A DNA stretch of 64,000 nucleotides from Anaerolineales bacterium UBA2181 (GTDB lineage Bacteria > Chloroflexota > Anaerolineae > Promineifilales > UBA4811). A model generated the notes under the pieces. It did not search any database, was not told where the DNA came from, and worked only from the letters and a program-made list of their open reading frames with translations. Made by a program: the position numbers and the translations under genes. Of the stretch, positions 1 through 64,000 are shown one piece after another. The DNA lies in NCBI GenBank assembly GCA_002328075.1, contig DCVT01000015.1, positions 75,971 to 139,970 on the forward strand, read 5' to 3'. Positions within the stretch are counted from its first letter, which is position 1; each line of letters begins with the position of its first letter.

Positions 1-1295
1 GCGGTGGAGTCAGTGGAATGACGGCTGCCTTGACATTGGCCGACGCGGGGCAGGATGTAACGCTGGTGGAAATGTCGGATGCGTTGGGCGGAAATCTGCG
101 GTACATCTACTACCTGGCAGAGGGCCTAAATCCACATCGCTTGCTGCGTGACCTGGTCAATCGCATACGGGGAAACCACCGAATAGATGTCCTCCTGCGC
201 AGCCAGCTGAAATCGATGAGTGGGTCTATTGGGCGGTTCAGGAGCGTGATCGAGACTTGGCCAACATCGGACACGCCGACGACAACTGAGGTGGAACATG
301 GCGCGATCGTCGTGGCCACCGGCGGTCGGGAGGGAACTACGCGGAAATACCTCTATGGCCAGGATCCCCGCGTTGTGACGCAACTCCAATTGGAGGACTG
401 GATAGCCCATCAACCAGAAAAGGTGGCCAACCTAAGGCACCTGGTGATGGTGCAATGCGTTGAATCGGACGAAGTCGGTTACTTTTACTGCTCGCGCACC
501 TGCTGCACCAGCACCATGAAGAACGCCATTCGGGTAAAGATGCTCAACCCCGATTGCCAGGTGACCGTGCTGTACAAGGATATCATCACCTACGGTTTTC
601 GAGAGCAGTACTACACGGAGGCTCGTAGGCGTGGGGTGCTGTTTATCCGCTATGCCGATGAACGGCTGCCACTGGTGGATCTGGTCGACGGCGAGCTTGA
701 GGTCAGCGTCACTGATCCCAGCCTGGACCTTCGGCCCTACAAATTGAAACCGGATCTGATTTCTTTGAGCATGCCGGTGGTACCGTCTGATCTGACGGCC
801 CAACTCGCCGGGAAACTGAAGCTTCCGCTCTCGAGCGAAGGCTTTTTCCTGGAGGCGGATCTCAAGATGCGGCCGATGGATTTTGTGGCCGAGGGAATCT
901 ACCTGTGTGGTATGGCCCACTACCCGCGTTTCATCGAGGAATCGATCTCCAGCGCACAGGCCGCAGCCGGCCGCGCATTGACTATCCTTAGCCAGAGCCC
1001 GCTATACGTCGGCGGTGTGATAGCCGAGGTTGATCCGGAAAAGTGCGTCGGTTGTCTTACCTGTGTCCGCACCTGTCCCTTTAGCATACCGCATCTGCTG
1101 TATGACCGGGCCGGGGTGGGCGACTTGGGTGGCCATGCGTGGATCGATCCGGCCATTTGCCAGGGTTGCGGAACTTGCACCGGCGAATGCCCCGCAGCCG
1201 CCATCGAACTGGTGAACTATCGGGATGCGGATGTGTTCCTGGGCGGCAACTGGCTGGGCGCGTGGCTTCCCCAGGCCGCGACGGAAGAACGGTGA
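1..1295 (+). CDS. hdrA: HdrA-like FAD/FeS oxidoreductase, C-terminal module; 5' end cut by window edge
   Basis: The frame is open from nt 3 (GGVSGMTAALTLADAG is a GxGxxG dinucleotide fold). It has a YCSRTCC motif and a C-terminal pair of CxxCxxCxxxCP ferredoxin motifs. It is colinear with residues ~1130-1523 of the ORF at 1952..6523. Confidence 0.8.
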   Translation, partial: GGVSGMTAALTLADAGQDVTLVEMSDALGGNLRYIYYLAEGLNPHRLLRDLVNRIRGNHRIDVLLRSQLKSMSGSIGRFRSVIETWPTSDTPTTTEVEHGAIVVATGGREGTTRKYLYGQDPRVVTQLQLEDWIAHQPEKVANLRHLVMVQCVESDEVGYFYCSRTCCTSTMKNAIRVKMLNPDCQVTVLYKDIITYGFREQYYTEARRRGVLFIRYADERLPLVDLVDGELEVSVTDPSLDLRPYKLKPDLISLSMPVVPSDLTAQLAGKLKLPLSSEGFFLEADLKMRPMDFVAEGIYLCGMAHYPRFIEESISSAQAAAGRALTILSQSPLYVGGVIAEVDPEKCVGCLTCVRTCPFSIPHLLYDRAGVGDLGGHAWIDPAICQGCGTCTGECPAAAIELVNYRDADVFLGGNWLGAWLPQAATEER

Positions 1296-1300
1296 AACCC

Positions 1301-1780
1301 ATGGCCACTGATCAGGGACCAATCCAGATTTCGTCCGACAACATGTTTGAACCAGACCTGACGCTGTTCACCTGCAACTATTGCGCCTACATGGCCGGTG
1401 ACACAGCCGGTGCGCTGCGTCTACAATACCCGGCCAATGTCAAAATGGTCCGGCTTCCCTGCACGGGCAAGATCGATGTGCGTTATATCCTGGCTGCATT
1501 CGAGCAAGGGGCCGATGGCGTGTATATCGTCGCCTGCCCGATCGGTACTTGCCACCATGTTCGGGGTAACGAGCGGGCCCGTTCGCGGGTGGCTTTGGCG
1601 AAGAAGGTGCTGGACCAGATTGGCCTGGGCAGTGATCGGCTGGAGATCCATTTCCTGTCCGCCGGTCAAGGCACCACCTATGCTGCGGTGGCCAGGGATA
1701 TGGTGGAGAAAATCCGCCGTTTAGGTCCGAACCCGCTGCGCGCAAACCGTCTGGAGGCGTATCGACCAGGGAACGGCTGA
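1301..1780 (+). CDS. mvhD: MvhD-like (methyl-viologen-reducing hydrogenase delta subunit family) protein, Cys form
   Basis: Motifs FTCNYCAY, LPCTGK, GADGVYIVACPIGTCHH. I take ATG 1301 as the start, because the track ORF start at 1139 would overlap the upstream gene. The gene lies 5 nt after the upstream stop. Confidence 0.85.
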   Translation: MATDQGPIQISSDNMFEPDLTLFTCNYCAYMAGDTAGALRLQYPANVKMVRLPCTGKIDVRYILAAFEQGADGVYIVACPIGTCHHVRGNERARSRVALAKKVLDQIGLGSDRLEIHFLSAGQGTTYAAVARDMVEKIRRLGPNPLRANRLEAYRPGNG

Positions 1781-1869
1781 GCGTTGACGACGCAGACCGC
1801 TCGAACCTCCTGGTTATTAATTACTACTCGACACAGATGCAGGTAGTGCTTAACGGCCAGTTCGGACTA

Positions 1870-1898
1870 TGGACGCGCATTGTGGCTAACCCTATAAT
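1870..1898 (+). promoter_or_regulatory. Possible sigma70-type promoter for the hdrA fusion gene
   Basis: TGGACG (1870-1875), a 17-nt spacer, then TATAAT (1893-1898), about 55 nt upstream of ATG 1952 in a 170-nt intergenic gap. Confidence 0.3.
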
Positions 1899-1951
1899 GT
1901 GAGCGTGGCCTGGAGAACCACTGCCTGTGGCGCCAACGTACGGGAGAACCT

Positions 1952-4900
1952 ATGGATAGCAATTCACCTGATGGAAAGCCCCTGGTAGGGGCCGTCATGG
2001 TGGTGGGGGGCGGTATCGCGGGGATGCAGGCGTCGCTGGACCTCGGCGAACAGGGGTTCAGGGTCTATTTGGTGGAGTCGGAGTCGGCGATTGGCGGCCA
2101 CATGGCCCAATTGGACAAGACGTTTCCCACCAATGACTGCTCCATGTGTACCATCAGCCCGAAATTGGTGGACGTCGGCCGGCACATCAACATCGAATTG
2201 CTGACCGACACAGACGTGCTGGACATGGCGGGCGCGCCGGGCGACCTCACCGTCCGAGTCAGACGCCGGCCGCGGTACATTGACTTGACCAAATGTGTGG
2301 GTTGTGGAGACTGCGCCAACGTCTGTCCGGTCATTCTGCCGGACCATTTTAACGAGCAATTGACGGATCGGCGCGCTGCGTTCAAGCTGTACCCTCAGGC
2401 CGTGCCCAACGCCTATGCCCTCGAGAAACGGGGTATTGCACCTTGCCGCGATGCCTGTCCGGCCGGGCAACGCGCGCAGGGGTATATCGCGCTGATCCGG
2501 GATGGCCGTCCCGAGGACGCCCTCCGCGTCATCAAGGAGGATAATCCCTTCCCCGGGATCTGCGGTCGGATCTGCAATCATCGCTGCGAGACTGCCTGCA
2601 ACCGGGGCAAGGTGGACGAAGCCATCAATATCCGCGCGCTCAAGCGCTACGTCACCGACACAGTGTACGCTCAGCCACGGGTGCCGGTCCCGCCGGCGGA
2701 GCGCCAATACGAACAGCGAGTGGCCATCATCGGCGCCGGGCCGTGCGGCCTTACGGCCGCCAAGGATCTCTGCCATGAAGGGTACGGCGTGACCGTCATC
2801 GAGGCGTTGCCGGTCGCCGGTGGCATGTTACGGGTCGGGGTACCCGAGTACCGGCTACCTACTGCCATCATTGACCGGGAGGTGCAGGACATTATTGACC
2901 TGGGTGTCGAACTGCGCCTGAACACGGTGGTGGAGAATCTGGACGACCTTTTTGCTGAGGGGTTCGACGCTGTGCTCATTGCGGTAGGAGCACACGAGGG
3001 GATACGGCTCCCCATTCCTGGGGCACAACTGGATGGCGTGTTGGTCAATACGCACTTTTTGCGCGACGTCCGACTGGGCAAGCACAACGGCAACAGCCGG
3101 TTAGGACGGGTTCTGGTTCTGGGTGGCGGGAACGTGGCGATGGACTGCGCGCGTACCGCTGTCCGACTGGGCGCGGACTCGGTGAGCATGGCCTGTCTCG
3201 AGCCGCGCGACGGTCTTCCGTGCCATGTGTGGGAAGCCCAGGCGGCCGAGGAAGAGGGAGTCACAATTTTCCCCAGCCGCACCTTTCTGCGAATACTGGA
3301 TGATGGCTTGGGTCGGGCGCGCGGGGTAGAGTGCAACCGGGTGACTTCGTTCTCGTTCGATCCCACCGGCCGGCTGGAGTTGGAGACTGAACCGCTCTCC
3401 AATCATGTGTTGGACTGCGACACGGTGATCTTTTCTGTGGGTCAGCGCGCCGGTCTTGCTTTCATCCCGGATGATGCCGGCGTTGGCCTGACCTCCAAAC
3501 GGACCGTCGCCATCAACCCGAATACGATGGCTGCCACCCGACCGGGCGTGTTCGCCGCCGGCGACAGCGTCAGCGGCACCGCTTTTGTGATCGAGGCGGT
3601 CGCCAGCGGCCATACCGCAGCTCGTTCGATTCACCGCTACCTTCGGGGCATGTACCTTGAGGCGCCGCACAAGCCTGAACTGCCGGTCGTTCAGATTACC
3701 GAGGCAGAGATAGAGCACCGCAAGCAGATCGGTGATATCCACATCCAGCGCCGGGTTCCAATGCAGGAATTGCCCGCTGAGAGACGCAGAGCGAGCTTTG
3801 ACGAGGTGGAGCAGGGGTACGATGACGTGTCGGCGCAGGCTGAGGCGGCTCGCTGCCTGGCGTGCGGATTGTGCTCCGAGTGCCTGAGCTGTGTTTACGA
3901 GTGCAAGGCAAATGCCATCGTCCACGACATGGTTGCTCAGACCGAGACGATTCGGGTGGGCGCTCTCATCCTCGCGCCGGGTTTCAAACCCTATCCGGCT
4001 GAGTTGTCGCAGGAGTATGGTTTTGGGCGTTACCCGAACGTGGTAACCGCGCTTCAGTTCGAGCGTTTGCTTTCCGCATCCGGACCTACCCAGGGCCACG
4101 TGGTCCGACCATCAAACCACAAGCCGGCGAAGAAGATTGCCTTCCTTCAGTGCATCGGCTCGCGGGATCGCATGCATGACTATTGTTCGTCGGTTTGCTG
4201 CATGTATGCCACCAAGCAAGCCATCATGGCCAAAGAGCACGAGCCGGACACCGAGATCCAGGTCTTTATGATGGACATGCGCTCCTTCAGCAAGGGCTAC
4301 GAGGAGTACTTTCATCGAGCGCGTGACAAATACGGTGTCAAGTACACCCGCTGCCGGGTATCGGCCGTGCGGCGCAACCCGCTGACCGAGAATCTGCTGG
4401 TGCGTTATGTTGTGGACGGTCCTGGCGCCCGACTACCAAAGGAGGAGGAGTTCGATCTGGTTGTCCTTTCGGTGGGCATGGAGATCGGCGAATCGACGCG
4501 GAACCTGGCGCGACAACTTGGCATCCAGTTGGATTCGTACGGGTTTGCCCGGACCGATAGCTTTCATCCGCTCCAGACCAGCCGGCCAGGGGTTTTCGCC
4601 ATTGGCCCTCTGCGGGAGCCCAAAGACATCCCCGAATCCGTGGTTGAGGCCAGCGGCGGCGCGGCGGCTGCGGCTGAGCTGTTGGCGCCGGTTCGGGGCA
4701 CAATGGCCACCCGCAAAGAGTACCCGCCGGAGCGGGATGTGTCGACCGAAGATCCCAAAGTCGGCGTCTTTGTGTGCCATTGTGGATCCAACATCGGCGG
4801 CTTTCTGGACGTTCCCGACGTGGCCGAGTATGCTCGGAGTCTTCCGGGCGTGGTTCACGCTGAGCACAACCTCTACACCTGTTCGCAGGATTCCATCGTG

Positions 4901-6523
4901 CACATAACGGAACAGGTGAAGGAATTGGGGTTGAACCGGGTGGTGGTTGCGTCCTGCACCCCGATCACGCATGAGCCGCTTTTCCGCGATAGCATTCGCG
5001 CCGCTGGCTTAAACCCGTTCTTGTTTGAGATGGCCAACATTCGGAATCACTGCTCCTGGGTCCACTCGGGCCAATGGGACGTGGCGACCGAAAAGGCAAA
5101 AGCGCTGGTGCGCATGGCGGTGGCCAAAGCCACCCGGATCCAGCCGCAGTACACCCAGGAGATGAAGGTAGAAAAGACCGTGCTGGTGATAGGCGGCGGT
5201 CCGGCCGGGTTGAACGCAGCACTTTCGCTGGCAAAGCAAGGCTTCCCGGTCGAGTTGGTGGAACGGACCGGGGAGTTGGGTGGCAACATACGGCATCTTT
5301 ACTATCTGGCGGACAGCGGGAACCTCCTGGCATCGGCGAAAACCGATCCGCAGGCATATCTGGTGGATCTGGTGGACCAGGTAACGCGCCATCCGCAGAT
5401 CACGGTTCACCTGAACACGGAATACGACCGGCTGGGCGGGTTCTCCGGCCAGTTTGTCAGCCGGTTCAACAAGCGCAACGGCAACGGAACGGAACCGGTG
5501 GAGGTGCGCCATGGCGCCATCATCGTCGCCACTGGCGGAAGGGAATACCGCGGCTCGGATTATGGCTTTGGGTCACATCACAACGTGATCACCCAGCAAG
5601 ACCTGGAGGAGCGTCTGTGGCGCTGGGAGAACCGGGAAGCCTCGGATCTGCCGCAATCGGTGGTCATGATTCAGTGCATCGGTCCGGCCGAGCAATATTG
5701 CTCGCGCATCTGCTGCACGGTGGCGCTCAAAAACGCCATCAAGCTCAAGGAGCTCGCTCCGAATACTCAGGTGACGGTCATTTACAAGGATATCAGAACC
5801 TTCGGCTTCAAAGAACGGTTATATTCGGCCGCTCGCGCCCGCGGAGTGCTATTCGTACGTTACAGCGATTCCCAACGGCCTGACGTCACGTGGTCCGACA
5901 GCGATGTGACCGGCACCCCGCCGCCCCTCAAGGTTGACGTGCATGACCCGGTTCTGGACCTGCCGTTGGAGTTGCGCCCAGACCTCGTGGTGCTTTCCAT
6001 GCCGCTGGTGCCGGCCGAAGGTGCTGAGGAGATGGTTAGCAAGCTGCGGGTTTCGGCCGACCTTGACGGCTGGTTCATGGAAGCACACGTCAAACTGCGG
6101 CCCGTCGACTTTAGCTCGGCCGGCATTTTCATGGCCGGCACGGCGCATTACCCCAAGTTTCTGGACGAGGCGATTGTGCAGGCCAACGCAGCGGCGGCGC
6201 GGGCCGCCAACCTTCTGGCATCCGACACCATGTTAGTGGGTGGGCAAGTGGCAGTGGTGGATGCTGAAAAGTGCGTGGGTTGCCTCACGTGCGTCCGCAT
6301 TTGCCCGTACCAAGTGCCAGAAATCCGATCCAGTTTGGGCGGCGTGGGCGAGATCGCTGGTGCTGCTTACGTGGAGCCGGCGGTCTGCCAAGGCTGTGGG
6401 TCGTGCGCTGCTGAATGCCCGGCGAAGGCGATACAATTGATGCATTACACAGACGCGCAACTGCTCTCCAAGGTTGACGCTCTGTTCGAGGTGTTTCCGG
6501 CCGACCGTATCCCGGTATTGTGA
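1952..6523 (+). CDS. hdrA: Giant HdrA-GltD-HdrA fusion flavoprotein (1523 aa)
   Basis: The N-terminus is HdrA-like (VVGGGIAGMQASLDL, FPTNDCSMC, CVGCGDCANVCP). An inserted glutamate-synthase-small-subunit/NfnB-like NAD(P)H module follows (GICGRICNHRCETACNRG, VAIIGAGPCGLTAAKDL, VLGGGNVAMDCART, GVFAAGD). The rest of HdrA then resumes (FLQCIGSRD..YCSSVCCMY, VFVCHCGSNIGG). A second HdrA-like module comes next (VIGGGPAGLNAAL, YCSRICCT), ending in a 2x[4Fe-4S] ferredoxin motif. Confidence 0.85.
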   Translation: MDSNSPDGKPLVGAVMVVGGGIAGMQASLDLGEQGFRVYLVESESAIGGHMAQLDKTFPTNDCSMCTISPKLVDVGRHINIELLTDTDVLDMAGAPGDLTVRVRRRPRYIDLTKCVGCGDCANVCPVILPDHFNEQLTDRRAAFKLYPQAVPNAYALEKRGIAPCRDACPAGQRAQGYIALIRDGRPEDALRVIKEDNPFPGICGRICNHRCETACNRGKVDEAINIRALKRYVTDTVYAQPRVPVPPAERQYEQRVAIIGAGPCGLTAAKDLCHEGYGVTVIEALPVAGGMLRVGVPEYRLPTAIIDREVQDIIDLGVELRLNTVVENLDDLFAEGFDAVLIAVGAHEGIRLPIPGAQLDGVLVNTHFLRDVRLGKHNGNSRLGRVLVLGGGNVAMDCARTAVRLGADSVSMACLEPRDGLPCHVWEAQAAEEEGVTIFPSRTFLRILDDGLGRARGVECNRVTSFSFDPTGRLELETEPLSNHVLDCDTVIFSVGQRAGLAFIPDDAGVGLTSKRTVAINPNTMAATRPGVFAAGDSVSGTAFVIEAVASGHTAARSIHRYLRGMYLEAPHKPELPVVQITEAEIEHRKQIGDIHIQRRVPMQELPAERRRASFDEVEQGYDDVSAQAEAARCLACGLCSECLSCVYECKANAIVHDMVAQTETIRVGALILAPGFKPYPAELSQEYGFGRYPNVVTALQFERLLSASGPTQGHVVRPSNHKPAKKIAFLQCIGSRDRMHDYCSSVCCMYATKQAIMAKEHEPDTEIQVFMMDMRSFSKGYEEYFHRARDKYGVKYTRCRVSAVRRNPLTENLLVRYVVDGPGARLPKEEEFDLVVLSVGMEIGESTRNLARQLGIQLDSYGFARTDSFHPLQTSRPGVFAIGPLREPKDIPESVVEASGGAAAAAELLAPVRGTMATRKEYPPERDVSTEDPKVGVFVCHCGSNIGGFLDVPDVAEYARSLPGVVHAEHNLYTCSQDSIVHITEQVKELGLNRVVVASCTPITHEPLFRDSIRAAGLNPFLFEMANIRNHCSWVHSGQWDVATEKAKALVRMAVAKATRIQPQYTQEMKVEKTVLVIGGGPAGLNAALSLAKQGFPVELVERTGELGGNIRHLYYLADSGNLLASAKTDPQAYLVDLVDQVTRHPQITVHLNTEYDRLGGFSGQFVSRFNKRNGNGTEPVEVRHGAIIVATGGREYRGSDYGFGSHHNVITQQDLEERLWRWENREASDLPQSVVMIQCIGPAEQYCSRICCTVALKNAIKLKELAPNTQVTVIYKDIRTFGFKERLYSAARARGVLFVRYSDSQRPDVTWSDSDVTGTPPPLKVDVHDPVLDLPLELRPDLVVLSMPLVPAEGAEEMVSKLRVSADLDGWFMEAHVKLRPVDFSSAGIFMAGTAHYPKFLDEAIVQANAAAARAANLLASDTMLVGGQVAVVDAEKCVGCLTCVRICPYQVPEIRSSLGGVGEIAGAAYVEPAVCQGCGSCAAECPAKAIQLMHYTDAQLLSKVDALFEVFPADRIPVL

Positions 6524-6533
6524 GGATTGGACT

Positions 6534-6956
6534 ATGGACGACCCGAGCTTTGAACCCCAGATCGTGACCTTTGCCTGCCACTACTGCGCCTATGCGGCGG
6601 CCGACCTGGCGGGCGGGCTGCGGCTCAAGTACCCGGCCGCTATCAAGATCATCGAATTGCCGTGCAGCGGCAAGCTTGACGTGATGCATGCATTGCGCGC
6701 CTTTGAAGACGGTGCGGATGGGGTACTGGTGGCAGGTTGACTGGAGGGCGATTGTCATTACCGGGACGGTAATATCAACGCCAGAAGACGAGTAGAACAC
6801 GTGCGCAAATTGCTCGACCAGATCGGACTGAGCGGTCGTCGCGTCCAGATGATCAATGTGTCTTCAGCCATGGGCGGGCAGTTTGCCTACCTGGCGGCCG
6901 AGATGACGTCAGAGATCGAAAAACTGGGCCCGAACCCGTTGCGAGGCGCAAAATGA
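6534..6956 (+). CDS. mvhD: MvhD-like protein with in-frame UGA (putative selenocysteine) at 6738..6740
   Basis: ATG 6534 is preceded by GAGGA. The N-terminal half (FACHYCAY..LPCSGK..GADGVLVAG) stops at TGA 6738. The same frame continues as LEGDCHYRDGN..GPNPLRGAK to TGA 6954-6956. The TGA aligns with the Cys of VACPIGTCHH in the paralog at 1301..1780. Confidence 0.75.
6756..6774 (+). promoter_or_regulatory. Putative bacterial SECIS hairpin
   Basis: ATTACCG-GGA-CGGTAAT forms a 6-7 bp stem with a G-rich apical loop, starting about 16 nt after UGA 6738. The identical core is found after the second in-frame UGA at 13700. Confidence 0.55.
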
Positions 6957-8140
6957 ACGCAACCACGGCCGAGACGTTGAAACGTTTCGGACCCTTTGCC
7001 GGGTTCGACGACCAGGAGATCGAGGAGATAGCCCAGCTCTGCCAGGAGCGTAACTACGGCGAGGGCGATGTGCTCTTTGTGGAGGATGAGCCGGCTGAAT
7101 GGCTCTTCCTTGTCCTGGAGGGTAGGCTCTCGCTGGAAAAGACGGTTCAACTCGGCCGCAGCGGTTCGTCGCGACGGGCTACCATCGACGTGGTGGGCCC
7201 GTATCAGGTTGGAGGCTGGTCCAGCGTCATTGCTCCCCACACCTACACATCCACCGGGGTCTGTCAAGAGCCGGCGCGAGTGTTGCTGCTGGACGGCCGG
7301 GCACTTCACGCCCTGATTGCGCGGTACCCAACGACCGGCCCGGTCTTTATGGATGCTATTGCCGCGATCATTTCTTCGCGGTTGCGCCAGACCACCACCA
7401 CATTGACGTATTTCCTCTCCATCATATCTCACGAGCTGAAATCGCCCCTGGCGGCAATTGAGAACTACTTACAGGTGATGCTGGGAGGATTCACCGGCGA
7501 ACTCAGCGAAAAGCAGCGGAGAATGTTGGAGCGGAGTGTGCTCCGTGTGACCGATTTGCGTGGCATGATCAACGACATTCTGGACCTGGCACGCATGAGG
7601 CCCGAGCAGGTGCAGGCGGATTTTGAGTGGGTTGATCCTTCGGTGCCGGGCAACCAGGCCATCGAAGATGTGCGGCTCGCGGCTCAGCAAAAGGACGTCA
7701 CCGTTCGGGTCGAAGCTCCGGCCGAGTTCAAGAAAATCGTTGCCGCACCGCGGCGGTTGCGCCAAGTGTACTCTAACTTGCTGTCCAATGCCGTCAAGTT
7801 TTCCCCCGATGGGGGCGAAGTAACGCTGATCGCCCGTGACGAGCCGGATGGTCTGGTGGTCGAGATACTGGATGAGGGCCCCGGTATTCCGGCCGACGAA
7901 CAGGTATACGTGTTCGAGGATTTCTACCGCGGCCGGAATGCCGGGGCGGTAGCCGGCTCAGGCCTGGGGCTTTCGATTGTGAAAAAGGTCGTTGAGGCTC
8001 ACGGGGGCTCAATCCGTGTGGAAAGCCCGTATCAGGAAGGCAAAACGGGTACCAAGGTTACGGTGAGGATTCCACGTAACCTGACTACTCCGGAGATGAG
8101 ACGTCGTCAGTGGTCTTTGCGCCAGGAGGACAAAGGATGA
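6953..8140 (+). CDS. Sensor histidine kinase with N-terminal cyclic-nucleotide-binding-like domain
   Basis: The N-terminal fold is cNMP/Crp-like (GDVLFVEDEPAEWLFLVLEGRLSL). It has an H-box SHELKSPL and N/G boxes (LLSNAVKFSP, DEGPGIP, GSGLGLSIV). The ATG overlaps the upstream stop as ATGA at 6953-6956. Confidence 0.85.
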   Translation: MNATTAETLKRFGPFAGFDDQEIEEIAQLCQERNYGEGDVLFVEDEPAEWLFLVLEGRLSLEKTVQLGRSGSSRRATIDVVGPYQVGGWSSVIAPHTYTSTGVCQEPARVLLLDGRALHALIARYPTTGPVFMDAIAAIISSRLRQTTTTLTYFLSIISHELKSPLAAIENYLQVMLGGFTGELSEKQRRMLERSVLRVTDLRGMINDILDLARMRPEQVQADFEWVDPSVPGNQAIEDVRLAAQQKDVTVRVEAPAEFKKIVAAPRRLRQVYSNLLSNAVKFSPDGGEVTLIARDEPDGLVVEILDEGPGIPADEQVYVFEDFYRGRNAGAVAGSGLGLSIVKKVVEAHGGSIRVESPYQEGKTGTKVTVRIPRNLTTPEMRRRQWSLRQEDKG

Positions 8141-8919
8141 TGCCGCAGCAACAGCCGTACATTCTGTTGGTGGATGATGACCCCGATATCTTGGAGGGTC
8201 TGGTTGCGGTCTTGGAGACTCAACCTTATCGGTTGGAGACCGCACGCGATGGCGTAGAATGCCTGGAGGCGATCGCTCGCGAGGTACCCGACCTGGTGAT
8301 CGTGGACCTGCTCATGCCACGCAAGGATGGGTTTGCCACCATCCGCGAGATTCGCAGCAGTCCAGGTCATTCCACGCTGTCTATCATGGTCCTGACCACC
8401 GTCGTTGAGGACGCCAGCCGGCGCCGCTATGAACTGGAGACCGGGCTGGACATGGATGTTCAGGACTATATGGAAAAACCCGTCGCTCCGGTCGAGCTGC
8501 TGAGGCGGGTTGCCAACATCTTGGAGCAGCCTTCCATACTGGTGGCGGACGACGATCCGGATATCCTGGAGGGTATCGTGACGGTGCTCAAGAGCCAACC
8601 CTATCGCTTGCGGGCAGCCAGAGACGGTCGGGAATGTCTGGACCTCATATACCGCAAACGTCCCGACCTGCTCATCCTGGACCTGCTCATGCCCAAGATG
8701 GATGGTTTTGCCGTCATCCGAGAACTCCGCCGGGAACCGGCGTTTGCTGACCTGCCTATCATGGTTTTGACCGCCGTGTTGGAGGATGCCAGCCACCGCC
8801 GGTACGAACTGGAGACGGGCCGGCAGATGCGGGTGAACACCTACATAGAAAAGCCGGTGGCCCCGGCCGAGCTGCTGGCTCGGGTGGACCAGCTGCTCAA
8901 GGCCAGATTCGGGTCATGA
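8137..8919 (+). CDS. Tandem-receiver response regulator (REC-REC, no output domain)
   Basis: There are two ~125-aa internal repeats. Each has DDDPDILEG, the phospho-acceptor context DL(V/L)I(V/L)DLLMP(R/K)(K/M)DGF, and (M/I)EKPV. An AGGAGG RBS lies 7 nt upstream of ATG 8137. The start overlaps the kinase stop as ATGA. Confidence 0.85.
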   Translation: MMPQQQPYILLVDDDPDILEGLVAVLETQPYRLETARDGVECLEAIAREVPDLVIVDLLMPRKDGFATIREIRSSPGHSTLSIMVLTTVVEDASRRRYELETGLDMDVQDYMEKPVAPVELLRRVANILEQPSILVADDDPDILEGIVTVLKSQPYRLRAARDGRECLDLIYRKRPDLLILDLLMPKMDGFAVIRELRREPAFADLPIMVLTAVLEDASHRRYELETGRQMRVNTYIEKPVAPAELLARVDQLLKARFGS

Positions 8920-11900
8920 TGGATCACCCAGATCGCGTGATCGAACCGGCAGCGCAACCGCAGCCTGTAGGAGCTGTCATGGTTGTGGGTGCGGGTATTG
9001 GTGGCATCCAGGCCTCGCTGGACCTGGCAGAAACCGGCTACAAGGTCTATCTGGTGGAGAGCCGGTCTGCCATCGGCGGGCGAATGGCGCAGTTGGATAA
9101 GACGTTTCCCACCAACGATTGTGCGATGTGCATTGTCAGCCCCAAGTTGGTGGATGCCGGTCGTCACCTCAACATTGAGTTGATGACCGATACGGACGTG
9201 ATGGATGTGTCCGGACCCCCGGGCGATATGTCCGTACGGTTGGTCCGAAAACCCCGGTATGTGGACCTGACCAAGTGCGTCGGCTGCGGCGATTGTGCGG
9301 ACGTGTGTCCGGTGGTCTTGCCCGACAAGTTCAACGAGGGCCTTGCCCTGCGTCGCGCTGCATTCAGGCTCTATCCGCAGGCCGTGCCCAACGCCTATGC
9401 CGTTGAGAAGCTGGGCATTGCCCCCTGCCGTGATGCCTGCCCCACCGGTCAACGCGCGCAGGGCTATATCGCGCTGATCCGCGAGGGCCGCTTTCATGAT
9501 GCGTTGCGCGTGATCAAAGAGGACAACCCGTTCCCCGGGATCTGCGGGCGAATCTGCAACCACCGATGTGAGACCGCCTGCAACCGCGGTAAACTGGACG
9601 AGCCCGTCAATATCCGGGCGCTCAAGCGGTTCGTGACCGACAAGGTGTATGCCGAACCGCGCGCTCCCGTGGCGCCGGCTGAGGTCAAATACGCGGAGCG
9701 GGTGGCGATCATCGGCGCCGGACCATGTGGACTCACCGCGGCACAGGACCTGGCCAAGACCGGATACCTAGTCACGGTCGTGGAGGCCCTGCCGGTAGCC
9801 GGCGGCATGCTGCGGGTCGGGGTGCCCGAGTATCGCCTGCCGACCGCCATTATCGAACGTGAGGTTCAGGATGTACTGGATCTGGGGGTCAAGCTGCGCC
9901 TGAACACCACGGTGGAGAACCTGGACGATCTCTTTGCCGAGGGGTTCCAGGCAGTCCTCATTGCCGTGGGTGCCCACGAGGGTATTCGCCTCGCTGTGCC
10001 TGGGGCTAACCTCGATGGCGTTCTGATCAACACCAGTTTCCTGCGCGACGTCCGGTTGGGTAATCCGCCGAAATTGGGAAAACGAACGGCGGTCATTGGT
10101 GCAGGCGATGTCGCCATGGACGTAGCCCGCACAGCCCTCCGGCTGGGCGCGCAGGTGGATCTCTACTATCGCCGCCTGCGCGAGGAAGCCACTGCCGACG
10201 ACGAAGAGATGACGCACGCCGAGGAAGAAGGCGCTGCATTCCACTGGCAGACCACGCCGATTGAGGTCATGGGTGAGGCGGGCCGCGTGGTCGGGCTCAA
10301 GATGGTGCGCACCGAACAGGGCTTACCCGACGAGACCGGCCGGCGGCGACCGGTGCTGGTCCCGGGATCCGAGCGCGTCGTACCCTGCGAGAATGTCATC
10401 TTTTCGGTCGGGCAGCGGGCCGGCCTGGCATTCATCCCCGAGAGCGTCGGCGTGGGGGTCACTAACCAGGCCACTGTGGCTGTCAATCCCCATACGCTGG
10501 CGGCCAGCCGACCCGGTGTCTTTGCTGCCGGTGACGTCACCACCGGCACCGCCTTTGTCATTGAGGCAGTGCAGGCGGGTCATCAGGCGGCCGAATCCAT
10601 ACATCGTTACATCCGTGGCAAGGAATTAGAGTCGCCACCCAAGCCCAAACTGCCGGTGGTGGAACTGGTCCGGGCAGACATCGACGAACGCGTGGCGCGT
10701 GGCGAGGTCAAACCCCAGCCGCGAGTGCCGATGGACCGGCTGCCGCCCACTGATCGCCGCGGGTCGTTTGACGAGGTGGTGGCAGGTTACACGGATGAGA
10801 AGGCACAGGCCGAAGCCGCGCGGTGTCTGGCCTGTGGGGTCTGTTCTGAATGCCTGAGTTGCCAGTACACCTGCCAGGCAGACGCCATCGTGCACGATGC
10901 GACGGCACGCACCGAGTCCGTCCAGGTTGGCGCGATGATTTTGGCACCCGGATTCGAGCCATTTGCGGCTAACCGGTTGCAGGAGTATGGGTTTGGTCGC
11001 TACCACAACGTCGTGACATCGCTCCAGTTTGAGCGGTTGCTCAGCGCTTCCGGGCCCACCTTCGGTCACGTCAATCGGCCAGGCGACGGCCAGCCGGCCA
11101 AGAGGATTGCCTTTCTGCAGTGCATCGGATCTCGCGATGCGGACCACGATTACTGTTCCTCGGTTTGCTGCATGTATGCAACCAAAGAGGCGATCATGGC
11201 TATCGAACATGATCGCGAGACCGAGGCGCACATCTTTATGATGGATATGCGCTCCTTTAGCAAGGGGTATGACGAGTACTATCGCCGGGCCCGGGACAAA
11301 TGCGGGGTGCGCTATACACGGTGCCGCGTATCAGCCGTACGCGAGAACCGCGCGAATGGCAACCTTATCATCCGGTACGTTTCAGAGGACGCACCCGAGC
11401 CGGAGCGGCTCTCTTTGGTCAGCGAAAAGGAGTTCGACCTGGTGGTGCTCTCGGTGGGCATGGAGGTCGCCGCGAGCGCCCGAGAACTGACCCGCCGGCT
11501 TGGAGTTGACCTGGACCGATCCGGGTTCTGTCGAACAGAGATGTTGGAGCCGTTGCAGACCTCGCATCCGGGCGTGTTTGTTGTCGGTCCATTCCGCGAA
11601 CCCAAGGATATTCCAGAGACGGTGGTCGAAGCCAGCGGAGCTGCAGGCGCGGTTGCCGGTTTGCTACAGGGTGGTCGTTGGACTCTCACCCGGGAAAAGG
11701 AATACCCACCGGCGCGCCGGGTGGATGATGAAGAGCCGCGAGTCGGGGTTTTTGTCTGCCACTGCGGATCTAACATAGGCGGCTATCTGGATGTTCCAGC
11801 GGTCACCGAGTACGCAGCTACCCTCCCTTCGGTGGCGCATGCAGAGAACAACCTGTATACGTGTTCGCAAGATTCGATTGCTCGTATCAGCCAACGGGTG

Positions 11901-13481
11901 CAGGAATTGGGGCTCAACCGGGTGGTCGTGGCAGCCTGCACGCCGTTGACGCACGAGCCCCTGTTCCAGGACAGCCTGCGATCGGCCGGGTTGAATCCCT
12001 ATCTGTTTGACATGGCCAACATCCGCAACCAGTGCTCCTGGGTACACGGCGATGACTGGGATGCGGGTACGGGCAAGGCCAAGGACCTGGTGCGGATGGC
12101 GGTCGCCCGGGCGTCGCTGTTGGAGCCCCTCAGCAAGACGGTCGTGCCAGTGCAGAAACGGGCGCTGGTGATCGGCGGCGGCCCGGCCGGGATGCACGCC
12201 TCCCTGGCGTTGGCCAAGCAGGGGATTGCTGTGACCCTGGTAGAGCGCGAGGCTGAGCTGGGTGGCAACCTCCGCCGACTGCGGTATCTGGCGGACGTGC
12301 AGCACAGCGAGCAGCCAGTTGCGTTGATCGACGCCCGCGCGTATCTGAACGACCTGGTCCGCGAGGTGACGACGGACCCGCTCATCGAAGTACGTGTGCA
12401 CACCCAACTGGTGAGCAGCGGCGGTTTCAAGGGCAACTTCCGATCCGTGCTGCGGTCACCAGACAGCCAGACTGAGATTGAGCACGGTGCCACGATCATC
12501 GCCACGGGTGGGCAAGAACACCGAGGGCCAGAGTATCGACACGGGGCCGATCCCAGGATCATGACCCTGTTCGATTTCGAGGCGCGTCTGGCGGATTGGG
12601 AGGATGGCCCTCTGCCGGAAAGGCCAGAGTTGCCGGGGTCGGTGGTGGTCATTCTCTGTGCAGGCAGCCCGGCTGATCGGTACTGCAGTCGTGTCTGTTG
12701 TGCTGCCGCCCTCAAGAATATTCTGGCACTGAAGCAACTGAACCCGGACGTGCAGGTAACCGTGTTCTATCGGGACATACGCACGTTTGGCTTCAAGGAG
12801 CGGCTGTACACCGAGGCGCGCCGTCAACGGGTGCTGTTTGTGCGCTATGACGATGATCGTCGGCCGGTAGTGGACCTGCCAGCGGACGGTAAGGATCTCA
12901 CCGTGACCGGTCGGGAGCCTGTACTGAAGCAGGATCTGGTTCTCTACCCCGATCTGGTGGTACTGGCTATGCCGATGGTGCCAGCAGGCGAGGCCGGCGA
13001 AATGGCACGCACCCTCAAAGCGGGGCAGGACCTGGACGGCTGGATTATGGAGGCGCACGTCAAGCTCAGGCCGGTGGATCTGGCTACCGAAGGCCTGTAT
13101 GTAGCCGGCTGCGCACATTATCCCAAGTTCGTGGAAGAGGTCATCGCCCAGGCACAAGCCGCGGCTGGTCGCGCCATGACAGTGCTCAGCCGAGATTGGC
13201 TCGAGGTCGGGGGTGTTGTCGCCAAGGTTGACTCTGCGCTTTGCGTGGGTTGCCTGACCTGTGTTCGGATCTGTCCTTTCAACGTCCCCACTATCGATCC
13301 GCACCTTGCGGGGGTCGGCGGCATCGCGGGAGCGGCGGTCATCGAGCCGGCCCTCTGCCAGGGTTGTGGAATCTGTGTGGGAGAGTGTCCTGCCAAGGCA
13401 ATCCGGCTGCAGCACTATCAGGACGAACAGCTCAGGGCCAAGATAGCAACTTTCTGGCCAGCAGAGCCAGTGCCAGCCTGA
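8916..13481 (+). CDS. hdrA: Second giant HdrA-GltD-HdrA fusion flavoprotein (1521 aa), paralog of 1952..6523
   Basis: It is colinear with the first fusion and carries the same motif series (FPTNDCAMC, GICGRICNHRCETACNRG, VAIIGAGPCGLTAAQDL, FLQCIGSRD..YCSSVCCMY, VFVCHCGSNIGG, YCSRVCCAAAL, C-terminal 2x CxxCxxCxxxCP). The start overlaps the response regulator stop as ATGA. Confidence 0.85.
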   Translation: MMDHPDRVIEPAAQPQPVGAVMVVGAGIGGIQASLDLAETGYKVYLVESRSAIGGRMAQLDKTFPTNDCAMCIVSPKLVDAGRHLNIELMTDTDVMDVSGPPGDMSVRLVRKPRYVDLTKCVGCGDCADVCPVVLPDKFNEGLALRRAAFRLYPQAVPNAYAVEKLGIAPCRDACPTGQRAQGYIALIREGRFHDALRVIKEDNPFPGICGRICNHRCETACNRGKLDEPVNIRALKRFVTDKVYAEPRAPVAPAEVKYAERVAIIGAGPCGLTAAQDLAKTGYLVTVVEALPVAGGMLRVGVPEYRLPTAIIEREVQDVLDLGVKLRLNTTVENLDDLFAEGFQAVLIAVGAHEGIRLAVPGANLDGVLINTSFLRDVRLGNPPKLGKRTAVIGAGDVAMDVARTALRLGAQVDLYYRRLREEATADDEEMTHAEEEGAAFHWQTTPIEVMGEAGRVVGLKMVRTEQGLPDETGRRRPVLVPGSERVVPCENVIFSVGQRAGLAFIPESVGVGVTNQATVAVNPHTLAASRPGVFAAGDVTTGTAFVIEAVQAGHQAAESIHRYIRGKELESPPKPKLPVVELVRADIDERVARGEVKPQPRVPMDRLPPTDRRGSFDEVVAGYTDEKAQAEAARCLACGVCSECLSCQYTCQADAIVHDATARTESVQVGAMILAPGFEPFAANRLQEYGFGRYHNVVTSLQFERLLSASGPTFGHVNRPGDGQPAKRIAFLQCIGSRDADHDYCSSVCCMYATKEAIMAIEHDRETEAHIFMMDMRSFSKGYDEYYRRARDKCGVRYTRCRVSAVRENRANGNLIIRYVSEDAPEPERLSLVSEKEFDLVVLSVGMEVAASARELTRRLGVDLDRSGFCRTEMLEPLQTSHPGVFVVGPFREPKDIPETVVEASGAAGAVAGLLQGGRWTLTREKEYPPARRVDDEEPRVGVFVCHCGSNIGGYLDVPAVTEYAATLPSVAHAENNLYTCSQDSIARISQRVQELGLNRVVVAACTPLTHEPLFQDSLRSAGLNPYLFDMANIRNQCSWVHGDDWDAGTGKAKDLVRMAVARASLLEPLSKTVVPVQKRALVIGGGPAGMHASLALAKQGIAVTLVEREAELGGNLRRLRYLADVQHSEQPVALIDARAYLNDLVREVTTDPLIEVRVHTQLVSSGGFKGNFRSVLRSPDSQTEIEHGATIIATGGQEHRGPEYRHGADPRIMTLFDFEARLADWEDGPLPERPELPGSVVVILCAGSPADRYCSRVCCAAALKNILALKQLNPDVQVTVFYRDIRTFGFKERLYTEARRQRVLFVRYDDDRRPVVDLPADGKDLTVTGREPVLKQDLVLYPDLVVLAMPMVPAGEAGEMARTLKAGQDLDGWIMEAHVKLRPVDLATEGLYVAGCAHYPKFVEEVIAQAQAAAGRAMTVLSRDWLEVGGVVAKVDSALCVGCLTCVRICPFNVPTIDPHLAGVGGIAGAAVIEPALCQGCGICVGECPAKAIRLQHYQDEQLRAKIATFWPAEPVPA

Positions 13482-13492
13482 CAGAGGAGCCA

Positions 13493-13987
13493 ATGATCAA
13501 GGACGTGTGTAACGAACCCGGGATTTTAGCCTTTTGTTGTCGGCATTGTGCCTACGTGGCGGCTGACCTGGCTGGTTCAATGAGACTGAGATATCCGGCC
13601 AGCCTGCGGGTGGTCGAGATTCCCTGCTCGGGCAAGTTTGAGGTGATTCAGGCGCTCTATGCCTTCGAGCGGGGAGTAGATGGCGTCATGGTGGCGGGTT
13701 GACTGGAAGGCGACTGTCATTACCGGGACGGTAATGTAAAAGCCAAGCGACGAGTGGAGTATGCGAACAGGCTGCTGGAGCAGATCGGTCTTTCTGGCGG
13801 TCGGATACGGATGGTTAACGTCTCTTCTGCCATGGGAGCTCGGTTTGCGGAGCAAGCCACTCAGATGACTGAGCATCTGCGACAGCTTGGGCCAAGTCCG
13901 CTTCGGCGTCTGAGCAGCTCCGCGTCAGTTCAGGACGCGCATGCCGACCGGCCGCAGGCTCCGGACGCCAGCGATATTGTTATGTGA
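13493..13987 (+). CDS. mvhD: MvhD-like protein with in-frame UGA (putative selenocysteine) at 13700..13702
   Basis: ATG 13493 is preceded by GAGGAG. FCCRHCAY..IPCSGK..GVDGVMVAG runs to TGA 13700. The same frame (13754-13493 = 261 nt) continues as LEGDCHYRDGNVKAKRRVEYANRLLEQIGLSGGRIRMVNVSSAMG... to TGA 13985-13987. Confidence 0.75.
13718..13736 (+). promoter_or_regulatory. Putative bacterial SECIS hairpin (second copy)
   Basis: CATTACCG-GGA-CGGTAATG forms an 8-bp stem starting 15 nt after UGA 13700. The core is identical to 6756..6774, while flanking synonymous and non-synonymous positions differ. Confidence 0.55.
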
Positions 13988-14000
13988 AGGAGAGCAAAGA

Positions 14001-14567
14001 ATGACGAGTGAGCGCATAAAGACGTTCCGCAAGCTGGTGACGCTCAAGGACGGCGCGCGGGTGCTCTTTCGGGTTTTGGGTCCGTCAGATGCTGATGCAT
14101 TGGTGGCGTTTTTTCAACAGGTGTTACCAGACGATCTGGCGTACATACGGAGCAACGTACGCGATGCCACGCTGGTTGCTGGCTGGGCGCAGAATCCGAA
14201 TTACGACCGTGTTCTGCCCATTGTGGCCTTGGTGCAGGACCGCATTGTCGGCGAGGCAACGCTGCACTTTATGACCGGGCCGCACGCGCATGTGGCCGAG
14301 GTCCGCATCTTTCTGGCAGCGGATTTTCGGCGCCGTGGCCTGGGTGTGCAGATGCTAGAGACCCTGTTTGAGCTGGCTCGCTGGCGCGATATGCACCTGC
14401 TGGAGGCGCAGATCGTGGCGGACCAGACCAAGGTGATCAAGGCTTTCAAGCGATTGGGTTTCGAACAGCAAGGCACTTTGGAGGATTACTATATGACGCC
14501 GGGACGCGGAACGCGGGATGTTGTGGTCTTGATCAAACGCTTGCTGGCGCCTCAAGACGAGTTCTAG
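14001..14567 (+). CDS. GNAT-family N-acetyltransferase
   Basis: Acetyl-CoA binding signature FRRRGLGVQMLETLFELAR. ATG 14001 is preceded by GAAGGAGAG. Confidence 0.75.
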   Translation: MTSERIKTFRKLVTLKDGARVLFRVLGPSDADALVAFFQQVLPDDLAYIRSNVRDATLVAGWAQNPNYDRVLPIVALVQDRIVGEATLHFMTGPHAHVAEVRIFLAADFRRRGLGVQMLETLFELARWRDMHLLEAQIVADQTKVIKAFKRLGFEQQGTLEDYYMTPGRGTRDVVVLIKRLLAPQDEF

Positions 14568-14622
14568 AGGAGCATGCTGCCTCGATTTGGCACTCTGCCT
14601 TTTTCAAGAGAGAGGTTTCAAT

Positions 14623-15372
14623 ATGATCGTAGGGGAACAAAAACCGCTGGAAGAGATAAAGGGGTTTCTGGATGGCAGTCAAAAAGTGCTGGTCGTTGGT
14701 TGCGGCACCTGTGTGACTGTCTGTTTTGCCGGAGGCGAAAAGGAGGCACAGATCTTGGCGGCCTCGCTCCGGATGAGCACTGCCCTCACTGGTGCACCCA
14801 AGGAGGTCACCGATGTCACCGTGCAGCGCCAGTGCGAATGGGAATACCTGGACCTGATAAAAAACGAGGTTCAGGAGGCAGACATCATCGTGTCCATCGC
14901 TTGCGGAATCGGCGTGCAGGCAATGGCCAAGCACTTTCCGGACAAATGGGTGGTGCCAGGGCTGAACACGACGTTTCTGGGGCTGCCCGAGGAACAGGGT
15001 ATTTGGACCGAGCAATGCCAGGCATGCGGAAACTGCATTCTGGCCCTCACTGGCGGGATCTGTCCCATAGCTCGATGCTCGAAGCAGCTGCTCAATGGAC
15101 CCTGCGGCGGTTCGGAGAAGGGGCTTTGCGAGGTCAAGCGAATAAAGCGGGAGCACGGGCTGCCCGTCATGCAGACAGATGCTCGCGGCCGAAAAACCCC
15201 CGTGATCGAGGATGTGGACTGTGCCTGGCACCTGATCCACGAGCGCCTAAAGGCGTTGGGCAAGCTGGATATGCTCACGCAAATACAACCACCCAAAGAT
15301 TGGTCTACGGCAAGGGATGGCGGTCCTCGGCGGATTGTCCGTGAGGACCTCATGTTGTTGGATGAGGGATAA
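14623..15372 (+). CDS. metV: MetV-type methylene-THF reductase accessory subunit (MTHFR C-terminal-like, Cys-rich)
   Basis: Cys clusters VVGCGTCVTVCFAGG, CQACGNCIL, GICPIARCSK..NGPCGG. It lies immediately upstream of metF, the arrangement seen in acetogen metVF clusters. ATG 14623 has an upstream AGAGAGG. Confidence 0.75.
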   Translation: MIVGEQKPLEEIKGFLDGSQKVLVVGCGTCVTVCFAGGEKEAQILAASLRMSTALTGAPKEVTDVTVQRQCEWEYLDLIKNEVQEADIIVSIACGIGVQAMAKHFPDKWVVPGLNTTFLGLPEEQGIWTEQCQACGNCILALTGGICPIARCSKQLLNGPCGGSEKGLCEVKRIKREHGLPVMQTDARGRKTPVIEDVDCAWHLIHERLKALGKLDMLTQIQPPKDWSTARDGGPRRIVREDLMLLDEG

Positions 15373-15373
15373 C

Positions 15374-16360
15374 ATGTCGGCACAGGATTCAAATGGCTAC
15401 AAATCTGGCGGGAATCTGGAAAAGGTACTGCGGGGAGGTTACTTTGCGGTAACCGGGGAGCTGGGTCCGCCGCAGAACGCCGACGGCGACCACATTCGGA
15501 AGAAGGCATCCCACCTGCGCGGAGTGGTGGATGCGGTCAACATCACGGACAACCAGACTGCGGTCGTGCGCATGTCCTCTCTGGGAGCGGCATTCGTGGC
15601 GATCCAGGAGGGCCTAGAACCGGTCATGCAGATGACCTGTCGTGACCGGAACCGGCTGGCTATGCAGGCCGATTTCCTGAGTGCGTACGCATCTGGTGTG
15701 CGCAACATGCTGGCGTTGACGGGTGACCATCAATCGTTTGGAAACCACCCTACGGCCAAGAACGTTCATGACATTGACTCGCTCCAACTGATTCGCATGC
15801 TGCGGGATCTCCGGGATGAGAAAAAGTTCGAGTGTGGTGAGGCGATCAAAGGACAAGAACCCCGGTTTTTCATCGGCGCGGCTGCCGCTCCAGAAGCGGG
15901 TCCGACCGAATACCGACCATACCGCCTGGCAAAGAAGGTGGAGGCTGGGGCGGACTTTGTGCAGACCCAACTGGTGTACAATGTGGAGGCATTTAAAAAG
16001 TTCATGGAGGTGGTCCGGCAACTCGGGCTGCACGAGAAGCTATTCATCTTGGTCGGTGTCGGGCCACTCAAGGGCCCGGCCATGGCACGGTACATGCGCG
16101 ATTTCGTGCCGGGAATCACCATGCCGGACCACATCATTGAGCGGATGGAGAACGCAGCGGCGAATATTCCCAAGGAAGAAAAGAACGCCCGTAACCAGGC
16201 CTGGCGAGACGAGGGGATCAAGGTCTGCATCGAGATCATCCAGCAGGTGCGTGATATTGAGGGCGTGGCCGGCGTGCACGTGATGGCCATCGAGTGGGAA
16301 GAGGCGGTAAGGCCGATTGTGGATGGAGCTGGCCTGTTGCCCCGGCCGGCGGTGGACTAG
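15374..16360 (+). CDS. metF: 5,10-methylenetetrahydrofolate reductase
   Basis: MetF motifs are present (AVNITDN, MQMTCRDRNR, NMLALTGD, FFIGAAAAPE, GADFVQTQLVYN). It starts 1 nt after the metV stop. Confidence 0.85.
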   Translation: MSAQDSNGYKSGGNLEKVLRGGYFAVTGELGPPQNADGDHIRKKASHLRGVVDAVNITDNQTAVVRMSSLGAAFVAIQEGLEPVMQMTCRDRNRLAMQADFLSAYASGVRNMLALTGDHQSFGNHPTAKNVHDIDSLQLIRMLRDLRDEKKFECGEAIKGQEPRFFIGAAAAPEAGPTEYRPYRLAKKVEAGADFVQTQLVYNVEAFKKFMEVVRQLGLHEKLFILVGVGPLKGPAMARYMRDFVPGITMPDHIIERMENAAANIPKEEKNARNQAWRDEGIKVCIEIIQQVRDIEGVAGVHVMAIEWEEAVRPIVDGAGLLPRPAVD

Positions 16361-16431
16361 ATGACGAGCATCCAGTGGATGAGGGCTTGCCCCTCAAGCG
16401 CTGCACTCGTCGCTACCAGTGAGGCGACGCA

Positions 16432-17847
16432 ATGACTGTTGAGATCAAAGCAGATCTGGCCCGGATCATCGAAAAGAAAACCGGGCAGAACGCGTTTCTT
16501 TGTTACCAGTGCATCCGCTGTACCAGCGGTTGTCCGCTGACCGATTTTTTTGACTATACTCCGAACGAGATCATGCGCCTGGTGCAGATCGGGGACGAGG
16601 AAACGGTCCTCAACGCCAAGACACCCTGGCTTTGTGCTGCCTGCCTGACCTGTTCGACCCGTTGCCCTCAGGGGCTAGACATTGCGCGCATCATGGAGGC
16701 TCTGACTCAGGTGGCACTGGAGCGGGGCATCAAACCCAAGGTGCCCGAGGTGGCGCTCTTTAACAAGGTGTTCCTCGCCGATGCCAACATCTTTGGCCGG
16801 GTCTACGAGCTGGGCCTCATGGGTTCCATGAATGTCCTCAACACAGTGAGGACGATGGAGCCCAAACGGATGCTCGCCGACATGGACCTGGGTCTGGAGA
16901 TGTTCAAACGAGCCAAGATCCCGGTGATTCCGGGCTTTGTGCGAACCCGTCTGGACAAGGTGGAGGTTCGGCACCCAACGGAAAGGCAGGTGGGCTACTT
17001 TCCCGGCTGTTCGTTGCATGCCATGGCCAGGGAGTTTGACCTTTCCTTTAAAGCGGTTGCCGAGGTGCTGGACGTGGAACCGGTCGAACCGGAGGGATGG
17101 ACCTGTTGCGGCTCCAGCCCGGCTCACCACGTTGACCATTACTTGGGCGTCAGATCGCCCATGCTGAACCTCGCGCTGATTGAAAAGAGCGGGTTTCATG
17201 AGGTTGTTGCGCCCTGTGCGGCCTGTTTCAATCGCTTTCGCACCGCGCTCCATGAGATACGAGAGGATGATGCGCTGCGGTCGCGCGTCGATAATGATCT
17301 CGGCTACCGTTACCAGGACAAGGTTGACGTCCGCTCGATCTCGGAATGGTTGGCGAACGAGATCGGCGTCGAGGCCGTCAAGGCCAAGGTCACCAAACCG
17401 TTACAAGGGCTCAAGGTGGTTAGCTACTATGGCTGTCTGTTGACTCGGCCGCCGCACATCACCGGCCATCCCAACCACGAATACCCGATGGACCTTGACC
17501 TGGTTTGCGGAGCGTTGGGCGCCGAGAGCTTGGACTGGGACGACAAAACCATCTGTTGCGGTGGCAGCCTGGCAGTCCCTGCCAAAGAAGTCATGCTCAA
17601 GCTTAGCCAAGACATCGTTGAGCAGGCACAGGCCGTGGGTGCAGATGCTATTGTGGTTGCCTGTCCCCTGTGCCAATCCAACCTGGACGGCCGCCAGATT
17701 CAAATGACTACGCTGGAGCGCCGAACACCGATAATCTACGTCACCCAGTTGATGGCGCTGGCCTTTGGATTGGGCGAAAAGGGCACGGTGTTCAAACGAA
17801 ATGTGGTTGATCCGCGGCCTCTGTTGCAGGAAAAGGGGTTACTTTAG
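16432..17847 (+). CDS. hdrCB: Fused HdrC/HdrB-like heterodisulfide reductase subunit
   Basis: The N-terminus has 2x[4Fe-4S] motifs (CYQCIRCTSGCP, CAACLTCSTRCP). Two CCG domains follow (GCSLH..WTCCGSS..PCAACFN and YYGCLL..ICCGGSL..ACPLCQSN). Confidence 0.8.
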   Translation: MTVEIKADLARIIEKKTGQNAFLCYQCIRCTSGCPLTDFFDYTPNEIMRLVQIGDEETVLNAKTPWLCAACLTCSTRCPQGLDIARIMEALTQVALERGIKPKVPEVALFNKVFLADANIFGRVYELGLMGSMNVLNTVRTMEPKRMLADMDLGLEMFKRAKIPVIPGFVRTRLDKVEVRHPTERQVGYFPGCSLHAMAREFDLSFKAVAEVLDVEPVEPEGWTCCGSSPAHHVDHYLGVRSPMLNLALIEKSGFHEVVAPCAACFNRFRTALHEIREDDALRSRVDNDLGYRYQDKVDVRSISEWLANEIGVEAVKAKVTKPLQGLKVVSYYGCLLTRPPHITGHPNHEYPMDLDLVCGALGAESLDWDDKTICCGGSLAVPAKEVMLKLSQDIVEQAQAVGADAIVVACPLCQSNLDGRQIQMTTLERRTPIIYVTQLMALAFGLGEKGTVFKRNVVDPRPLLQEKGLL

Positions 17848-17915
17848 GGTGTGATGCCTGGGTGACCTGCTCACCGAAGGGCAGGTCTCCCTGTTTGCTC
17901 TGATCCCAGTTCTGG

Positions 17916-18701
17916 ATGAAAATCCTGATATTCTCGGACCTCCATGCTCATTGGGAGGCGCTGTTTTGGATGCAGCGGGTGGAGTCCAAACCCGATGCGG
18001 TCCTGTTTGTGGGCGACATTGTGGGTTTTGGGCCGGATCCGGTGCTGTGCACCCAATGGATCCGCGCCAATTCCACTGCGGCGGTTCAGGGAAACCATGA
18101 TTATGGGGTGGCCAACAACGTCTGCGGCGGGATCCCAATTGAGGTCCATGACCTGGCTCTGGCAACCCATTCTCATGCCTGGAAGGTCCTTCCCAAAGCG
18201 GAGATGGACTATCTGCGGAACATGCCGCAGCAGGCAACCGTCACCCTGGGCGGGGCGCGATTTCACCTGGTTCACGGAACCCCGGTGGAGCCCATGTATG
18301 GCGTAGCGAATCTACTTTTCTCGCGTCAGGATCACCTCCGGTCACTTTTGGCGGACACGCCGGCCGAGACGGCTGACGTGGTGCTGATGGCCAATACCCA
18401 TGTTCCGGCGATACGACAGCTAGATCGAAAACTATTGGTCAACCCGGGCAGTCTGGGCCAGCCGCGGTACGGCGTGCCAGATCCGACCTACGCTATCTGG
18501 GAGGACGGCAATGTGCGTATCCGGCACTTGCACATCTCTCACGATCAGACCATCGCCAAGATTGGTCTCTTGCCGTTGGAACCTTCCATCATCCAACGGC
18601 TGCAGGAGATCTTGATGACGGGACATCTGGTATTGCCAAAGGGGATGACAGTCGAGGAACTCAAGCGCAAACACGAGATGGCACACGGCGCGTATTGGTA
18701 G
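17916..18701 (+). CDS. Calcineurin-like metallophosphoesterase
   Basis: Motifs SDLHAH, VGDIVGFGPDP, GNHD and the HLVHGTP..NTH series. Confidence 0.75.
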   Translation: MKILIFSDLHAHWEALFWMQRVESKPDAVLFVGDIVGFGPDPVLCTQWIRANSTAAVQGNHDYGVANNVCGGIPIEVHDLALATHSHAWKVLPKAEMDYLRNMPQQATVTLGGARFHLVHGTPVEPMYGVANLLFSRQDHLRSLLADTPAETADVVLMANTHVPAIRQLDRKLLVNPGSLGQPRYGVPDPTYAIWEDGNVRIRHLHISHDQTIAKIGLLPLEPSIIQRLQEILMTGHLVLPKGMTVEELKRKHEMAHGAYW

Positions 18702-18723
18702 ACACAAGTGTGGAGGCTAAACC

Positions 18724-19404
18724 ATGTTGGTTAGTGACCTGATGACACCCAATCCTGTAACAGTCCTACCCGGGGTTTCGGTGGCAGCAGCGGCGGAAAC
18801 GATGGAGAAGCGTGGGATCCGGCACCTTCCGGTGGTGGATGAGCGTGGTGCGCTTGTTGGCCTGGTGACCAGGCCGACGCTTGCCCGGGCTTTGCCGGGT
18901 ACTGGAACCCATCTGACCCGGTTCGAGTACAATTACTTGATGGCATCGACGCAAGTGGGCGAGGTCATGATATCTGAGCCGGCCTGCATCGCGCCGGATT
19001 CAGCCGCCGAGGAGGCGGCGCGCATCATGAACGCCAAACGGATCAGCAGCCTGCTGGTGGTGCACGAAGGACAGCTTAATGGGATCATTACCGACACGGA
19101 TATCTTTGGCGCCCTGTTGGTTCTCATGGGTGCCCGCCGGCCGGGGGTCCGGTTGACCGTTCATATCCTGGACCGTGCCGGACAAATGGCCAAGGTCACG
19201 TCCGCTATCGCAGAACGGGGCGGTAATCTATCCGCGGTAGGCGGCTGGTATCTGAAAGACCGGCCGGAGATTTACGGTGCGATCCTCAAGGTGGAGAATC
19301 TCACCAAGGAGCAGGCAGTGGCTGCCATAAGTAACCTGGCCGATGTGAGGGTGGTGGATGTTCGTGGAGAGGAGGTTTTCCACCAACAGAACGTGGCCAG
19401 GTAA
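18724..19404 (+). CDS. CBS-pair plus ACT domain protein (AcuB-like)
   Basis: There are two CBS repeats (MTPNPVTV..GIRHLPVVDERGALVGLVT; MISEPACI..RISSLLVVHEGQLNGIITDTD). The C-terminus is an ACT-like segment. Confidence 0.7.
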   Translation: MLVSDLMTPNPVTVLPGVSVAAAAETMEKRGIRHLPVVDERGALVGLVTRPTLARALPGTGTHLTRFEYNYLMASTQVGEVMISEPACIAPDSAAEEAARIMNAKRISSLLVVHEGQLNGIITDTDIFGALLVLMGARRPGVRLTVHILDRAGQMAKVTSAIAERGGNLSAVGGWYLKDRPEIYGAILKVENLTKEQAVAAISNLADVRVVDVRGEEVFHQQNVAR

Positions 19405-19465
19405 TTGCCGGTGCGTACAAGGCTCTGATCGGGCCGGCACCGTCGGGTCCAAGACGCAAGGAGGT

Positions 19466-20902
19466 ATGATGCCCGTCAAGGTACCTTGGATGAAAGGGGT
19501 TTTTCCAGCGCTGGTGACTCCCTTTTTCCGCAAAACGGAAGAGGTGGACGAAGCAGCCTACCGGAGACTCATTCGGCATTGTCTGCCGCAGGTCAACGGT
19601 TTGGTGACCAGCGGCACGACCGGTGAGTTCAACTATCTCTCAAGGCAGGAACAGCAGCGATTGGTGGAGATCGCCGTGGAAGAGGCCAACGGGAAGCCGG
19701 TAGTCGCTGGGTGTGGCGCCGAGGGCACAGCCGGGGCTATTGCGCTGGCCAAGGATGCTGCGCAAGCGGGTGCAACCGGAATTCTGGTGGTCACTCCCTA
19801 TTTCATGCACCCCTCGGACAAGGGCGTCTTTCAGCATTTCCACGACATTGCTCGGGCGGTGGACATCCCGATGATTCTCTACAACATACCCCAGGTGGTA
19901 GACCGATACCTGCCCCGCCCGGTGGTGGAGGATTTGGCGGATCTGCCTACCGTGGTTGGCATCAAGGATTCGTCAGGCGATCTGACCTACACCATGGAGC
20001 TGCTGGAGTATGTTGGCGACCGAATCGACGTGTTCGTGGGACATGATGAGGTAGTGCTGCCCGCCCTGGCAGGCGGCGTCAGCGGAATGATCTTGGCCAG
20101 CGCCCAGGTTTTTCCAGAAGTCTGGCAGGCAGTGCTGCGCCTGGCCGCGGAGGGGAACTTGGCCGCTGCTCGGCGGGCGCAGATGCAGGTGCAAAAACTC
20201 TCGCGCATCTTCTGCCGGCATGGAGGGGGCGTCGCCGTCAAAGCAGCGCTCAAGATGATGGAATTGGACATGGGGCCACCCCGCCGTCCGCTCAAGGATG
20301 CTGGCGGTGCGCTGCTGCACGAGACACGGGCAGAGATCCAGCTAGAGCTGGAAAGGTTGGGCAAGATCGCATCGGGCGTATCGGCGGTGACCTACCCAAC
20401 CGGGCCGCTTGTTGACCGTTTCGCTGATCTGGAAATCACGGCCGAGATCATCGCAACGCACGAATTGCGCACCGGCAGCGGTAGTGCAGGCGACGGACTG
20501 CACCAAGTGCAAATTGACCTTGTCGCTGGACGGAAAAGCGGTCCGTTGGGAGATGCGTACGCGCTGCAGTTGACCTATCCGCTGCACGGCCGCGAAGCAC
20601 TGACCGCCATCCTGGAACCTAACCTCACGGTTCGGCCATCGACGCTGATCCTTCCGACACTGCCGCAAAAGAACCTGCGGCAGGCGAACATGATTTACGG
20701 CCCGACCCAACTGGGGGTGGCTCGCGCTATCGTGGATTTGCTGCAGTTGGGGTTGATTGGACCAGACTCGGTGCAGAATGACGTTATGGTGGCCTTGGCT
20801 ACGCTTCATCCCAAGGCGCTGGACCGGCGTGCTCTGTACCATGCCGCCTATCAGGCAGCGCGTGGCGCGGTGCAGCAGGCCTTCACCCAGGAGGTGAGAT
20901 AA
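19466..20902 (+). CDS. DHDPS/NAL-family class I aldolase fused to a formaldehyde-activating-enzyme (Fae)-like C-terminal domain
   Basis: The N-terminal ~300 aa have GTTGEF, LYNIPQ and a Schiff-base Lys context GIKDSSGD. The C-terminal ~150 aa resemble Fae (GDGLHQVQIDLVAGRKSGP, LEPNL..RPSTLILP, MIYGPTQLGVARAIVDL). An AAGGAGG RBS sits just upstream, and ATG 19469 is an alternative start. Confidence 0.65.
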   Translation: MMPVKVPWMKGVFPALVTPFFRKTEEVDEAAYRRLIRHCLPQVNGLVTSGTTGEFNYLSRQEQQRLVEIAVEEANGKPVVAGCGAEGTAGAIALAKDAAQAGATGILVVTPYFMHPSDKGVFQHFHDIARAVDIPMILYNIPQVVDRYLPRPVVEDLADLPTVVGIKDSSGDLTYTMELLEYVGDRIDVFVGHDEVVLPALAGGVSGMILASAQVFPEVWQAVLRLAAEGNLAAARRAQMQVQKLSRIFCRHGGGVAVKAALKMMELDMGPPRRPLKDAGGALLHETRAEIQLELERLGKIASGVSAVTYPTGPLVDRFADLEITAEIIATHELRTGSGSAGDGLHQVQIDLVAGRKSGPLGDAYALQLTYPLHGREALTAILEPNLTVRPSTLILPTLPQKNLRQANMIYGPTQLGVARAIVDLLQLGLIGPDSVQNDVMVALATLHPKALDRRALYHAAYQAARGAVQQAFTQEVR

Positions 20903-22380
20903 TGGGGTACAAAACCGAATGGCTGCAAGGCATCTTTCCGGCCCTGGTGACCCCGTTTGACCATCATGACCGTTTTGATGAGGAGGCATACCGTCGACTC
21001 ATCCGCTGGGTGCTGCCCTATGTGAATGGCGTGGTGCCGGCAGGTACGACCGGTGAGTTTTGTTATCTCACGCCGGCCGAACGGCTGCGAGTCATAGAGG
21101 TGGCAGTCGATGAGGTAGGCGGTCAGGTGCCGGTAGTCGCCGGTACCGGGGCTGCTTCTACGCGTCAAACGGTAGAGCTCACGCGTCAGGCACAACTGGC
21201 AGGGGCTGCTGCAGCTCTGGTGGTTGCGCCGTACTATCTGAAACCTTCGTTCAACGAGGTGTACGACCATTTCCGACAGGTCGATGCTGTTGGTTTGCCC
21301 TTAGTCCTCTACAACCTGCCCCAGTGCGCCGGAACGCATTTTCGCTGGTGGACGGCAGAGGGAATGTTATTGGACCTGGAAAACGTGATCGGTATCAAGG
21401 ATACGTCCGGTGACATGTCGTTCATGGCCGCTCTGTTTGAGAAGGTGCGGGGCAAGGTGAGCATCTTTACCGGGCATGACGAGGTGGCGCTGGCAGCGTT
21501 TGCCAGCGGCGCCGATGGCGCCATTCTGGCCAGCGCCAACCTGATTCCAGACGTCTGGCAACGCATCTTGCAGGCGGTGCGATCGGGTGATCTGGCCGCT
21601 GCTCAGGCTGATCAGGAGCGCATTCAGAAACTGGTGCGGATCGTCACCCAAACCGCCGGGTCGCAGGCCGTCAAGGAGGCGCTCACGGCGATGGGTCTGC
21701 CCATGGGAGAATCGCGCCATCCGATTGTTCGCGGAGATGCGTTCAAGCGCGAAGATTATGAAGAACTCCGGCTTCAGTTGGAGGTGCCTGGGATAGACAA
21801 GATCATCCGTCAACCCGTCACCTATGACCTCAGCTCAAGAACGGTGCGCACGGCCGTATTCTCGACGCCGCAGACGCCCAACTTGGTGGACGGCTGGGAG
21901 ATGAAGGTGGGCGAAGGATTTGCCGGGCCGCCCTTCCAGGAGTTGGCTCACGTGGACCTTTTGATCGGCCGGAAGGACGGGCCAGTTGGCCGGGCTGTGG
22001 AGCGCTCATTGGCCGGGTGGGGTGAGGCCCGGGGTCTGAGAATCATCAATGACCGGCCGCGCACGCTGCTGGTCCCAACTGTCACCCTGCGGTCTGCTCG
22101 AAGCAGAGAACTATTCTACGATCATGCGGCTCGGGGAGTGAATTTGGCCATCAACCTGAGCCAGCAGGATGGCTTTCTGCCGGAGGAACTGCTGGACGAT
22201 ATTGTGATAATCGCCAACGTTTTTGTCCATCCATCGGCCTGCATTGCCATGAGGGTCTTTGGCAACAATTACAAGGCCACCCGGCATGCTATCCGCAAGG
22301 CCATCGAGGGCCGGCCGACGACTGAGGAACTGATAGCCGAAAAGGATGCGGCGCGGCACCCATTTCGGTACGCACCGTAG
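20902..22380 (+). CDS. Second DHDPS-family::Fae-like fusion protein (tandem paralog)
   Basis: It has GTTGEF, LYNLPQ and GIKDTSGD. The C-terminus is Fae-like (ELAHVDLLIGRKDGPVG, RPRTLLVPTV, IIANVFVHPSA). It overlaps the upstream gene as TAATG. Confidence 0.65.
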   Translation: MGYKTEWLQGIFPALVTPFDHHDRFDEEAYRRLIRWVLPYVNGVVPAGTTGEFCYLTPAERLRVIEVAVDEVGGQVPVVAGTGAASTRQTVELTRQAQLAGAAAALVVAPYYLKPSFNEVYDHFRQVDAVGLPLVLYNLPQCAGTHFRWWTAEGMLLDLENVIGIKDTSGDMSFMAALFEKVRGKVSIFTGHDEVALAAFASGADGAILASANLIPDVWQRILQAVRSGDLAAAQADQERIQKLVRIVTQTAGSQAVKEALTAMGLPMGESRHPIVRGDAFKREDYEELRLQLEVPGIDKIIRQPVTYDLSSRTVRTAVFSTPQTPNLVDGWEMKVGEGFAGPPFQELAHVDLLIGRKDGPVGRAVERSLAGWGEARGLRIINDRPRTLLVPTVTLRSARSRELFYDHAARGVNLAINLSQQDGFLPEELLDDIVIIANVFVHPSACIAMRVFGNNYKATRHAIRKAIEGRPTTEELIAEKDAARHPFRYAP

Positions 22381-22404
22381 TCTGGTTCTCTCGCATGGGG
22401 CACA

Positions 22405-22433
22405 CCTGGACCCAGGTCAAACCTGGGTCCAGG
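22405..22433. terminator. Bidirectional hairpin between convergent genes
   Basis: CCTGGACCCAGGT-caa-ACCTGGGTCCAGG forms a perfect 13-bp stem lying exactly between stop codons 22378-22380 (+) and 22434-22436 (-). There is no clear U tract. Confidence 0.5.
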
Positions 22434-23744
22434 CTATTGGCTGGCCAGAAGCGCCTCGAGATCGGCATAACTCTTTAACGCGGCCACGCTCTCCAGGAAC
22501 GCCTGCAGCGATGGGCTCTTTTGGCGCAAGGCGACCACCGCTGGACCAACTGGGTCCTCACCCTGTTCGCCAGGCTCGTCCGCATATGCACCGTAGAATG
22601 CAAAGTAGGCTTGATTGAGTTTGCGGATCTGGTAACCGTTCGCCCAAAATACCTGGCGCCGGGCTTCCATGTGACTTTCTGCCTCGGCAATACGACCCTC
22701 TTCCAGCAGTGCGTCCACCGTCAGGCGGGTCTGGCGCATCTCGGCTCGGAAATCAAAGGCCGGCGGAGCGGCGTTGAGGTTTGACGCCGCGGCTCCGGTC
22801 TGCGTGAGCGGCGGAATTCGCTCGGGGTAGAACCGGAGCAGAGCTTGGGCACCGATCTCATTACCGACGATACTGGCAGTTGTCTCATTCATGGTGCGCA
22901 ACTCGGGGTTGGCATCGTATCGAATTCCAAGCGGCCGGAGGGTGAGGTAGTGGTGCGTCCACTCATGAGCCGCGGTGTTCAAGACCCAATCCAGCGCAGT
23001 CGATTCGAACAACATGGCAGGGTAGGCTCCCAGACCGCCGATGTTGACGACCAGCGACGAGACCCCCAATTGCTGATCTACTGCGGTTTCTATAGCCAGT
23101 CGATCGGCCTCATCCAGCCCATGCACCAAAGGCACGAAGCGGACGGCCTCTATTCGGTCGCGCGGGGAGACAACCAGCATGGCGGGCAACGGGGTGAAGT
23201 GCAGCTGCACCGGCGGGAAGACCCGGCCGGCCCACGTCAGACCGGTATCCGCCAGAACGGCTGCGACCTGCTCCTGAATGATGCCCTCGGCCATGGGCTG
23301 CACAGCGGCCAAACCACGGCGCGCCTCTTGTAGAATGAGCACCATGTCCGCTGCTGCGCGTTCGGGCGCGCCCACCGATGGGTCCGCATACACGGCAGCC
23401 ACCTGCGCCTCTAGCCTTTGCACGGAGCTCAACTGCTCCGTCCAATCCACGACGATCCGTTTCTGCAGTTCCGTATCCACATAGGTATGAGGTGGTGCAA
23501 GGGCGTATCGCGCCTTGGAGGAAAGCGTCAACAGCTCCCAACTCACAAAGTCAAAGCGGCGGTTGCGGAAAATAGAATCATAGACCGCATCGTCTCCGAC
23601 CCGGCCCGATCGCTCGCCCGGAAGGGCGATGACAAACGCGCAGACCAAGGCTAACCAGAGAATTCGGACCGATGATCGGCCCAGGTCTCCGGAGCGGCCG
23701 GCGGCACGCAGCATCGTCGTGCCGGCTGACACCCCGAGGATCAC
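22434..23744 (-). CDS. Membrane-anchored hypothetical protein with HExxH motif (putative Zn metalloprotease)
   Basis: It has an N-terminal hydrophobic anchor (ILWLALVCAFVIAL) and AAHEWTHHY. I recognise no further family. Confidence 0.4.
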   Translation of the reverse strand: MILGVSAGTTMLRAAGRSGDLGRSSVRILWLALVCAFVIALPGERSGRVGDDAVYDSIFRNRRFDFVSWELLTLSSKARYALAPPHTYVDTELQKRIVVDWTEQLSSVQRLEAQVAAVYADPSVGAPERAAADMVLILQEARRGLAAVQPMAEGIIQEQVAAVLADTGLTWAGRVFPPVQLHFTPLPAMLVVSPRDRIEAVRFVPLVHGLDEADRLAIETAVDQQLGVSSLVVNIGGLGAYPAMLFESTALDWVLNTAAHEWTHHYLTLRPLGIRYDANPELRTMNETTASIVGNEIGAQALLRFYPERIPPLTQTGAAASNLNAAPPAFDFRAEMRQTRLTVDALLEEGRIAEAESHMEARRQVFWANGYQIRKLNQAYFAFYGAYADEPGEQGEDPVGPAVVALRQKSPSLQAFLESVAALKSYADLEALLASQ

Positions 23745-24577
23745 GGCTGCGCTCCCAAAACCAGGGCCCGGTAATCGGTCAATTGGATGCCCAGTTCAGC
23801 GATACGCAAGCGGACCTGGGGATCAAGGAGCGCTGCATAGTCTCCCATGCGCCAGCCCTCCGTTCCCGGATGGCACAAAAGCTCGGTGGTCCCTTCGCCC
23901 AGGTTGTCCAGAATGCGCAACAGGTGCGGCACGGTCCTGCTTCCCTCCTGGGAAAAAGATGACTCCCAGTAATTGGTGCGGGCAAGACCGTGTTCCGCCA
24001 CTATCTGGCGATATCGGCGGCCCATCCGCATGATGAGCCGGCGTGGGAATCCTCCATAAGCGGTGGAGAGTGCGCCTGCCTTGTCTTCCAGCGCGTCGTC
24101 AAACGGGAGGCGGACGGCGACGCGGCCGAAATCGACTGCCAGTTGGACGCTTAACCTGAACCAGGCCGGAAACACATAGGGGTAATGGCAATGCAGGTCC
24201 AGGTGAGAAGGGTTGCGTCCGGTGTCGGCGATGAAACGTTCGATTTGTGCTCTCCATTCGTCCATCAGTTGGTTGCGGGAGATGAGAGGGTAGCGGAGCA
24301 GGAGCCCGGTGCCGTCGCGCATGATGCCGAAATCGTTGACCAGGCTACCGACCCTTTCCACCGGAAGGACCGGCCGCCCGTCGTTCATCACCAGGTGCAC
24401 GCCGGCGTCCCATTCAGGATGGGCCCGAAGAAGAGCCGCCGCCCGAGGCCAATCGGGTTGGTTTACCATCGCGCTGGTGCTGGTCAAAATGCCGACCTGG
24501 AAAAGCTCGGAAATGGCATCTACCGTCCCCTCCGGGCTTCCCAGATCATCAGCGTGGACTATCAGATGGCGGGTCAT
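23741..24577 (-). CDS. YdjC/ChbG-family carbohydrate deacetylase
   Basis: The N-terminal LIVHADDLGSPEG and the HLDLHCHYP-type His cluster are typical of the YdjC family. Its stop overlaps the start of the downstream gene. Confidence 0.7.
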   Translation of the reverse strand: MTRHLIVHADDLGSPEGTVDAISELFQVGILTSTSAMVNQPDWPRAAALLRAHPEWDAGVHLVMNDGRPVLPVERVGSLVNDFGIMRDGTGLLLRYPLISRNQLMDEWRAQIERFIADTGRNPSHLDLHCHYPYVFPAWFRLSVQLAVDFGRVAVRLPFDDALEDKAGALSTAYGGFPRRLIMRMGRRYRQIVAEHGLARTNYWESSFSQEGSRTVPHLLRILDNLGEGTTELLCHPGTEGWRMGDYAALLDPQVRLRIAELGIQLTDYRALVLGAQP

Positions 24578-24651
24578 TCGATTTCTCCTATGCTCATCCG
24601 GCGGAGCTATTTGTACCCCACATTTGCCGCCGGGTCAATTGGTTGGCCTCC

Positions 24652-24681
24652 CTTGGCGCGAGGCGCCACCGGCAGTATAAT
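24652..24681 (+). promoter_or_regulatory. Possible sigma70-type promoter for the epimerase gene
   Basis: TTGGCG (24652-24657), an 18-nt spacer, then TATAAT (24676-24681). GTGAGGAG serves as the RBS before ATG 24705. Confidence 0.35.
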
Positions 24682-24704
24682 GCGGGAAAAGTGAGGAGCG
24701 CGGA

Positions 24705-25646
24705 ATGCGGTTCTTGGTGACCGGGGGAGCAGGATTCATCGGCCGGGCGTTATGCGGCCGACTGGTGCAACAAGGGCACGAGGTGCGGGTGATCGATGAC
24801 CTCAGTGCGGGGGACGAGAGCGCGTTGGACGCCAGGGTGTTGTTCACTCGCGGCGACGTAAACGACGTTCCCAAGTTGTGGATGTTGCTGCAGGACGTGG
24901 ATTGTGTCTTTCATCTGGCAGCCAGGGTATCGGTTCCGCAGTCCATCTTGTACCCGCGCGAGTATAACGCTGCCAATGTGGGTGGGACGGTCAGCGTGAT
25001 GGAAGCCATGCGCGATGCCGGCGTGGGCAGAGTGATCTTTGCGTCCTCTGGCGCTGTGTATGGAGAACACGCTGCTCAGCCTGTCAGTGAGCGAGTGTCA
25101 GCACGGCCGGATACTCCCTATGCCGTCAGCAAGCTGGCGGCCGAGCATTACGTGCACACCATCGGCGCGCTGGGGGGCATCGAGACTGTCTGTCTCCGGG
25201 TATTCAACGCCTACGGTCCGGGCCAGCAGCTGCCCGCGTCGCACTGGCCCGTGGTAGCGCGATTCATGAGCCAGACGCTGGGTGGGGGCTCGGTAGTCGT
25301 GTACGGCACAGGTGAACAGACTCGCGATTATGTCTTTATCGATGACGTGGTGGAGGCTCTGCTTTCGGCAGCCACGGCAAGGCGAGTCGAACGTTGGACG
25401 CTGAACATCGGCAGCGGAGTAGAGACCACCGTGTTGGGGCTGGTGCGGGCGGTGGAAAGGGCCACTGGACGAGAGGCGCATGTCCTGTACAACCCGCAAG
25501 AGGGTGCGGGTGTGTCACGACTCTGCGCGGACATTTCGCTGGCCCGCGAGCGGCTGGATTACCGCCCGTCGGTTGGCCTGGATGAAGGCCTGCGGCTCAC
25601 ATTGGAGCGAGACCCACGCTTTTCCGGACGCCACAAACGCCGGTAA
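24705..25646 (+). CDS. NAD-dependent epimerase/dehydratase (UDP-sugar 4-epimerase-like SDR)
   Basis: VTGGAGFIGRAL Rossmann motif, SSGAVYG, and the catalytic YAVSK (YxxxK). Confidence 0.85.
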   Translation: MRFLVTGGAGFIGRALCGRLVQQGHEVRVIDDLSAGDESALDARVLFTRGDVNDVPKLWMLLQDVDCVFHLAARVSVPQSILYPREYNAANVGGTVSVMEAMRDAGVGRVIFASSGAVYGEHAAQPVSERVSARPDTPYAVSKLAAEHYVHTIGALGGIETVCLRVFNAYGPGQQLPASHWPVVARFMSQTLGGGSVVVYGTGEQTRDYVFIDDVVEALLSAATARRVERWTLNIGSGVETTVLGLVRAVERATGREAHVLYNPQEGAGVSRLCADISLARERLDYRPSVGLDEGLRLTLERDPRFSGRHKRR

Positions 25647-25675
25647 GTAGATCCTGGTCACCGCAAAGACGCTGC

Positions 25676-25703
25676 TTGACATGTGGGGTCGATTTGCTAG
25701 TAT
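25676..25703 (+). promoter_or_regulatory. Possible promoter for trxA
   Basis: TTGACA (25676-25681), a 16-nt spacer, then TAGTAT (25698-25703). Confidence 0.4.
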
Positions 25704-25738
25704 TGCCGGGCTTGAACCAGGGTAAGAGGAGTTTATGT

Positions 25739-26080
25739 ATGTCAAATCTACTCGAGATCACCGATCAGAATTTCCAGCACGAAGTTCTCGAGTCGCAGGT
25801 GCCGGTCTTGGTTGACCTTTGGGCAGTCTGGTGTGGACCATGCCGAATGGTTGGGCCGATCATTGAGCAACTGGCAGACGAATACGCCGGCAGGCTTAAG
25901 GTCGGGAAGGTGGACGTGGACACCAACCCCGTGACCCCGCAGGAATACGGGGTGCAGGGAATACCGACGGTCATTCTGTTCAAACAGGGAGAAGAGGTGG
26001 CGCGGGTGGTTGGTTCCCGGCCCAAACCTCAGTTTGTCTCGATGATTGAGCCGTACCTGGATTCGGTTGCTCAGGATTGA
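25739..26080 (+). CDS. trxA: Thioredoxin
   Basis: WAVWCGPCR active site and GIPTVILFKQGE. ATG 25739 is preceded by AAGAGGAG. Confidence 0.9.
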   Translation: MSNLLEITDQNFQHEVLESQVPVLVDLWAVWCGPCRMVGPIIEQLADEYAGRLKVGKVDVDTNPVTPQEYGVQGIPTVILFKQGEEVARVVGSRPKPQFVSMIEPYLDSVAQD

Positions 26081-26105
26081 CACGGCTCGCGGCTGCTGGT
26101 ATAGT
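26077..26105 (+). promoter_or_regulatory. Consensus sigma70 promoter driving the T-box leader
   Basis: TTGACA (26077-26082), an exact 17-nt spacer, then TATAGT (26100-26105). It overlaps the trxA stop codon. Confidence 0.55.
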
Positions 26106-26111
26106 ATCGCA

Positions 26112-26455
26112 CAATCGAATAAGCAAAGACGTAGATCAGGAATAGTAAGCGTTCAAACGGGGTCACAGAGAGCCGGCGCAGGTGAGAGGTCGGTACCCAC
26201 GAGGATGCTGAATGGGCCTGGGAGTTGCGCAGCCGAAGCCGAGTAGGTTGCGCCGGAGGCACCACCGTTATCATGGTGAGGGTATCGCTCCGAATTCTTC
26301 CGGAGCTTGTACCTCACAAGTGGGGCTGGCTATCCACAACGCGCCGTCACTGACGGCGTTTTTTGTTTCTGGATGGCTGCCCAAGCAGGGTGGCACCGCG
26401 GGTGTTGTCGAATCACAGCGCTCGTCCTTGATCGGACGAGCGCTGTTTCTTTTGC
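26112..26455 (+). promoter_or_regulatory. T-box leader RNA, tryptophan specifier (UGG)
   Basis: Stem I elements occur in canonical order: AGUA (26144-47), CAGAGAG (26166-72), GGUGAGAG distal loop (26181-88), and the helix AGCGUUC/GGAUGCU. The specifier loop GAA-UGG-G has its codon at 26213-26215. The T-box sequence AGCAGGGUGGCACCGCGGG is at 26384-26402, and its UGGC bulge fits a G73 tRNA such as tRNA-Trp. The terminator has a 13-bp perfect stem at 26415-26446 followed by UUCUUUUG. Confidence 0.8.
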
Positions 26456-26566
26456 CGCAGTGCCGGTTTGAGCAAGCATACGAGGTGAACCTGTTTTGAT
26501 AGGCGTGTCTTTTGTCGAGGACAAGCTGCACCCGCATCAGTCAGTTCAAAAAAGGAGCAGAGCAAC

Positions 26567-27931
26567 ATGACGCAACAGCGATTCTTATTGCACGAACACG
26601 AGCTGCCCACGCACTGGTACAACATCATTGCGGACATGACCAACCCGCCGCCGCCATACCTGCACCCGGCCACCCTCCAACCATTGAGCCCGGAGGACCT
26701 GGCGCCGATCTTCCCGGCTGAGCTTATCCGACAGGAAGGAAGCAGCGAAAGATGGATCGAGATTCCGGATGAGGTGCGCCATCTCCTTCAGATGTGGAGG
26801 CCAACTCCTCTTTGCCGAGCGCTCCGCTGGGAAAAGGCGCTGGATACGCCGGCCCGAATCTATTACAAATGGGAGGGCGCTTCGCCTCCCGGTAGCCACA
26901 AACCCAATACCGCCGTAGCCCAGTGTTACTACGCGCGGAAGGAGGGGTTGCGCGGGTTCGCCACGGAGACAGGCGCGGGCCAATGGGGGAGTGCCCTCTG
27001 TTTCGCTGCCCAGTTCTTTGGCCTAGAGTGCCGCGTTTTCATGGTTACCAGCAGCTATCACCAGAAACCATACCGGCGGGTGGCCATGGAGACCTGGGGC
27101 GGCTCTGTAGTCCCGAGCCCGAGCAGCATGACCCAGGCTGGACGGGCGATCCTGGCGCGTGATCCCGAGACCAGCGGCAGCCTGGGAATGGCCATAAGTG
27201 AGGCCATCGAATACGCGGTCACCCACGAGGGGTTCAAGTACTCGTTGGGCAGCGTGGTCAACTTTGTTCTGTTGCATCAGACGGTCATTGGGTTGGAAGC
27301 TCAGAAACAGCTAGAGATGGCTGGGGACTATCCGGATATCGTGATTGCGTGCGCGGGCGGCGGTAGCAATGCGGCCGGCCTGATGTTTCCTTTCCTTAAG
27401 GAAAAGCTCAACGGCTCCCGGCCGAACCTGCGGGCGCTCTTTGTGGAATCGACTGCCTGCCCCAGCATGACGCGCGGGCTGTATGCCTACGATTGGGGCG
27501 ATACGGCCAAGACGGGGCCTGTGGCCAAAATGCGGACGGTAGGTCACGGGTTTGTCCCAGCGCCGGTGCACGCCGGCGGCCTTCGGTACCACGGGATGGC
27601 TCCCAGCATCTGCACCCTGTTGGAGCAGGGTTTTGCCGAAGCCCGTGCTTACCAGCAGAACGGCTGCTTTGACGTGGCGGTTGGATTTGCCCGCGCCGAA
27701 GGGCTCATTGTGGCGCCCGAGACTGCCCATGCGCTGCGCGCAGCATACGACGAGGCGCTAGCCTGCCGGGAGTCGGGTGAATCCAAGGTGATCCTGCTGA
27801 ACGCAAGCGGACATGGGCATTTTGACCTGGCAGCATACGACTCGTACCTACAGGGGGCTCTGCCCGACCATGACCTGGAGGAGGACCAGATTCGGCGGGC
27901 TTTGCTGGAACTGCCAACGGTTGCGGGTTAG
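26567..27931 (+). CDS. trpB: TrpB2-type tryptophan synthase beta-like PLP enzyme
   Basis: It has the long TrpB2 form (454 aa), the PLP-lysine context [10 protein letters not shown], and [16 protein letters not shown] serves as the RBS. Confidence 0.85.
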
Positions 27932-27946
27932 AACCTGTCTCACGTG

Positions 27947-27976
27947 GGATCAGGCCGCGCGCTGGCGGCCTGATCC
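27947..27976. terminator. Hairpin between convergent genes
   Basis: GGATCAGGCCGC-gcgctg-GCGGCCTGATCC forms a 12-bp perfect stem between trpB2 (+) and the gene at 27980 (-). There is no strong U tract. Confidence 0.45.
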
Positions 27977-27979
27977 ACT

Positions 27980-28645
27980 CTACGGTTTTGTGATGGTCAG
28001 GTTGTCAAACGACACCATGACACCTGGTTCGTCGAACGAGCCTGCATTCAGGCCAATGGCGCCTCGGGAATAGGTCTTGTCGTCCGCCTCAGTCAACTGC
28101 TCACCGTTTACCCAGAAAACAAAGTGGCTCCCCTGGGCCAGGACGCGAATTCGGTTTGTGCTTGCTCCCTGATGGATGGCCGTTGAGGGAACCCAATCTC
28201 CGGTCAACCAAGTCCATCTGCCTCCACCGGTGGGGTCTCGCCGTGTCACCGCATAGTACCCGTCACCGCTGATGTCAAAACGGTAGTAGGCTGTTGGGTC
28301 CTGGACCCGGAAAAGCACACCATAGCTGTTGTTATTCGGCCCTGAAACCTGGGTAGCTTCCACCTCCAAAACAAAGTCCCCAAACGTCCGGTCTGTGAGT
28401 TGTGCCCAGGTCACCAGGTTGGGCTCAAGGACGTTAAGCAGGAGCTGGCCATCCGCAATTCGGGCGCTTGCCTCCAGGTCAGCCTCCAGCACCCACTGAG
28501 ATTGGCTATCGTCAAAGCCGTCCCGGTAGAGGGCACCATTGGCGCCGGTGGCCAGCGGCAAGACGGAGCACTGCGCCATGCCTAGCAGGCTGGTCGTGAA
28601 CACCAAGAACCACACTAAGCGCAGACTCACTCGACTATGCGCCAT
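27980..28645 (-). CDS. Secreted hypothetical protein, concanavalin/LamG-like (DUF1080-like) fold suspected
   Basis: It has a signal peptide MAHSRVSLRLVWFLVFTTSLLGMAQC. Motifs NNNSYGVLFRV..YYRFDISGDGYYAV..FVFWVNGEQL are present. I take ATG 28645 as the start, 1 nt after the upstream stop, rather than the track start at 28699. Confidence 0.4.
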   Translation of the reverse strand: MAHSRVSLRLVWFLVFTTSLLGMAQCSVLPLATGANGALYRDGFDDSQSQWVLEADLEASARIADGQLLLNVLEPNLVTWAQLTDRTFGDFVLEVEATQVSGPNNNSYGVLFRVQDPTAYYRFDISGDGYYAVTRRDPTGGGRWTWLTGDWVPSTAIHQGASTNRIRVLAQGSHFVFWVNGEQLTEADDKTYSRGAIGLNAGSFDEPGVMVSFDNLTITKP

Positions 28646-28646
28646 T

Positions 28647-29333
28647 TTACTTGGCCTCCTGGCCGGGCCCGGAAACCTCCCAGGCCAGCAGATTGTCAAA
28701 ACGAATCTCTGTCGCGCCGTCCGAGTATGTGCTTACCAGGAAACCGACGTCGCCAGAGGTCAAATCGGTGTCCGAGACGCTGGCCAGTTGCTGTCCATTG
28801 ACGTAAAGCGCCAACTGGTCACCGTCGCACAGCGCCCGGATTTCGTTCACGGCATCGGGGCCGGTCTGAATTGCCTCACTGGGGAGAAGGTAGGTGCCAT
28901 CGCCCGACAGCACCAAGAACGGCGATGCGCCGATCACCTTGACAATGGCGTAATAGCCGTCGCTGCTGACCAGAAATGCGTAAAAATGGTTCAGGTCCCG
29001 GTAGCGGCAGAGCAACCCATGATTGTTATCCGATGATCCATCTGCCAACCGGGCATCGACCTGCAATAGCACGTTATCCCATTCGGCGCCGACGACTGAA
29101 ACCGCCGACGTATTGATCTGATGTACCACCATGGAATACTCGCTGCCGGAATAACCAGCCGAAGCGTCTTTGCGGTCGTACTGATCCCAACCGCACGCGG
29201 TATCATTGAAATTGTCTTCCAACAGAGCCTTGTCCGTGCGGCACCGTTGGACATTGCTGCTGCAAGTTGAGGCAACCAGGAGCAAGACTAACAGAAAGAG
29301 ATGGTGACTGCGGATCATGGGTGCGACTCTCAA
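28647..29333 (-). CDS. Secreted/lipoprotein paralog of 27980..28645
   Basis: It has a signal peptide with a Cys (LLLVASTCSS) and the same motif series (DNNHGLLCRY..FYAFLVSSDGYYAI..LALYVNGQQL). Confidence 0.4.
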   Translation of the reverse strand: MRVAPMIRSHHLFLLVLLLVASTCSSNVQRCRTDKALLEDNFNDTACGWDQYDRKDASAGYSGSEYSMVVHQINTSAVSVVGAEWDNVLLQVDARLADGSSDNNHGLLCRYRDLNHFYAFLVSSDGYYAIVKVIGASPFLVLSGDGTYLLPSEAIQTGPDAVNEIRALCDGDQLALYVNGQQLASVSDTDLTSGDVGFLVSTYSDGATEIRFDNLLAWEVSGPGQEAK

Positions 29334-29466
29334 TGTAATCAGTCGTCAAGCGGGTCGATGTACCCAACCGATACCGGAATTATGGCCATCTTGATCGCCT
29401 TGTCAAGCGATGGGACAAACGGGGGTGTCAGCCAATCTCAGATTCAGAATCTGTGATACGCAGGCC

Positions 29467-29513
29467 TTGACATGTCGCCCAAAAAGGCGTATACTATACC
29501 CTAGTATAGTATA
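29467..29513 (+). promoter_or_regulatory. Consensus promoter with overlapping perfect palindromic operator
   Basis: TTGACA (29467-72), a 17-nt spacer, then TATACT (29490-95). The inverted repeat TATACTATAC-ccta-GTATAGTATA spans 29490-29513, overlapping the -10 element and the likely transcription start. Confidence 0.55.
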
Positions 29514-29531
29514 AAGGCAGAAAGAAACACA

Positions 29532-29801
29532 GTGCAAGTAATCGCCGATGAAGTCAAAACCGACTTGCGAACGCGCCTGCGACGTATCGAGGGTCAGATG
29601 CGAGGCGTACAAAAGATGCTGGACGAGAACCGAGACTGCCAGGAGGTTCTGCAGCAACTGGCGGCAGCGCGCGCGGCGTTTCAGAACGCAAGCCTGATTT
29701 TCGCGCGCAATTATGCACTGCAGTGTCTGCACGATCCGCAGGCCAAGCTGACCGACGAGGAGATGGTCGAGCAGTTGGTGTCGGTTCTATCCAAAGCGTA
29801 A
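29532..29801 (+). CDS. CsoR/RcnR/CstR-family (DUF156) metal- or thiol-sensing repressor
   Basis: LRRIEGQMRGVQKML..C..LQQL..is the family core. It has a GTG start at 29532. The two Cys (DCQEV, LQCLH) have Tyr at the position of the CsoR copper-ligand His. Confidence 0.8.
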   Translation: MQVIADEVKTDLRTRLRRIEGQMRGVQKMLDENRDCQEVLQQLAAARAAFQNASLIFARNYALQCLHDPQAKLTDEEMVEQLVSVLSKA

Positions 29802-29821
29802 ATCAATCCAGGAGGTGTATC

Positions 29822-30472
29822 ATGCCCATGCTAGACGAAAAGATCCGGCAGGAAGTCCAAAACGCGCTGGGTGAATTGGCGGACCCCGTTCGGCTGGTTG
29901 TTTTTACTCAGGAGTTCGAATGCCAGTTCTGCCGCGAGAATCGGCAATTGGCCGAGGAGGTAGCAGCGCTGAATCCCCAGATCAGCACCGAGGTGTACAA
30001 TTATGTCTTGGACAGGGTACAGGTGGAGCAGTATGGAATCGATCAGATTCCGGCCATCGCCGTGATCGGTGAGAAGGATTACGGAATACGGTTCTATGGC
30101 ATCCCATCCGGTTACGAGTTTGGCTCCTTGATCCAGGCGATCCAGTTGGTGAGCGCTGGCCAACCGCTGCTGACTGATGAGGGTCTCAAGTTCATCGAGA
30201 GTGTTGAGCAGCCGTTGAACCTGCAGGTGTTTGTCACACCGACGTGTCCCTACTGCCCTCAGGCAGTGCTGCTGGCTTTCAACCTGGCGCTGGCTAACGA
30301 TCAGGTACGGGCGTCGATGGTTGAGGCCAGCGAGTTTCCTCATCTGGCCATCAAGTACCAGGTGATGGGGGTGCCGCGCACTGTCATCAACGAAGACTAT
30401 CACATCGAGGGAGCGGCGCCAGAGCCGATGGTATTGGACAAGATTCGCGAAGCATTGGACGAAAGCGAGTAG
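29822..30472 (+). CDS. Glutaredoxin-like protein disulfide oxidoreductase (two thioredoxin folds)
   Basis: It carries two CxxC sites (CQFC and CPYC) in two thioredoxin-like halves. AGGAGG serves as the RBS. Confidence 0.7.
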   Translation: MPMLDEKIRQEVQNALGELADPVRLVVFTQEFECQFCRENRQLAEEVAALNPQISTEVYNYVLDRVQVEQYGIDQIPAIAVIGEKDYGIRFYGIPSGYEFGSLIQAIQLVSAGQPLLTDEGLKFIESVEQPLNLQVFVTPTCPYCPQAVLLAFNLALANDQVRASMVEASEFPHLAIKYQVMGVPRTVINEDYHIEGAAPEPMVLDKIREALDESE

Positions 30473-30477
30473 AACAA

Positions 30478-30912
30478 GTGGCTGGAAAAAAGCAGGTCCG
30501 TGTGAACACTGTTTGGCAAGGTGGGTTCGCCTTTTCGGGCTCAAATGAGGCCGGTCAGACCGTCCTTATGGACTCTCCACTGGCCGAGACGGGACCCAAG
30601 GGCCCCTCGCCCATGCAGTTGTTGCTGATCAGCCTGGCAGGCTGCACCGCGATGGACGTCATCGGCATTTTGGAGAAAAAGCGACAGCGGGTGACCGGTT
30701 TTGAGGTCAACGTGGTGGGGGATCGAGTTCCAGATCCTCCTCAGCGTTTCGAAAACATCGAAATGGAGTTCGTCGTGCGCGGCCATCAAATAGATGCGGT
30801 TGCGGTGGAGCGAGCGATTGAACTCTCTGAAAACAAGTATTGCTCAGTTTCAGCCAATCTGCGTCCGTCGGCTCGAATATCATCGCGGTATCGCATCGTA
30901 GAGGAGAACTGA
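30478..30912 (+). CDS. OsmC-family peroxiredoxin-like protein
   Basis: The two OsmC Cys contexts are present (LAGCTAMDV and NKYCSVSANL). It has a GTG start. Confidence 0.8.
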   Translation: MAGKKQVRVNTVWQGGFAFSGSNEAGQTVLMDSPLAETGPKGPSPMQLLLISLAGCTAMDVIGILEKKRQRVTGFEVNVVGDRVPDPPQRFENIEMEFVVRGHQIDAVAVERAIELSENKYCSVSANLRPSARISSRYRIVEEN

Positions 30913-30914
30913 CC

Positions 30915-31313
30915 ATGGCGGTGACGGTCAAGTGGTTGGAGAGCCGGCAGTTTGTCGGTACTGACAGCACGGGTCATTCGGTGGTGCTGTCGTCACCGGC
31001 CGATGGGGTAGGGGTGAAACCTTCGGATCTGCTGCTGTTAGCGCTCGCCGGATGCACTGCTTACGACGTGGTGGACATACTGGAAAAGAAGCGGAAAAAA
31101 CTGCGAAAACTTGCCATTGAGGTGAGTGCTGAACAGGAAAAAGAGCCACCCTGGACCTTCCGTCGCATCCATGCGGTGTACCGGCTGACCGGTGACCTGG
31201 ACGAGCGCGCGGTTCGTCAAGCCATCCAACTCTCCGAGGAAAAGTACTGCGCGGTTGCTGCAACGCTGCGTGGTGCAGCCCAACTCACCTCCGAGTACAC
31301 CATCGATCGTTAG
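30915..31313 (+). CDS. OsmC-family protein (second copy)
   Basis: LAGCTAYDV and EKYCAVAATL. ATG 30915 is preceded by GAGGAG. Confidence 0.8.
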   Translation: MAVTVKWLESRQFVGTDSTGHSVVLSSPADGVGVKPSDLLLLALAGCTAYDVVDILEKKRKKLRKLAIEVSAEQEKEPPWTFRRIHAVYRLTGDLDERAVRQAIQLSEEKYCAVAATLRGAAQLTSEYTIDR

Positions 31314-31458
31314 TCGCACCGGTTTGTCGGGCTGCTTGGCGCGACATGCCGGCTGCTGAACTGGGACGCTCGATCGATTCGTGACCGGTTCCGGTGTTGG
31401 TGGTCCGCAAGTGGTCTGACATTGGCGCTACCGAGCCTAGGCTGTACAGGGTTAGCAA

Positions 31459-32157
31459 ATGACTGATGATACCGGCCGATACGATGTCACGCGGTACCAG
31501 CGCCCGTCGGTGACTGTTGACGTAGTCATATTCACGCTCTGTAACCAGGAGCTGCAAGTGCTGCTCATTCAACGGGCGCGGTGGCCATATGAAGGTTGCT
31601 GGGCGCTTCCTGGTGGTTTTGTTGAGATAGATGAGCCGCTGGAGAGGGCAGCTGTCCGTGAGCTGGAAGAGGAAACCGGCGTGACCGACGTCTATCTGGA
31701 ACAGCTATTCACGTTTGGCCGGACGGATCGGGACCCGCGCAGCCGCGTCATCACGGTGGCGTACCTGGCTTTGGTGGCAGCCGAGCGCATCCGGCCGCGT
31801 GCTGGTGATGATGCAACCGATGCCCGTTGGTGGTCGACGTACGCCTTGCCCGCGCTGGCGTTCGACCACAGGCAGATTCTGGATTATGCGCTTACCCGTC
31901 TGCGCTACAAATTGGAATACACGGCGGTCGGTTTTGAATTGTTGCCCCAAGAGTTCACCCTGGCTGAGCTGCAGGGGACGTATGAGATCATCGTGGGGGA
32001 GACACTGGACAAGGCCAACTTTCGGAAGAAGCTTACCCGGGCCAATGTGATCGAGCCCACAGGTCAATTTCGCCAAACCGCCGGCCGGCCTGCGCGCCTT
32101 TACCGCTATCGCGAAGATGCTGTGGCGGAGGTCAAAGCACGCCGACTTTTTCCTTGA
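31459..32157 (+). CDS. nrtR: Nudix-domain transcriptional regulator, NrtR-like
   Basis: It has a Nudix box (GGFVEIDEPLERAAVRELEEETGV) plus a C-terminal winged-helix-like segment (FTLAELQGTYEIIVGETLDKANFRKKL). It lies directly upstream of NAD salvage genes. Confidence 0.65.
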   Translation: MTDDTGRYDVTRYQRPSVTVDVVIFTLCNQELQVLLIQRARWPYEGCWALPGGFVEIDEPLERAAVRELEEETGVTDVYLEQLFTFGRTDRDPRSRVITVAYLALVAAERIRPRAGDDATDARWWSTYALPALAFDHRQILDYALTRLRYKLEYTAVGFELLPQEFTLAELQGTYEIIVGETLDKANFRKKLTRANVIEPTGQFRQTAGRPARLYRYREDAVAEVKARRLFP

Positions 32158-32179
32158 GCTGACCCCACCAGGCAGATCG

Positions 32180-32207
32180 TTGACAACCCGAATCCGGGCG
32201 TTATACT
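32180..32207 (+). promoter_or_regulatory. Possible promoter for the NAD salvage genes
   Basis: TTGACA (32180-85), a 16-nt spacer, then TATACT (32202-07). Confidence 0.4.
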
Positions 32208-32277
32208 TTTGGTAGTTGGTACATTAAATACTGCCGGGATAGCACAGCGCCAACAGCGCCTAATTGAGGAGCCAAGG

Positions 32278-32991
32278 ATGGATACGGTGACGCTGATCAA
32301 CAAGAGCCGACCGTTCCTGGAGTGGGTGGTGGGCTGGTACAACGGATTGGTTCGCCTGCCACTGACAGAAGTAGTGGTTAAACCAGAGCGGACGGTGGTA
32401 CTTGCGGTTGATGTGTTGCGTGGTTTCTGTTATGAGGGTCCGCTCTCCAGCCCGCGTGTCGCGGCAATTGTGCCTCCCATTGTGCGCCTGTTCCGGGCGG
32501 CGTATGACCTGGGTGTTCGGTCGTTTGTTCTGCCGCAGGAAGCGCATCCGGCCGATGCCATCGAATTTGATAGCTATGGGCCCCATTGTATTGCTGGCAC
32601 GCGAGAGGCCGAGACCGTACCCGAATTGTTGGAGCTGAGTTTTGCCGACCTGTTTGTGGTGGTGCCCAAGAACTCGGTGAACCCGTTTATGGAGACCGGT
32701 TTGGGTGACTGGCTGGATGCTCACCCGGAACTCGACACCTATATTGTTGTCGGTGATTGCACCGACATCTGCACCTATCAACTGGCCATCAACCTGCGGC
32801 TGCGAGCCAATGCCAGGCAGCGAGCCGGGGTGCGGGTCATCGTGCCGGCGGACGCAGCGGACACGTACGACCTGCCGGTTCCCGTGGCGGCGCAACTCGG
32901 TGCGGTGCCGCATGACGGTGATCTCTTGCATCTGCTCTTTATGTATCATCTCATGCTGAATGGCGTACAGGTGGTGGCCGGGTTTGAATAG
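32278..32991 (+). CDS. pncA: Isochorismatase-family cysteine hydrolase, candidate nicotinamidase
   Basis: LAVDVLRGF and IVVGDCTDICT are isochorismatase-like motifs. It sits between nrtR and nadE/pncB. ATG 32278 is preceded by GAGGAG. Confidence 0.6.
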   Translation: MDTVTLINKSRPFLEWVVGWYNGLVRLPLTEVVVKPERTVVLAVDVLRGFCYEGPLSSPRVAAIVPPIVRLFRAAYDLGVRSFVLPQEAHPADAIEFDSYGPHCIAGTREAETVPELLELSFADLFVVVPKNSVNPFMETGLGDWLDAHPELDTYIVVGDCTDICTYQLAINLRLRANARQRAGVRVIVPADAADTYDLPVPVAAQLGAVPHDGDLLHLLFMYHLMLNGVQVVAGFE

Positions 32992-33004
32992 GCCTTGCCA
33001 TATT

Positions 33005-33796
33005 ATGTCGTCAGATCGTGCTGACATGGAGGCAAAGATGGAACGCGTTGCAGTGCAGATCGCCGATTGGATGCGTGCATATGCGGCCTCGGCTGGTGCC
33101 TATGGATTTGTGGTCGGCCTGAGCGGCGGGGTGGATTCGGCCTGCACCGCCGCCCTTGCCCAGAGAGCAATGGGGAGCGCGGTGTTGGGTGTCGTGATGC
33201 CGTGCCACTCTGACCGGTTGGACAGCGAGTTCGCCGAGATGGTGGCTATCGCCCTGGGGCTGGAAACGGTCCATGTGGACTTGAGCCCGGTGTTTGACCA
33301 GATGCAGCAAGTGCTATCGCTGGCCAAGACCGAGGCAGGCGGCTCTGGTGAGCGCTCGATGGCACAGGCCAATATCAAACCGCGGTTGCGCATGCTGACA
33401 CTGTATTACTATGCTGCAGAGCGTGGCTACCTGGTGGCGGGAACGGGCAACAAGTCCGAGATCATGATCGGTTACTTTACCAAATATGGTGACGGCGGCG
33501 TCGACCTGGAGCCCTTGGGGGACTTGTACAAGGGTCAAGTGCGAGCGCTGGCTGCTGTCCTGGGAGTCCCGACCGCGGTCATCGACCGAGCGCCTTCGGC
33601 CGGATTGTGGCCCGGTCAGACCGACGAGGGCGAAATGGGGATTCGCTATGACCAGCTGGATGCGGCCCTGGCTGCTATCGAATCCGGCTACAAGGGTTCG
33701 GTTCCGCCCGACCTGCTGGCGCGTGTCCAGGATATGATCGATGGTTCGGAGCACAAGCGCCGTGTACCGCCAATCTGCCGGCTGGGGCTGCGATAA
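33005..33796 (+). CDS. nadE: NH3-dependent NAD+ synthetase
   Basis: SGGVDSA P-loop, GTGNKSE and YFTKYGDGG. The start is ambiguous (ATG 33005 or 33026). Confidence 0.85.
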   Translation: MSSDRADMEAKMERVAVQIADWMRAYAASAGAYGFVVGLSGGVDSACTAALAQRAMGSAVLGVVMPCHSDRLDSEFAEMVAIALGLETVHVDLSPVFDQMQQVLSLAKTEAGGSGERSMAQANIKPRLRMLTLYYYAAERGYLVAGTGNKSEIMIGYFTKYGDGGVDLEPLGDLYKGQVRALAAVLGVPTAVIDRAPSAGLWPGQTDEGEMGIRYDQLDAALAAIESGYKGSVPPDLLARVQDMIDGSEHKRRVPPICRLGLR

Positions 33797-33940
33797 CACG
33801 GAAACCGGCGGGTCCGCGCATCAGGCGGCGAGTATCATGGAATTGGTCTGGCCTGGAGCCACCGGCGAAAAGCGCCTGGTGCGCTGAGGGCAGACGCGGC
33901 ACTGGATCCGTGGCCAAAGAAGAAATCTGATGGGAGTGGA

Positions 33941-35305
33941 ATGATGACTCTGTTCAACCGGAGTCGGCTGAGCAATGCCACGTTCAAACTGGACGTAGAA
34001 CGAATGCGTCGTGGTTGGTACTCGGACAAGTATTTTGCCAACGTTATTGCCATGTTGGAGGGGGTGGCGGATGCCGGACAGTGGCCTGTTCCGCGATATG
34101 CTCGACCCCTGGGCCTTTGTCTGGATGACCTCAAGTTGGGCGATATCGAGGTGGAGATGCAGTTCTTCACCCGCCGGCGGCCAAACACGGTGGTCGTGGG
34201 CGTTGACAAGGCACTGGCGATGTTACGCCACTGCACTGGGTTTGTGGACCCAGACGGGCGTTTTGTGGAGACCTGGCAAAACCTCAGGGTGGAGGCCGTG
34301 CACGATGGTGCCACGGTGTTGTACGACGGAGATCCCTCTCGCATCCAGCCGGTCATCAAGGTTCGCGGCCGGTATCGAGATTTCGCCCTGTTAGAGACCC
34401 CGATCCTTGGGATCCTCGGGCGCGCCAGCCGGATCGCCACGAATGTCTACCGAACGCTGGTGGCAGCCCGGGGAAAGCCGGTTCTGTTCTTTCCGGCCCG
34501 CTTCGACGTGCACGAGGTCCAGGCGGCCGATGGATATGCCTATAGCGTGGCGGTGCAACGCTTCGCGTATGACCGTGGGGCGCAGCCCCAGTCCTATGTC
34601 AGCACCGATGCCCAGGGCGAGTGGTGGGGAGGGCATGGAGGCGGGACGGTGGCGCATGCAGCCATTGCCTGTTTTCTGGGTGACATTTCCGCAGCTATGC
34701 TGGCCTTTGCCCGTTTCAGGCCGCCCGAGGTTCCGCGCATTGCTCTGGTCGATTTCGAAAACGATTCGGTAACCGACTCGCTTCGGACGTTGGAGGCGAT
34801 GTTCAACGAACATCGCCGATGGACTGACGCAGGACAACCAGAACAAGCCCGCAAGTACGTGCTGTATGGCGTCCGATTGGACACCAGCGGCGCAGTCCGT
34901 GATGTGAATGTCCCACCTCTGGGTTTGGCCCAACTGGACCTGGGCGTGGTGCCGCGGCTAGTTTTCGCCGTGCGCGAAGCGCTGGACGGCGCGTGGCTGG
35001 CGTGGGACCTGCCGGCCGAGTGGGTGGACCGGGCGAAATCCTATTGCCGAGATGTCAGGATCGTGGTCACGGGCGGATTTGACCCAGAAAAAATCGACTG
35101 GTTTGAGACCCTGGGTGTGCCGGCGGATATCTATGGTGTCGGTTCCTCGCTCATGTCCAACGATGCCAGCCTGGGCACCAACACTGATTTCACCGCCGAT
35201 GTGGTACGGGTGCGCGTGAACGGCGAATGGGTGGAGATGGGCAAGGTCGGTCGGACGCCGTGCCACAATCCGGAGCTTGAGCCGGTCGACCTGGCAGGGC
35301 TGTGA
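33941..35305 (+). CDS. pncB: Nicotinate phosphoribosyltransferase family protein
   Basis: DKYF near the N-terminus, LLETPILG, GVRLDTSG and a C-terminal GVGS are typical of the NAPRTase family. Confidence 0.75.
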   Translation: MMTLFNRSRLSNATFKLDVERMRRGWYSDKYFANVIAMLEGVADAGQWPVPRYARPLGLCLDDLKLGDIEVEMQFFTRRRPNTVVVGVDKALAMLRHCTGFVDPDGRFVETWQNLRVEAVHDGATVLYDGDPSRIQPVIKVRGRYRDFALLETPILGILGRASRIATNVYRTLVAARGKPVLFFPARFDVHEVQAADGYAYSVAVQRFAYDRGAQPQSYVSTDAQGEWWGGHGGGTVAHAAIACFLGDISAAMLAFARFRPPEVPRIALVDFENDSVTDSLRTLEAMFNEHRRWTDAGQPEQARKYVLYGVRLDTSGAVRDVNVPPLGLAQLDLGVVPRLVFAVREALDGAWLAWDLPAEWVDRAKSYCRDVRIVVTGGFDPEKIDWFETLGVPADIYGVGSSLMSNDASLGTNTDFTADVVRVRVNGEWVEMGKVGRTPCHNPELEPVDLAGL

Positions 35306-35381
35306 TGGCAGCCTAAATGCCGTCCCACCGTCAGATCGGTGGGTGCCAATGCGTGTGGCTCATGGCGTTGCCGCAAGCAAC

Positions 35382-35669
35382 TCAACTGCGAATGAACCCA
35401 CGAAGGAGTCCCAGCAACCCTGCGCCAATGAGCCCCACCCCGATAATGATGGGCCATTCGATCCCAAGCGTGATTACCAGCGTCAGACCTCCGAAAAAGA
35501 GCAGTGATCCGAGACCGTTGATCCAGCGACCCCTGACGGCCTGGTTGGCCAGACTGGCCACGCCGATGACCAACAGGATGCCAGGGAAGAACCACTTGAA
35601 CAGAAAGATCATGCCTAAACCGACCAAGAACACGCCGGCTCCCACGGCGTCCGCGTTTTCCGGTTTCAT
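35382..35669 (-). CDS. Small integral membrane protein (3 predicted TM helices)
   Basis: The 95-aa ORF is almost entirely hydrophobic/Gly-rich segments. I recognise no family. Confidence 0.4.
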   Translation of the reverse strand: MKPENADAVGAGVFLVGLGMIFLFKWFFPGILLVIGVASLANQAVRGRWINGLGSLLFFGGLTLVITLGIEWPIIIGVGLIGAGLLGLLRGFIRS

Positions 35670-35955
35670 ACCAACCTCCTTCTACACCCAAGTCCCTATG
35701 TTAGTACGCCGCAGCGATCAATCAGTTGCAGCGCTATTCTGGAAGGATCATGTCATTTTGTTGTGTGGCTCCAAACCCTATGGGTTCACTGATTCGGCCT
35801 GAGCACGTAGGCTTGCCCGGCCTTCCCAACCGAGCCCGCATGGCTCGTTCTGCCTGCAACCGGCCGCGGGCAGTAGCCTGAGCGTGTTCCGACTCCATCG
35901 GGAAGGATGCCAGCCACCCCCTGAGGTGCCACTCCGGCCCGCCACCCCAAATGCC

Positions 35956-35990
35956 AAGAGGACCCGTGAGCCAAGCTCACGGGTCCTCTT
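35956..35990 (-). terminator. Terminator hairpin downstream of tRNA-Asn
   Basis: AAGAGGACCCGTGAGC-caa-GCTCACGGGTCCTCTT forms a 16-bp perfect stem 35 nt past the tRNA 3' end on the minus strand. Confidence 0.55.
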
Positions 35991-36025
35991 GCGCACTGTG
36001 TCGCCACGGTAGGTCGGCGATCCCT

Positions 36026-36101
36026 TGGCTCCTCGGGCAGGACTTGAACCTACAACCAACCGGTTAACAGCCGGCCGCTCTGCCGATTGAGCTACCGAGG
36101 A
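36026..36101 (-). tRNA. tRNA-Asn (GTT anticodon), CCA encoded
   Basis: The minus-strand sequence is TCCTCGG-TA-GCTC-AATCGGCA-GAGC-G-GCCGG-CTGTTAA-CCGGT-TGGTT-GTAGG-TTCAAGT-CCTGC-CCGAGGA-G-CCA. It folds as a canonical 76-nt cloverleaf. Confidence 0.95.
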
Positions 36102-36141
36102 ACATCAACCTGGCGGTATTATACCAGCATGACCTGCTCCG

Positions 36142-36579
36142 TCAAGGAGAGGCTCCTTCACCCAGCAGCTGTATGATCACCTTTCGTTGGCGAGGGTGCG
36201 TATCCAGGTCCACCAGAATGATCTGCTGCCAGGTTCCCAGCGTAAGCCTCCCGTCGACCACAGGCACAGTCAGGCTGGGTCCTAGCACGGCCGCTCGGAC
36301 GTGGCTGTGGCCGTTTCCGTCTCCCCAGCGACGGTTATGAGCATAATCGCGATCGGGCGGCGCCATCTCGTCCAACAGCCGGCGCAGGTCGGCCAGCGCG
36401 CCGTCCTCGTACTCGATGGTTGTCACCGCTGCCGTCGAACCGGGGCAGAAAACGGTGACGATGCCGTTCTGGAGTTGGCTGTTCTTGACGGCCGCCGACA
36501 CCGCCGGGGTCAGGTCTCGGATGTCTGCATTGCCCCGCGTGTACAACTCGAGAGTCTCTGCTGTCGCTGTCATCGGCAT
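36142..36579 (-). CDS. yjbQ: YjbQ/UPF0047-family protein (secondary thiamine-phosphate synthase family)
   Basis: FCPGSTAAVTTIEYE, HSHVRAA and LTLGTWQQIILVDLD motifs. I use the internal ATG at 36579, because the longer track ORF would overlap fabI. Confidence 0.8.
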   Translation of the reverse strand: MPMTATAETLELYTRGNADIRDLTPAVSAAVKNSQLQNGIVTVFCPGSTAAVTTIEYEDGALADLRRLLDEMAPPDRDYAHNRRWGDGNGHSHVRAAVLGPSLTVPVVDGRLTLGTWQQIILVDLDTHPRQRKVIIQLLGEGASP

Positions 36580-36623
36580 CTCCAAAGGTTGCTCTGCGCG
36601 AGAGGCTGATGGGTGGGGCTGGA

Positions 36624-37406
36624 TCAGCCGGTTGGTCGGGTGAGTCCCAGAATGTGGTAACCGGCGTCCACGTGCAGTGTCTCGCCCGTCACGCCGCTGC
36701 CCAGGTCGCTGAGAAGGTAGAGCGCGCTTTTTCCCACCTCGGTTGCGCTGATGCTTCGCCGCAAGGGAGCGCACTCTCCGACGTGGTGCAGCATATCACG
36801 AAAGCCCATAAAAGCCCCCGCTGAAAGCGTCTTGACTGGCCCGGCGCTAATGGCGTTCACCCGGATGCCGTCCGGGCCCAGGTCGGCCGCCAGGTACCGC
36901 ACGCTGGCTTCCAGTGCCGCTTTGGCGGCACCCATCACGTTGTAATGCGGTATCACCTTTTCTGCTCCATAGTAGGTCAGGGTGAGGATGGCGCCGCCGC
37001 GGCTCATGAGCGGCCGGGCAGCGCGGGACAGCGCCACCAGCGAATAGACGCTGATGTCCATGGCCGTGTGAAAGCCTGCCCGCGAGGTGTCCAGATAGAG
37101 GCCGTTCAAGTCATCTCGTTCGGCGTAGGCAATGGCGTGAACCAGGATATCCAGGTGACCGAAAACCTGGGCTGCCCGGTCGAACACCACCTCAATCTGG
37201 CCGTCGTCGGTCACGTCGCAGGGTTCCACGAATCGCGCGCCGAGCTCGTCCGCCAGCGGCCGAACGCGGCGCTCCAACTTGTCGCCGGCATAACTCAGAC
37301 CCACGTCCGCGCCGGCTTCCCAAAGGCACTGGGCAATAGCCCAGGCCAGCGAGTGTTTGTTGGCGACCCCAAAGACCAATGCTGTTTTCCCTTCCAGTAA
37401 CCTCAT
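36624..37406 (-). CDS. fabI: Enoyl-[acyl-carrier-protein] reductase (NADH)
   Basis: GKTALVFGVANKHSLAWAIA, LTYYGAEKVIPHYNVMGAAKAALE and ISAGPVKTL. Confidence 0.9.
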   Translation of the reverse strand: MRLLEGKTALVFGVANKHSLAWAIAQCLWEAGADVGLSYAGDKLERRVRPLADELGARFVEPCDVTDDGQIEVVFDRAAQVFGHLDILVHAIAYAERDDLNGLYLDTSRAGFHTAMDISVYSLVALSRAARPLMSRGGAILTLTYYGAEKVIPHYNVMGAAKAALEASVRYLAADLGPDGIRVNAISAGPVKTLSAGAFMGFRDMLHHVGECAPLRRSISATEVGKSALYLLSDLGSGVTGETLHVDAGYHILGLTRPTG

Positions 37407-37494
37407 TTGCCGAACCTTCCTTCAGCATGGACGGCCCGACCACGGGCAAGCCGCTGTCGGCCGGTCGGCGGCGCGGGCAGGCCGCCACCGCTAT

Positions 37495-38133
37495 TCATGT
37501 GTCCCGATCCGACGTCTGTCTGCCGACAGACCGGCGAGCGGTCGAGACCGTCGGTTCGTCGCGTAACCAGAACCGTAGCGGGTGACTGCGCCAGGGCTCG
37601 TGAGCATACGCGACGCCAACGCGTGGGCCGGTTGCAACCCGTTCGGGTGCCACCGGCTCACCCGCGGCTACCAGGATTTGGCCGCGGGGATTGCACACGT
37701 CCTCGCCGTTCAGGCTGCCGTCGACCGCCAGGGCCTGGCACAACCGCGCCGGGCCGTTGGTCAACTGGGCGTCCGGCCGGTGGTTGCGCCGAGAGCGCAT
37801 GGATGGCAGACCGCGCAGAGGAGTGAGGGCTCGTAGCAGGACCGCCCCGGCTTCCTGGCTCTCGCGGCCGACCAGGTTGAGCATCCAGTGCATCCCGTAG
37901 GTGAAGTAGACATAGGCGTGTCCCGGCTCGCCGAACATGACCCCGTTCCGGGCGGTTCGACCGCTGCGAGCGTGCGATGCTCCATCGGTCGGGCCAGAAT
38001 ATGCCTCTGTCTCCACGATGCGTCCGACCAGTAGGAGACCATCTGCAAGCTGGCGCACCAACAAGGCGCCCAGCAAGCCAAGCGCCACCCGGTCGGTCTC
38101 CTGCGCGTAAAACGAACGGGGCAGAGGGTCCAC
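37495..38133 (-). CDS. mpg: DNA-3-methyladenine glycosylase (Mpg/AAG family)
   Basis: VETEAY, AYVYFTYGMHWMLN and NGPARLCQAL motifs. Confidence 0.85.
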   Translation of the reverse strand: MDPLPRSFYAQETDRVALGLLGALLVRQLADGLLLVGRIVETEAYSGPTDGASHARSGRTARNGVMFGEPGHAYVYFTYGMHWMLNLVGRESQEAGAVLLRALTPLRGLPSMRSRRNHRPDAQLTNGPARLCQALAVDGSLNGEDVCNPRGQILVAAGEPVAPERVATGPRVGVAYAHEPWRSHPLRFWLRDEPTVSTARRSVGRQTSDRDT

Positions 38134-38169
38134 ACGTCAATTCTAACACAACGGACGGCGCCTGCCATT

Positions 38170-38197
38170 TTGGTCTACCGGAGGCATACAGTATAAT
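38170..38197 (+). promoter_or_regulatory. Possible promoter for the M23 peptidase gene
   Basis: TTGGTC (38170-75), a 16-nt spacer, then TATAAT (38192-97) in the divergent intergenic region. Confidence 0.35.
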
Positions 38198-38212
38198 ATC
38201 GTTTGCCCCCAC

Positions 38213-39433
38213 ATGGGCACGGAGGCATTCAATTGCAGCGTTGTGGTCGCAAACCGGGTCGCCGAGACCGCCAGCGCGGTGGTTATGGTGGTCTGGGATA
38301 ACCTGGTGAATCGAGAGCGATATCGCCTCCGCCCAGTGACGCGGTTGGCTTGGCTGATCCTCATCGTGTGCTGCCTGGGTGCCTGCGGTCCTAACCAGGC
38401 CCTGGATGGTGTTGCTTTGGCGCCAGTGGTGGTTCACACCGCGGTGATTGGCACGCCGACCGCGGCTGTGCCATCCACCACCCGCTACCTGACCTGGACG
38501 CCAACTCAGACCGGTGCCATAGCCAGCCCGATTCCCACCTGGACCCCGTCGGTGACGCCGGCGGTGCCCACCTTGGTGGCCACCAGGATAGCCACCTTCA
38601 CCCCCCCACGGTTGCCGGCTGACATGAGGGATGGGCGAGATCATTACTGGTTCGACCGGCCGATACCGGCCGATCAGGTTAACTGGACTGACCGCATTTA
38701 TCCCTACGGGTCCACCCGCGGCGGCCTCTTGCCCACGCACCGTGGAGTCGAATTCATCAACCCGGAGGGGGTGCCAGTCCTGGCGGCGGGAGACGGAACG
38801 GTGGTTACGGCCGGCGCAGACGACCAGGTGCTCTTTGGGCCGCAACCAGATTACTATGGCCTGCTGGTGGTGATCCGTCATGAGCAGTTGTTCCATGAGC
38901 GCCGGGTATACACGCTTTATGGCCACCTGTCCCAGGTCCTGGTGACCGAGGGGCAGGTGGTGGCTTCGGGCGACACGGTTGGGCTGGTGGGAGGGACCGG
39001 CGTGGCTAACGGAGGCGCGCATCTGCATTTCGAAATTCGCATAGGCCACAATGGCTACGAAGAGACCCGCAACCCGGATCTCTGGCTTCGGCCTTTCCCC
39101 AACCGGGGAACGCTGGCCGGCCGGTTGCTGTGGGCGGACGGGAGCTATGTGTACGGAGCTCCTCTGTTGGTTCAACGGTTGGACGACCCCACCCGATTCG
39201 TCAACCGCACCATCTACACCTACGCCGATACCACTGTAAACCCGGATGACGGATGGCAGGAAAACTTTGCCGCGCCGGATGTGGAGGCTGGCCCGTACCT
39301 GGTGACGTTTCGCCATTCGGAATGGGGTCAGGTGCTCCAGGAGGCGGTCTGGGTGTATCCCGGTGAGACGACGTTGGTGACGCTCCAATTACGCCCGCTG
39401 GCAACGCCCGAGCCCTCCGGTACACCTCAGTGA
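38213..39433 (+). CDS. M23-family metallopeptidase
   Basis: HRGVEF, GDGTVV and GAHLHFEIR motifs. It has an N-terminal hydrophobic/lipobox-like segment LILIVCCLGACG and a PT-rich linker. The start is uncertain (38213 or ATG 38285). Confidence 0.8.
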   Translation: MGTEAFNCSVVVANRVAETASAVVMVVWDNLVNRERYRLRPVTRLAWLILIVCCLGACGPNQALDGVALAPVVVHTAVIGTPTAAVPSTTRYLTWTPTQTGAIASPIPTWTPSVTPAVPTLVATRIATFTPPRLPADMRDGRDHYWFDRPIPADQVNWTDRIYPYGSTRGGLLPTHRGVEFINPEGVPVLAAGDGTVVTAGADDQVLFGPQPDYYGLLVVIRHEQLFHERRVYTLYGHLSQVLVTEGQVVASGDTVGLVGGTGVANGGAHLHFEIRIGHNGYEETRNPDLWLRPFPNRGTLAGRLLWADGSYVYGAPLLVQRLDDPTRFVNRTIYTYADTTVNPDDGWQENFAAPDVEAGPYLVTFRHSEWGQVLQEAVWVYPGETTLVTLQLRPLATPEPSGTPQ

Positions 39434-39434
39434 T

Positions 39435-39463
39435 TTGACATCGCCCGGGGGCTCTGTTATGCT
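39435..39463 (+). promoter_or_regulatory. Promoter of rnpB
   Basis: TTGACA (39435-40), a 17-nt spacer, then TATGCT (39458-63). The predicted start near 39470 coincides with the 5' strand of helix P1. Confidence 0.55.
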
Positions 39464-39469
39464 CTAAAT

Positions 39470-39843
39470 GGTGTCCGAGGCGGCCAGGCGGTCGCGCCCC
39501 CTTGCGGGGTGAGGAAAGTCCGGGCTCCACAGAGCGCGGTGCTGGCTAACTGCCAGGCGGAGTGATCCGGCGGTAAAGGGCAACAGAGAGGTAGATTGCC
39601 GGTCGGTCGGCAACGACTGATCAGCGAGGGTGAAACGGTGTGGCAAGAGCACACCGGCGGCTGTGGCAACATAGCCGGCCAGGCATCCCCCACCGGGAGC
39701 AAGGCCAAACAGGAGGGAATCCATCTGGACGGGGGCTGCTCGTCCCCGTTGACTTTCGGGTAGGCCGCGTAGATAGATGATCGCCACCCCGGCAATCGAC
39801 CGGGGGACAGAACCCGGCTTATCGGCCGGCTCGGACGCCAGCC
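39470..39843 (+). ncRNA. rnpB: RNase P RNA, bacterial type A
   Basis: Universal blocks GAGGAAAGTCCGGGCTCCACAGAGC, AGGGTGAAACGGTG, GGAGCAAGGCCAAA and ACAGAACCCGGCTTATCGG are present. The 5' GGTGTCCGAGGCGG pairs with the 3' CCGGCTCGGACGCC to form P1. Confidence 0.9.
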
Positions 39844-39988
39844 AACAACCATGGGAACGCGGGCTCTGGCAGGTGGGTTTGCCAGCGAGCGGGCGCCATG
39901 ATAGCATTCGTTTGTGCCCGGAGGCCGAGTCTATCAACAGGACCATTCGGGCCGCTGTTCTCCCGGGGAACGGAGTGATGTGTCCGGC

Positions 39989-40170
39989 AAGACGCCGAGT
40001 AACGTATTGGTGATGGAAGGCGGCCATCGCGTGCAGCTGGCGATTGCACTCATGCTGCGGCGCTGGGACTGCCGAGCGGTGACAGCGCGGGACGGTATGC
40101 ACGGTCTGGTAGATTGCTGCCAGAGCGGGTGGAGCCGGTGCTGACGGACGTCATGATGGTGATGCTGACC
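39989..40170 (+). pseudogene. Frameshifted receiver (REC)-domain relic running into the start of the next gene
   Basis: Frame A reads KTPSNVLVMEGGHRVQLAIALMLRRWDCRAVTARDGMHGLVD and then stops at 40142-44. Frame +1 continues as LLPERVEPVLTDVMMV. Together these give the beta1-alpha1-beta2-alpha2-beta3 pattern of a response-regulator N-terminus up to the phospho-acceptor Asp. The usual acidic DD pair is replaced by EG. Confidence 0.35.
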
Positions 40171-42537
40171 CGAACCAGACGGGTGCAGTCAGCCGGTCTC
40201 CCGCTCCTATTGGGGCTGGCGGCGTTGGGCGCGATATTGACGCTCTTGGCGGGTTGGCCGGCGCGCGCGGCGGCCGAAATCCTCTATGTGGCGCCGGGCG
40301 GAGACTGCGGGGAAGCTGTTCCATGTTTTGCGTCCGTCCAGGCAGCGGTGGATGCCGCGCCTGATTACGCTACCGTCAAGGTGGCGCAAGGCGTGTACAC
40401 GGGCGATGGATCCCAGGTGGTGCTGGTCTCCCGGCCGATCACGCTGACCGGTGGTTATTCCATCTCTGACTGGAACCTATCCAACCCAACACACCACCCA
40501 ACTGTGGTGGATGCCGAAAACGCAACCAACCGGCGCGGCGTGGTCATTCATGGTGCGGACGGGGCGCCCATCAGGCTGTCTGGCCTGACGGTCCGGAGTG
40601 GCCGGGCGCTCTATTCCAAGGGGGGAGGAGTATACGTGCATTCCGGCGTGGTGGAGATGCGGCAGGTTGTGTTGGAGGACTGCGTCGCGGACACTGGCGG
40701 GGGACTCTATCAGGCGGGAGGAAGCCTTACGCTAGCTGAGAGCTGGATAAAGGGCAATCTGGCGCATTGGGATGGCGGTGGACTGGCTTTGGGCAACGGC
40801 ACCCTCCTCCTGCAAGGCAATCGAGTGCAGGGCAATACCGCAACTCGGCATGGGGGTGGGCTGTCGGTAGCTGCCGGGGTGGTCGAGCTGAGTGGCAACA
40901 TCATTGCGGGCAACCAGGCCAACAGCGGCAGTGGTCTGGCGGTGGGCGGCGGACAGGTCACCGGAGTCAACGACGTGATTGCCCGCAACGTTTCCCCATG
41001 GGACGGGGTGTATGTAGCCGGCAGCGGGTCGGTTCACGCTCGTCATTGGACGTTGGTGAGCAACAGCGGGTACGCACTGACGACGTACGGCGGGCAGGCC
41101 CTGCTCACCAACACCCTCGTCGTGTCCCACGCGCTGGTGGGGTTGTGGGGGCTGGATATCACCGCCGACCACACGCTGTTTTACGGAAACGGCGAGCAGT
41201 GCGGGGGCGGTGCAATCTGCACCGGAAGTGTGGAGGGGGACCCCGGGTTCTTTAGCCCGGTTGGGTGGAACTATCATATCCGGCCGGGTTCGGCCGCGGT
41301 GGATGCGGGGGTCGACGCAGGAGTCTCCTGGGACATGGACGGCGAACCCAGGCCGGCGGGGCAAGGGGTTGACATTGGTGCCGATGAATTGTGGCCCTAC
41401 CAGTTGACCTTTCTGCCCTTGGTCTGGCGCCTGCCAGCGGTGAATATGCCGGATCCCCTTCCTCCACCGGTTCCGATGACGGGAACAACGCCGTTGAACT
41501 GGCCGGCCATCCGTGCGGGGTTGCAGGCGCAGGGCCAGGACCTGGCATTCGTCAAGATTGGGTTTCACCTGGGTGTTGGCGGCAATGCCGTCGGATTTGG
41601 CGCTTACCTGGATACGCTGGCGCTTGACGGTGTGCCGGTCATGGTCAAGAGCGTGGACAATTTTGGTGTCTGTGCCGATGCCCTGGCGGCTAATCCAGAC
41701 AACGTGGTGGTTTTCCGCAAGACCGGTGCCCTAGAACTGCCGAATTATGACCTTCCGCCGGAGCAGTCGGCAGTTCAACACTGGTCCAATATCAAGGCAG
41801 CGCTTCCGACCGAGTTTGACAAGCGGACCTGGCTGGAAGTTATGAATGAACCCGACAAAGACCGATCCGATTGGCTGGGCACGTTTGCCTACCACATTGG
41901 TCAACAGATGCTCAGCGAAGGGTATCGCTTTGCGGCTTTTGGTTGGTCCTCGGGCGAGCCGGAACCCGAGCACTGGACAACCCCCGGCATGCTGCAGTTC
42001 CTCCATCTGGCGGCCGCCAACCCGGACCGGATCGCGGTGGCGGTGCACGAGTACAGCTACACCGTCAATGACATTGCTGAAGGTTATCCGTACCTGGTCG
42101 GCCGCTTCCAGGATCTGTTCCGCATCTGCGACGAACACGGCATCCCCCGCCCAACGGTGCTCATCACCGAATGGGGCTGGGAGTACAACCACGTGCCGGC
42201 CGTGGTGGACGATGCCATGGACGACATCGCCTGGGCTTCCTGGCTTTATGCCGCCTATCCGCAGGTCAAGGGTGCCGCCATCTGGTATTTGGGCGGCGGT
42301 TTTGGCGGAATTGCCGACGAGGCGCAACGGCTCATCGCGCCGGTGCTGGATTATGCTCAAACCAGCTACTTTGTCATCGAACCTGGCCAGGGGCGGGTCG
42401 CCCCCGAGCTGTTCCAACCGGGTGCAGCCAGATCGCCCGAGCCGGTTGACCTGCCGGGGAAAACCTGGTTGCCGCAAAAGCCCGGGTGGCTAACGGGCCG
42501 CCAACCCTACAGGCAACAAGAACTGCCCGCCGATTAG
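40153..42537 (+). CDS. Secreted right-handed beta-helix protein with C-terminal clan GH-A-like TIM-barrel domain
   Basis: It has a signal peptide MMVMLTRTRRVQSAGLPLLLGLAALGAILTLLAGWPARAAA. The Gly/Asn-rich beta-helix repeats include GGGLY, GGGLAL, GGGLSV and NSGSGLAV. The C-terminus has WLEVMNEPD and VLITEWGWE (NEP acid/base and E nucleophile pattern). I prefer ATG 40153 over TTG 40114. Confidence 0.6.
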   Translation: MMVMLTRTRRVQSAGLPLLLGLAALGAILTLLAGWPARAAAEILYVAPGGDCGEAVPCFASVQAAVDAAPDYATVKVAQGVYTGDGSQVVLVSRPITLTGGYSISDWNLSNPTHHPTVVDAENATNRRGVVIHGADGAPIRLSGLTVRSGRALYSKGGGVYVHSGVVEMRQVVLEDCVADTGGGLYQAGGSLTLAESWIKGNLAHWDGGGLALGNGTLLLQGNRVQGNTATRHGGGLSVAAGVVELSGNIIAGNQANSGSGLAVGGGQVTGVNDVIARNVSPWDGVYVAGSGSVHARHWTLVSNSGYALTTYGGQALLTNTLVVSHALVGLWGLDITADHTLFYGNGEQCGGGAICTGSVEGDPGFFSPVGWNYHIRPGSAAVDAGVDAGVSWDMDGEPRPAGQGVDIGADELWPYQLTFLPLVWRLPAVNMPDPLPPPVPMTGTTPLNWPAIRAGLQAQGQDLAFVKIGFHLGVGGNAVGFGAYLDTLALDGVPVMVKSVDNFGVCADALAANPDNVVVFRKTGALELPNYDLPPEQSAVQHWSNIKAALPTEFDKRTWLEVMNEPDKDRSDWLGTFAYHIGQQMLSEGYRFAAFGWSSGEPEPEHWTTPGMLQFLHLAAANPDRIAVAVHEYSYTVNDIAEGYPYLVGRFQDLFRICDEHGIPRPTVLITEWGWEYNHVPAVVDDAMDDIAWASWLYAAYPQVKGAAIWYLGGGFGGIADEAQRLIAPVLDYAQTSYFVIEPGQGRVAPELFQPGAARSPEPVDLPGKTWLPQKPGWLTGRQPYRQQELPAD

Positions 42538-42710
42538 GTCCACCCCCAGTGCGCGGTCAAATCGGTGGGCCCAACGCCTGGCTGGAAGCAGAACGCCAAA
42601 CCGCCGGGAAAAGGTAGCAGTGCGTTGGCGGGCGCAATGCTCAGCCCAGCGGTTTATCGGCTATTCTGGGTCCGGACCTCTAGGCCGGAAACCGTGTGAT
42701 CCCCGCGTGG

Positions 42711-45302
42711 TCAGGGAACAAACTGAATGTCGTCCACGTAGGTCCAGGTGTTGTACCAACGGTCAAAAGCGCTCCAATTCTCCAGCCGCAGTGTGATATT
42801 GCGCCCTGCGTACGGAGCTACATTGACATCAAAATACTCCCACCCCTGCGACTGGGCCGGGTTCGTGCATCCATAGACGACCGTCTGGTTGCCGTCCATC
42901 TTGACTACACTTCCGTTGACGACAATCTGGAAGCGGTCATAGTTCTCGTCCACGAATTTGTCCTGACTGAAGATCCGGTACCAGACGCGCAGCTTGGTAT
43001 AACCGCTGGCCGGCACGCTGATGGTGCGCTGGGCCCAGGCAGAACCGAGGGGAACACCATCGTTGCAGGGGTAGGCCGGGTTGCCGAGCAATGCAGCCGA
43101 GGTTCCGGAGTGGCGATCCGCAGTGGTTACGGACTGGGACAGCTCGCCCCCATGCGACCATCCGGCCCAGCCATCCTCAAAGCCGCCGTTGTCCAAGGGA
43201 TAGTACCTCCCTACCACGATCGGTAGGTAGACTTGGCTCTTCTCCACAACGGTCGTGGCTACGGTGCTGGTCCCGCCGATGTTGCCTGCCAAATCGGTTG
43301 CCCTCACGCGGAAGGAGTAATTGTGATCGAACTGCACTGCCACCGGCGTGGATGGCCCAAACTGATCAGACGAGAGGGAGGTGTTAGCATGCCAGGTCTG
43401 CCAGGGGTTGTTATCCACCCTGTACTCGACCTGGTACGTCGCGATTCCTGAGCCGGGCGCAGGGTCAGCGCCTGACCACGTGACGGTCCACGAGCGCTGC
43501 CAGACCTTGACCGGCGAGCTGACGCTCGCCGAGGGCGCGACCGTGTCGCGGACCGTATTTCCGTCACCGCTGCTCGAGGCGGCCGCCTCCGAGTTGCCGG
43601 CGTTGTCCGTGGCTACGGTTTGAAAGTAGTAGGTTCCATCGCCACTCGTTGGGCTGAAACTAAAGGTGCCGCTGGTTCCGGTTGAGCACTGCCCGCTGGC
43701 GGTCCAGGTGCCACCGGAGCCGAACTTGTACCAGAGGCAGGTCTGGTTGGGGCCGGAGGCAGCGTCGCTGACCGTCCAGGCCACCGGAATCGGGCCCCCG
43801 TTGTCGTAGGCGGGCGGATTGGCCTGGGACGCCGGGGGCAAGGTGTCACGAACCGTGTTGTCGTCACCGCCGCCGGCAGCGGCGGCCTCCGAGTTGCCGG
43901 CGTTGTCGGTGGCGACGGTCTGAAAATAGTAGGTTCCGTCGCCCCCGGTCGGGTTAAATTCCCAGGTGCCGCTGGTTCCGCTTGAGCACTGCCCGCTGGC
44001 GGTCCACGTGCCACCAGAGCCGAATTTGTACCAGAGGCAGGTCTGGTTGGGGCCGGAGGTGGAGTCGCTGGTGGTCCAACCGACGGGGATCGTTTCGCCG
44101 TTGTCGTAGGTGGGCGAACTGGCGGTGGATGACGGGGGCACGGTATCGCGAATCGTGTTTGTGTCACCGCTGCCAGAGGCGGCCGCCTCCGAGTTTCCGG
44201 CGACATCGGTGGCAACGGTCTGAAAGTAGTAGGTGCCGTCGCCACTGGTTGGATCAAAGTTAAAGGTGCCACTGGTTCCAGCTGAACACAACCCGCTGGC
44301 CGTCCAGGTGCCGCCGGAACCGAACTTGTACCAGAGGCAGGTCTGGTTGGGGCCGGAGGTGGCGTCGCTGGCGACCCATATCACCGGAATGGTCCCACCC
44401 GTGTCGTAGGTGGGCGAATTGGCCGAGGACGCCGGGGGGACTGAATCCCGCAATGTCTGCCCATCACCGCTGCCGGAGGCAGCCGCCTCCGAGTTGCCGG
44501 CGTTATCGGTGGCCACCGTCTGAAAGTAGTAGGTTCCATCGTCACTGGTTGGTGGGTTGAAATTGAAGGTGCCGCTGGTACCACCTGAACACAGCCCGCT
44601 GGCGGTCCAGGTGCCGCCGGAACCGAACTTGTACCACAAGCAGGTCTGGCCAGGGCCGGAGGTAGCGTCGCTGGCGGTCCAACCCACCGGAATCAGCCCG
44701 CCGGTGTCGTATGCTGGCGGGCTGGCCGACGACGTCGGCGCTACCGTGTCATACATCGTGTTGGTGTCGCCGTTCCCAGCAGGGCCATCCTCCACGTTAT
44801 TGGCGTTGTCGGTGGCAACGGTCTGAAAATAGTAGGTCCCGTCTCCGTTAGCGGCGACAAAGTAAAAGGTGGCGGATTCCGCCGTGTTGGTATAGCTGGT
44901 GGTGATCCAGTCGCCCGTGCCGAACTTGAAATGCAGGCGCACCAACTTGATCCCGCTGCCGGCATGGCCGTCAGACGCTGTATAGCTCACCGGAATGGTG
45001 GCTACCAGAGAATAGTTGGGTGAGACTGCGGTGGAGGTGGGGGGTTGATTGTCGGCGAGAGGAGTCCTGGGGGTCAACGCGTTGGCTGCGGGGTTGTTTG
45101 GTGCAACCACGGGCAGTGTAACAACCTGACGCGTCAGGTCTCCGGCAGCCTGGGCTGCGGCGGCTACCGCCGTCAGCAAGAGCAGTAGAGTTACCAGGAC
45201 GGCTACTACTATCACCGAGGTGCGCCTGATTAGCTGCGCTCGACATCGTGTCGATTGATCAGTCTGGTTCCTCATCGCATTTTCTCCTCGAATCGTCTGC
45301 AT
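42711..45302 (-). CDS. Secreted/anchored protein with five ~100-aa Ig-like tandem repeats and C-terminal CBM-like jelly-roll
   Basis: It has an N-terminal TM/signal segment (VIVVAVLVTLLLLLTAVAAAAQA). The repeat unit is GPNQTCLWYKFGSGGTWTASG.CS.GTSGTF.F.P..GDGTYYFQTVATDNAGNSEAAA. A further ATDLAGN Ig-like domain follows. The C-terminus reads NGGFEDGW...YVDDIQFVP. Confidence 0.6.
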   Translation of the reverse strand: MQTIRGENAMRNQTDQSTRCRAQLIRRTSVIVVAVLVTLLLLLTAVAAAAQAAGDLTRQVVTLPVVAPNNPAANALTPRTPLADNQPPTSTAVSPNYSLVATIPVSYTASDGHAGSGIKLVRLHFKFGTGDWITTSYTNTAESATFYFVAANGDGTYYFQTVATDNANNVEDGPAGNGDTNTMYDTVAPTSSASPPAYDTGGLIPVGWTASDATSGPGQTCLWYKFGSGGTWTASGLCSGGTSGTFNFNPPTSDDGTYYFQTVATDNAGNSEAAASGSGDGQTLRDSVPPASSANSPTYDTGGTIPVIWVASDATSGPNQTCLWYKFGSGGTWTASGLCSAGTSGTFNFDPTSGDGTYYFQTVATDVAGNSEAAASGSGDTNTIRDTVPPSSTASSPTYDNGETIPVGWTTSDSTSGPNQTCLWYKFGSGGTWTASGQCSSGTSGTWEFNPTGGDGTYYFQTVATDNAGNSEAAAAGGGDDNTVRDTLPPASQANPPAYDNGGPIPVAWTVSDAASGPNQTCLWYKFGSGGTWTASGQCSTGTSGTFSFSPTSGDGTYYFQTVATDNAGNSEAAASSSGDGNTVRDTVAPSASVSSPVKVWQRSWTVTWSGADPAPGSGIATYQVEYRVDNNPWQTWHANTSLSSDQFGPSTPVAVQFDHNYSFRVRATDLAGNIGGTSTVATTVVEKSQVYLPIVVGRYYPLDNGGFEDGWAGWSHGGELSQSVTTADRHSGTSAALLGNPAYPCNDGVPLGSAWAQRTISVPASGYTKLRVWYRIFSQDKFVDENYDRFQIVVNGSVVKMDGNQTVVYGCTNPAQSQGWEYFDVNVAPYAGRNITLRLENWSAFDRWYNTWTYVDDIQFVP
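43540..45030 (-). repeat. Five tandem ~300-bp coding repeats
   Basis: The anchor GGTCTGAAA(G/A)TAGTAGGT recurs at 43617, 43918, 44218, 44518 and 44819, a period of 300-301 bp. The four central and 3' units are highly similar and the 5'-most unit is divergent. Confidence 0.85.
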
Positions 45303-45346
45303 CGTTCATGTCATCCAGCGTTCAATGACGCGCCACCGCACCGGGC

Positions 45347-46651
45347 TCACGGGCGTGGTGGAGGTTCAGCGGTCTTGGGTTCGGGCGGCGAAGCGGTTGG
45401 GGGGGAACCGCTGTCAGGCGTGTCCGTGATTTGTACCGTAGGCACCGGCGTCCGTGTGCGGGTGCTGGTAGGTCGCGGCGTGGGTGTGTTAGTCAGGGTA
45501 AACGTGGGCAGGCGGGTGGGTGTTGCCAGCTCGCCCCCCTCGTCGGTGGGCGCGGCGGTGGGCGATGGCGTGCGCGATGGCGGCGGGGTCTCGGTAGCGA
45601 GTGGGGTGGTGGTGAACGTCGGGGACACTGCCAGCGCGGTCGTTTCCATGGAGGGGGCGCTGGTCACGGCGGCAGCCGTCGCCAACACAGTGGGCGTGGC
45701 CTTTGATTTGAACGGACCGGCCGTGAACGCCCAAACCCCGCCGACCGCTGCCAGCCCCAGGACGGCCAGAGCGGCGATGCCCACCCAAAGCCCAGCGGAA
45801 CCGCCACGGTGCGCAACTGCAGAGGGCTTTTTCCCGGGGATCTGCATCAACACCACCGTGATGTTGTCATAACCGCCGCGCTTGCGTGCCAGCAGAACCA
45901 GTTCCTCGGCCGCCCTTTGTGGCGTTCGATTCTTCACCATGGTATCCAGAATGTCCGGGTCGGATACCATATCCGAGAGACCGTCCGAGCAGAGCAGCAC
46001 TGTGTCCCCGGGCTCGAGCAGCAGACCTTGGTTCTGCTCGGACGGTGGAGCTGCCCCATTCCCCGGGAGACGAAGCCTAAGATCTACCTCCATTTCGGAC
46101 TGGATGCCCATGTACCGTTTGATGACGTTGCGGTTTGGGTGTGACCGGGCTTGCTGGGGGGTCAATCGGCCGGCGTCAATGGCTTCCTGGGCCCAGGTAT
46201 GGTCAATGGTCAGCTGAAATAGCTGGTCGTTTCGCATCAGATAGGCCCGGCTGTCCCCCACGTTCGCCAAATAGAGACGCTGGTTCATAATCACCGCCGA
46301 CGTCATGGTCGTGCCCATGCCGCGAAAGCGAGCGTCCTGCTGGCCTTCCCGCACCACCTCGGCGTTGGCGGTCAGGTAAGCCTCCTTGAGATGACGCTGG
46401 AAATTGGGAGTGGTCACGGTGAGCAGGTATCCCTTGACCACGTCGACCGCCATACGACTGGCGCGTTCCCCGGCCTGATGACCGCCAATTCCATCAGCCA
46501 CAATCCCCACGAACACCTCGGTCCCGTCCTTTTCGGACAGGGTGTAGGCCGAGAAATCAGACCAATCCTCGTTGTTCTTGCCGGTCTCTCCCTGGTGGGT
46601 ATCCATCCCGATTAGGATTGCTTTGAGGTCGTTGCTGGCTATCGGCTTCAT
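45347..46651 (-). CDS. PP2C-family Ser/Thr phosphatase with TM helix and PT-rich tail
   Basis: NEDW, VADGIGGHQAGERAS, GTTMT, ANVGDSRAY, CSDGLSD and GGYDNITVV motifs. The TM is LWVGIAALAVLGLAAVGGVWAF. Confidence 0.85.
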   Translation of the reverse strand: MKPIASNDLKAILIGMDTHQGETGKNNEDWSDFSAYTLSEKDGTEVFVGIVADGIGGHQAGERASRMAVDVVKGYLLTVTTPNFQRHLKEAYLTANAEVVREGQQDARFRGMGTTMTSAVIMNQRLYLANVGDSRAYLMRNDQLFQLTIDHTWAQEAIDAGRLTPQQARSHPNRNVIKRYMGIQSEMEVDLRLRLPGNGAAPPSEQNQGLLLEPGDTVLLCSDGLSDMVSDPDILDTMVKNRTPQRAAEELVLLARKRGGYDNITVVLMQIPGKKPSAVAHRGGSAGLWVGIAALAVLGLAAVGGVWAFTAGPFKSKATPTVLATAAAVTSAPSMETTALAVSPTFTTTPLATETPPPSRTPSPTAAPTDEGGELATPTRLPTFTLTNTPTPRPTSTRTRTPVPTVQITDTPDSGSPPTASPPEPKTAEPPPRP

Positions 46652-46687
46652 ACTTTGCTCCTGCGTTGGTCTGATCTTTATGCCGTG

Positions 46688-48004
46688 TTAGCTGGTAGGT
46701 GTGGCGGTCGGCAGCGGCCGGGGTGTTGGGCTGGGCTTGGTGGGCACCGGTGTTGGTGTCCAAGGGCGCGGCGTGGCGGTGGCTGTGGCCCGCCACGTTG
46801 GCGATGCCATGCGGGTGGGTTCCGGTGGTTGTGTCATTTGCGTGTGGGTCGGGGGCAAGGTCCAGGGCGTTGTTGGGTTGGGGGCCGACTCGGTAGCGGT
46901 AACGACCCGCGTGACAACGACCTCTGGTGCAGGATCGCCGACTCCGGGTAGTGAACCGGTCGCCAGGTTCCAACCCAGCAATCCCAGGAAACCCAAGGTG
47001 GTAAACGCGCTGATTGCCCACGGGACGGCACTCCCGCCCCTTTTACTAGTTTTCTCCAGGGTCGCGGGAGTAAAAATCCGTGGGGCCGGCACCAACTGCT
47101 CCAACCGAAAGACAAACTCCTCAGCTGACGGGCGTCGAATCGGCGCCTTGCTCAGCGCGTCCATGATCAGTTGCTCGACCTCGGGTGGGATTTCCGGGTT
47201 GTGCTTGCGCGGCAAGGTGGGTTCGCTGTTCAGGATGGCGGTGGTGATGTGGTCCTGAGATTTCCCCTCGAATGGGCGCCGCCCGGTGAGCATCTGGTAC
47301 AGCACGGCCGCCAGGCCGTAGACGTCTCCGGCCGATTGATCCGTGACTCGCTCTGGCGGCAGCTGTCCGCGCACGAGCAGCAGCCGCTCGGGCGACATGT
47401 AATAGATGGAGCCTGCTTGCAAACCGATCCGCTCCAATTTGGCCGCAATGCCGAAATCCACCAGGACCGGTTCGATTCGCTGGTTGGCCTGAACCGCAGA
47501 GCGAAACAGCACGTTATCCGGCTTGACATCTCGATGGGCAATTCCTTTGCCGTGCATGTGAGCCAGCGCCAATCCCATTTGACAGGCGATTTCCGCGGCC
47601 TCGTCAACGGATAGCCGACCGTTCTTCCGGAGCAAAGACTGCAATGATCCGCCTTCCAGGTACTCCATGACAAAGAACCAAGGCGAACCAGGCAAGCTGG
47701 TATCGCGCGCGATGACCGGATTGGCCCGCCGACCGCCCATGGGTATGGGATAAATGCGGACAATGTTGGGGTGGAGCAGCTGTTTGAGAACCTGCACCTC
47801 ATTGTTGATGGCGTCGCTGAAGAAACGCTCTTCTTCGGGATTGCGGGCACCAGCGCGCATTACCTTCAGCGCCATGTAGACTAAGGGTCGGTTAGGCAGC
47901 TGGACGGCGGCTTTGCACACCACTGCCATGCCCCCTTGGCCGGTCGGAAAGGTCTCGACTACTGTGTAGGGACCTACCTGGCTACCGGGCGTCAAGTCGG
48001 TCAA
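46688..48004 (-). CDS. Hanks-type Ser/Thr protein kinase (catalytically competent), membrane-anchored
   Basis: GQGGMAVV, ALKVM, HRDVKPDN, DFGIA and SPE. It has a TM helix then a PT-rich extracytoplasmic tail. A TTG start follows GGAGGAGGTG. Confidence 0.85.
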   Translation of the reverse strand: MTDLTPGSQVGPYTVVETFPTGQGGMAVVCKAAVQLPNRPLVYMALKVMRAGARNPEEERFFSDAINNEVQVLKQLLHPNIVRIYPIPMGGRRANPVIARDTSLPGSPWFFVMEYLEGGSLQSLLRKNGRLSVDEAAEIACQMGLALAHMHGKGIAHRDVKPDNVLFRSAVQANQRIEPVLVDFGIAAKLERIGLQAGSIYYMSPERLLLVRGQLPPERVTDQSAGDVYGLAAVLYQMLTGRRPFEGKSQDHITTAILNSEPTLPRKHNPEIPPEVEQLIMDALSKAPIRRPSAEEFVFRLEQLVPAPRIFTPATLEKTSKRGGSAVPWAISAFTTLGFLGLLGWNLATGSLPGVGDPAPEVVVTRVVTATESAPNPTTPWTLPPTHTQMTQPPEPTRMASPTWRATATATPRPWTPTPVPTKPSPTPRPLPTATPTS

Positions 48005-48045
48005 AATGCCACCTCCTCCAGCAGCGTCGTACGCGGAATCGGCAC

Positions 48046-50337
48046 CTAGTCAAAGTCCATTGGCACATAGGGCTGCGTGCTGATCTCGCCTCCGGCATCC
48101 TGGTCATCGATGGGCGGGGGTGGCGGGGGCGCCGTCGGCCGCACAGAACCTGGCGACACCATCGGTTGGGTCGACTCGAGATCAGGTTCAGGCTCAGCCG
48201 GTTCGTATGCCTCGGTGGCAAAGGGATCCACCGGTCGTTCTGCCGGCGCCGGTGTTGGCGTAGGTACACTCCGCGAGCCGGCAATGACGGTGGCCGTAGA
48301 GTCCTCCTGTTTGGTTTTTCCCGGAAAGATGGCCTGCATGGGAATCGTCTGGTCCAGGACCGATCCCTTGCCTTTGGCGGCCGGCATCGAGGATTTCAGC
48401 TTGAACTGCAGCCGGACCCGTCCCAAGTTGATGATGTCATCATGCTGCAGCCACTGTCCGTTGATCCCCACCTGTTCATAATTCACGTACGAGCCGCTGG
48501 TGCTCCCTTCGTCGTACATCATGAAACGCTCTCCCCCCTTGCGGTCCATCTCGTTGCTAATGCGGGCGTGGAGTCGCGAGACCGACCGATCGTTCAGCAC
48601 CACCTGGGCCAACTGCTCGTCTCGACCGAGCCGTATGTTTTCACCAACCAGTTCGATGGGCGGTCTGGTCGGATCGTCCCCTTCCAGGACGACCAGATAT
48701 GCCTTGACATCCTGTGTCGCCCGGGCTTTGTCCCGATCCACGAAAAACGGCTCGGTGATCTCTTTGACCTTGTTTACTACCGAGCTAATTACCTTGGGAG
48801 GGCGGCGTACCAGGATGACCACCAAGACAAGCGCCAGCAGCGACACAACCAGGGCCCCTAGCGACCATACCTCTGGGTTGCAGCGCACAATTCCCGTGAT
48901 ACCACTGTATTGGTCTTCACACGCTACCACCACCACGGGCGTGGGGGTGGGCATGGGGGTGGGGGTCGGGGTGGGAACCGGGGTCGGTGTGATGACGGTG
49001 ATGCTCAACCGGAGTTCGTCGCTCTCCGATTGCATTCCCTGAACGTCCCGTACCCGGACACGGATCGAATGGGACCCGGCCTGCAGCGAGGTCAGGTTCC
49101 AGATAATCTGGCTGCAGGGTGGGACGCAGCTTTCGCTAGCCACCACTCCGTCCACCAGGAGATCCACCTTGTCCACCTGCCGTGGATAGCCGTCGGGCCA
49201 ATTCACCTCGAAATCAACCACCTGCGTTCGCGGTTCTATGTCCTGGACCGGCATCCTGGGATCATCGGTCCGACGGGTGATTTGGGTGCCCGGTGTCGGC
49301 TGGAGGATGATCACCTGCGGTGGCCTGACGTTGATGCTGAAACCAACCCGCGCCGACTTGCCCCCGGTTTCGAGGAGCAACTCGTGGCTGCCGGCGGAAT
49401 AGAGCTTGGAAGTGTAAGTGAGTTGGTACTGCTCGCGCTGGCTGGTGAGCCTTGCGTACAGCGGTTCCAGCGAAACGCCTATCAGCTCGTCGAGGGGGGT
49501 GGGTTTGCGGCCCTCGGACGCCAACCGGTAGTGGTCTCCGTACGTGTCCAGCGACAGCCGTTTCATGTTGGACTCTGCCTGACCGCCCCAATTGTTGGCA
49601 GGACCAAAGATGATCGTATAGATCGGCACGTTCTGCGTGTTGGCAGTCCGGACAATGTCGGCTACCTCGCGGTCGCTGATCACGTCGATGCCGTCCGAGA
49701 TGACGATCACAGCCTGGAAGAGTGTGGACCGGGCCGCCTGCAGCTGGGCCAGTGCCCGCGAGACCAGGTCGTTCAGCGGCGTAGCACTGATACCCTGAGG
49801 TATCTCGTATAAATAGGTGCCGTCGCGCACCGTATTCCTGAACGGCGTAAAGGCGGCCGTATCCTCAGGAAGCGGAGCCACCTTCTGAATCTCGGTGCTG
49901 GAAAGTGGCGCCAAAACGGCGACCTGATCCATACCTTCGGCCATGTAGGATTCGGCAAAGGTGTAGACAACCTGTTTGGCTTCCTCCAACCGTGTATAGC
50001 CCGTGGCTCCGTTCTGGCGAGTGTCAAGACTGGCGTCCAAGACGAACACCAGTTGGACGCCCACCTGCACATCGTCCACGGTGACCGGTAGGGCATCGCC
50101 ATCCTCGCTCAACGCGAAATCCGCGGCGGTGAGCCCTGGCACGCGGCCGCGAGCGTCATCCGACACAATGGCGCGGACCGCAACGGTTGGGAAGGCAGAG
50201 TAATCCACCTTGCCTTGAGGCACGGCCACTTCAAAGACCTGCCCCTGAGCGCCCAACCATGTGGCGGGCGCTGCTCCAAGCAACAGGGCGATAACAAGCA
50301 CAATGCGCCAGGAAGTGATCACCGATTGTCTGTTCAT
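48046..50337 (-). CDS. Signal peptide - VWA - Ig-like - TM - FHA protein
   Basis: The N-terminal signal is followed by a VWA-like core (VFVLDASLDT ... VIVISDGID). The TM is VWSLGALVVSLLALVLVVILV. The C-terminal FHA reads IRLGRD..VSRLHARIS..GSTSGSYVN. Confidence 0.7.
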   Translation of the reverse strand: MNRQSVITSWRIVLVIALLLGAAPATWLGAQGQVFEVAVPQGKVDYSAFPTVAVRAIVSDDARGRVPGLTAADFALSEDGDALPVTVDDVQVGVQLVFVLDASLDTRQNGATGYTRLEEAKQVVYTFAESYMAEGMDQVAVLAPLSSTEIQKVAPLPEDTAAFTPFRNTVRDGTYLYEIPQGISATPLNDLVSRALAQLQAARSTLFQAVIVISDGIDVISDREVADIVRTANTQNVPIYTIIFGPANNWGGQAESNMKRLSLDTYGDHYRLASEGRKPTPLDELIGVSLEPLYARLTSQREQYQLTYTSKLYSAGSHELLLETGGKSARVGFSINVRPPQVIILQPTPGTQITRRTDDPRMPVQDIEPRTQVVDFEVNWPDGYPRQVDKVDLLVDGVVASESCVPPCSQIIWNLTSLQAGSHSIRVRVRDVQGMQSESDELRLSITVITPTPVPTPTPTPMPTPTPVVVVACEDQYSGITGIVRCNPEVWSLGALVVSLLALVLVVILVRRPPKVISSVVNKVKEITEPFFVDRDKARATQDVKAYLVVLEGDDPTRPPIELVGENIRLGRDEQLAQVVLNDRSVSRLHARISNEMDRKGGERFMMYDEGSTSGSYVNYEQVGINGQWLQHDDIINLGRVRLQFKLKSSMPAAKGKGSVLDQTIPMQAIFPGKTKQEDSTATVIAGSRSVPTPTPAPAERPVDPFATEAYEPAEPEPDLESTQPMVSPGSVRPTAPPPPPPIDDQDAGGEISTQPYVPMDFD

Positions 50338-50348
50338 GCGTTTGCCCT

Positions 50349-51347
50349 CTATTGGTTCACTTTCGTATCATATGATACAGCCATCTGACCCAGATAACCC
50401 CAGGCCTTTTCGAATACGGGCCAGGCAAAATGGCGCGCCTGGCCGTACCACGGGTCGTGGACGTAGACTCCCTGCTCGTCGTAGCCAAAGACCGTGAAGG
50501 TGTGTTCACCCCGAACGGCGTTCACCCAGGTTCGGCCATCATCGGTGTACCAGCCGGTCAGCTCAACCGGTTCCATGTCAAACGGTGCCCAGACAATGAC
50601 CGGATGATCTGCCTGAATCTGTCGCCGTAACCATGCTGCGCCTTGTCCATTGAATGCCCGAACGTGGAGCCCCAGTCTTTGGAGGCCGGCCGCCACAGGC
50701 TGGGCGTACACACCGTACCCCCGGGGATAGAGCTGGCGCGGCGGGTCGTCAAAACTCGTACCGACAAAACCGACATTGGGGTTGCCATTGGGGTCGTGAC
50801 CGACGGCCAGGAACACCGTTTGCCAGGACAGGTTGAGCCCGTAGAACTGGGCAAGGTCAGCGGCCGACGTGAACTCGCAGTTAAGGTTTCGCTCCTGTTT
50901 GCTGAAAGGCACGCCGATGATCTGGTGCACACCGGCCGTTCGCGCAATTGGGGTGGGCGTTTTCAGGTCCTCGAGTGTGGATTGGTTGCTCGAGCCCGGT
51001 GCGGCACTCGTGGCCGGCGACGGCAGATCCGTGGGCGCAACCGCCGGCGGCAACGCGACCGATTCAGGTTCGGGCAGTAAAGGCACAACGAGGTTGGTTG
51101 ATGACCCCGATTGGTTGTCTGACCCGGTACGGTGGACCACCGTTCCAGCATTTCGTGCAAGACTGCCTTCCCTGGAGATCCATCGCTCACCCAGGTAAGC
51201 AAAGAGCAAAAGACAGGCGGCTATCAGAGCGGCCAGCAGCAGTCTATATGTCAGGTTGAGCATATCTGGCTGCCGGACGGCGGATAACAGCGGGGGCAGC
51301 CTTGCCGGGCGTGGTGACGAGCCCGAATTGCCGGCCACCTGCCTCAC
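50349..51347 (-). CDS. Membrane-anchored papain-fold C39-like peptidase domain protein
   Basis: An N-terminal TM is followed by QERNLNCEFTSAADLAQFYG (Cys) and GEHTFTVFGYD (His) contexts. The GTG start at 51347 overlaps the upstream stop as GTGA, and ATG 51263 is an alternative. Confidence 0.5.
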   Translation of the reverse strand: MRQVAGNSGSSPRPARLPPLLSAVRQPDMLNLTYRLLLAALIAACLLLFAYLGERWISREGSLARNAGTVVHRTGSDNQSGSSTNLVVPLLPEPESVALPPAVAPTDLPSPATSAAPGSSNQSTLEDLKTPTPIARTAGVHQIIGVPFSKQERNLNCEFTSAADLAQFYGLNLSWQTVFLAVGHDPNGNPNVGFVGTSFDDPPRQLYPRGYGVYAQPVAAGLQRLGLHVRAFNGQGAAWLRRQIQADHPVIVWAPFDMEPVELTGWYTDDGRTWVNAVRGEHTFTVFGYDEQGVYVHDPWYGQARHFAWPVFEKAWGYLGQMAVSYDTKVNQ

Positions 51348-52300
51348 GGTGCCACCTCTAGGCGGGCGTCATCCCAGTACGTATCCTGGTTCCGGCGCGG
51401 TTGATTGGGAGAGGACCAGGCGAAAACGGTCACATAGTCGCTCTCAGAAGTGGCTTCCACGCTAAAGGCCGACCAGCCAGAGGTGGGACTTTGGCGAGCT
51501 GACCACACGATGGAGTCAGCCTTGGGGTTACTTCCGCCCAACGGGTCGATTCCGATACGCATGCCCATATCGGCCGGGTTACACGACTGGTCACTCGGGC
51601 AATCGCCAGAACCGTCGTGTGACCAGGCCTGGCCGTAGATGGTGAACCGTAACTTGACCCCCGGGGCCACCTGTACTCGCTGCATGACGCCGGCGGTGTA
51701 GGTGCCAAAGGTCTTGAAATACTGCTGGGCGCGCTCGCCGCTGTGCACCCGGCTCAGATGGGGCGCCTCGGCCGGCTTGAACTCGGGGGCAAAGTCCGCG
51801 TCCGACCACTGGACATACCATGGAATCCAGCCTTCGGGCACATTGAACTCGGTTCGGCCGGCATAGGGCCCGTATTGGCCTTCGAAACCTGGGTTGGTGA
51901 GCAGATTGACGCCGACTGGAACCACCGAGCCGGGCTTTTGCGTTGCAGCCGGCGGGCCGGTCGGCGAGGGCGATGGCGGACTGGTTGGAATCACTGCCCG
52001 ACGGGTGGGAGTGATCTTGGGGGTGGGTACCGCAGTGGGCGTGGGCGGTCTGGTGGGCAGCGTGGTGGCGGTTGGAAGCGGTGGTGGTGTCTCTGAAGGC
52101 AATGCCGCCGTCACCAGTGGCTCGGCTGTCGGCGGATCGCCCGACACCAGGCAGCCGACACTAGAGATCACCAGGAGCGCGCACAACCCGAGCCACGAGC
52201 GTACGTGCCCACGAGTGCGGCGGGTCCTGTCCAGTGTTCCTGGTACCGATCGATCAGCGATCCTACGCGTCGGACACGACATGCGCCAAGCTCCGCTCAT
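51344..52300 (-). CDS. Secreted protein with PT-rich linker and CBM4/9-like domain
   Basis: It has a TM/signal segment (LGLCALLVISSVGCLV), a PT-rich region and NLLTNPGFEGQY...VHSGERAQQYF, typical of carbohydrate-binding jelly-rolls. Confidence 0.4.
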   Translation of the reverse strand: MSGAWRMSCPTRRIADRSVPGTLDRTRRTRGHVRSWLGLCALLVISSVGCLVSGDPPTAEPLVTAALPSETPPPLPTATTLPTRPPTPTAVPTPKITPTRRAVIPTSPPSPSPTGPPAATQKPGSVVPVGVNLLTNPGFEGQYGPYAGRTEFNVPEGWIPWYVQWSDADFAPEFKPAEAPHLSRVHSGERAQQYFKTFGTYTAGVMQRVQVAPGVKLRFTIYGQAWSHDGSGDCPSDQSCNPADMGMRIGIDPLGGSNPKADSIVWSARQSPTSGWSAFSVEATSESDYVTVFAWSSPNQPRRNQDTYWDDARLEVAP

Positions 52301-52350
52301 TCACCTGTATTTTCCCCGTTTTGTCTGCTGTGTCAAGCAAAGTCCGATCC

Positions 52351-55300
52351 CTATGGGTTCCTGGGCACTGATGCTTTGAGAATCGCGCACGCCGGGCAAC
52401 TCCCGTCCTTACGGATGATGGCATACCCTGCTTGTGGGTCATCGCCAAAGACCTCAAAGTCCACGTTCCAAATGATGGCCATCCTGACTTTGCCGCTGGC
52501 CGCTGCCAGGCTCACTGCCTGTCCTAACCATTCGGCTTGTTCATAGACGCTGGTGTCCTGGGCCCAGGCAAAATTCGAGGGTAGCTGGCCGTATCCCTCT
52601 GGACTGAGATAACCCAACTCGGTAAGACAGAGGGGTTTCTTACCGCCAAATGCGTTCCAGTAGGTGTCAACCATGCCCCAGAAATAACGGGTATAGTGCT
52701 CGCTGCGCGGGTCTCCGCTGGTCTCATCCGGCGGGATGATCCCCTCGTTGTAGTGGATGCCGACGCAATCGATGAATCGATCGGCGCCTGCACTGGCCAT
52801 TCCCTCCACGTAGCGCTTGTCGCTCCAGACCTGCACTCCATCGTCAACACCGGTTGGAGCCGGAGCCCCGCTGATCACCAGCGTCCCGACCCCGCGTGAC
52901 CGAATTTGGCTTGAGGCCTTGGCCAGCAGATCGACATACTGGTTGGGGCTGATCTGACCGGTGGGCCATTCGCGGTCAATGTTCATCTCGTTCCAGACCT
53001 CAATTGCTTCCACCTGCAATTCTGCCAGACCACCCACGAAAGCTGCATATTGGTCAAAGTACCCGGATCCGCCGGCCAAGTCTTCTCGGTGACCGACCAC
53101 GCTCAGCAGCACTTTGAATCCCTGCGTGTGCCAGGTGTTGATGTCCTCTGCCAGGTTCAGCGCGCTGTCACCCGGCCCGTATCGGATCTGCTTCTTGACC
53201 CAGGTCATGCCGGCCTGGCGCATTTCGCCCAGGTGATCGTTGCCGCGTATCTGCCCGCCTAACCCAAAGTTGGGAACCGGGGTCGTGGTGGGCGTTACAC
53301 TGGGTGTAGCGGTCGGCAGGTTGCACGGGTCTGGATCCAGACGGTCCACTATGCCGTCGAAATCGCTATCTGGATTGTTCGGGTTGGGGCAGAGAATCGG
53401 ACCCTCACCGAACAGCTGCAAGGAGAGCGCCACCTCTTCGCCATCCAGCCAGGTGTCGTTATCCGTGTCGTTGTCGAGCGGGTCGGTTTTGTACTTATAG
53501 ACCTCGTCGCCGTCGGACAACCCATCGGCATCGGTATCATATTTGTAGGGATCGGTGCGGTAGATGTTGATCTCGTCCGCGTTCGACAGCCCATCGCCGT
53601 CGCTGTCGAGCGCTCCCCAGGTGGCAGTGGCGTTAGGTGTGCTGGTGGGAGTCAGCGACGGCGTCGGTGTAGCGGTGGAGACGGGTGTCTGGGATGGGGT
53701 CCCACTGGCAGTCGGAGTGGGAGATGGGAAAGCTCGGTCGTAAAGCCCAGGGCCAACGGCGGCCGCCAGGCCCGCCAGGGCACAACAGAGGACCATGAGC
53801 AATACCGGTAGCCAGGAGGGAAGCCAAGCCCGCAGCCGGAATTGGGCGGGAAGCACCCGTGGCGGCGCCGTCGAGGATGTGACAGTCACGATCAACGGCA
53901 TCATCTTGGTGCCGCCTAGCCAATTGAGCTTGCGCGGCGCTACCCGCAGTTTCACCGCCTGACTGGCAGCCGGGGCAAGCTCTACTCTCTCGGGTTCAAC
54001 CTGGCACATCAGCGCCTGGGCGCTATCTTTGGCGGCCACCGTATACTCGGAAGGGGCATTGCCCTGGTTAGTGATGGTCACCTCGAGTGCACCTCGCGTG
54101 CGGGTTTCGACATCGGCCGGAGCTAGTTCGGCGTCGAACCGGGCAAAGGGCTCCACTACCAGGACGGCGTCCACTTTCTCCACAACGTCCTTGCGCTCCC
54201 GCGAGTGGATCAGAAGCTGGATCGGATGGGGTCCCGCGGTCGTCGTGGGTTCGGGCGGCGGATGAAAGGTCAGTGTGATGGGCGCCTGTTGACGCGGATT
54301 AAGCTGAACCGGTCGCACCGGGCAGGTCACCCAGTCTGGAGGAACTCCGAAAACCCGCACGGAAAAGTGGTCCACAATTGAGGTCATGTTTTGCAGGTTG
54401 ACCTGGAGCACCCCGGGTGTGCTGCCTGGAGTGGCCCGGACTCGGCCGTCTTCCATCCGGACGTTGACGGTGGATGCTGGACCGGGGGAGGCGACTGCCG
54501 CCTGCTCCGCGGCCGCAGCCGGAACAGGCTCCGGTTGGCCCACCGATTCCAATCGTAGTTCAAATGGGGGGATTCGAATGGCGGATCCGGGCGAGAGTGT
54601 CTCCGGTTGTCGAGGAAGGAGCCGAGCATCGCCGATGAATGTCCCGTTTGCACTGCCCAGGTCCTGGATCACGACATCCGACGGTTGCACTAGCAGCTCT
54701 GCATGGTGCCGCGAGACCCGGCTGTCGGGCAGCGGCAAGTCACACTTGGCATCCCGTCCGATGACCAGGCGCTGCGGAATCTGGAGCGGCACAATGCGCG
54801 TGGATTCGCCTGGCCGGCTGATGTGGAGTTCCAGAGTGCCGGTGGGACGACGGGACAGATCGGGGCTGGACAGCGCAGCATCGGACTTGTCGGCCTGTGG
54901 CTGGGCTAACGATACGGCACCTGCCAACGCTTCCCACCCGCTGCCGTGAGGCAACTTGAGCTGTCGGCGGAGGTTCTGCAACTGCTCGGCAACCTCCTCT
55001 ACGCTGGGCCGTTTTCGCGGGTCTTTGGCGATCATCGCCAACACCAGGTTCGCCAACTCGGCGGGCGTGTCAATGCGGTGCTGGCTTGGATTCTTGGGAA
55101 CAGCCTTGGTGTGCATGGCGACCGCCTGTTCCACCGACGACACCTGAAACGGCGGTTGACCGGTACTCAATTCGTACAACACGACCCCCGCCGAATAGAC
55201 GTCGGTTTTGACGGTGGCGGGCGATGCGACGCACTGCTCGGGTGAGAGAAAAGTCAATGCTTCCCTCGTCTGCAGGTCAGAGTTGGCCTGGAAAGAGGAT

Positions 55301-55794
55301 TCCAGCAGCCGGCCGATGCCGACCTCCTTGAGGGTGGCCTGGTAAGCCTGGTCATGGCGGACAAGCTGCACGTTCTTTGGGCGCATCGCAAGGTGCAACA
55401 ATTGATGACCATGAACGTACTGCAGAGCATCGGCGATCTGGCGCCCCAATTGGACGACGTCAGCCCAGGGCAGTGGACCGTCGGTGTGTTCCAGCACCTG
55501 TCTTAACGTGGGACCAGAGGCATAGGCCATCATGAGAAAGAGCTGACCGTGCCATGTTCCCTGGCCGATGGTTCGGACAATCCCCGGATGGTCGAGCTTG
55601 GTCAACCGCGTGGCCAGTTCCTGAAATTGAGCCAGGAACTCCTTCTGCTGGCTCAGAGTGTTGGCAAACACCCGGAAAGCTACGTCAGTGCGCTCCACAG
55701 GATGGAAGGCACGATAGACGACCCCCAGGTTGTCTTCGTCAAGCCGCTCGCGGATGCGGTATCCCTCGATGAGTTGGCCTCTCCAATCCTCCAT
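52351..55794 (-). CDS. Pseudokinase - FHA - Ig-like - TM - TSP3-type Ca-binding repeats - GH-A-like barrel (1147 aa)
   Basis: It has a kinase fold with degenerate catalytic motifs (VAFRVF for VAIK, HLAMRPKN for HRDLKPxN, EVG for DFG). The FHA reads LVIGRD..VSRHHAEL..GSANGTF. The TM is WLPVLLMVLCCALAGLAAAV. Asp-rich repeats follow (DSDGDGLSNADE, DTDADGLSDGDE, DNDTDNDT). The C-terminus has VWNEMN and LTELGY. Confidence 0.7.
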   Translation of the reverse strand: MEDWRGQLIEGYRIRERLDEDNLGVVYRAFHPVERTDVAFRVFANTLSQQKEFLAQFQELATRLTKLDHPGIVRTIGQGTWHGQLFLMMAYASGPTLRQVLEHTDGPLPWADVVQLGRQIADALQYVHGHQLLHLAMRPKNVQLVRHDQAYQATLKEVGIGRLLESSFQANSDLQTREALTFLSPEQCVASPATVKTDVYSAGVVLYELSTGQPPFQVSSVEQAVAMHTKAVPKNPSQHRIDTPAELANLVLAMIAKDPRKRPSVEEVAEQLQNLRRQLKLPHGSGWEALAGAVSLAQPQADKSDAALSSPDLSRRPTGTLELHISRPGESTRIVPLQIPQRLVIGRDAKCDLPLPDSRVSRHHAELLVQPSDVVIQDLGSANGTFIGDARLLPRQPETLSPGSAIRIPPFELRLESVGQPEPVPAAAAEQAAVASPGPASTVNVRMEDGRVRATPGSTPGVLQVNLQNMTSIVDHFSVRVFGVPPDWVTCPVRPVQLNPRQQAPITLTFHPPPEPTTTAGPHPIQLLIHSRERKDVVEKVDAVLVVEPFARFDAELAPADVETRTRGALEVTITNQGNAPSEYTVAAKDSAQALMCQVEPERVELAPAASQAVKLRVAPRKLNWLGGTKMMPLIVTVTSSTAPPRVLPAQFRLRAWLPSWLPVLLMVLCCALAGLAAAVGPGLYDRAFPSPTPTASGTPSQTPVSTATPTPSLTPTSTPNATATWGALDSDGDGLSNADEINIYRTDPYKYDTDADGLSDGDEVYKYKTDPLDNDTDNDTWLDGEEVALSLQLFGEGPILCPNPNNPDSDFDGIVDRLDPDPCNLPTATPSVTPTTTPVPNFGLGGQIRGNDHLGEMRQAGMTWVKKQIRYGPGDSALNLAEDINTWHTQGFKVLLSVVGHREDLAGGSGYFDQYAAFVGGLAELQVEAIEVWNEMNIDREWPTGQISPNQYVDLLAKASSQIRSRGVGTLVISGAPAPTGVDDGVQVWSDKRYVEGMASAGADRFIDCVGIHYNEGIIPPDETSGDPRSEHYTRYFWGMVDTYWNAFGGKKPLCLTELGYLSPEGYGQLPSNFAWAQDTSVYEQAEWLGQAVSLAAASGKVRMAIIWNVDFEVFGDDPQAGYAIIRKDGSCPACAILKASVPRNP

Positions 55795-55806
55795 GCAACC
55801 TGCCTT

Positions 55807-58281
55807 TCACTGACCGAATGTGAACCGCTGAAAGCTAGCCGGTTGCTCCCAGTTCTGGGACCAGTCCACGGCGGCAGCCAGTATCACATACTCATTGGGC
55901 TGCAAACCCCACTCGTCACCCTTTTGATCGGTTTCATTGCTGCTGCACCGCACCATATCGCTTTCGGTGAGTCGAAGCGACAGGTCTCCGTACACGTTCC
56001 AGGTCTGTCCGCAGTCCAGGCTGTAATGGATCTCGCGAACTCCTTGTCGGCTTTCGTCCTGGCCCTGCAACTCCACGGTGACGGTCCCGATGTATACGCC
56101 GGTCGTCTGTACGCCGAACAGACGGATGGTCGTCTTGGGTGGGATGATGTCTTCAATCGGCCGGCCTGTGACGGTGTATTTGCCGGGCAGGTTCAGGAAC
56201 ACTTCGACGTATGGCCGGCCGCTCTGGTCAGCCAAAACGCGCGATTCGGGCACCACGACCCAGTTTCCTAACCCCGTGGCCGAATCGATCTCGTATCGGT
56301 GCACCTTGATCGATGCCAAATCCACCTTGCTGACATTCGCCCGGGTCAACCACACGGGAACCCGAGTGGGATTGGCGGGATCGGCAGTGGTAAAGATAAA
56401 GGTGGCCAGGCTGACAAGGCCCTGGAACGGAGTCGGGTCCAACTGGCGGCGGCTCTGGACCTGAGTGCACCCACCTCCTTCTTCAGCCGGGTCCCACGTG
56501 TGTATCCACAGGTATTCACTGCCGCCGCACCCTATTGCGTCCATGGGATCAACCTGCATCTCGAGGCTGGGGCTAAAACCGTAGGGGTCGATGGCTTCGG
56601 CCAATTCGAACCGCCCGTTGTTGTTGCAGTCACGCCGGACCTCGAAATGGAGGTGGTGCCCTGTGCTATTCCCGGTGTTTCCCATGGTGCCGATGCGTTC
56701 TCCCTGCTGGATCCTGGTTCCGGGTGCCAGGGCGAGCATCCGGTCAAAGTGGGCATCCGGCTCCAGGTGTAGATAGCTGGTCTGGTATTTGCCGCGGTCG
56801 ACGCGGTCGTGGGTGAGCAGCACATAGTTGTTGCCCAGACTGTCAGTTCCGGCCCCGGCAAAAACGGCGTCGGCCACCGCCAAGAGGGCTGTCTCGATGG
56901 GCGTGTTGACCCTTTGCCAACCATAGACGGAAAAGTCATACCCTGGATGACCGCTGTAGAAATCGCCGCTCTGGCCCGGGTTGGACGTCCGATCCAGGCT
57001 GATGGAGCCGTCAAAGAGGACCATGGTGTCGCGGGCCTGAAGCGAGTCGATGACGTCAGCCTCGCCGCGGTAGAGGGGGAACTGGTGGTCAAAAAAGCTG
57101 TTGATGCGCCCGCCAGCTGCCGTCCTTTGGGATGCAGCGCGGAACTGCTCGGCCGTGCCGAATCCCTGGTTCTTGCCGTCGTAAGGAAAGGGCAACTCCA
57201 TCCAACCGCCCGACTGCGGGGTGCAACCGGGCAGCGGCGCGTAGGTAGGGGTGGGTGAGGGCAGCATGACGCCAGTGCTGGTAGAGACAGTCGGGCGCGG
57301 GGTCTGAGTGGCCACGTCAACGGCAGTCGGAGGAACCGGAGTCATGGTGGCCTCCACGGGTTCGGTGGGCGAGATCTGCAGCTCGGCCACCGGCGTCGGC
57401 GTGGGCCGCAAGAATACCTGATACAGGCCGGCGCTGATGCCCACCAATAAACAAAGACCTCCAAATACCATGGAGACCGGCAGCCACGGAAGGTGGCGCA
57501 GCCATTCGAGCCAGACCGCGCCGCCCGGCACCGAAGTTTTCTCGCCGGTCTCTGCCGTGACGACCTGGTCGCCCAAAGGCGCTGGTGCTGCCTCTGCCCA
57601 CTGGATCAGCGCGAACGGCCCCAGCTGAAGGTGGGTACCTTCCGGCCAAACCTGTGCCGTGTTGGCCGGCAGCGCCTCGTTGCCTATTCGGGTTGTATCG
57701 CGCTGGCTCAGGTCGGTTACCCACAACTGGTTTCCCTTCTGGTGTACGCGACACTGCTGGAGCGACACACCAGGATCGTCCAGCACCATATCGCATTTCG
57801 AATCCCGGCCTATCAGGATCGGTTGGTCACCTACCTTCACCGTCGAGGGCCGCCCGTGACCACAGGCAATCCTCCATGTGCGACTGGCGGTGAGAGGATG
57901 ACGTTCCACAACCTCCGGCTTGGCGGCAGAAGCGGCCACCGGTGGCTCAGGGCGGCGCTGCCGCGAAGCGGATTCCTCCAACTGGAGGGAAAACGGGCCA
58001 ATTCGCAGCTCCTGGTCTGGCATCCACCGGGCGCGCTGTCCCGGCTCCAACCGGTTGGAACCTAGGTAGGTGCCGTTGTGGCTTCCCAAGTCGGTCACCG
58101 TCACACGGCCGTCCGCGGTTTCCATCTGGCAGTGGCGTCGAGAGACCTTGGGGTCGTCAAGCTGAAGGTCGCACGACGGGTCGCGCCCAATTACCTGGAC
58201 ACTGACCTCCAGATTCACCCTGCGTTCGGGTTGGTCGTTATGGCGGACCTTGAGAGCTACTTGACGTGAGGACGCATCCAT
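55807..58281 (-). CDS. FHA - FHA(degenerate) - TM - M23 peptidase - Ig-like protein
   Basis: FHA1 reads VIGRD..VSRRHCQM..GSHNGTY. FHA2 reads LIGRD..VSLQQCRV..SQRDTT. The TM is WLPVSMVFGGLCLLVGISAGL. The M23 motifs are HPGYDF, TGNSTGHHLHFEV. Confidence 0.75.
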   Translation of the reverse strand: MDASSRQVALKVRHNDQPERRVNLEVSVQVIGRDPSCDLQLDDPKVSRRHCQMETADGRVTVTDLGSHNGTYLGSNRLEPGQRARWMPDQELRIGPFSLQLEESASRQRRPEPPVAASAAKPEVVERHPLTASRTWRIACGHGRPSTVKVGDQPILIGRDSKCDMVLDDPGVSLQQCRVHQKGNQLWVTDLSQRDTTRIGNEALPANTAQVWPEGTHLQLGPFALIQWAEAAPAPLGDQVVTAETGEKTSVPGGAVWLEWLRHLPWLPVSMVFGGLCLLVGISAGLYQVFLRPTPTPVAELQISPTEPVEATMTPVPPTAVDVATQTPRPTVSTSTGVMLPSPTPTYAPLPGCTPQSGGWMELPFPYDGKNQGFGTAEQFRAASQRTAAGGRINSFFDHQFPLYRGEADVIDSLQARDTMVLFDGSISLDRTSNPGQSGDFYSGHPGYDFSVYGWQRVNTPIETALLAVADAVFAGAGTDSLGNNYVLLTHDRVDRGKYQTSYLHLEPDAHFDRMLALAPGTRIQQGERIGTMGNTGNSTGHHLHFEVRRDCNNNGRFELAEAIDPYGFSPSLEMQVDPMDAIGCGGSEYLWIHTWDPAEEGGGCTQVQSRRQLDPTPFQGLVSLATFIFTTADPANPTRVPVWLTRANVSKVDLASIKVHRYEIDSATGLGNWVVVPESRVLADQSGRPYVEVFLNLPGKYTVTGRPIEDIIPPKTTIRLFGVQTTGVYIGTVTVELQGQDESRQGVREIHYSLDCGQTWNVYGDLSLRLTESDMVRCSSNETDQKGDEWGLQPNEYVILAAAVDWSQNWEQPASFQRFTFGQ

Positions 58282-58363
58282 TGTATTGTTCTACTATCAT
58301 CTAGTTCGCGCGTCATATCTTTATCAGTTCCACTTTTGCGGAACTATGGGAGACGAGGTGATC

Positions 58364-60295
58364 ATGAAGCGCATCTGCACACACTATTATATTCCCTTTT
58401 TGCTTCTCGCGCTGCTATTAGCCCCAGTTTCGGCCGGTGCTCAGGATTCACCGTCGCGAATCCAGATCTCGTGGTTGGATACCAGTCATTTTCCGCAGAT
58501 CGAAGTCCATCTGATCGCTTCCAAACCCACGGGTGGCCGATTCCAGGGTTTGTTTGTCAACTCGCTTCAGGTCACCGAAAACGGAACTGCACGCGATCCA
58601 TCCATGTACGATGCTCCTCGGGGCACCGCGATTACCTTTCTCATTGACGCGGATCAGAAGGCCCAAGCAGAATGGGACCAGATTCGGCAGGGAATCGAGA
58701 GTTACGTCTCGGCTACCGAGAGCTGGATGGATGAGGATTTGGATGTGACCACCCTTATTGTGGCTAACGGCGGCGATTGGCGCGTCCTTGTGCAGGACAC
58801 ACCTTTTCGGAACGATGTGCTGAATGCCTTCATCACTGACACCGGTGCGTATTATCAGCCAACTTTCCATCCCGTTACTCCGCTCTATGACCTGGCATAC
58901 CAGGCGCTACAGGGGATGCCTGCCAAGACCCCGACTCCGGGCATGTACCGGGCGCTCGTGCTGCTGTCCAGCGGGGATCCCGGCGCCAGCACGTCCAGCC
59001 CGGAAGCGGTGGTGTCACTGGCCAAGGAGATGGGCGTTCCGCTGTTCGCGGTGCTTGTCGGCGACAGTGCGGCTGGCGAGACCATCATGCAGCAGTTGGC
59101 CAGCAACAGCGGAGGTCAGTTCCTGCGACTTGATCCGTCCCAAACCCTGGTTCCGCTCTGGCAAGCGCTGAGCAGCCATCACGAGCAGTATGTGATCAGC
59201 TATCGCTCGGGAATCGTGTCCTCCGGAGCGCACAATGTCAAGGTTCTGGTGAGCGAAGGAGTCCAGGACACTCAGGCATTCGACATTACCATTCTCAACC
59301 CGGGTGTGGAGATCACGTTGCCCGAAGCCAACGCCACCATCCTGCGCAAACCGACTGAGTCCAGCGCCGACGTGAGCGGCTTTGAACCAAGTATCCAGGC
59401 GGTAAAATACCTGTGGACCTGGCCGGATGGTTTCGAGCGCAAGGTAAACCAGGTTCAGCTGCGCGTCAATGGCGCTGTCCAACTACAACTCGACCTCACC
59501 GCGACCGATGACCGTAGCCTGACGTGGGACATTTCGACGCTCCCATCGGGTCGGTATTCTATCCGGGTAGAGGTGACCGACGAACTGGGTCTCACCGGTG
59601 TGAGTGCCGAGATACCGGTGACGATACAACTGCAAACATCGGAACCTACGGTGGCACCAGAGCCGACCGCCCAACCTACTCCCGGGCCAAGCTTCGTGGA
59701 CAATGCCCTCAAGACTGCCAAGAAGAACCTGCCCTGGATTGGTGCCGGTGGTCTGTCCCTGTCGGCTCTCTTGGTCACCTTTTTCATGTTCAAGCGGCGG
59801 CTGGCCTTCGCGGGAAAGACCCCAGTGGGTTTCCTTAGGAGCCTGCCCTTTCTCAGGCCGCTGGACCGCGCACTCCGGACGATCGAGCGGGTAACGGGAC
59901 CCATTGGCGTACCCAAACCCAAGAAACCTGATGTCAAGGCACCCGCACGCGCCAAATCGAGCGGTGCGGCGGTTGAGAAAACGCCAGCGGCACCGGCCGC
60001 GCGCGTGGAAGTGACGCAAGGGCCCTCGCTGCCGGGTCCGGTGGAGATCATCGAGGAGACCAGCTTCGGACGTTCGGCCGAGCAAGCCGGAGTGGCGCTG
60101 GTGGACGCGACGGTCTCCCGGCGTCATGCGAGCATCCTTCCCGAATTCGGCGGCAAATACCGGATTTACAATCATAGTCCTCAGCAGACCTGGGTTAACG
60201 AACAACGAGTTCCGGAACACGGGCTGTTGCTGGAGGACGGCGACGAAATCCGGATGGGCAAGGTCAAGATGAAGTTTGTTCATCGGCGAAGGTAG
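58364..60295 (+). CDS. Signal peptide - VWA-like - Ig-like - TM - FHA protein (paralogous architecture to 48046..50337)
   Basis: The signal is MKRICTHYYIPFLLLALLLAPVSAGA. The VWA-like core has a degenerate MIDAS (ITFLIDADQK ... LVLLSSGD). The TM is GAGGLSLSALLVTFFMF. The C-terminal FHA reads SFGRS..VSRRHASI. A GAGGTG RBS precedes ATG 58364. Confidence 0.65.
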   Translation: MKRICTHYYIPFLLLALLLAPVSAGAQDSPSRIQISWLDTSHFPQIEVHLIASKPTGGRFQGLFVNSLQVTENGTARDPSMYDAPRGTAITFLIDADQKAQAEWDQIRQGIESYVSATESWMDEDLDVTTLIVANGGDWRVLVQDTPFRNDVLNAFITDTGAYYQPTFHPVTPLYDLAYQALQGMPAKTPTPGMYRALVLLSSGDPGASTSSPEAVVSLAKEMGVPLFAVLVGDSAAGETIMQQLASNSGGQFLRLDPSQTLVPLWQALSSHHEQYVISYRSGIVSSGAHNVKVLVSEGVQDTQAFDITILNPGVEITLPEANATILRKPTESSADVSGFEPSIQAVKYLWTWPDGFERKVNQVQLRVNGAVQLQLDLTATDDRSLTWDISTLPSGRYSIRVEVTDELGLTGVSAEIPVTIQLQTSEPTVAPEPTAQPTPGPSFVDNALKTAKKNLPWIGAGGLSLSALLVTFFMFKRRLAFAGKTPVGFLRSLPFLRPLDRALRTIERVTGPIGVPKPKKPDVKAPARAKSSGAAVEKTPAAPAARVEVTQGPSLPGPVEIIEETSFGRSAEQAGVALVDATVSRRHASILPEFGGKYRIYNHSPQQTWVNEQRVPEHGLLLEDGDEIRMGKVKMKFVHRRR

Positions 60296-60324
60296 CCAAC
60301 CAAAGCCGGCGGCCCCCGAGCTAC

Positions 60325-61941
60325 CTATTCGCTCAACGAGATGATGTAGGGCCCGATTCTGATGTCAGTGCCCGCAGCCCATGGCTCCAATTGCTGGGCT
60401 TCCAGGCGTCGGTCCTCCATTACCGTGCCATTGGTGGTGCCCAGATCTTTGACTTTGACCTGTTTACCGTCCCAAAAGATGGCGCAGTGTCGTTTGGAGA
60501 CCCCCGGATCGGCGATGACCATGTCGCAATCGGGCAGCCGGCCGATGTAGACCGGTTTTGCACCGAGGGCGACGACGGACGGCTTTCCGTCATCACAGCG
60601 GATGGTCGGAACCTGGAGATCTGGCTCCGGTTCAGGAGGCGGAGCGGTCGGCGATGGTTGGGCAGGCATTTGCCCCCAGTACAGCGTAAACAATCCCAAA
60701 CGCAAGGGGACACCCTTGGGCCAGGTCGTTGGGACGTCGGGCCCCAATTCCTCCTCGGCCAGGAAGGTCTTGTTGGTGCTGTGCAGGTCCCGCACTTTCA
60801 TCTCAGAGTTTATCCGCCGAATCTCGCAGTGGCGTTTGGAGATTTGGCGGTCTTCTGAATCAAGCAACAGGTCGGCCGGCGGCAGACGACCGGCGACGAC
60901 CACATCGCTTTTCATGGCAAAGTGGTCGACCGGCCGATCCTGATAAAAAACCTGAATCAGGACTGATGCCTGCTCGGATGACCATCCCTCCGCTTCTGAA
61001 GGGGTCACCACGGCGCCGGCTTGCACCTGGAAACCCTCCCCGGTCGGCACCGGGGTAAGGGTTGGTGACAGTTTGGCCAATTGGTCGGCAACAGCGCCAG
61101 CAGATGGTGGCCGTTGGGTTCGATCCTTGGCCAACATGGCCAGAACAAGTCTGTCGATGCTGGCAGGAAGGCCAGCCAGGTGAGAGCTGGGCGGCGGCGG
61201 CGATTGGCTCCCATGGTAGTAGACGGCTTGAGCCAACGTAGATACCGGAAAAGGACGTTGGCCGGTGAGTACCTCGTACAGCATGACACCCAGCGAATAG
61301 ATGTCCGAGGACTCGTTGAGCGACTCACCACGGCACTGCTCCGGCGACATGTAGTGCGGGGTACCGATCCTTTGCGTCGTGTGCACCGAGACGCCGGGAG
61401 CCACGCGCAGACGCGCCAGGCCGAAATCGCTGATCACAGGATGATAAGGGCATCCGAATTCGCCGGTCCCAGGGGTCGTGCCGGTTTCCAGGAGAATGTT
61501 GTCTGGTTTGAGGTCCAGATGAAGCACTCCCTGTGAATGTGCATAGTCCAGCGCCCGGCATACCTGTTCCATGATGGCCACCCCGATGGATGTTGGTAGG
61601 CCAAACGGCGAATCACGCAATAGGGTGCGCATGGTGGGCCCGGTGACCAGGTCCATCATCAAGAAGGTAACGCCGGTAGCGTCGTGGCGACCAAAATTGC
61701 GGACGCGCACGATATTGGGATGCTTCAGCCGGGCTACTGTCTGTGCTTCGCGTTTGAACTGCGCGTAGAAACCCTCCCGCTCCGCCAGCTCTGGACGCAT
61801 CACCTTGACGGCCACGGTCAACTCGAGATCCGGATGCTGGGCCCGGTAGACCATGCCCATGCCACCCTCTCCCAGCTTTTCCTGGATGACGTAGTTGAGA
61901 AAGTTGGCGCCGATCAGCGCGTCCCTGTTGGAAGGGGGCAT
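60325..61941 (-). CDS. Cytoplasmic non-RD Ser/Thr kinase with two C-terminal FHA domains
   Basis: GEGGMGMV, VAVKVM, HLDLKPDN (Leu in place of the RD Arg), DFGLA and SPEQ. FHA1 reads VAGRL..ISKRHCEI..HSTNKTF. FHA2 reads YIGRL..VSKRHCAI..GTTNGTV. It starts 10 nt after the stop of the FHA::gpI gene. Confidence 0.8.
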   Translation of the reverse strand: MPPSNRDALIGANFLNYVIQEKLGEGGMGMVYRAQHPDLELTVAVKVMRPELAEREGFYAQFKREAQTVARLKHPNIVRVRNFGRHDATGVTFLMMDLVTGPTMRTLLRDSPFGLPTSIGVAIMEQVCRALDYAHSQGVLHLDLKPDNILLETGTTPGTGEFGCPYHPVISDFGLARLRVAPGVSVHTTQRIGTPHYMSPEQCRGESLNESSDIYSLGVMLYEVLTGQRPFPVSTLAQAVYYHGSQSPPPPSSHLAGLPASIDRLVLAMLAKDRTQRPPSAGAVADQLAKLSPTLTPVPTGEGFQVQAGAVVTPSEAEGWSSEQASVLIQVFYQDRPVDHFAMKSDVVVAGRLPPADLLLDSEDRQISKRHCEIRRINSEMKVRDLHSTNKTFLAEEELGPDVPTTWPKGVPLRLGLFTLYWGQMPAQPSPTAPPPEPEPDLQVPTIRCDDGKPSVVALGAKPVYIGRLPDCDMVIADPGVSKRHCAIFWDGKQVKVKDLGTTNGTVMEDRRLEAQQLEPWAAGTDIRIGPYIISLSE

Positions 61942-61951
61942 ACAAGAGCTT

Positions 61952-63121
61952 TCAGGCTGTGGGTGGTTTATCTTTGTCTGCTGGTGGCTGGTCGGCCGTC
62001 GGATCCACGGGTTGGCTGGACACGTCTGGAGGCGGCGCAGCTACCTCGGCAGCCGCGTCCGGCGCGGGTTTATCACCTGCAGCTGGAGCGGTTCCCTTTT
62101 CTGGTTTGGGTTTCTTGGGTTTGGCGGCGGGTGGGGGGACCGGCGGCGGCTCTGGCGGTTCCGCGTGCTCGATCACCAATTCATAGGCTGTCTGCGCTGG
62201 CTTTTCGTTCTGGATGATCTGGTGCACCAGCTCTTCGTCTACCTGTTGTTCTGATGGAACCCGGAGGGTGACACGGAAGGTGTGTGGACGCTCCAACACG
62301 TCTTCGATCACCGGTGTCACGGCGGCGTATATCTCCAAATAGCGGCTCAAACCATGACGGGTGCCTCGCCAGCGATAGAGCTCACTGGCACTGCGAATCA
62401 GGTCCCTCCGATGTGCCTCTGGCCAGTTTTCGTTCAAGGTAAGGTCCAGCCAGGCGGCAAACCAGGGCAGTGTGTCGGCCGGTTGCGTGCGGGGATCCAA
62501 TATCAGAGGAAGGTGGTCAGCAATTTGCTCGATCGGCGCCAGGATGGACTCGAAGATGAGTAGGAAGCGATCCATCAGGCTGTCCTGAGAGAAGAACGAG
62601 GGCAAATGCTGCAGGTAACTACTGCGCGGGGGCAGACTCCAGCCGGTTACCGCACCCTCCGCAACGGGTCGAACCGGCTCAGCAAAGGTGAGGACGAACT
62701 CGTCATCCTCCGCAGGTGCCACGGGCTGGGGACCATAGTACACCAGGAGGTACTCCCCAATCCGGATGGTATCGCCCTCAATCAGCTGCCGCGGTTCGTT
62801 TGGCGCCAGTCTCTCATCGTTCAGGAAGGTGCCATTCTGGCTCCTCAAGTCCTCTATCCAGCAGCCCTCCAACCTACACAAGAGCCGACAGTGCCTCCGC
62901 GAGATGCCCTGGTCGGGAAGGACCAGCTCGTTGCCCATCTCCCGTCCAAACCGGAACTCCTCGCGGTTGAGCCGTACGGTCCGGACTGCCTGCCCAGTCT
63001 TTCGTCGCAGGGCCAGAGAACCAAAATCCTGCGGGAAGGCTGGCAAAGAACTCTCCCCCGACGCTGGGGATGCCATCCACCCTTCCTGACCAACAGGTGC
63101 CCTGGGATTGTGATCGCTCAT
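61952..63121 (-). CDS. FHA domain fused to phage P2 gpI / Afp12-like baseplate wedge protein, with Pro/Ala/Lys-rich C-terminal tail
   Basis: The N-terminal FHA reads FRFGRE..ISRRHCRL..LRSQNGTF. The central part is gpI-like (DPRTQPADTLPWFAAWLDLTLNENWPEAHRRDLIRSASELYRWRGTRHGLSRYLE). It overlaps the baseplate J gene as ATGA at 63118-63121. Confidence 0.7.
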   Translation of the reverse strand: MSDHNPRAPVGQEGWMASPASGESSLPAFPQDFGSLALRRKTGQAVRTVRLNREEFRFGREMGNELVLPDQGISRRHCRLLCRLEGCWIEDLRSQNGTFLNDERLAPNEPRQLIEGDTIRIGEYLLVYYGPQPVAPAEDDEFVLTFAEPVRPVAEGAVTGWSLPPRSSYLQHLPSFFSQDSLMDRFLLIFESILAPIEQIADHLPLILDPRTQPADTLPWFAAWLDLTLNENWPEAHRRDLIRSASELYRWRGTRHGLSRYLEIYAAVTPVIEDVLERPHTFRVTLRVPSEQQVDEELVHQIIQNEKPAQTAYELVIEHAEPPEPPPVPPPAAKPKKPKPEKGTAPAAGDKPAPDAAAEVAAPPPDVSSQPVDPTADQPPADKDKPPTA

Positions 63122-64000
63122 GTTACCGTCACCTGGTGTCCGTACGAGACCAGCAAGCTATTGGCCGGAAGCGTGATGCGCTCGGTCCGTTGCTTTCTCG
63201 CTTTTTCCTTGCCGCTCCGTATTACCTCAAACACATCCAGCGCTTCGACATAAGCCACCCCGCCCACCTGCTGGACACACGAATAAACGTCCGAGAGATA
63301 AAGGTCGCGGCCGAACGGCCATCCCTCATTATCTTCACCCCCGGAAAATGGGTTTAGATACGCATACAGGCGGTCGGTCACCAGCTTTTCCACCCGCTTG
63401 GGCGCCAGATGCGGCTGCGCCTTGACCTTGGTTTCGATTGACACGACGACGTACTCCGGTTCGCGGATCTCAAGCCGGACGGTGAGAAGACGTCGCGAGT
63501 CGAGATAGTCCAAGATCTGCTGTTTGAGGGGTTGAGGCAGCTTTAGGTCGTCGGGATTCACCTCCTGGCCCAATGCCTCTACCCGCGGGACCACCAACAG
63601 ATAGACTGTTCCCGGGCTGGGGTCGCCCTCACGGCCGGCGGGCTGGATACACCTTACCCGGGCCACCTCGCGGGCGGCCTCCTTGGCCAGGAACTCGTAA
63701 TCGTCGGCCGTAACCGCCCGGCTGCGTGCCCGGATGATACTCGGGGCGCGCACCTTGGCCAGATCAATGCTTTCGGCGTCGGTGCCACCCAGCGCAGGAA
63801 ATCTGTTCTGCACCCGCGCGATGTAGGGAATGGAGGTCTTGAGCACCCGCAGTTTGCCCGACTGCACGTTTCCGATCACGCCGCCGCCGTAGCGGTATCC
63901 GGCGAACCGGACTTGCTTTCCCCGCGGCGGAATCGCCCCATACACGCGCATGTCGCCATCGGGCTGCCGGAGACTGGGACCAAAGCGAATCTCACCGGTC
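63118..64000 (-). CDS. Baseplate J (gpJ/gp6/Afp11)-like protein; 5' part lies beyond the window end
   Basis: Motifs typical of the baseplate J C-terminal half are present (YRYGGGVIGNV, RAVTADDYEFLAKEA). The reading frame stays open upstream of the first Met (..TGEIRFGPSLRQPDGD-MRVYG) to nt 64000. Confidence 0.7.
   Translation of the reverse strand, partial: TGEIRFGPSLRQPDGDMRVYGAIPPRGKQVRFAGYRYGGGVIGNVQSGKLRVLKTSIPYIARVQNRFPALGGTDAESIDLAKVRAPSIIRARSRAVTADDYEFLAKEAAREVARVRCIQPAGREGDPSPGTVYLLVVPRVEALGQEVNPDDLKLPQPLKQQILDYLDSRRLLTVRLEIREPEYVVVSIETKVKAQPHLAPKRVEKLVTDRLYAYLNPFSGGEDNEGWPFGRDLYLSDVYSCVQQVGGVAYVEALDVFEVIRSGKEKARKQRTERITLPANSLLVSYGHQVTVT

Follow-up and report, generated by a model that had tools for sequence, protein, structure and literature searches.

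The window, a 64,000-nt stretch of DNA from a member of the Anaerolineae (Chloroflexota), carries a co-directional gene array from position 1 to 17.8 kb, on the plus strand throughout and with junctions that overlap or span ~10 nt. Domain models and alignments identified two HdrL genes in this array, copy 1 (1952..6523, 1523 aa) and copy 2 (8916..13481, 1521 aa). The two proteins share their domain order and align end to end with 64 % identity and 76 % positives, as the sequence-only reading had described for two colinear, diverged paralogs of ~1520 aa. Copy 1 is preceded by the 3' part of a third HdrA-like gene (3..1295), recognized with HdrA models and cut on its 5' side by the window start, and by an mvhD gene (copy 0, 1301..1780), while a further mvhD gene follows each HdrL gene (copy 1, 6534..6956; copy 2, 13493..13987). 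Between the fusion units lie two genes. One encodes a cytoplasmic histidine kinase that carries a cyclic-nucleotide-binding domain at its N-terminus (6953..8140; cNMP_binding, HisKA and HATPase_c), and it is found at the same place in a syntenic relative (locus L001). The other encodes a response regulator for which the domain search gave two receiver domains but no output domain (8110..8919), and its stop overlaps the start of copy 2. Next come metV (14587..15372; PF12225, E=1.5e-31), encoding the zinc-ribbon/Fe-S partner of MetF (DUF5981), metF (15317..16360; PF02219, E=6e-41), encoding methylenetetrahydrofolate reductase and probably starting somewhat downstream of 15317, and a gene for a fused HdrC-HdrB-like protein (16432..17847) with a 2x[4Fe-4S] ferredoxin domain and two CCG domains (CCG, Fer4_17). 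The same HdrCB fusion has been reported in marine Anaerolineae (PMC5736913), and hdrA-mvhD-metVF clusters of marine Anaerolineae were described in 2017. Both the window and L001 have FolD, AcsE, RACo and CooC on the upstream side and MetV-MetF-HdrCB on the downstream side, and in L001 the array lies inside a Wood-Ljungdahl methyl-branch cluster. The mvhD genes, two of them with selenocysteine, and metV-metF-hdrCB were absent from the earlier reading and supply functional context.

The domain order of copy 1 is TrxR-1 / GltD insert / TrxR-1 / HdrA N-domain / TrxR-2 / C-terminal ferredoxin, where TrxR denotes a thioredoxin-reductase-like module. Residues 15-160 (1994..2431) form the first part of TrxR-like FAD module 1 (GGGIAG, FPTNDCSMC), carry CVGCGDCANVCP, the first of the two cluster motifs that belong to the inserted ferredoxin domain, and align with residues 146-291 of the solved HdrA (5ODC_A, 165 bits). 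The GltD/NfnB-like insert (residues 161-640; 2432..3871) has motifs for 2x[4Fe-4S] (PCRDACP, CGRICNHRCETAC and RCLAC), an FAD fold (GAGPCG) and an NAD(P)H fold (GGGNVA). Residues 641-912 (3872..4687), equivalent to HdrA 293-~560, resume the inserted ferredoxin domain with its second cluster motif (CSECLSCVYEC) and hold the remainder of module 1 (QCIGSRD..YCSSVCC, E704 and K755), with 641-843 aligning to 293-495 of 5ODC_A. A homolog of the HdrA N-terminal (MvhD-like) [4Fe-4S] domain follows at residues 927-1070 (4730..5161; VCHCG, YTCSQ, ASCTP and HCSW), and residues 933-1083 align with HdrA 2-152 (5ODC_A, 162 bits). TrxR-like FAD module 2 (residues 1075-1430; 5174..6241; GGGPAG) keeps QCIG..YCSRICC, E1219 and K1260; it has neither the FPTNDCxxC motif nor an inserted ferredoxin domain. 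The protein ends in a 2x[4Fe-4S] ferredoxin domain (residues 1433-1513; 6248..6490; CVGCLTCVRICP and CQGCGSCAAECP), and residues 1332-1513 match HdrA 475-651 of 5ODC_A. The E/K pairs of copy 2 are E706/K757 and E1222/K1267. HdrA models from Pfam and NCBIfam matched on either side of the GltD-like module and again at the C-terminus of both copies, so that the earlier proposal of a GltD module inside one HdrA with a second HdrA-like module behind it stands. The module boundaries, however, differ from those first drawn: the first HdrA lacks its N-terminal and C-terminal domains, and the second opens with the HdrA N-domain near residue 927 and has no inserted ferredoxin domain.

Domain HMM scans assigned the insert to GltD/NfnB-like profiles, with Fer4_20 and Pyr_redox_2 at residues ~163-570 (Pfam, NCBIfam; Pyr_redox_2 E=6e-52) and scores of 517.7 and 519.9 for the two copies with the 'NAD(P)-binding protein' model NF009410/PRK12771 (cut-off 516). 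Matches to the structures of NfnB, NfnI-L, GltD and StnC had E values of about 1e-51 to 1e-93 (4YLF_B 8e-73 for NfnB, 5JCA_L 1e-64 for NfnI and 6S6S_G 2e-51 for GltD), and the motif CGRICNHRCETACNRG was present at residues 204-218. The description of the insert as a GltD/NfnB-like NAD(P)H-FAD module with two GxGxxG folds needs correction in one detail: the first dinucleotide fold is GAGPCG (261; FAD), but the second is GGGNVA/GAGDVA (391/395) and is thus GxGxxA. The Fer4_20, FAD and NAD(P)H folds are common to the insert and to NfnB, NfnI-L, StnC and GltD (PDB 4YLF, 5JCA, 8OH5 and 6S6S). These, however, are stand-alone or differently fused NADPH-FAD-2x[4Fe-4S] modules, whereas here the module is embedded in HdrA and has neither an NfnA/PyrK-like [2Fe-2S]-FAD partner nor GltB. 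The two copies differ mainly in the nucleotide-binding subdomain, where copy 1 has 'ACLE' and copy 2 has 'YYRR'. The latter aligns with the YRR of the NADPH-binding NfnI, NfnB and GltD structures, which is replaced by CLE in copy 1. ACLE also occurs in 118 of 121 close homologs, and the L001 orthologs of both copies retain the difference. By this motif rule alone, copy 1 is therefore predicted to be of the NADH type and copy 2 of the NADPH type.

Long reading frames of this kind could in principle be artefacts, either assembly chimeras or separate hdrA and gltD frames that have been fused. No point in support of this was found, and its probability is negligible. NCBI, JGI, ENA and Logan together yielded over 120 independent clusters (90 % identity) of full-length proteins (98-100 % coverage, 1488-1652 aa). 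In GTDB, a full-length match is present in 80 or more genomes from many phyla, and the architecture was found in at least 600 places, again across many phyla. It is also present in the complete isolate genomes of Desulfoscipio gibsoniae, Desulforamulus ruminis and Desulfotomaculum nigrificans. Because of these clusters, genomic matches and isolate genomes the fusions are not chimeras. In addition, the insertion point lies between HdrA residues 291 and 293 in both paralogs, and residues at the module junctions are conserved. Conservation already refutes the artefact reading.

The ORF at 3..1295 comprises a second flavin (TrxR-like) module and a C-terminal 2x[4Fe-4S] ferredoxin domain. It resembles the C-terminal HdrA modules of both fusions (45-47 % identity), as had been noticed, but the suggestion that it is the end of a third fusion is probably wrong. 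Across 426 aa it shares 82 % identity with positions 620-1045 of an HdrA of 1046 aa in the syntenic locus L001, a protein in which the domain search gave no Fer4_20/GltD match. A third GltD fusion is therefore unlikely, and the ORF is probably the end of a GltD-less HdrA of ~1046 aa with two TrxR modules. Its counterparts are HdrA of Sporomusa ovata and archaeal type II HdrA, which have two TrxR modules and lack the NAD(P)H module. In these proteins and the L001 ortholog the inserted ferredoxin domain is intact in module 1 and absent from module 2, and mvhD follows. The E/K pair is found in only one module in S. ovata, whereas the L001 protein and the ORF have it in module 2 too.

The mvhD gene after this ORF, copy 0, encodes an MvhD/FlpD [2Fe-2S] protein of the cysteine form (VACPIGTCHH) and matches positions 3-123 of the 123 in the FlpD profile (E=1.2e-43). 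Copies 1 and 2 are of the selenocysteine form. In copy 1 the in-frame TGA at 6738..6740 (VAG-U-LEGDCHY) is followed by a SECIS-like hairpin (AUUACCG-GGA-CGGUAAU), and read-through extended the FlpD match to positions 1-123 and raised its score to 157 bits, from the 77.6 bits that the truncated ORF had given. Copy 2 has its TGA at 13700..13702 and the same downstream hairpin. The same column holds a Cys in 72 homologs and a TGA in 24.

The sequence-only reading had called the architecture unusual, which it is not. On sequence grounds, both genes are HdrL-type or Moorella-type HdrA, a widespread and already described family that includes HdrL of Desulfobacterium autotrophicum, described in 2009 (PMC2702500), Moorella HdrA (PMC9430772) and archaeal type III HdrA (PMC9012536, PMC12054007). 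HdrA of Moorella thermoacetica (Moth_1194) belongs to a MetFV-HdrABC-MvhD complex, the Type IV or Hdr-type methylene-THF reductase (Mock et al. 2014; PMC9430772). It has an N-terminal ferredoxin and TrxR domain interrupted by GltD; its residues 922-1487 comprise an MvhD-like domain, TrxR and a C-terminal ferredoxin domain, without the inserted ferredoxin domain. Eight [4Fe-4S], three FAD and one NAD(P)H site are predicted, with E/K pairs at E696/K750 and E1204/K1246, and NADH is oxidized at 190 U/mg with benzyl viologen (PMC9430772). Likened by its published description rather than by sequence alignment, this protein (162.8 kDa, about 1490 aa, against 1521-1523 aa here) has the same domain order and E/K pairs at nearly the same positions as copy 1. 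The gene arrangement is also the same, with hdrA followed by mvhD and metVF and with HdrC/B encoded nearby. The present locus differs in its Anaerolineae host, in the fusion of HdrC with HdrB, in the two-component system embedded in the array, and in having two GltD-containing paralogs and one GltD-less gene, each with its own mvhD, of which two encode selenocysteine. Copy 2 has the NADPH-type YRR, whereas NADH was used in the assays of the Moorella enzyme. HdrL of sulfate reducers is likewise a large HdrA fused to an NADH-binding GltD-type domain, with mvhD always downstream of it and selenocysteine in associated proteins. Homologs from Desulfobacteraceae and Syntrophobacterales aligned over their full length at 43-48 % identity, but some sulfate-reducer HdrL contain selenocysteine themselves, whereas here it is encoded in MvhD only. 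Archaeal type III HdrA (ANME-1 HdrA9-11, Bathyarchaeota A10 and 'A9-TRX-C') has, as here, an NfnB/GltD-like insert of ~500 aa in the inserted ferredoxin domain. It is rare (nine sequences) and has mostly a single TrxR module, the HdrA N-domain at the N-terminus, a reported GxGxxG nucleotide fold in place of GxGxxA, and a context of CoM-S-S-CoB metabolism rather than metVF. For type III, the insert has been proposed to prevent access of ferredoxin and to supply the HdrA flavin with electrons from NAD(P)H, so that there may be two bifurcation sites (PMC9012536, PMC12054007). The earlier idea that these fusions would hard-wire a pyridine-nucleotide entry point into an HdrA with two bifurcation-type flavins agrees with such literature proposals for the same architecture.

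The domain order, the insertion point, the conserved Cys, FAD and E/K motifs, the occurrence in many phyla and the conserved neighbourhood of mvhD and metVF are observed, and the electron path, bifurcation and nucleotide specificity are inferred. Across 121 sequences, 39 Cys and all GxGxxG glycines are invariant. We consider it likely that the two proteins are HdrL-type HdrA subunits with a Moorella-like methylene-THF reductase architecture, in an Anaerolineae Wood-Ljungdahl cluster, that would bifurcate or confurcate electrons. A hydride from NAD(P)H would reduce the FAD in the GltD/NfnB-like insert. Single electrons would then travel, by way of both GltD [4Fe-4S] clusters and the two clusters in the split 'inserted ferredoxin' domain, to the FAD of TrxR module 1, the site with the invariant E/K pair. 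The inserted ferredoxin domain, the exit to ferredoxin in canonical HdrA, would here be shielded and serve instead as the point where electrons from NAD(P)H enter. One branch may lead from this flavin through the HdrCB-like protein to MetV/MetF and methylene-THF reduction, and a second through the N-domain, TrxR module 2, the C-terminal ferredoxin domain and [2Fe-2S] MvhD to a third redox partner, which would make the process bifurcation or confurcation. The pathway may run oxidatively too. [quoted passage not shown]

The destination of the first branch may be other than MetVF for one or both HdrL-MvhD units, an unlikely but real possibility. Such units could be general-purpose Hdr modules linked to NAD(P)H that serve another acceptor, for example a DsrC-like disulfide, ferredoxin or the complex of the GltD-less HdrA. 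This has been proposed for sulfate-reducer HdrL, which is often encoded beside dsr, fdh or hdrABC, as at the D. autotrophicum and S. fumaroxidans loci adjoining dsrABC, fdh or hdrABC, with DsrC the proposed acceptor. Moreover, metV/metF lay downstream of HdrL-MvhD, within 3.5 kb, at 32 of 60 related loci and not at the other 28, and here copy 2 alone is near metVF, with copy 1 ~8 kb upstream and the two-component system and copy 2 in between. The array is nevertheless co-directional and tightly joined, lies inside the methyl-branch cluster in the syntenic relative, and gene and domain searches found no dsr or fdh genes in the window. The existence of the second branch can be questioned as well. 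A linear, non-bifurcating NAD(P)H:methylene-THF oxidoreductase, with the extra flavin module and MvhD structural or a plain wire and with no third substrate, appears improbable to us. [quoted passage not shown] Against this, the E/K pair by which bifurcating HdrA flavins are recognized is invariant in module 1 of all 30 diverse family members compared (E704/K755) and largely retained in module 2 (E1219 in 26 and K1260 in 23 of the 30). Furthermore, mvhD lies directly downstream of HdrL at 66 of 72 related loci (92 %), which favours a functional extra branch.

Since the family is widespread and already described, the find is otherwise ordinary, and the predicted split between an NADH-type and an NADPH-type paralog provides a modest new lead.

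The two fusion proteins of the window are members of a known, widespread and partly characterised family, HdrL, the Moorella-type HdrA of Hdr-type (Type IV) methylene-THF reductase. Both genes lie on the + strand, at 1952..6523 (copy 1) and 8916..13481 (copy 2), and encode proteins of 1523 and 1521 aa that align end to end with 64% identity by pairwise alignment, in line with the two colinear paralogs of ~1520 aa described in the sequence-only reading. Pfam placed Fer4_20 and a complete Pyr_redox_2 at residues ~163-570 of both fusions, together with three more dinucleotide folds and ferredoxin motifs. Among NCBIfam models, those of HdrA/HdrA2 matched four stretches, and those of GltD/NfnB type covered residues 158-661.

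A domain map came from alignment with 5ODC_A, the HdrA structure of Methanothermococcus thermolithotrophicus, and from a multiple alignment. The inserted ferredoxin domain is split: its first Cys motif lies in residues 15-160 (HdrA 146-291), together with the FAD fold and FPTNDCxxC, and its second in residues 641-912 (HdrA 293-~560), together with the remainder of the thioredoxin-reductase-like (TrxR) module. The GltD/NfnB-like insert (residues 161-640) separates the two, at a point that corresponds to the step from HdrA residue 291 to 293. The N-terminal MvhD-like [4Fe-4S] domain of HdrA (2-152) has its counterpart at residues 933-1083, and a second TrxR module spans residues 1075-1430. This second module is without FPTNDCxxC and without the entire inserted ferredoxin domain, visible as an alignment gap at HdrA residues 238-315 in the C-terminal HdrA unit. 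A 2x[4Fe-4S] ferredoxin domain closes the protein (residues 1433-1513), with residues 1332-1513 aligning to HdrA 475-651. On this map the GltD/NfnB-like module cuts the inserted ferredoxin domain exactly at its centre; in methanogen HdrA this domain passes low-potential electrons to ferredoxin. Domain scans and solved structures agree with the earlier proposal of a GltD/NfnB-like module inside an HdrA, accompanied by a second HdrA module, and that domain interpretation was essentially right.

Searched against solved structures, the insert matched 9BOV_A, a 1178-aa 'molybdopterin oxidoreductase' chain (1e-92), the StnC-type 8OH5_C (1e-80), 9N5U_A, a chain named NfnA (1e-77), NfnB 4YLF_B (8e-73), NfnI-L 5JCA_L (1e-64) and GltD 6S6S_G (2e-51). 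The folds are already fixed by sequence matches to solved HdrA (E=1e-179) and NfnB (E=1e-73); a PDB search returned no chain with the HdrL architecture. Strong as the matches are at domain level, family-level scores stayed below their cut-offs, with 304 and 358 bits for TIGR01316 gltA (cut-off 471.75) and 258 and 279 for TIGR01318 (cut-off 483); only for PRK12771, a broad subfamily model named 'NAD(P)-binding protein', was the cut-off just exceeded. The module is GltD/NfnB-like, in a protein that is probably neither GltD nor NfnB. The fusions also scored 679 and 640 bits with the canonical methanogen HdrA model NF041778 (cut-off 1400) and 910 and 894 with the HdrA2 model NF040770 (cut-off 1100). 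Canonical methanogen HdrA was rejected as their identity, given the missed equivalog cut-offs and a domain order that is permuted and duplicated. Four dinucleotide folds were recognised by motif (GGGIAG, GAGPCG, GGGNVA/GAGDVA and GGGPAG), and cofactor sites counted from conserved motifs amount to three FAD and one NAD(P)H, with about nine Cys4 motifs; 39 Cys are invariant across 121 homologs.

The sequence-only reading had called this architecture unusual, but it has been described repeatedly, in Desulfobacterium autotrophicum, Moorella and archaea. In D. autotrophicum each hdrL is followed by mvhD and several of the proteins contain selenocysteine (Strittmatter et al., PMC2702500), and HdrL of S. 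fumaroxidans was found in proteomes (PMC5947623). The domains of the 162.8-kDa HdrA from the Moorella thermoacetica MetFV-HdrABC-MvhD complex were analysed by Kremp et al. 2022: a GltD domain interrupts the N-terminal Fd and TrxR part, and the stretch 922-1487 holds MvhD-like, TrxR and C-terminal Fd parts but no inserted Fd domain (PMC9430772). Eight [4Fe-4S] clusters, three FAD and one NAD(P)H site were predicted there, with the pairs E696/K750 and E1204/K1246 (PMC9430772). By this published description the Moorella protein fits copies 1 and 2 almost residue for residue, although the window fusions have about nine Cys4 motifs compared with its eight predicted clusters. Archaeal 'type III' HdrA has the same insertion, and there the insert was proposed to block ferredoxin access and feed in NAD(P)H electrons, possibly with two bifurcation sites (Chadwick et al. 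2022 and a 2025 survey; PMC9012536, PMC12054007).

That the long ORFs might be assembly chimeras, as the earlier reading had considered, is refuted by full-length homologs in >120 clusters, in at least 80 GTDB genomes and in complete isolate genomes. The clusters came from four data sources, with 64-78% identity, 98-100% coverage and lengths of 1488-1652 aa, and most were labelled Anaerolineae or Chloroflexota. A scan covering a single genome for each GTDB species gave at least 600 matches. The best 80 of these loci were full-length and came from Chloroflexota, Desulfobacterota, Acidobacteriota, Bacillota, Armatimonadota, Aminicenantes, TA06, Planctomycetota, Nitrospinota and one Thermoplasmatota archaeon. 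Complete genomes of cultured Desulfotomaculia contain members of 1473-1483 aa, and Desulfobacteraceae and Bacillota members aligned over their full length with 43-48% identity. The best 80 genome loci did not include Moth_1194, the HdrA of M. thermoacetica, or HRM2 HdrL1-3, and neither did the best 120 matches of a Bacillota query, in which Desulfotomaculia were listed. Representatives at 50% identity included about 20 full-length proteins (~1470-1530 aa) and shorter variants of ~1110-1140 aa (N-domain, TrxR and GltD), ~910 aa (TrxR and GltD) and ~1000 aa (double TrxR without GltD).

The truncated ORF at the window start (3..1295) matches the C-terminal part of HdrA in Pfam and NCBIfam, as had been noticed, but its reading as the end of a third fusion is the less likely one. 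In L001, a relative's locus on a 1.08-Mb contig with the same gene order, the syntenic ortholog is a 1046-aa HdrA with two TrxR modules, an intact ferredoxin domain and no GltD module. The truncated ORF is 82% identical to this protein, whereas its C-module shares 45-47% identity with those of the fusions, which share 54% with each other. The supposed third copy is thus, judged from these identities, most likely a GltD-less paralog. L001 also reveals what lies upstream of the window's equivalent: an NfnB-like gene, RACo, CooC, AcsE and FolD, followed by the 1046-aa HdrA and then mvhD, HdrL, mvhD, a histidine kinase, a response regulator, HdrL, mvhD, GNAT, metV, metF and hdrCB.

In the window, mvhD follows every large gene after a gap of 5 to 12 nt (11-12 nt past the stop codon of each fusion), as copy 0 (1301..1780), copy 1 (6534..6956) and copy 2 (13493..13987). 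The genes downstream of fusion copy 2 are, in order, mvhD, GNAT, metV, metF and the fused hdrCB, and copy 1 belongs to the same co-directional array, about 8 kb upstream of metVF. Among marine Anaerolineae, hdrA-mvhD-metVF clusters with fused hdrCB and two-component genes nearby were described by Sewell et al. 2017 (PMC5736913). It is probable that the fusions are the large subunits that oxidise NAD(P)H in methylene-THF reductase complexes of Hdr type. In related loci fetched from other genomes, mvhD is directly downstream of HdrL in 66 of 72, and metV/metF are within 3.5 kb of HdrL in 32 of 60. By analogy with a proposal for sulfate reducers, HdrL units might serve another acceptor, which we consider doubtful.

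Between the two HdrL-MvhD units (6953..8919, +) are genes for a histidine kinase that binds cNMP and for a response regulator made of two receiver domains, lacking an output domain. The start and stop codons of this pair overlap the neighbouring genes, and the arrangement is kept in L001 and in three further related loci (L003, L013 and L014).

The mvhD genes behind the two fusions contain an in-frame TGA (at 6738 in copy 1 and 13700 in copy 2), at a site where mvhD copy 0 has Cys. When read through, they match the whole FlpD profile with 157 and 153 bits, against 77.6 bits for the truncated ORF. Across 81 loci the UGA column holds Cys 72 times and a stop codon (TGA) 24 times. A conserved hairpin, AUUACCG-GGA-CGGUAAU, begins 19-20 nt past the UGA and was found only by folding; an Rfam search around the UGA gave no match to a SECIS model, and Sec machinery was not found within the window. 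The Cys column, the profile continuing beyond the UGA and the conserved hairpin support selenocysteine in both genes, pointing to mvhD copies 1 and 2 as selenocysteine MvhD, as in D. autotrophicum, in which mvhD1, 2, 3 and 5 contain selenocysteine (PMC2702500). The Sec mvhD genes (VAG-U-LEGDCHY) follow the GltD-containing fusions and the Cys mvhD (1301..1780) follows the GltD-less HdrA. Gene callers cut the Sec genes short, calling them at 66 and 69 aa in L001.

The NAD(P)H-binding subdomain is the region of greatest divergence between copies 1 and 2 in their pairwise alignment. Copy 2 has the motif DLYYRRLREEATA, which aligns with YRR of NADPH-binding NfnI-L, NfnB and related structures. Copy 1 has SMACLEPRDGLP, a motif common to 118 of the 121 closest homologs, with YYRR in the other three. 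The orthologs of both copies in L001 retain the difference. As a usual rule, two arginines hold the 2'-phosphate of NADPH, while an acidic residue favours NADH. With this rule, ACLE in copy 1 and YYRR in copy 2 predict that an HdrL of NADH type stands beside one of NADPH type. The fetched loci comprised 58 YRR and 31 xLE members, both types spanning the whole family. Motif type showed no link to metVF adjacency, each type occurring with and without metVF. Since both types occur family-wide and beside metVF, the split is a feature of the family rather than a peculiarity of the window. The predicted NADH/NADPH split of the paralogs may be new. A third subdomain variant, GGGITALD...HLALDRP, neither YRR nor CLE, is present in the second, metVF-side HdrL of some Anaerolineae relatives, at L013 (~16067) and L014 (~16016).

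The domain order, motifs, conservation and synteny of the fusions are direct observations; the electron path, bifurcation and nucleotide preference are inferred. A hydride from NAD(P)H would reach the GltD-FAD, and single electrons would then travel to FAD-1 by way of four clusters, two in the GltD module and two in the split ferredoxin domain. One branch would lead through HdrCB and MetV/MetF to methylene-THF, and the other through the N-domain cluster, FAD-2 and the C-terminal ferredoxin domain to MvhD and a third partner. The pair E356/K409 of M. thermolithotrophicus HdrA is the literature marker for bifurcating HdrA flavins, and Glu/Lys pairs are present in TrxR modules 1 and 2 of copy 1 (E704/K755 and E1219/K1260) and copy 2 (E706/K757 and E1222/K1267). 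Module 1 keeps its pair in all of 30 diverse members of the family, and in module 2 Glu is kept in 26 and Lys in 23. A linear, non-bifurcating reductase is an unlikely description of these complexes.

Several other genes of the window were recorded. A few genes downstream of metV-metF-hdrCB, a tandem pair at 19358..20902 and 20902..22380 (+) encodes fusions of a DHDPS-family (class I pyruvate aldolase-like) domain with a domain of formaldehyde-activating enzyme (Fae). Their homologs form >100 clusters from Anaerolineae metagenomes, with 71-81% identity, annotated only as 4-hydroxy-tetrahydrodipicolinate synthase, and the pair recurs on a relative's contig (L082). A literature search found no mention of this fusion, which may be an aldolase releasing formaldehyde that is channelled to a folate or pterin carrier, and which may be more novel than the HdrL fusions. 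A T-box leader (26123..26432, +; 100 bits, gathering score 93) lies upstream of a PLP-dependent enzyme gene (26567..27931). A block of genes at 31459..35305 (+) is devoted to NAD metabolism: besides NAD synthase and an isochorismatase/nicotinamidase-like protein, it encodes an NrtR-like Nudix regulator that carries a winged-helix domain, and a protein bearing the QRPTase N-terminal domain. Bacterial RNase P RNA class A was located at 39476..39837 (+; 221 bits), and the ORF 39464..40102 (-) that overlies it was dismissed as spurious. The stretch 42711..64000 (mostly -) is a dense Ser/Thr-kinase, FHA and PP2C signalling cluster. It encodes five FHA-domain proteins, a PP2C phosphatase and three protein kinases, of which one has 1147 aa and contains FHA and TSP3 repeats; C39-like and M23 peptidases are also present, as is an Ig-like protein of Big_13 type.

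The conserved Anaerolineae array consists of a GltD-less HdrA and two HdrL units, predicted to be of NADH and of NADPH type, each of the three with its own MvhD; within it lies the two-component pair, which would sense cyclic nucleotides. The array might act as a Type IV methylene-THF reductase whose subunits for pyridine-nucleotide entry can be exchanged or are assembled together, with NADP(H), in the boldest form, as third substrate, but this is a very long shot. If true, NADH-driven methylene-THF reduction would power NADP+ reduction, making a folate-coupled transhydrogenase, or alternatively NADH and NADPH would be confurcated. The topic bears on the mechanism of Type IV methylene-THF reductase in acetogen and Wood-Ljungdahl bioenergetics, and the window leaves the current view of that mechanism unchanged. 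To a family known from Bacillota, Desulfobacterota and archaea it adds members from Chloroflexota. Its only added value is a natural experiment, in which colinear paralogs differ chiefly at ACLE/YYRR with a GltD-less paralog alongside, and this set offers candidate isoforms specific for NADH and for NADPH, as well as targets for structural study.

Follow-up and report, generated by a model that had tools for sequence, protein, structure and literature searches.

The window analysed in this study, a 64-kb stretch of DNA taken as a whole, contains two mvhD-like genes that are most probably selenoprotein genes in which an in-frame UGA is recoded as selenocysteine (Sec). Judged from the sequences, the probability of this reading is about 0.9. 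A preliminary description of the same DNA had proposed an in-frame UGA read as Sec, together with a SECIS-type hairpin, for the gene at 6534..6956. That proposal stands, supported by an alignment column that holds either TGA or Cys codons, a dN/dS of 0.16 after the TGA, the fit of the hairpin to the criteria for bacterial SECIS (bSECIS) elements, frozen synonymous sites and a non-standard residue at the same position of VhuD. The second gene of the same type, at 13493..13987, had been overlooked. The two genes, their proposed Sec codons and a Cys-type paralog that serves as an internal control are as follows:

6534..6956, + strand: mvhD-like gene, copy 1; predicted product of 140 aa with Sec at residue 69, identified by a full-length PF02662 match and by translation
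6738..6740, + strand: in-frame TGA, proposed Sec codon of copy 1, in the context VAG-U-LEGDCHY; 59 genes have TGA in the aligned column, and 27 homologs have Cys there
13493..13987, + strand: mvhD-like gene, copy 2; predicted product of 164 aa with Sec at residue 70, read-through yielding the full MvhD sequence
13700..13702, + strand: in-frame TGA, proposed Sec codon of copy 2, in the same context VAG-U-LEGDCHYRDGN
1301..1780, + strand: Cys-type mvhD paralog with TGC at 1535-1537 (VA-C-PIGTCHH); PF02662 E-value 1.2e-43; without hairpin

The frame of copy 1 begins with ATG at 6534 and runs as MDDPSFEPQIVTFACHYCAY...GVLVAG to the TGA at 6738-6740. Past this TGA it continues for 71 codons (LEGDCHYRDGN...LGPNPLRGAK) to the true stop, TGA 6954-6956. 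Translation therefore confirmed the earlier statement that an MvhD-like frame is broken by a single TGA and then resumes in the same frame for 71 codons. When the TGA was read as Cys or Sec, copy 1 matched positions 1-123 of the 123 positions of PF02662 (Pfam FlpD/MvhD) with an E-value of 2.8e-46 and a score of 157 bits, the curated cut-off of this family being 22.3 bits. The protein also aligned end to end with the solved MvhD/VhuD chains 7bkb_F, 9sfi_K, 9sw2_D and 5odc_D, in which cysteines were aligned with C15, C18, C44, U69 and C74 of copy 1. The conserved cysteine set of the FlpD/MvhD/VhuD family (CxxC, LPC and C-x4-C), which binds the [2Fe-2S] cluster, is present in copy 1. The window contains the open reading frames 6474..6740 and 6801..6956, and a C-terminal fragment of 51 aa would start at GTG 6801. 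It had been predicted that gene callers would fragment this gene, and public gene calls on independent assemblies indeed split copy 1 into products of 68 and 51 aa.

Similar to copy 1, copy 2 is interrupted by its TGA. The open reading frame 13241..13702 ends at the TGA and matches PF02662 just over its first half (positions 1-59 of the profile); the read-through protein aligned without gaps. The two copies are 63% identical as proteins and 64.6% identical in their DNA cores. Over the 36 nt from the TGA on, however, their DNA identity was 94.4%, and identity at third codon positions was 83% in these 36 nt versus 37% elsewhere. The Cys-type paralog is 50 and 45% identical to copies 1 and 2, respectively, at the amino acid level; its DNA downstream of the aligned site differs from that of both copies, and an equivalent hairpin is absent. 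Two further points of the preliminary description held when the paralog was compared with copy 1: both proteins end in LGPNPL, which includes the reported GPNPL tail, and the TGC at 1535-1537, encoding the first Cys of VA-C-PIGTCHH, lies in the position aligned with the TGA.

A hairpin follows the TGA in both copies:

6747..6782, + strand: bSECIS-type hairpin of copy 1; 36 nt, -15.2 kcal/mol, 23-nt spacing, GGA loop, in agreement with all four bSECIS criteria
6747-6750/6779-6782 (lower stem), 6752-6754/6776-6778 (middle stem), 6757-6763/6767-6773 (upper stem of 7 bp) and 6764-6766 (GGA loop), + strand: parts of the copy 1 hairpin
13709..13744, + strand: bSECIS-type hairpin of copy 2; upper stem of 8 bp at 13718-13725/13729-13736, GGA loop at 13726-13728, minimum free energy (MFE) of -13.0 kcal/mol, 23-nt spacing, likewise in agreement with the four criteria

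The sequence of the copy 1 hairpin is GGCG-A-UUG-UC-AUUACCG-GGA-CGGUAAU-AU-CAA-CGCC. The element ATTACCG-GGA-CGGTAAT noticed earlier is present at 6757..6773, starting 16 nt past the TGA and with 23 nt between the TGA and the GGA, as had been estimated. It is the top of a longer structure, the lower part of which had been missed: below the 7-bp stem, the hairpin extends through UUG/CAA and GGCG/CGCC to 6747..6782. A bSECIS check of the region after 6738 had been suggested, and the copy 1 hairpin agreed with the published criteria (Fig. 2 legend of PMC13188914), which are a loop of 3-9 nt that has G in its first two positions, an upper stem of 4-16 bp and a distance of 16-37 nt from the UGA, with an MFE of -7.5 kcal/mol or lower. 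Among 200 shuffled sequences, none folded as well as a 63-nt stretch of copy 1, for which the MFE was -17.6 kcal/mol (z = -2.97). Moreover, the motif consisting of TGA, 15 nt and CATTACCNGGANGGTAAT occurs exactly twice in the window, versus 0.00 occurrences expected by chance. An Rfam scan of the whole window at the gathering threshold and of 6700-6830 under permissive settings found no SECIS-type family; because no Rfam model matched the hairpin, this result is uninformative.

The genes were further compared with 80 loci obtained from a scan of one genome per species. These loci were mostly from Anaerolineae/Chloroflexota MAGs, and a few were labelled Acidobacteriota, Gemmatimonadota, Deltaproteobacteria, Thermodesulfobacteriota, Moorella and others. 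Alignment with Cys- and Sec-type homologs, as proposed earlier, placed the TGA in a single column: across the window and the 80 loci, the codon in this column was TGA in 59 genes (57 in the loci and two in the window) and TGC or TGT in 27, and the protein alignment was ungapped over 127 codons. The four bSECIS criteria were satisfied by 55 of the 59 TGA genes and by three of the 27 Cys genes. These three Cys genes also have a GGA loop and a spacing of 23 nt and are therefore almost certainly those of loci L024, L030 and L076, in which the hairpin is intact. The latter appear to have been converted recently from Sec to Cys while still carrying a fossil SECIS, a pattern described previously (PMC1794560).

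Codons +6 to +11 after the TGA read CAT TAC CTG GAA GGT AAT in the TGA genes with nearly no synonymous variation. Their synonymous-codon entropy was 0.04 bits, against 1.40 bits for the remaining codons. For the Cys genes the corresponding values were 1.11 and 1.51 bits, and CAY, TTY, GGN and AAY codons were used. This difference indicates that the hairpin is under RNA-level selection only in the TGA-bearing genes. All 59 TGA genes have the same GGA loop and the same upper 6 bp of the stem, and within the upper stem only the closing pair varies (U-A in 44, G-C in three, A-U in one, G-U in two and unpaired in seven). Because the upper stem is invariant, covariation provides weak evidence, and conservation at synonymous sites was relied on instead. 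The G-C closing pair occurs in both window copies and in their closest relative, L004; it turns the encoded dipeptide L-E into R-D and is thus a compensatory change that cost two amino acids. The lower stem is only loosely kept among the TGA genes. Of the cells of the extended hairpin, 88.7% were paired in register, versus 28-60% in slid controls; on account of this pairing, a small alternative lower helix proposed by RNAalifold (columns 16-18 with 23-25) was set aside in favor of the extended hairpin.

The hairpins of the window match the consensus bSECIS of the E. coli fdhF type (bSECISearch model as cited in PMC13188914) in their location within the gene, directly 3' of the UGA, and in having a small apical loop that starts with G-G, a spacing of 23 nt and a stable stem. 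Different from this known type, however, their sequence does not resemble that of the E. coli fdh elements, and they are unusually invariant across genomes. They also differ from archaeal SECIS elements, which are located in the 3' UTR and have a different structure. The published record agrees with the preliminary description that bacterial SECIS elements lie immediately 3' of the UGA and that MvhD/VhuD and HdrA are known selenoprotein families (PMC1794560; PMC2702500; PMC13188914). Following the bacterial model, a ribosome would meet the UGA at 6738-6740 in copy 1 or at 13700-13702 in copy 2, and SelB with Sec-tRNA(Sec) would bind the hairpin, which starts 6 nt downstream, via its GGA apical loop and upper stem. 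Sec would then be inserted instead of termination, giving full-length MvhD of 140 or 164 aa.

The TGA column of copy 1 corresponds to a non-standard residue (X) in the VhuD chain of PDB entry 9sfi_K. This chain, deposited as F420-non-reducing hydrogenase subunit delta, contains X at CYQ-X-GY and at VAG-X-KPNEC, the latter being the aligned position. It is probably the VhuD of Methanococcus maripaludis described in PMC13518236. Archaeal VhuD was reported to contain two Sec residues (PMC13188914). VhuD (9sfi_K; NCBIfam NF045873) and the window proteins have in common the fold, the family, one X column and the part of a [2Fe-2S] adaptor that feeds the bifurcating FAD of HdrA. The second X of VhuD, however, is in the CxxC motif, where the window proteins keep Cys. 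The window protein scored 156.6 bits with the VhuD model NF045873, below its cut-off of 215 bits, and no genes for hydrogenase large or small subunits were found in the window or its flanks. Thus, the window proteins are named MvhD-like rather than VhuD.

The family to which the window proteins belong has five conserved cysteine positions. One of them, the second Cys in the N-terminal CxxC motif (Cys16 of M. marburgensis), was reported to be an 'additional' cysteine that is not a ligand (PMC13580544). By elimination, therefore, the Sec position, which is equivalent to Cys67 of M. marburgensis, probably belongs to the four ligands of the [2Fe-2S] cluster. Sec19 of BamF, from the class II benzoyl-CoA reductase of Geobacter metallireducens, occupies the non-ligand CxxC position near the cluster (bioRxiv 10.64898/2026.04.10.717634). 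Similar to the window proteins, BamF is a bacterial, Sec-containing [2Fe-2S] adaptor homologous to MvhD with an HdrA-type bifurcating partner. Different from them, it carries Sec at another position than the recoded codon of the window genes and is more than 100 aa longer.

Genes for selA, selB, selD and tRNA-Sec were found neither in the 64-kb window, approximately 8.7 kb upstream and approximately 8 kb downstream of it, nor in the related loci scanned. The only tRNA that ARAGORN detected in the window was a tRNA-Asn, 58 related loci yielded none, and Pfam scans of approximately 40 window ORFs did not find SelA, SelB or SelD. This result would suit a read-through that requires no selenium, in which near-cognate decoding, for example with tRNA-Cys or tRNA-Trp, would be aided by the hairpin, or a suppressor tRNA would act, so that another residue would occupy position 69 and no Sec machinery would be needed. 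Downstream hairpins can stimulate read-through generally, and Cys works at the aligned site in 27 homologs. Such decoding is nevertheless improbable. The hairpin matches SelB-type bSECIS in loop size, G-G loop start, spacing and energy. The same column holds X in the solved VhuD chain, from a protein type reported with two Sec in archaea (PMC13188914). The selenoprotein family concerned is well documented: FrhD/MvhD is the third-largest family of bacterial selenoproteins (PMC1794560), and Desulfobacterium autotrophicum HRM2 possesses four Sec-mvhD genes, mvhD1, 2, 3 and 5, beside hdrA/hdrL (PMC2702500). A leaky UGA kept in 59 genes, one base away from Cys, would also be hard to explain without a benefit of Sec. 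For the host lineage, the support for Sec decoding is indirect: Chloroflexi were named among Sec decoders in 2006 (PMC1794560), an 8/4 tRNA-Sec of Chloroflexi was described (PMC5389517), and genomes with Sec-type group 4 hydrogenases, including Chloroflexota MAGs, usually carry selABCD (PMC13582414).

If the TGA were instead a genuine stop, copy 1 would be a pseudogene or a split gene that yields an N-terminal product of 68 aa and perhaps also, starting at GTG 6801, a C-terminal one of 51 aa. This possibility, which matches the annotation by gene callers and the existence of the open reading frames 6474..6740 and 6801..6956, is very unlikely in view of how the sequence after the TGA has evolved. 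In the TGA genes, dN/dS was 0.10 over the 60 codons that lead up to the TGA and 0.16 over the 66 codons after it. It was 0.157 for codons +1 to +20, which precede any possible restart codon, so the 20 codons that separate the TGA from GTG 6801 show conservation of the protein along with synonymous variation. The low dN/dS after the TGA, including these codons, argues that the region is translated within the same protein. Moreover, the alignment is ungapped in the 59 TGA genes, the two halves form one PF02662 domain with conserved cysteines on either side of the TGA, and the same pattern occurs in two diverged paralogs of one genome. A real stop followed by decayed sequence in close relatives, which the preliminary description had named as evidence that would speak against recoding, is contradicted by the downstream dN/dS of 0.16 and the ungapped alignment.

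TGA is the commonest ordinary stop among the confident genes of the window, ending 19 of 39; therefore, UGA is not reassigned genome-wide. Among the 30 closest database proteins inspected, the Sec column was occupied by W or G in several and by U in none. These W and G translations are best explained by pipelines that chose the wrong code for short contigs. They are what could favor the least probable alternative, a TGA that is a sequencing or assembly error for TGC or TGT or a UGA that means Trp or Gly throughout the genome (code 4 or 25), against which stand the same TGA in independent JGI, ENA and Logan assemblies and in 57 other genomic genes, its role as terminator of those 19 genes, and homologs in which this column holds Cys rather than Trp or Gly. 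When all in-frame TGAs of the window were scanned with a codon model, both mvhD genes were recovered, and no other convincing selenoprotein gene was found; the other top hits were adjacent genes in a shared frame or antisense open reading frames. The open reading frame 29723..30472 (TIGR02187, a family name implying selenoprotein members) was considered as a possible third Sec gene and is a Cys form.

All three mvhD genes of the window directly follow an hdrA- or hdrL-type gene. The neighboring genes are:

18..1295, + strand: 3' part of an hdrA-type gene (full product of 1049 aa), preceding the Cys-type mvhD
1952..6523, + strand: hdrL-type gene, 1523 aa; a GltD-like NAD(P)H/FAD module fused to HdrA modules, directly upstream of copy 1
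6953..8140, + strand: cNMP-binding histidine kinase, between the two hdrL-mvhD modules
8137..8919, + strand: double-receiver response regulator, between the two hdrL-mvhD modules
8916..13481, + strand: second hdrL-type gene, 1521 aa; same domain set, directly upstream of copy 2
15317..16360, + strand: metF (MTHFR), downstream of the hdr/mvhD modules
16432..17847, + strand: fused HdrC/HdrB-like CCG protein, downstream of the hdr/mvhD modules

The product of 1952..6523 contains the Pfam domains Fer4_20, Pyr_redox_2 and Fer4 and matches NCBIfam models for HdrA2/HdrA and the glutamate synthase small subunit. The two hdrL-type proteins are 65.5% identical to each other. The kinase and response regulator (6953..8919) are context only, and nothing ties them to selenium. 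The metF product and the HdrC/HdrB-like CCG protein are probable partners of the Hdr/MvhD modules. Public contigs carry Wood-Ljungdahl genes upstream of the window, where RACo, a pterin-binding AcsE-like methyltransferase, FolD and a CooC-like ATPase are encoded, and a contractile-injection-system cluster downstream of it.

MvhD would function as a [2Fe-2S] adaptor that delivers electrons one at a time to the bifurcating flavin of a partner of the HdrA type, and the partners of the Sec-type MvhDs would be the two HdrL-type fusions of this Wood-Ljungdahl/MetF cluster. Given that the hdr/mvhD/metF cluster resembles the hdrABC-mvhD-metVF cluster of marine Anaerolineae (PMC5736913), the window MvhDs are most likely one-electron adaptors for the HdrL/HdrA-type bifurcating flavin in redox reactions linked to the Wood-Ljungdahl pathway. 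Similar to the clusters described in that study for Moorella thermoacetica and marine Anaerolineae, the window combines Hdr genes, mvhD and metF with Wood-Ljungdahl genes. However, Sec in mvhD was not reported there, and the partners in the window are giant HdrL-type fusions present in two copies. The Moorella mvhD homologs of our set, L079 and L080, encode Cys and have no hairpin. A further likeness, judged by the published description, is to D. autotrophicum, with which the window has in common a PF02662 gene located right after an HdrA/HdrL-type gene, an in-frame UGA, Cys paralogs in the genome and a SECIS in the coding region. By domain composition only, the hdrL-type genes of the window, with a GltD-like module and HdrA modules followed by mvhD, also fit the HdrL of that bacterium. 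Different from D. autotrophicum, which is a sulfate reducer, the host of the window belongs to the Chloroflexota, is of the Anaerolineae type and has its mvhD genes in a Wood-Ljungdahl/MetF context.

Thus, Sec-type mvhD beside hdrA/hdrL, the Sec column and the bSECIS type were already known, and the finding leaves knowledge of Sec insertion and of MvhD function unchanged. What the finding adds is modest and consists of the second copy, the wide spread among Anaerolineae-type genomes, the unusually invariant SECIS and the systematic nature of the annotation errors. For annotation, both mvhD genes should stand as single selenoprotein genes. Their mis-annotation conceals a component of the Hdr-type electron-bifurcating modules in metabolic reconstructions of Anaerolineae. 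The Sec genes, the Cys genes with a fossil SECIS and the Cys genes without a hairpin form a natural series for studying the turnover between Sec and Cys.

More broadly, Sec-type MvhD may be conserved among Wood-Ljungdahl Anaerolineae and their relatives in the Chloroflexota rather than being one more isolated member of its family, with Sec probably at a [2Fe-2S] ligand position and an almost invariant SECIS, a generalization that we put forward tentatively and at slightly less than even odds. A review from 2026 described Sec-containing hydrogenase-type subunits as restricted to sulfate reducers and methanogens (PMC13188914). If the generalization is true, Sec-type MvhD would reach past these two groups, and Sec-mvhD genes would be systematically hidden in public data, either split or mistranslated with W or G. 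The finding would imply a selenium dependence of part of the electron transfer linked to the Wood-Ljungdahl pathway, here and in at least 57 related genomes, and under the generalization selenium supply would affect the electron bifurcation linked to HdrL/MetF in a sediment lineage that is very abundant.

The hairpin following the in-frame TGA, the proposed Sec codon, was closed by a G-C pair in both mvhD-like genes of the window, as well as in the related locus L004. The positions of this pair were:

6763 and 6767: G-C closing pair of the hairpin, copy 1
13725 and 13729: G-C closing pair of the hairpin, copy 2

In these three sequences, the codons involved were CGG GAC, which encode Arg-Asp, whereas 44 relatives possessed a U-A pair with the codons CTG GAA, which encode Leu-Glu. 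The difference is thus a double change that preserves the base pair while altering two amino acids. The complete hairpin CAUUACCUGGAAGGUAAU was also kept in three Cys-type (TGT/TGC) orthologs (L024:6205, L030:6190, and L076:971), which appear to be recent Sec-to-Cys conversions whose SECIS is now a fossil.

None of the 30 database homologs inspected had U at the Sec column. The close full-length homologs P0003, P0004, P0007, P0008, and P0010 carried W or G at exactly this column, in the contexts VAGWLEGDCHY and VAGGLEGDCHY, which is best explained by pipelines having applied genetic code 4 or 25 to short contigs.

One additional gene matched a family that, judging by its name, includes selenoproteins:

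29723..30472, +: ORF matching NCBIfam TIGR02187 'PDO_seleno_TRX' (267.9 bits versus a curated cut-off of 185)

This ORF was uninterrupted and contained CQFC and CPYC motifs, and is therefore a Cys form. Translation probably begins within the ORF, from the ATG at MPMLDEK.

Other features identified in the window were:

14574..15344, +: ORF of 256 aa, immediately 5' of metF
19358..20902 and 20902..22380, +: two genes in tandem, both encoding a DHDPS-family domain fused to a formaldehyde-activating-enzyme (Fae) domain
26123..26432, +: T-box leader (Rfam RF00230, 100.3 bits)
39476..39837, +: bacterial RNase P RNA class A (RF00010, 221 bits)
45347..61941, mostly -: closely packed genes for FHA-domain proteins, Ser/Thr kinases, and a PP2C phosphatase

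The 256-aa ORF had no Pfam or NCBIfam matches and lies at the position that metV has in acetogen clusters. The gene downstream of the T-box leader (26567..27931, +) encodes a PLP-dependent enzyme of the PALP family, not an aminoacyl-tRNA synthetase. Beyond the window end, the FHA/kinase cluster passes into genes of a phage-tail-like contractile injection system on the public contigs L086/L087 (1..9990), including gp19 tube, CIS tube, VgrG/GPD, gp25, and baseplate genes.

The two modules, each consisting of a giant hdrL-type gene directly followed by a Sec-type mvhD, were separated by:

6953..8919, +: histidine kinase that carries a cyclic-nucleotide-binding domain, and a double-receiver response regulator

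The same order was found in a second assembly (L084). Another Anaerolineae MAG also possessed two Sec-type mvhD genes, ~6 kb apart (L066:5120 and L066:10954). Thus, tandem duplication of hdrL-mvhD(Sec) also occurs outside the window contig.

Follow-up and report, generated by a model that had tools for sequence, protein, structure and literature searches.

Two adjacent genes of an Anaerolineales bacterium each join a class I aldolase of the DHDPS/NAL family to a domain of the formaldehyde-activating enzyme (Fae) type. They raise the question of what reaction such proteins catalyze, and whether the two of them act separately or as one enzyme. The genes are located on the forward strand of the window, which is the whole stretch of 64,000 nucleotides that was analyzed, and correspond to ORF1 (19466-20902) and ORF2 (20902-22380), as placed by an earlier note made from the DNA sequence. 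Source annotations label both products as 4-hydroxy-tetrahydrodipicolinate synthase (DapA).

The gene pair and its aldolase domains

ORF1 encodes a protein of 478 amino acids and ORF2 one of 492, here called subunits A and B, which are 39% identical over their full length. The reading frame of ORF1 is open from 19358 up to its end at 20902. The start region of subunit A (19460-19471) comprises an SD sequence, GGAGG at 19460-19464, and two candidate start codons, ATG 19466 and ATG 19469, the second Met being the position where homologue N-termini align. The junction between the genes (20890-20904) suggests translational coupling. The SD sequence of the second gene (GGAGG, 20890-20894) is internal to the end of ORF1, and the stop codon TAA (20900-20902) shares one base with the start codon ATG (20902-20904). 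The TAATG overlap of tandem paralogs reported in the earlier note is hence confirmed.

Each paralog had been described as a complete DHDPS/NAL domain followed by a Fae-type C-terminal domain, and Pfam searches agree, with all four matches far above the gathering scores. The aldolase profile PF00701 matches residues 10-279 of ORF1 (19493-20302; E 5e-68, 229.3 bits) and residues 8-283 of ORF2 (20923-21750; E 1.9e-71, 240.6 bits), with a cut-off of 22.1 bits. The Fae profile PF08714 matches residues 340-475 of ORF1 (20483-20890; E 2.6e-30, 106 bits) and residues 336-488 of ORF2 (21907-22365; E 3.9e-32, 111.9 bits), with a cut-off of 27 bits. The AlphaFold2 model of subunit B (pLDDT 89.0, pTM 0.88) has the (beta/alpha)8 barrel and C-terminal helical bundle of the family. 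In Foldseek, its barrel aligns with DHDPS structures at a TM score of 0.93 and an rmsd of 1.9 A over about 293 columns. The secondary structure of this model also predicts a beta-hairpin in the interdomain linker (residues 303-320; 21808-21861).

Both proteins share with DapA and other members of the family (NanA, YagE/YjhH, KDG aldolase, HOGA1) the TIM-barrel fold, the Schiff-base lysine, the Tyr133 proton relay and the carboxylate-binding motif GTTGE. The column of K161 in E. coli DapA is occupied by Lys167 in subunit A (19964-19966) and Lys166 in subunit B (21397-21399), and the lysines picked out in the earlier note are the correct ones. This lysine, GTTGE (T44/T45) and Y133 are conserved at 99-100% in 120 A-type and 120 B-type homologues, and the aldolase Lys, Tyr133 and Thr44/Thr45 are retained in nearly all of at least 120 genome loci.

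Unlike DapA, the fusions have no Arg138, subunit A has Phe for Tyr107, and both carry an additional linker plus Fae domain of about 190 residues. Arg138 of DapA binds the carboxylate of aspartate semialdehyde, and Tyr107 is the member of the catalytic triad that comes from the partner chain of the tight dimer. Subunit A has the motifs GTTGEF and YNIPQV, with Val at the Arg138 position; subunit B has GTTGEF and YNLPQC, with Cys. The Arg138 column holds Val in 100% of A-type and Cys in 99% of B-type sequences, and Cys, Val, Thr or Ala elsewhere. The Tyr107 column holds Phe in 100% of A-type sequences, Tyr in ORF2 with Phe in 69% of B-type sequences, and Tyr in the single-gene forms. With the DapA equivalog profile TIGR00674 (cut-off 206.15), ORF1 scores 208.1, 2 bits above, and ORF2 scores 189.6, below. 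Because 99-100% of the sequences in both families have another residue in place of Arg138, neither protein is a true DapA, and a dap operon is likewise ruled out, as no dap genes are adjacent. A supposed dap cluster in Thorarchaeota consists of an M20 peptidase (by Pfam) and, judged by eye, a sugar nucleotidyltransferase-like and an AlaX-like protein.

Fae motifs divided between two proteins

The C-terminal domains were expected to match Fae profiles, and they do. Besides PF08714, both align with the solved Fae structure 1Y5Y (E 5e-18 for ORF2, 3e-17 for ORF1), and ORF2 passes the narrower profile TIGR03126 (120.4, cut-off 118.05), which ORF1 fails (101.8). The aldolase and the Fae domains are thus both genuine, and both are under selection. 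In stand-alone Fae, the C-terminal arm with its HPF motif becomes ordered upon binding of the coenzyme. Acharya and co-workers reportedly described in 2005 (J Biol Chem 280:13712) that neighboring subunits of this enzyme form the cleft for the pterin, where His22 serves as the acid catalyst and Gln88 is located at the pterin.

Neither protein of the pair contains all of these elements. In subunit A, the position of His22 is taken by Gln349 (20510-20512), which is Gln in 100% of A-type sequences, and ORF1 ends before the C-terminal arm, which is thus missing. Subunit A keeps the motif YGPTQ, whose G, P and Q are 100% conserved in A and whose Gln415 (20708-20710) is the equivalent of Gln88. In subunit B, His350 (21949-21951) is the equivalent of His22 and is present in 100% of B-type sequences, together with VFVHP, NNYKA and the ARHPF arm (100% in B). 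Subunit B has FYDHAARG instead of FGPAQ, and its loop aligned to PNLPC of Fae is 5 residues shorter. The Fae motifs listed in the earlier note are therefore present, although divided between the proteins and not found in each. YGPTQ is limited to ORF1, and AHVDL, NNYKATR and the ARHPF arm are limited to ORF2. The histidine of GLHQVQIDL in ORF1 lies outside the His22 column, and the description of the paralogs as two equivalent bifunctional enzymes was mistaken.

The split is also seen in column counts. Among 74 columns of the Fae domain that are at least 90% conserved in 70 single-gene forms, B alone keeps 27, A alone keeps 12, and no more than 12 persist in both; by the same criterion, 66 of 122 columns of the aldolase domain are kept in both A and B. 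The same complementary split is found in Chloroflexota, Spirochaetota, Myxococcota, Thermoplasmata and the Thor and Kor lineages. The gene order is always A followed by B, and the two types form separate clades. Because neither Fae site is complete alone, and the losses are complementary and conserved, the two proteins most likely assemble into an A/B heteromer that has a single composite Fae site.

The Fae domains are homologous to stand-alone methylotroph Fae (1Y5Y/1Y60), with His22 retained in B and the single-gene forms and Gln88 in A and the single-gene forms. They differ in that Fae is a homopentamer of identical sites, whereas neither chain of the pair has the full site, and a strict alternation of A and B cannot close a five-membered ring.

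In Bathyarchaeia and in Loki and Odin archaea, a single gene carries all motifs. These relatives retain every canonical Fae signature (AHIDL, FGPAQ, VF[IV]H[WP], N[YF]xA and the HPF arm), which indicates that Fae chemistry has been retained in them.

Distribution and gene neighborhoods

More than 2000 sequences of each paralog type were found. At least 120 genome loci with the fusion, collected with a degenerate DNA pattern, span Bathyarchaeia, Loki-, Thor-, Odin-, Hod- and Hermodarchaeota, Thermoplasmata, Korarchaeota, Undinarchaeales, Chloroflexota, Spirochaetota and Myxococcota. Profile, structure and literature searches found no characterized enzyme or paper with the DHDPS::Fae architecture, and a Foldseek search with the model of subunit B found no solved structure spanning both domains. 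The earlier note had not recognized the fusion as a characterized enzyme, and these searches agree with it. In Thermoplasmata, the neighbors of the fusion resemble, by eye, a class II aldolase and MtnA, and their recurrence is limited to three loci that are related to each other.

The conserved partner of the fusion is c1, an unannotated protein of about 425 amino acids encoded at most 600 bp upstream in 36 of the 44 single-gene loci with enough sequence. Bacterial c1 genes are also found beside panB, the gene of 3-methyl-2-oxobutanoate (ketopantoate) hydroxymethyltransferase, the PanB assignment being made with TIGR00222 (283.9 bits, cut-off 207.55). Among the 39 bacterial c1 loci that have enough sequence on either side, 21 have PanB directly upstream and 4 have the fusion pair directly downstream. 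Both occur together in none of the 39, compared with about 2 expected (p about 0.04), a figure that concerns the c1 neighborhood only. In 7 loci, the gene after c1 encodes an ELFV amino-acid dehydrogenase, which could supply 2-oxoisovalerate.

Profile searches found no c1 in the 64-kb window or in the loci of the closest relatives, and the PanB HMM gave no match in the window or in fusion loci L001-L127. In the 10 kb upstream of the window on the contig, the gene table contains no PanB family member and no unannotated gene of the size of c1. Among the tandem loci with room, 9 of 14 have neither c1 nor a second protein, c16, adjoining the pair. No further CoA-pathway genes were found beside the archaeal fusions.

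No match to c1 was obtained in Pfam, NCBIfam or PDB sequences. AlphaFold2 gave a poor model of it (pLDDT 61.7), for which Foldseek returned only weak generic TIM-barrel matches (E >= 0.03, TM <= 0.25). The comparison with the MetF of the window by hhalign was negative. A place of c1 in pterin rather than pantoate metabolism is conceivable. The homology of c1 and c16 is only suggestive (hhalign E 8e-4, probability 24%). The assignment of c16 as a relative of Peptidase_U32 was dropped, with one sub-threshold match (E 0.069) and no U32 signal in 35 members of c1.

Upstream of the pair and on the same strand, the window contains a YfcE-type metallophosphoesterase (17916-18701; Pfam, NCBIfam). Between it and subunit A, domain search and locus comparison place a CBS-CBS-ACT protein of the small-molecule-sensing type (18724-19404). 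In L001 and L002, the closest relatives (78% identity), the gene directly upstream of the pair encodes a homologue of the phosphoesterase (70-72% identical), which is found nowhere else in L001-L127; its conservation beside the pair is confined to these relatives. The CBS-CBS-ACT gene is absent at this position in both, and their neighbors differ from those of the window.

A folate-type C1 cluster is located 3-25 kb upstream, with MetV, MetF and HdrCB-like proteins encoded within the window and FolD, an AcsE-like protein and RACo farther upstream on the contig. The functional link to the MetF 3 kb away that the earlier note had drawn is a local arrangement and is ruled out as a general one. 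No MetF or Hdr homologue was found near the fusion in L001-L127, and none is among the recurrent neighbors in the loci around c1 (L128-L207), i.e., in about 200 other loci.

The proposed reaction and its alternatives

Subunits A and B may be the two subunits of one heteromeric enzyme. Each would have a working Schiff-base (class I) 2-oxoacid aldolase domain, and each Fae-like domain would keep one face of the ancestral inter-subunit Fae site. The composite pocket would interconvert enzyme-bound formaldehyde and methylene-tetrahydropterin. In this organism of folate type, whose contig encodes MetVF, FolD and an AcsE-like pterin methyltransferase, the carrier is probably methylene-H4F; for the archaeal relatives, methylene-H4MPT is the probable carrier. 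Overall, a hydroxymethyl group would be transferred between the pterin and the C3 position of a 2-oxoacid, which is the type of reaction of PanB carried out with unrelated parts. The gene context favors alpha-ketoisovalerate as the acceptor, giving ketopantoate, with pyruvate, giving 4-hydroxy-2-oxobutanoate, as the alternative. Judged from domain identities, residue conservation, the complementary split and gene associations, we consider the chances evenly balanced that the heteromer is a class I aldolase analogue of PanB, i.e., a pterin-dependent 2-oxoacid hydroxymethyltransferase.

Two known systems are instructive for this proposal. The archaeal Fae-Hps (5,6,7,8-tetrahydromethanopterin hydro-lyase / 3-hexulose-6-phosphate synthase) couples a formaldehyde-releasing, aldolase-type enzyme to Fae. 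As in the present fusion, a Fae domain with common signatures is joined to an enzyme for forming or cleaving a C-C bond with formaldehyde, which would let formaldehyde move from an aldol-type reaction to a pterin or back. However, its partner is the Mg-dependent Hps acting on ribulose 5-phosphate and not a Schiff-base 2-oxoacid aldolase of the DHDPS family, and the domain order is reversed, with the aldolase N-terminal in the fusion. The Fae domain of the fusion is also of its own sequence type (VFVHP...NNYKA) and, in many lineages, is distributed over two complementary paralogs. ORF1 and ORF2 match the Fae-Hps profile NF009833 in its Fae part alone (88-89 bits, cut-off 274), and the Hps domain is absent. 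PanB resembles the fusion in the net reaction proposed here and in the shared conserved neighbor c1, but shows no kinship in sequence or fold. It belongs to the isocitrate lyase/PEP mutase superfamily and consists of one metal-dependent TIM-barrel domain, and the PanB profile matches neither ORF. In the fusion, the work would be divided between a Lys-enamine aldolase and a separate Fae site, and the equivalence of substrates is presumed from gene context.

A more far-reaching version can be put forward tentatively, as more doubtful than secure. DHDPS::Fae would be a non-homologous replacement of PanB, supplying ketopantoate for CoA in Asgard archaea, Bathyarchaeia and part of the Chloroflexota. 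In addition, c1 would act in this pathway as another enzyme, likewise new, and the A/B pair would be a subfunctionalized heteromer with a single composite pterin site. Against the PanB-like reading in either version, the enamine donor of DHDPS-family enzymes is normally pyruvate and not a branched 2-oxoacid, canonical Fae is reportedly specific for H4MPT, and synthesis of H4MPT is not known from bacteria of these phyla.

In the reading that follows the earlier note, each fusion would be a self-contained pyruvate/formaldehyde aldolase, interconverting 4-hydroxy-2-oxobutanoate with pyruvate and formaldehyde, whose Fae domain would pass methylene-H4F to MetF and the methyl branch of the Wood-Ljungdahl pathway. 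The intact pyruvate-binding residues of DHDPS and the upstream C1 cluster are in line with this, and YagE and YjhH of the DHDPS family are said, in work of He and co-workers from 2020, to act promiscuously on pyruvate and formaldehyde. Nevertheless, this scheme is unlikely, given the absence of MetF and Hdr at every other locus examined, including the relatives of 78% identity, the incomplete Fae site of each protein, and the pairing of c1 otherwise with PanB and not with genes of C1 oxidation or reduction. The coupling of an aldol reaction to a pterin through formaldehyde remains the best reading of the fusion, and the PanB connection strengthens it. Pyruvate becomes only one option as acceptor, since the gene context speaks no less strongly for alpha-ketoisovalerate as the substrate of a PanB-like reaction.

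Rather improbable is a catabolic or detoxifying role. A 2-keto-3-deoxy acid made by c1, e.g., 2-keto-3-deoxy-tetronate from C4 sugar acids or homoserine, would be cleaved to formaldehyde, which the Fae site would trap on a pterin. KDG aldolase and YagE/YjhH of the DHDPS family cleave keto-deoxy sugar acids, Fae-Hps provides a precedent in the direction of formaldehyde capture, and c1 is, by its weak matches, probably a TIM barrel, a fold common in sugar-acid dehydratases and isomerases. However, genes for sugar-acid transport or catabolism are not recurrent in the about 200 loci, and the recurrent neighbor of c1 is the biosynthetic PanB. The family also occurs in a locus labeled Undinarchaeales, where an anabolic core role would fit better, given the reduced genome ascribed to this lineage.

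Very improbable is a non-catalytic role of the Fae-like domains as an oligomerization or regulatory module on a DHDPS-family aldolase or a true DapA; although each Fae domain of the pair is without some canonical residues and the annotation and the TIGR00674 score of ORF1 point to DapA, the losses are complementary and fixed (His22 in 100% of B, Gly-Pro-x-Gln in 100% of A), the single-gene forms keep all residues, and some lineages (L114, P0245) have lost the aldolase Lys and kept the Fae motifs, which is the opposite of what a scaffold predicts.

The family is now labeled DapA or, in metabolic reconstructions, simply 'fae' for formaldehyde detoxification, as in a study of Bathyarchaeia (PMC10321748) that counts fae in this way. 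With one label or the other, the lysine synthesis and the C1 metabolism reconstructed for these lineages would be distorted. The A/B pair would be a clear example from nature of an inter-subunit active site shared out between two paralogs. DHDPS::Fae is an enzyme family that is widespread in Asgard archaea, Bathyarchaeia and Chloroflexota and has so far gone unstudied; like PanB of vitamin B5 synthesis, it probably transfers C1 units from a folate-like carrier to a 2-oxoacid or in the opposite direction. Should the proposed reaction be confirmed, it would represent a new natural route for joining a carrier-bound C1 unit to a 2-oxoacid, with a bearing on archaeal CoA biosynthesis and on engineered formaldehyde assimilation, which now relies on promiscuous aldolases.

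Tandem aldolase-Fae fusions with a divided Fae signature

Two plus-strand open reading frames fill the interval occupied by the fusion proteins. ORF1, encoding subunit A (A-type), is open from 19358 and ends at 20902; on reading of the sequence its likely start is an ATG at 19466 or 19469, immediately preceded by a GGAGG at 19460-19464. ORF2, encoding subunit B (B-type), spans 20902-22380. The final base of the ORF1 stop codon TAA (20900-20902) is the first base of the ORF2 ATG, and a GGAGG (20890-20894) lies within the 3' end of ORF1, a layout typical of translational coupling.

The earlier note described both proteins as fusions of a DHDPS-family class I aldolase with a Fae-like domain, and Pfam profile searches bear this out, with a complete DHDPS domain (E 5e-68 in ORF1, 2e-71 in ORF2) and a Fae domain (3e-30 and 4e-32, respectively) in each. 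Since the paralogs are 39% identical over their full length, the fusion preceded the duplication, which is old. In a confident AlphaFold2 model of ORF2 (pLDDT 89.0, pTM 0.88), residues 1-295 form a barrel, 303-320 a beta-hairpin linker and 335-485 the Fae domain. The barrel superposes on DapA structures with a TM score of 0.93 and an rmsd of 1.9 A; no solved structure spanning both domains was found in a structure search with this model. The view that the fusion has no known characterised counterpart also held, as a literature search found no paper on the DHDPS::Fae architecture. A survey of Bathyarchaeia simply tallies 'fae' as formaldehyde detoxification (PMC10321748).

For the aldolase domains, 120 homologues of each paralog were aligned to E. 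coli DapA. The Schiff-base Lys161, Tyr133 and Thr44/Thr45 (GTTGEF) are 99-100% conserved in A-type and B-type proteins, so the lysine proposed as catalytic is correctly aligned in both. Arg138, which in DapA holds aspartate semialdehyde, is replaced by Val in all A-type and by Cys in 99% of B-type sequences, and the Tyr107 column holds Phe in all A-type sequences. The NCBIfam dapA equivalog (TIGR00674) is passed by ORF1 by only 2 bits (208.1 vs 206.15) and failed by ORF2. The identification as DapA was rejected on these grounds, because of which the name '4-hydroxy-tetrahydrodipicolinate synthase', carried in NCBI and JGI records by A-type proteins (ORF1 and the homologues P0148, P0150, P0184 and P0188), is probably wrong and likely a systematic misannotation. 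The aldolase domains are intact, yet distinct from DapA.

Free Fae is reportedly a homopentamer that binds methylene-H4MPT in the cleft between neighbouring subunits; His22 is said to be the acid catalyst, Gln88 to lie at the pterin, and the C-terminal arm to become ordered upon binding. The signatures AHIDL, FGPAQ, VFIH[WP] and HPF are common to canonical Fae, Fae-Hps and the single-gene fusions, in a superfamily that is small as a whole (338 clusters at 50% identity). The Fae motifs that had been recognised in each paralog are real, but alignment to the solved Fae 1Y5Y and a family table show that each protein carries only part of them. ORF2, like all B-type proteins, retains the C-terminal ARHPF arm as well as the His22 equivalent (ELAHVDL), VFVHP and NNYKA; FGPAQ is lost, and a loop has a deletion of five residues. 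ORF1, like all A-type proteins, retains the ILEPN loop as well as YGPTQ, in which Gly, Pro and Gln are 100% conserved; it carries Gln at the His22 column, and the chain stops before the C-terminal arm. The split can be counted over the 74 Fae columns conserved at 90% or more in 70 single-gene forms: B alone keeps 27 and A alone 12, while another 12 are kept by both and 23 by neither. In the aldolase domain the same threshold gives 122 columns, and 66 of these are kept in both A and B, including all catalytic positions.

Distribution, forms and ancestry

One-genome-per-species GTDB contigs were searched with a degenerate DNA pattern for VFVHPxAxxxxRxxxNN[YF]. The fusion proved widespread in archaea and bacteria, with at least 120 loci; nearly all matches listed are DHDPS::Fae fusions of ~495 aa. 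Most of the matches listed are archaeal, from Bathyarchaeia, Promethearchaeota (Loki), Thor-, Odin-, Hod- and Hermodarchaeota, Thermoplasmata, Korarchaeota and Undinarchaeales; the bacterial ones among them belong to Anaerolineae and other Chloroflexota, one Spirochaetota and one Myxococcales genome.

The key motifs were read in every locus listed, and three forms were found. A single gene with all Fae signatures occurs in Bathyarchaeia, Loki, Odin, Hod, Hermod, Undinarchaeales and Sif. A tandem in which A precedes B, and whose complementary losses match those of the pair in the window, is present in Chloroflexota, Spirochaetota, Myxococcales and Thermoplasmata, and also in Thor, Kor and a few Bathyarchaeia. 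A rare third form has lost the aldolase lysine and kept the Fae motifs (Methanomethylophilaceae locus L114, one Thor B copy and P0245). In both copies of L114, the second copy of L076 and P0245, the lysine segment reads ALADSSG, GILDATG or GLSDASG, and GTTGE is lost as well. The Lys-less fusions of Methanomethylophilaceae and of one Thorarchaeota genome keep the Fae His and the C-terminal arm.

In a neighbour-joining tree, the A copies of bacteria and Thermoplasmata form one clade, those of Thor branch apart from it, and all B copies form another clade adjoining the single-gene forms. The pair therefore traces to one or two ancient duplications, and not to many. The fusion family is wide, and the Fae split is general within the pairs compared.

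Gene neighbourhood of the pair

Upstream of the pair in the window lie a YfcE-type metallophosphoesterase and, between it and ORF1, a CBS-ACT protein. Farther upstream are MetV, MetF and an HdrCB-like fusion (14574-17847, plus strand), and two paralogous ~1520-aa HdrA-like plus GltD-like flavin/Fe-S proteins (1952-6523 and 8916-13481, plus strand). MetV is assigned to DUF5981 in the source table, and the Pfam scan made here gave it no match. A cNMP-binding histidine kinase (6953-8140) and a double-receiver response regulator (8110-8919) are encoded between the two ~1520-aa proteins, and each ~1520-aa gene is followed in the source contig by a small FlpD (MvhD-like) gene. Ten kb farther upstream on the source contig (L208, 1-9829), genes for RACo, a CooC-like ATPase, FolD and an AcsE-like pterin methyltransferase are found. 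With MetV, MetF and the HdrCB-like fusion, they make up a folate-type Wood-Ljungdahl methyl-branch cluster that has Hdr/Mvh-like partners.

The earlier note had the fusion feeding the nearby MetF, a link that did not survive comparison. No homologues of MetF, MetV or HdrCB were found by BLAST near the fusion in the related loci L001-L127, nor were such genes among the recurrent neighbours in L128-L207, and the adjacency is local. Where relatives are 78% identical, all that remains beside the pair is the phosphoesterase plus, downstream, an uncharacterised gene and an epimerase gene. The uncharacterised gene encodes a 436-aa protein without family match (22434-23744, minus strand), whose N-terminus seems hydrophobic on reading; L001, L002 and L030 also have it just downstream of the pair and oppositely oriented (62% identity), and an NAD-dependent epimerase comes after it. 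Further genes of the window were noted at 26567-27931, 31459-35305 and 45347-61941. They include a TrpB-like (TrpB2) PLP enzyme and a probable NAD-related cluster (NrtR-type NUDIX regulator, isochorismatase-family protein and QRPTase N-terminal-domain protein), followed by a block of Ser/Thr kinases, a PP2C phosphatase and FHA-domain proteins.

When neighbours were clustered over the 120 genome loci listed, c1, a family of ~425 aa, stood out. It lies directly upstream of the fusion at a median distance of 23 bp; in Asgard archaea the two genes share a strand, and in Bathyarchaeia they diverge. It is present in 36 of the 44 single-gene loci with at least 1.4 kb of upstream sequence. In Anaerolineae it forms c1-A-B operons in L125 and L127 (8001-9269 in each) and in L027, where it is the ORF directly upstream of the A gene; in L126 it is separate from the pair. 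The family, which is absent from the window, is highly conserved, and its Thorarchaeota and Anaerolineae members share about 60% identity by eye. No family match for c1 was found in Pfam, NCBIfam or PDB sequences; its relatives in databases number more than 8000, and the named ones are labelled only 'hypothetical protein'. Its poor model, with an N-terminal helical domain and an alternating beta/alpha barrel-like core, gave no convincing fold match, and c1 is probably a barrel enzyme. A shorter family without annotation, c16 (~320 aa), takes the position of c1 in six loci (L057, L064, L083, L093, L108, L111) from some Chloroflexota, Thermoplasmata, Myxococcales and Bathyarchaeia. It has in common with c1 a K[IL]SV[FY]xGxxNP stretch and may be a distant relative (hhalign E 8e-4).

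Other neighbours recur as well. In Anaerolineae operons (L022, L027, L125, L127, L128-L135), the B gene is immediately followed by that of a small NUDIX hydrolase, which is also cluster c7 of the metagenome set. In three related loci only (L021, L041 and L114, of Thermoplasmata and Methanomassiliicoccales), the pair adjoins genes whose sequences look on reading like an MtnA-type isomerase and a class II aldolase (MtnB/FucA-type), together with a possible regulator.

PanB and the proposed reaction

Eighty bacterial c1 loci (L128-L207) were taken from metagenomes and their neighbours clustered. The commonest neighbour, a 290-aa gene directly upstream with a median gap of 12 bp, is PanB (TIGR00222 equivalog, 283.9 bits vs a cut-off of 207.55; NF001452, 319.5 vs 272). 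Among the 39 c1 loci with room on both sides, PanB is upstream in 21, the fusion pair downstream in 4 and neither in 14; the two were never found together, against about 2 loci expected by chance (p about 0.04). A profile search of the window and of L001-L127 found no PanB. An ELFV-family (Glu/Leu/Val-type) dehydrogenase follows c1 in seven loci (L137, L140, L142, L179, L194, L200, L201), three of which read PanB-c1-dehydrogenase; this enzyme could supply 2-oxoisovalerate from valine. The c1 family is a candidate for a new step in or near pantoate synthesis.

PanB moves a hydroxymethyl group from methylene-H4F onto a 2-oxoacid. This type of reaction, and the occurrence of c1 beside either PanB or the fusion, suggest that the fusion carries out a PanB-type reaction with machinery unrelated to that of PanB. 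Coupling of the two activities through formaldehyde, as in the known enzyme Fae-Hps, is argued for by aldolase sites that are intact, by Fae chemistry that has been retained and by the permanence of the fusion. The complementary Fae decay, the invariant order of the genes and the overlap of stop and start codons argue for a heteromer of A and B with one composite pterin site. Because a ring of five cannot be built from strictly alternating A and B subunits, the quaternary structure of such a heteromer would have to differ from that of free Fae. The acceptor might be alpha-ketoisovalerate, giving ketopantoate, or pyruvate, the normal substrate of DHDPS-family enzymes, giving 4-hydroxy-2-oxobutanoate, and the reaction could run in either direction in vivo. 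H4F is the more likely carrier in this organism, given the FolD, MetF and AcsE-like genes on the same contig.

The pair is placed in the DHDPS superfamily, and its B subunit also in the Fae family; it was assigned to none of DapA, Fae-Hps or PanB. It represents a second type of fusion between an aldolase and Fae, one in which the active site is split and the role is probably PanB-like.
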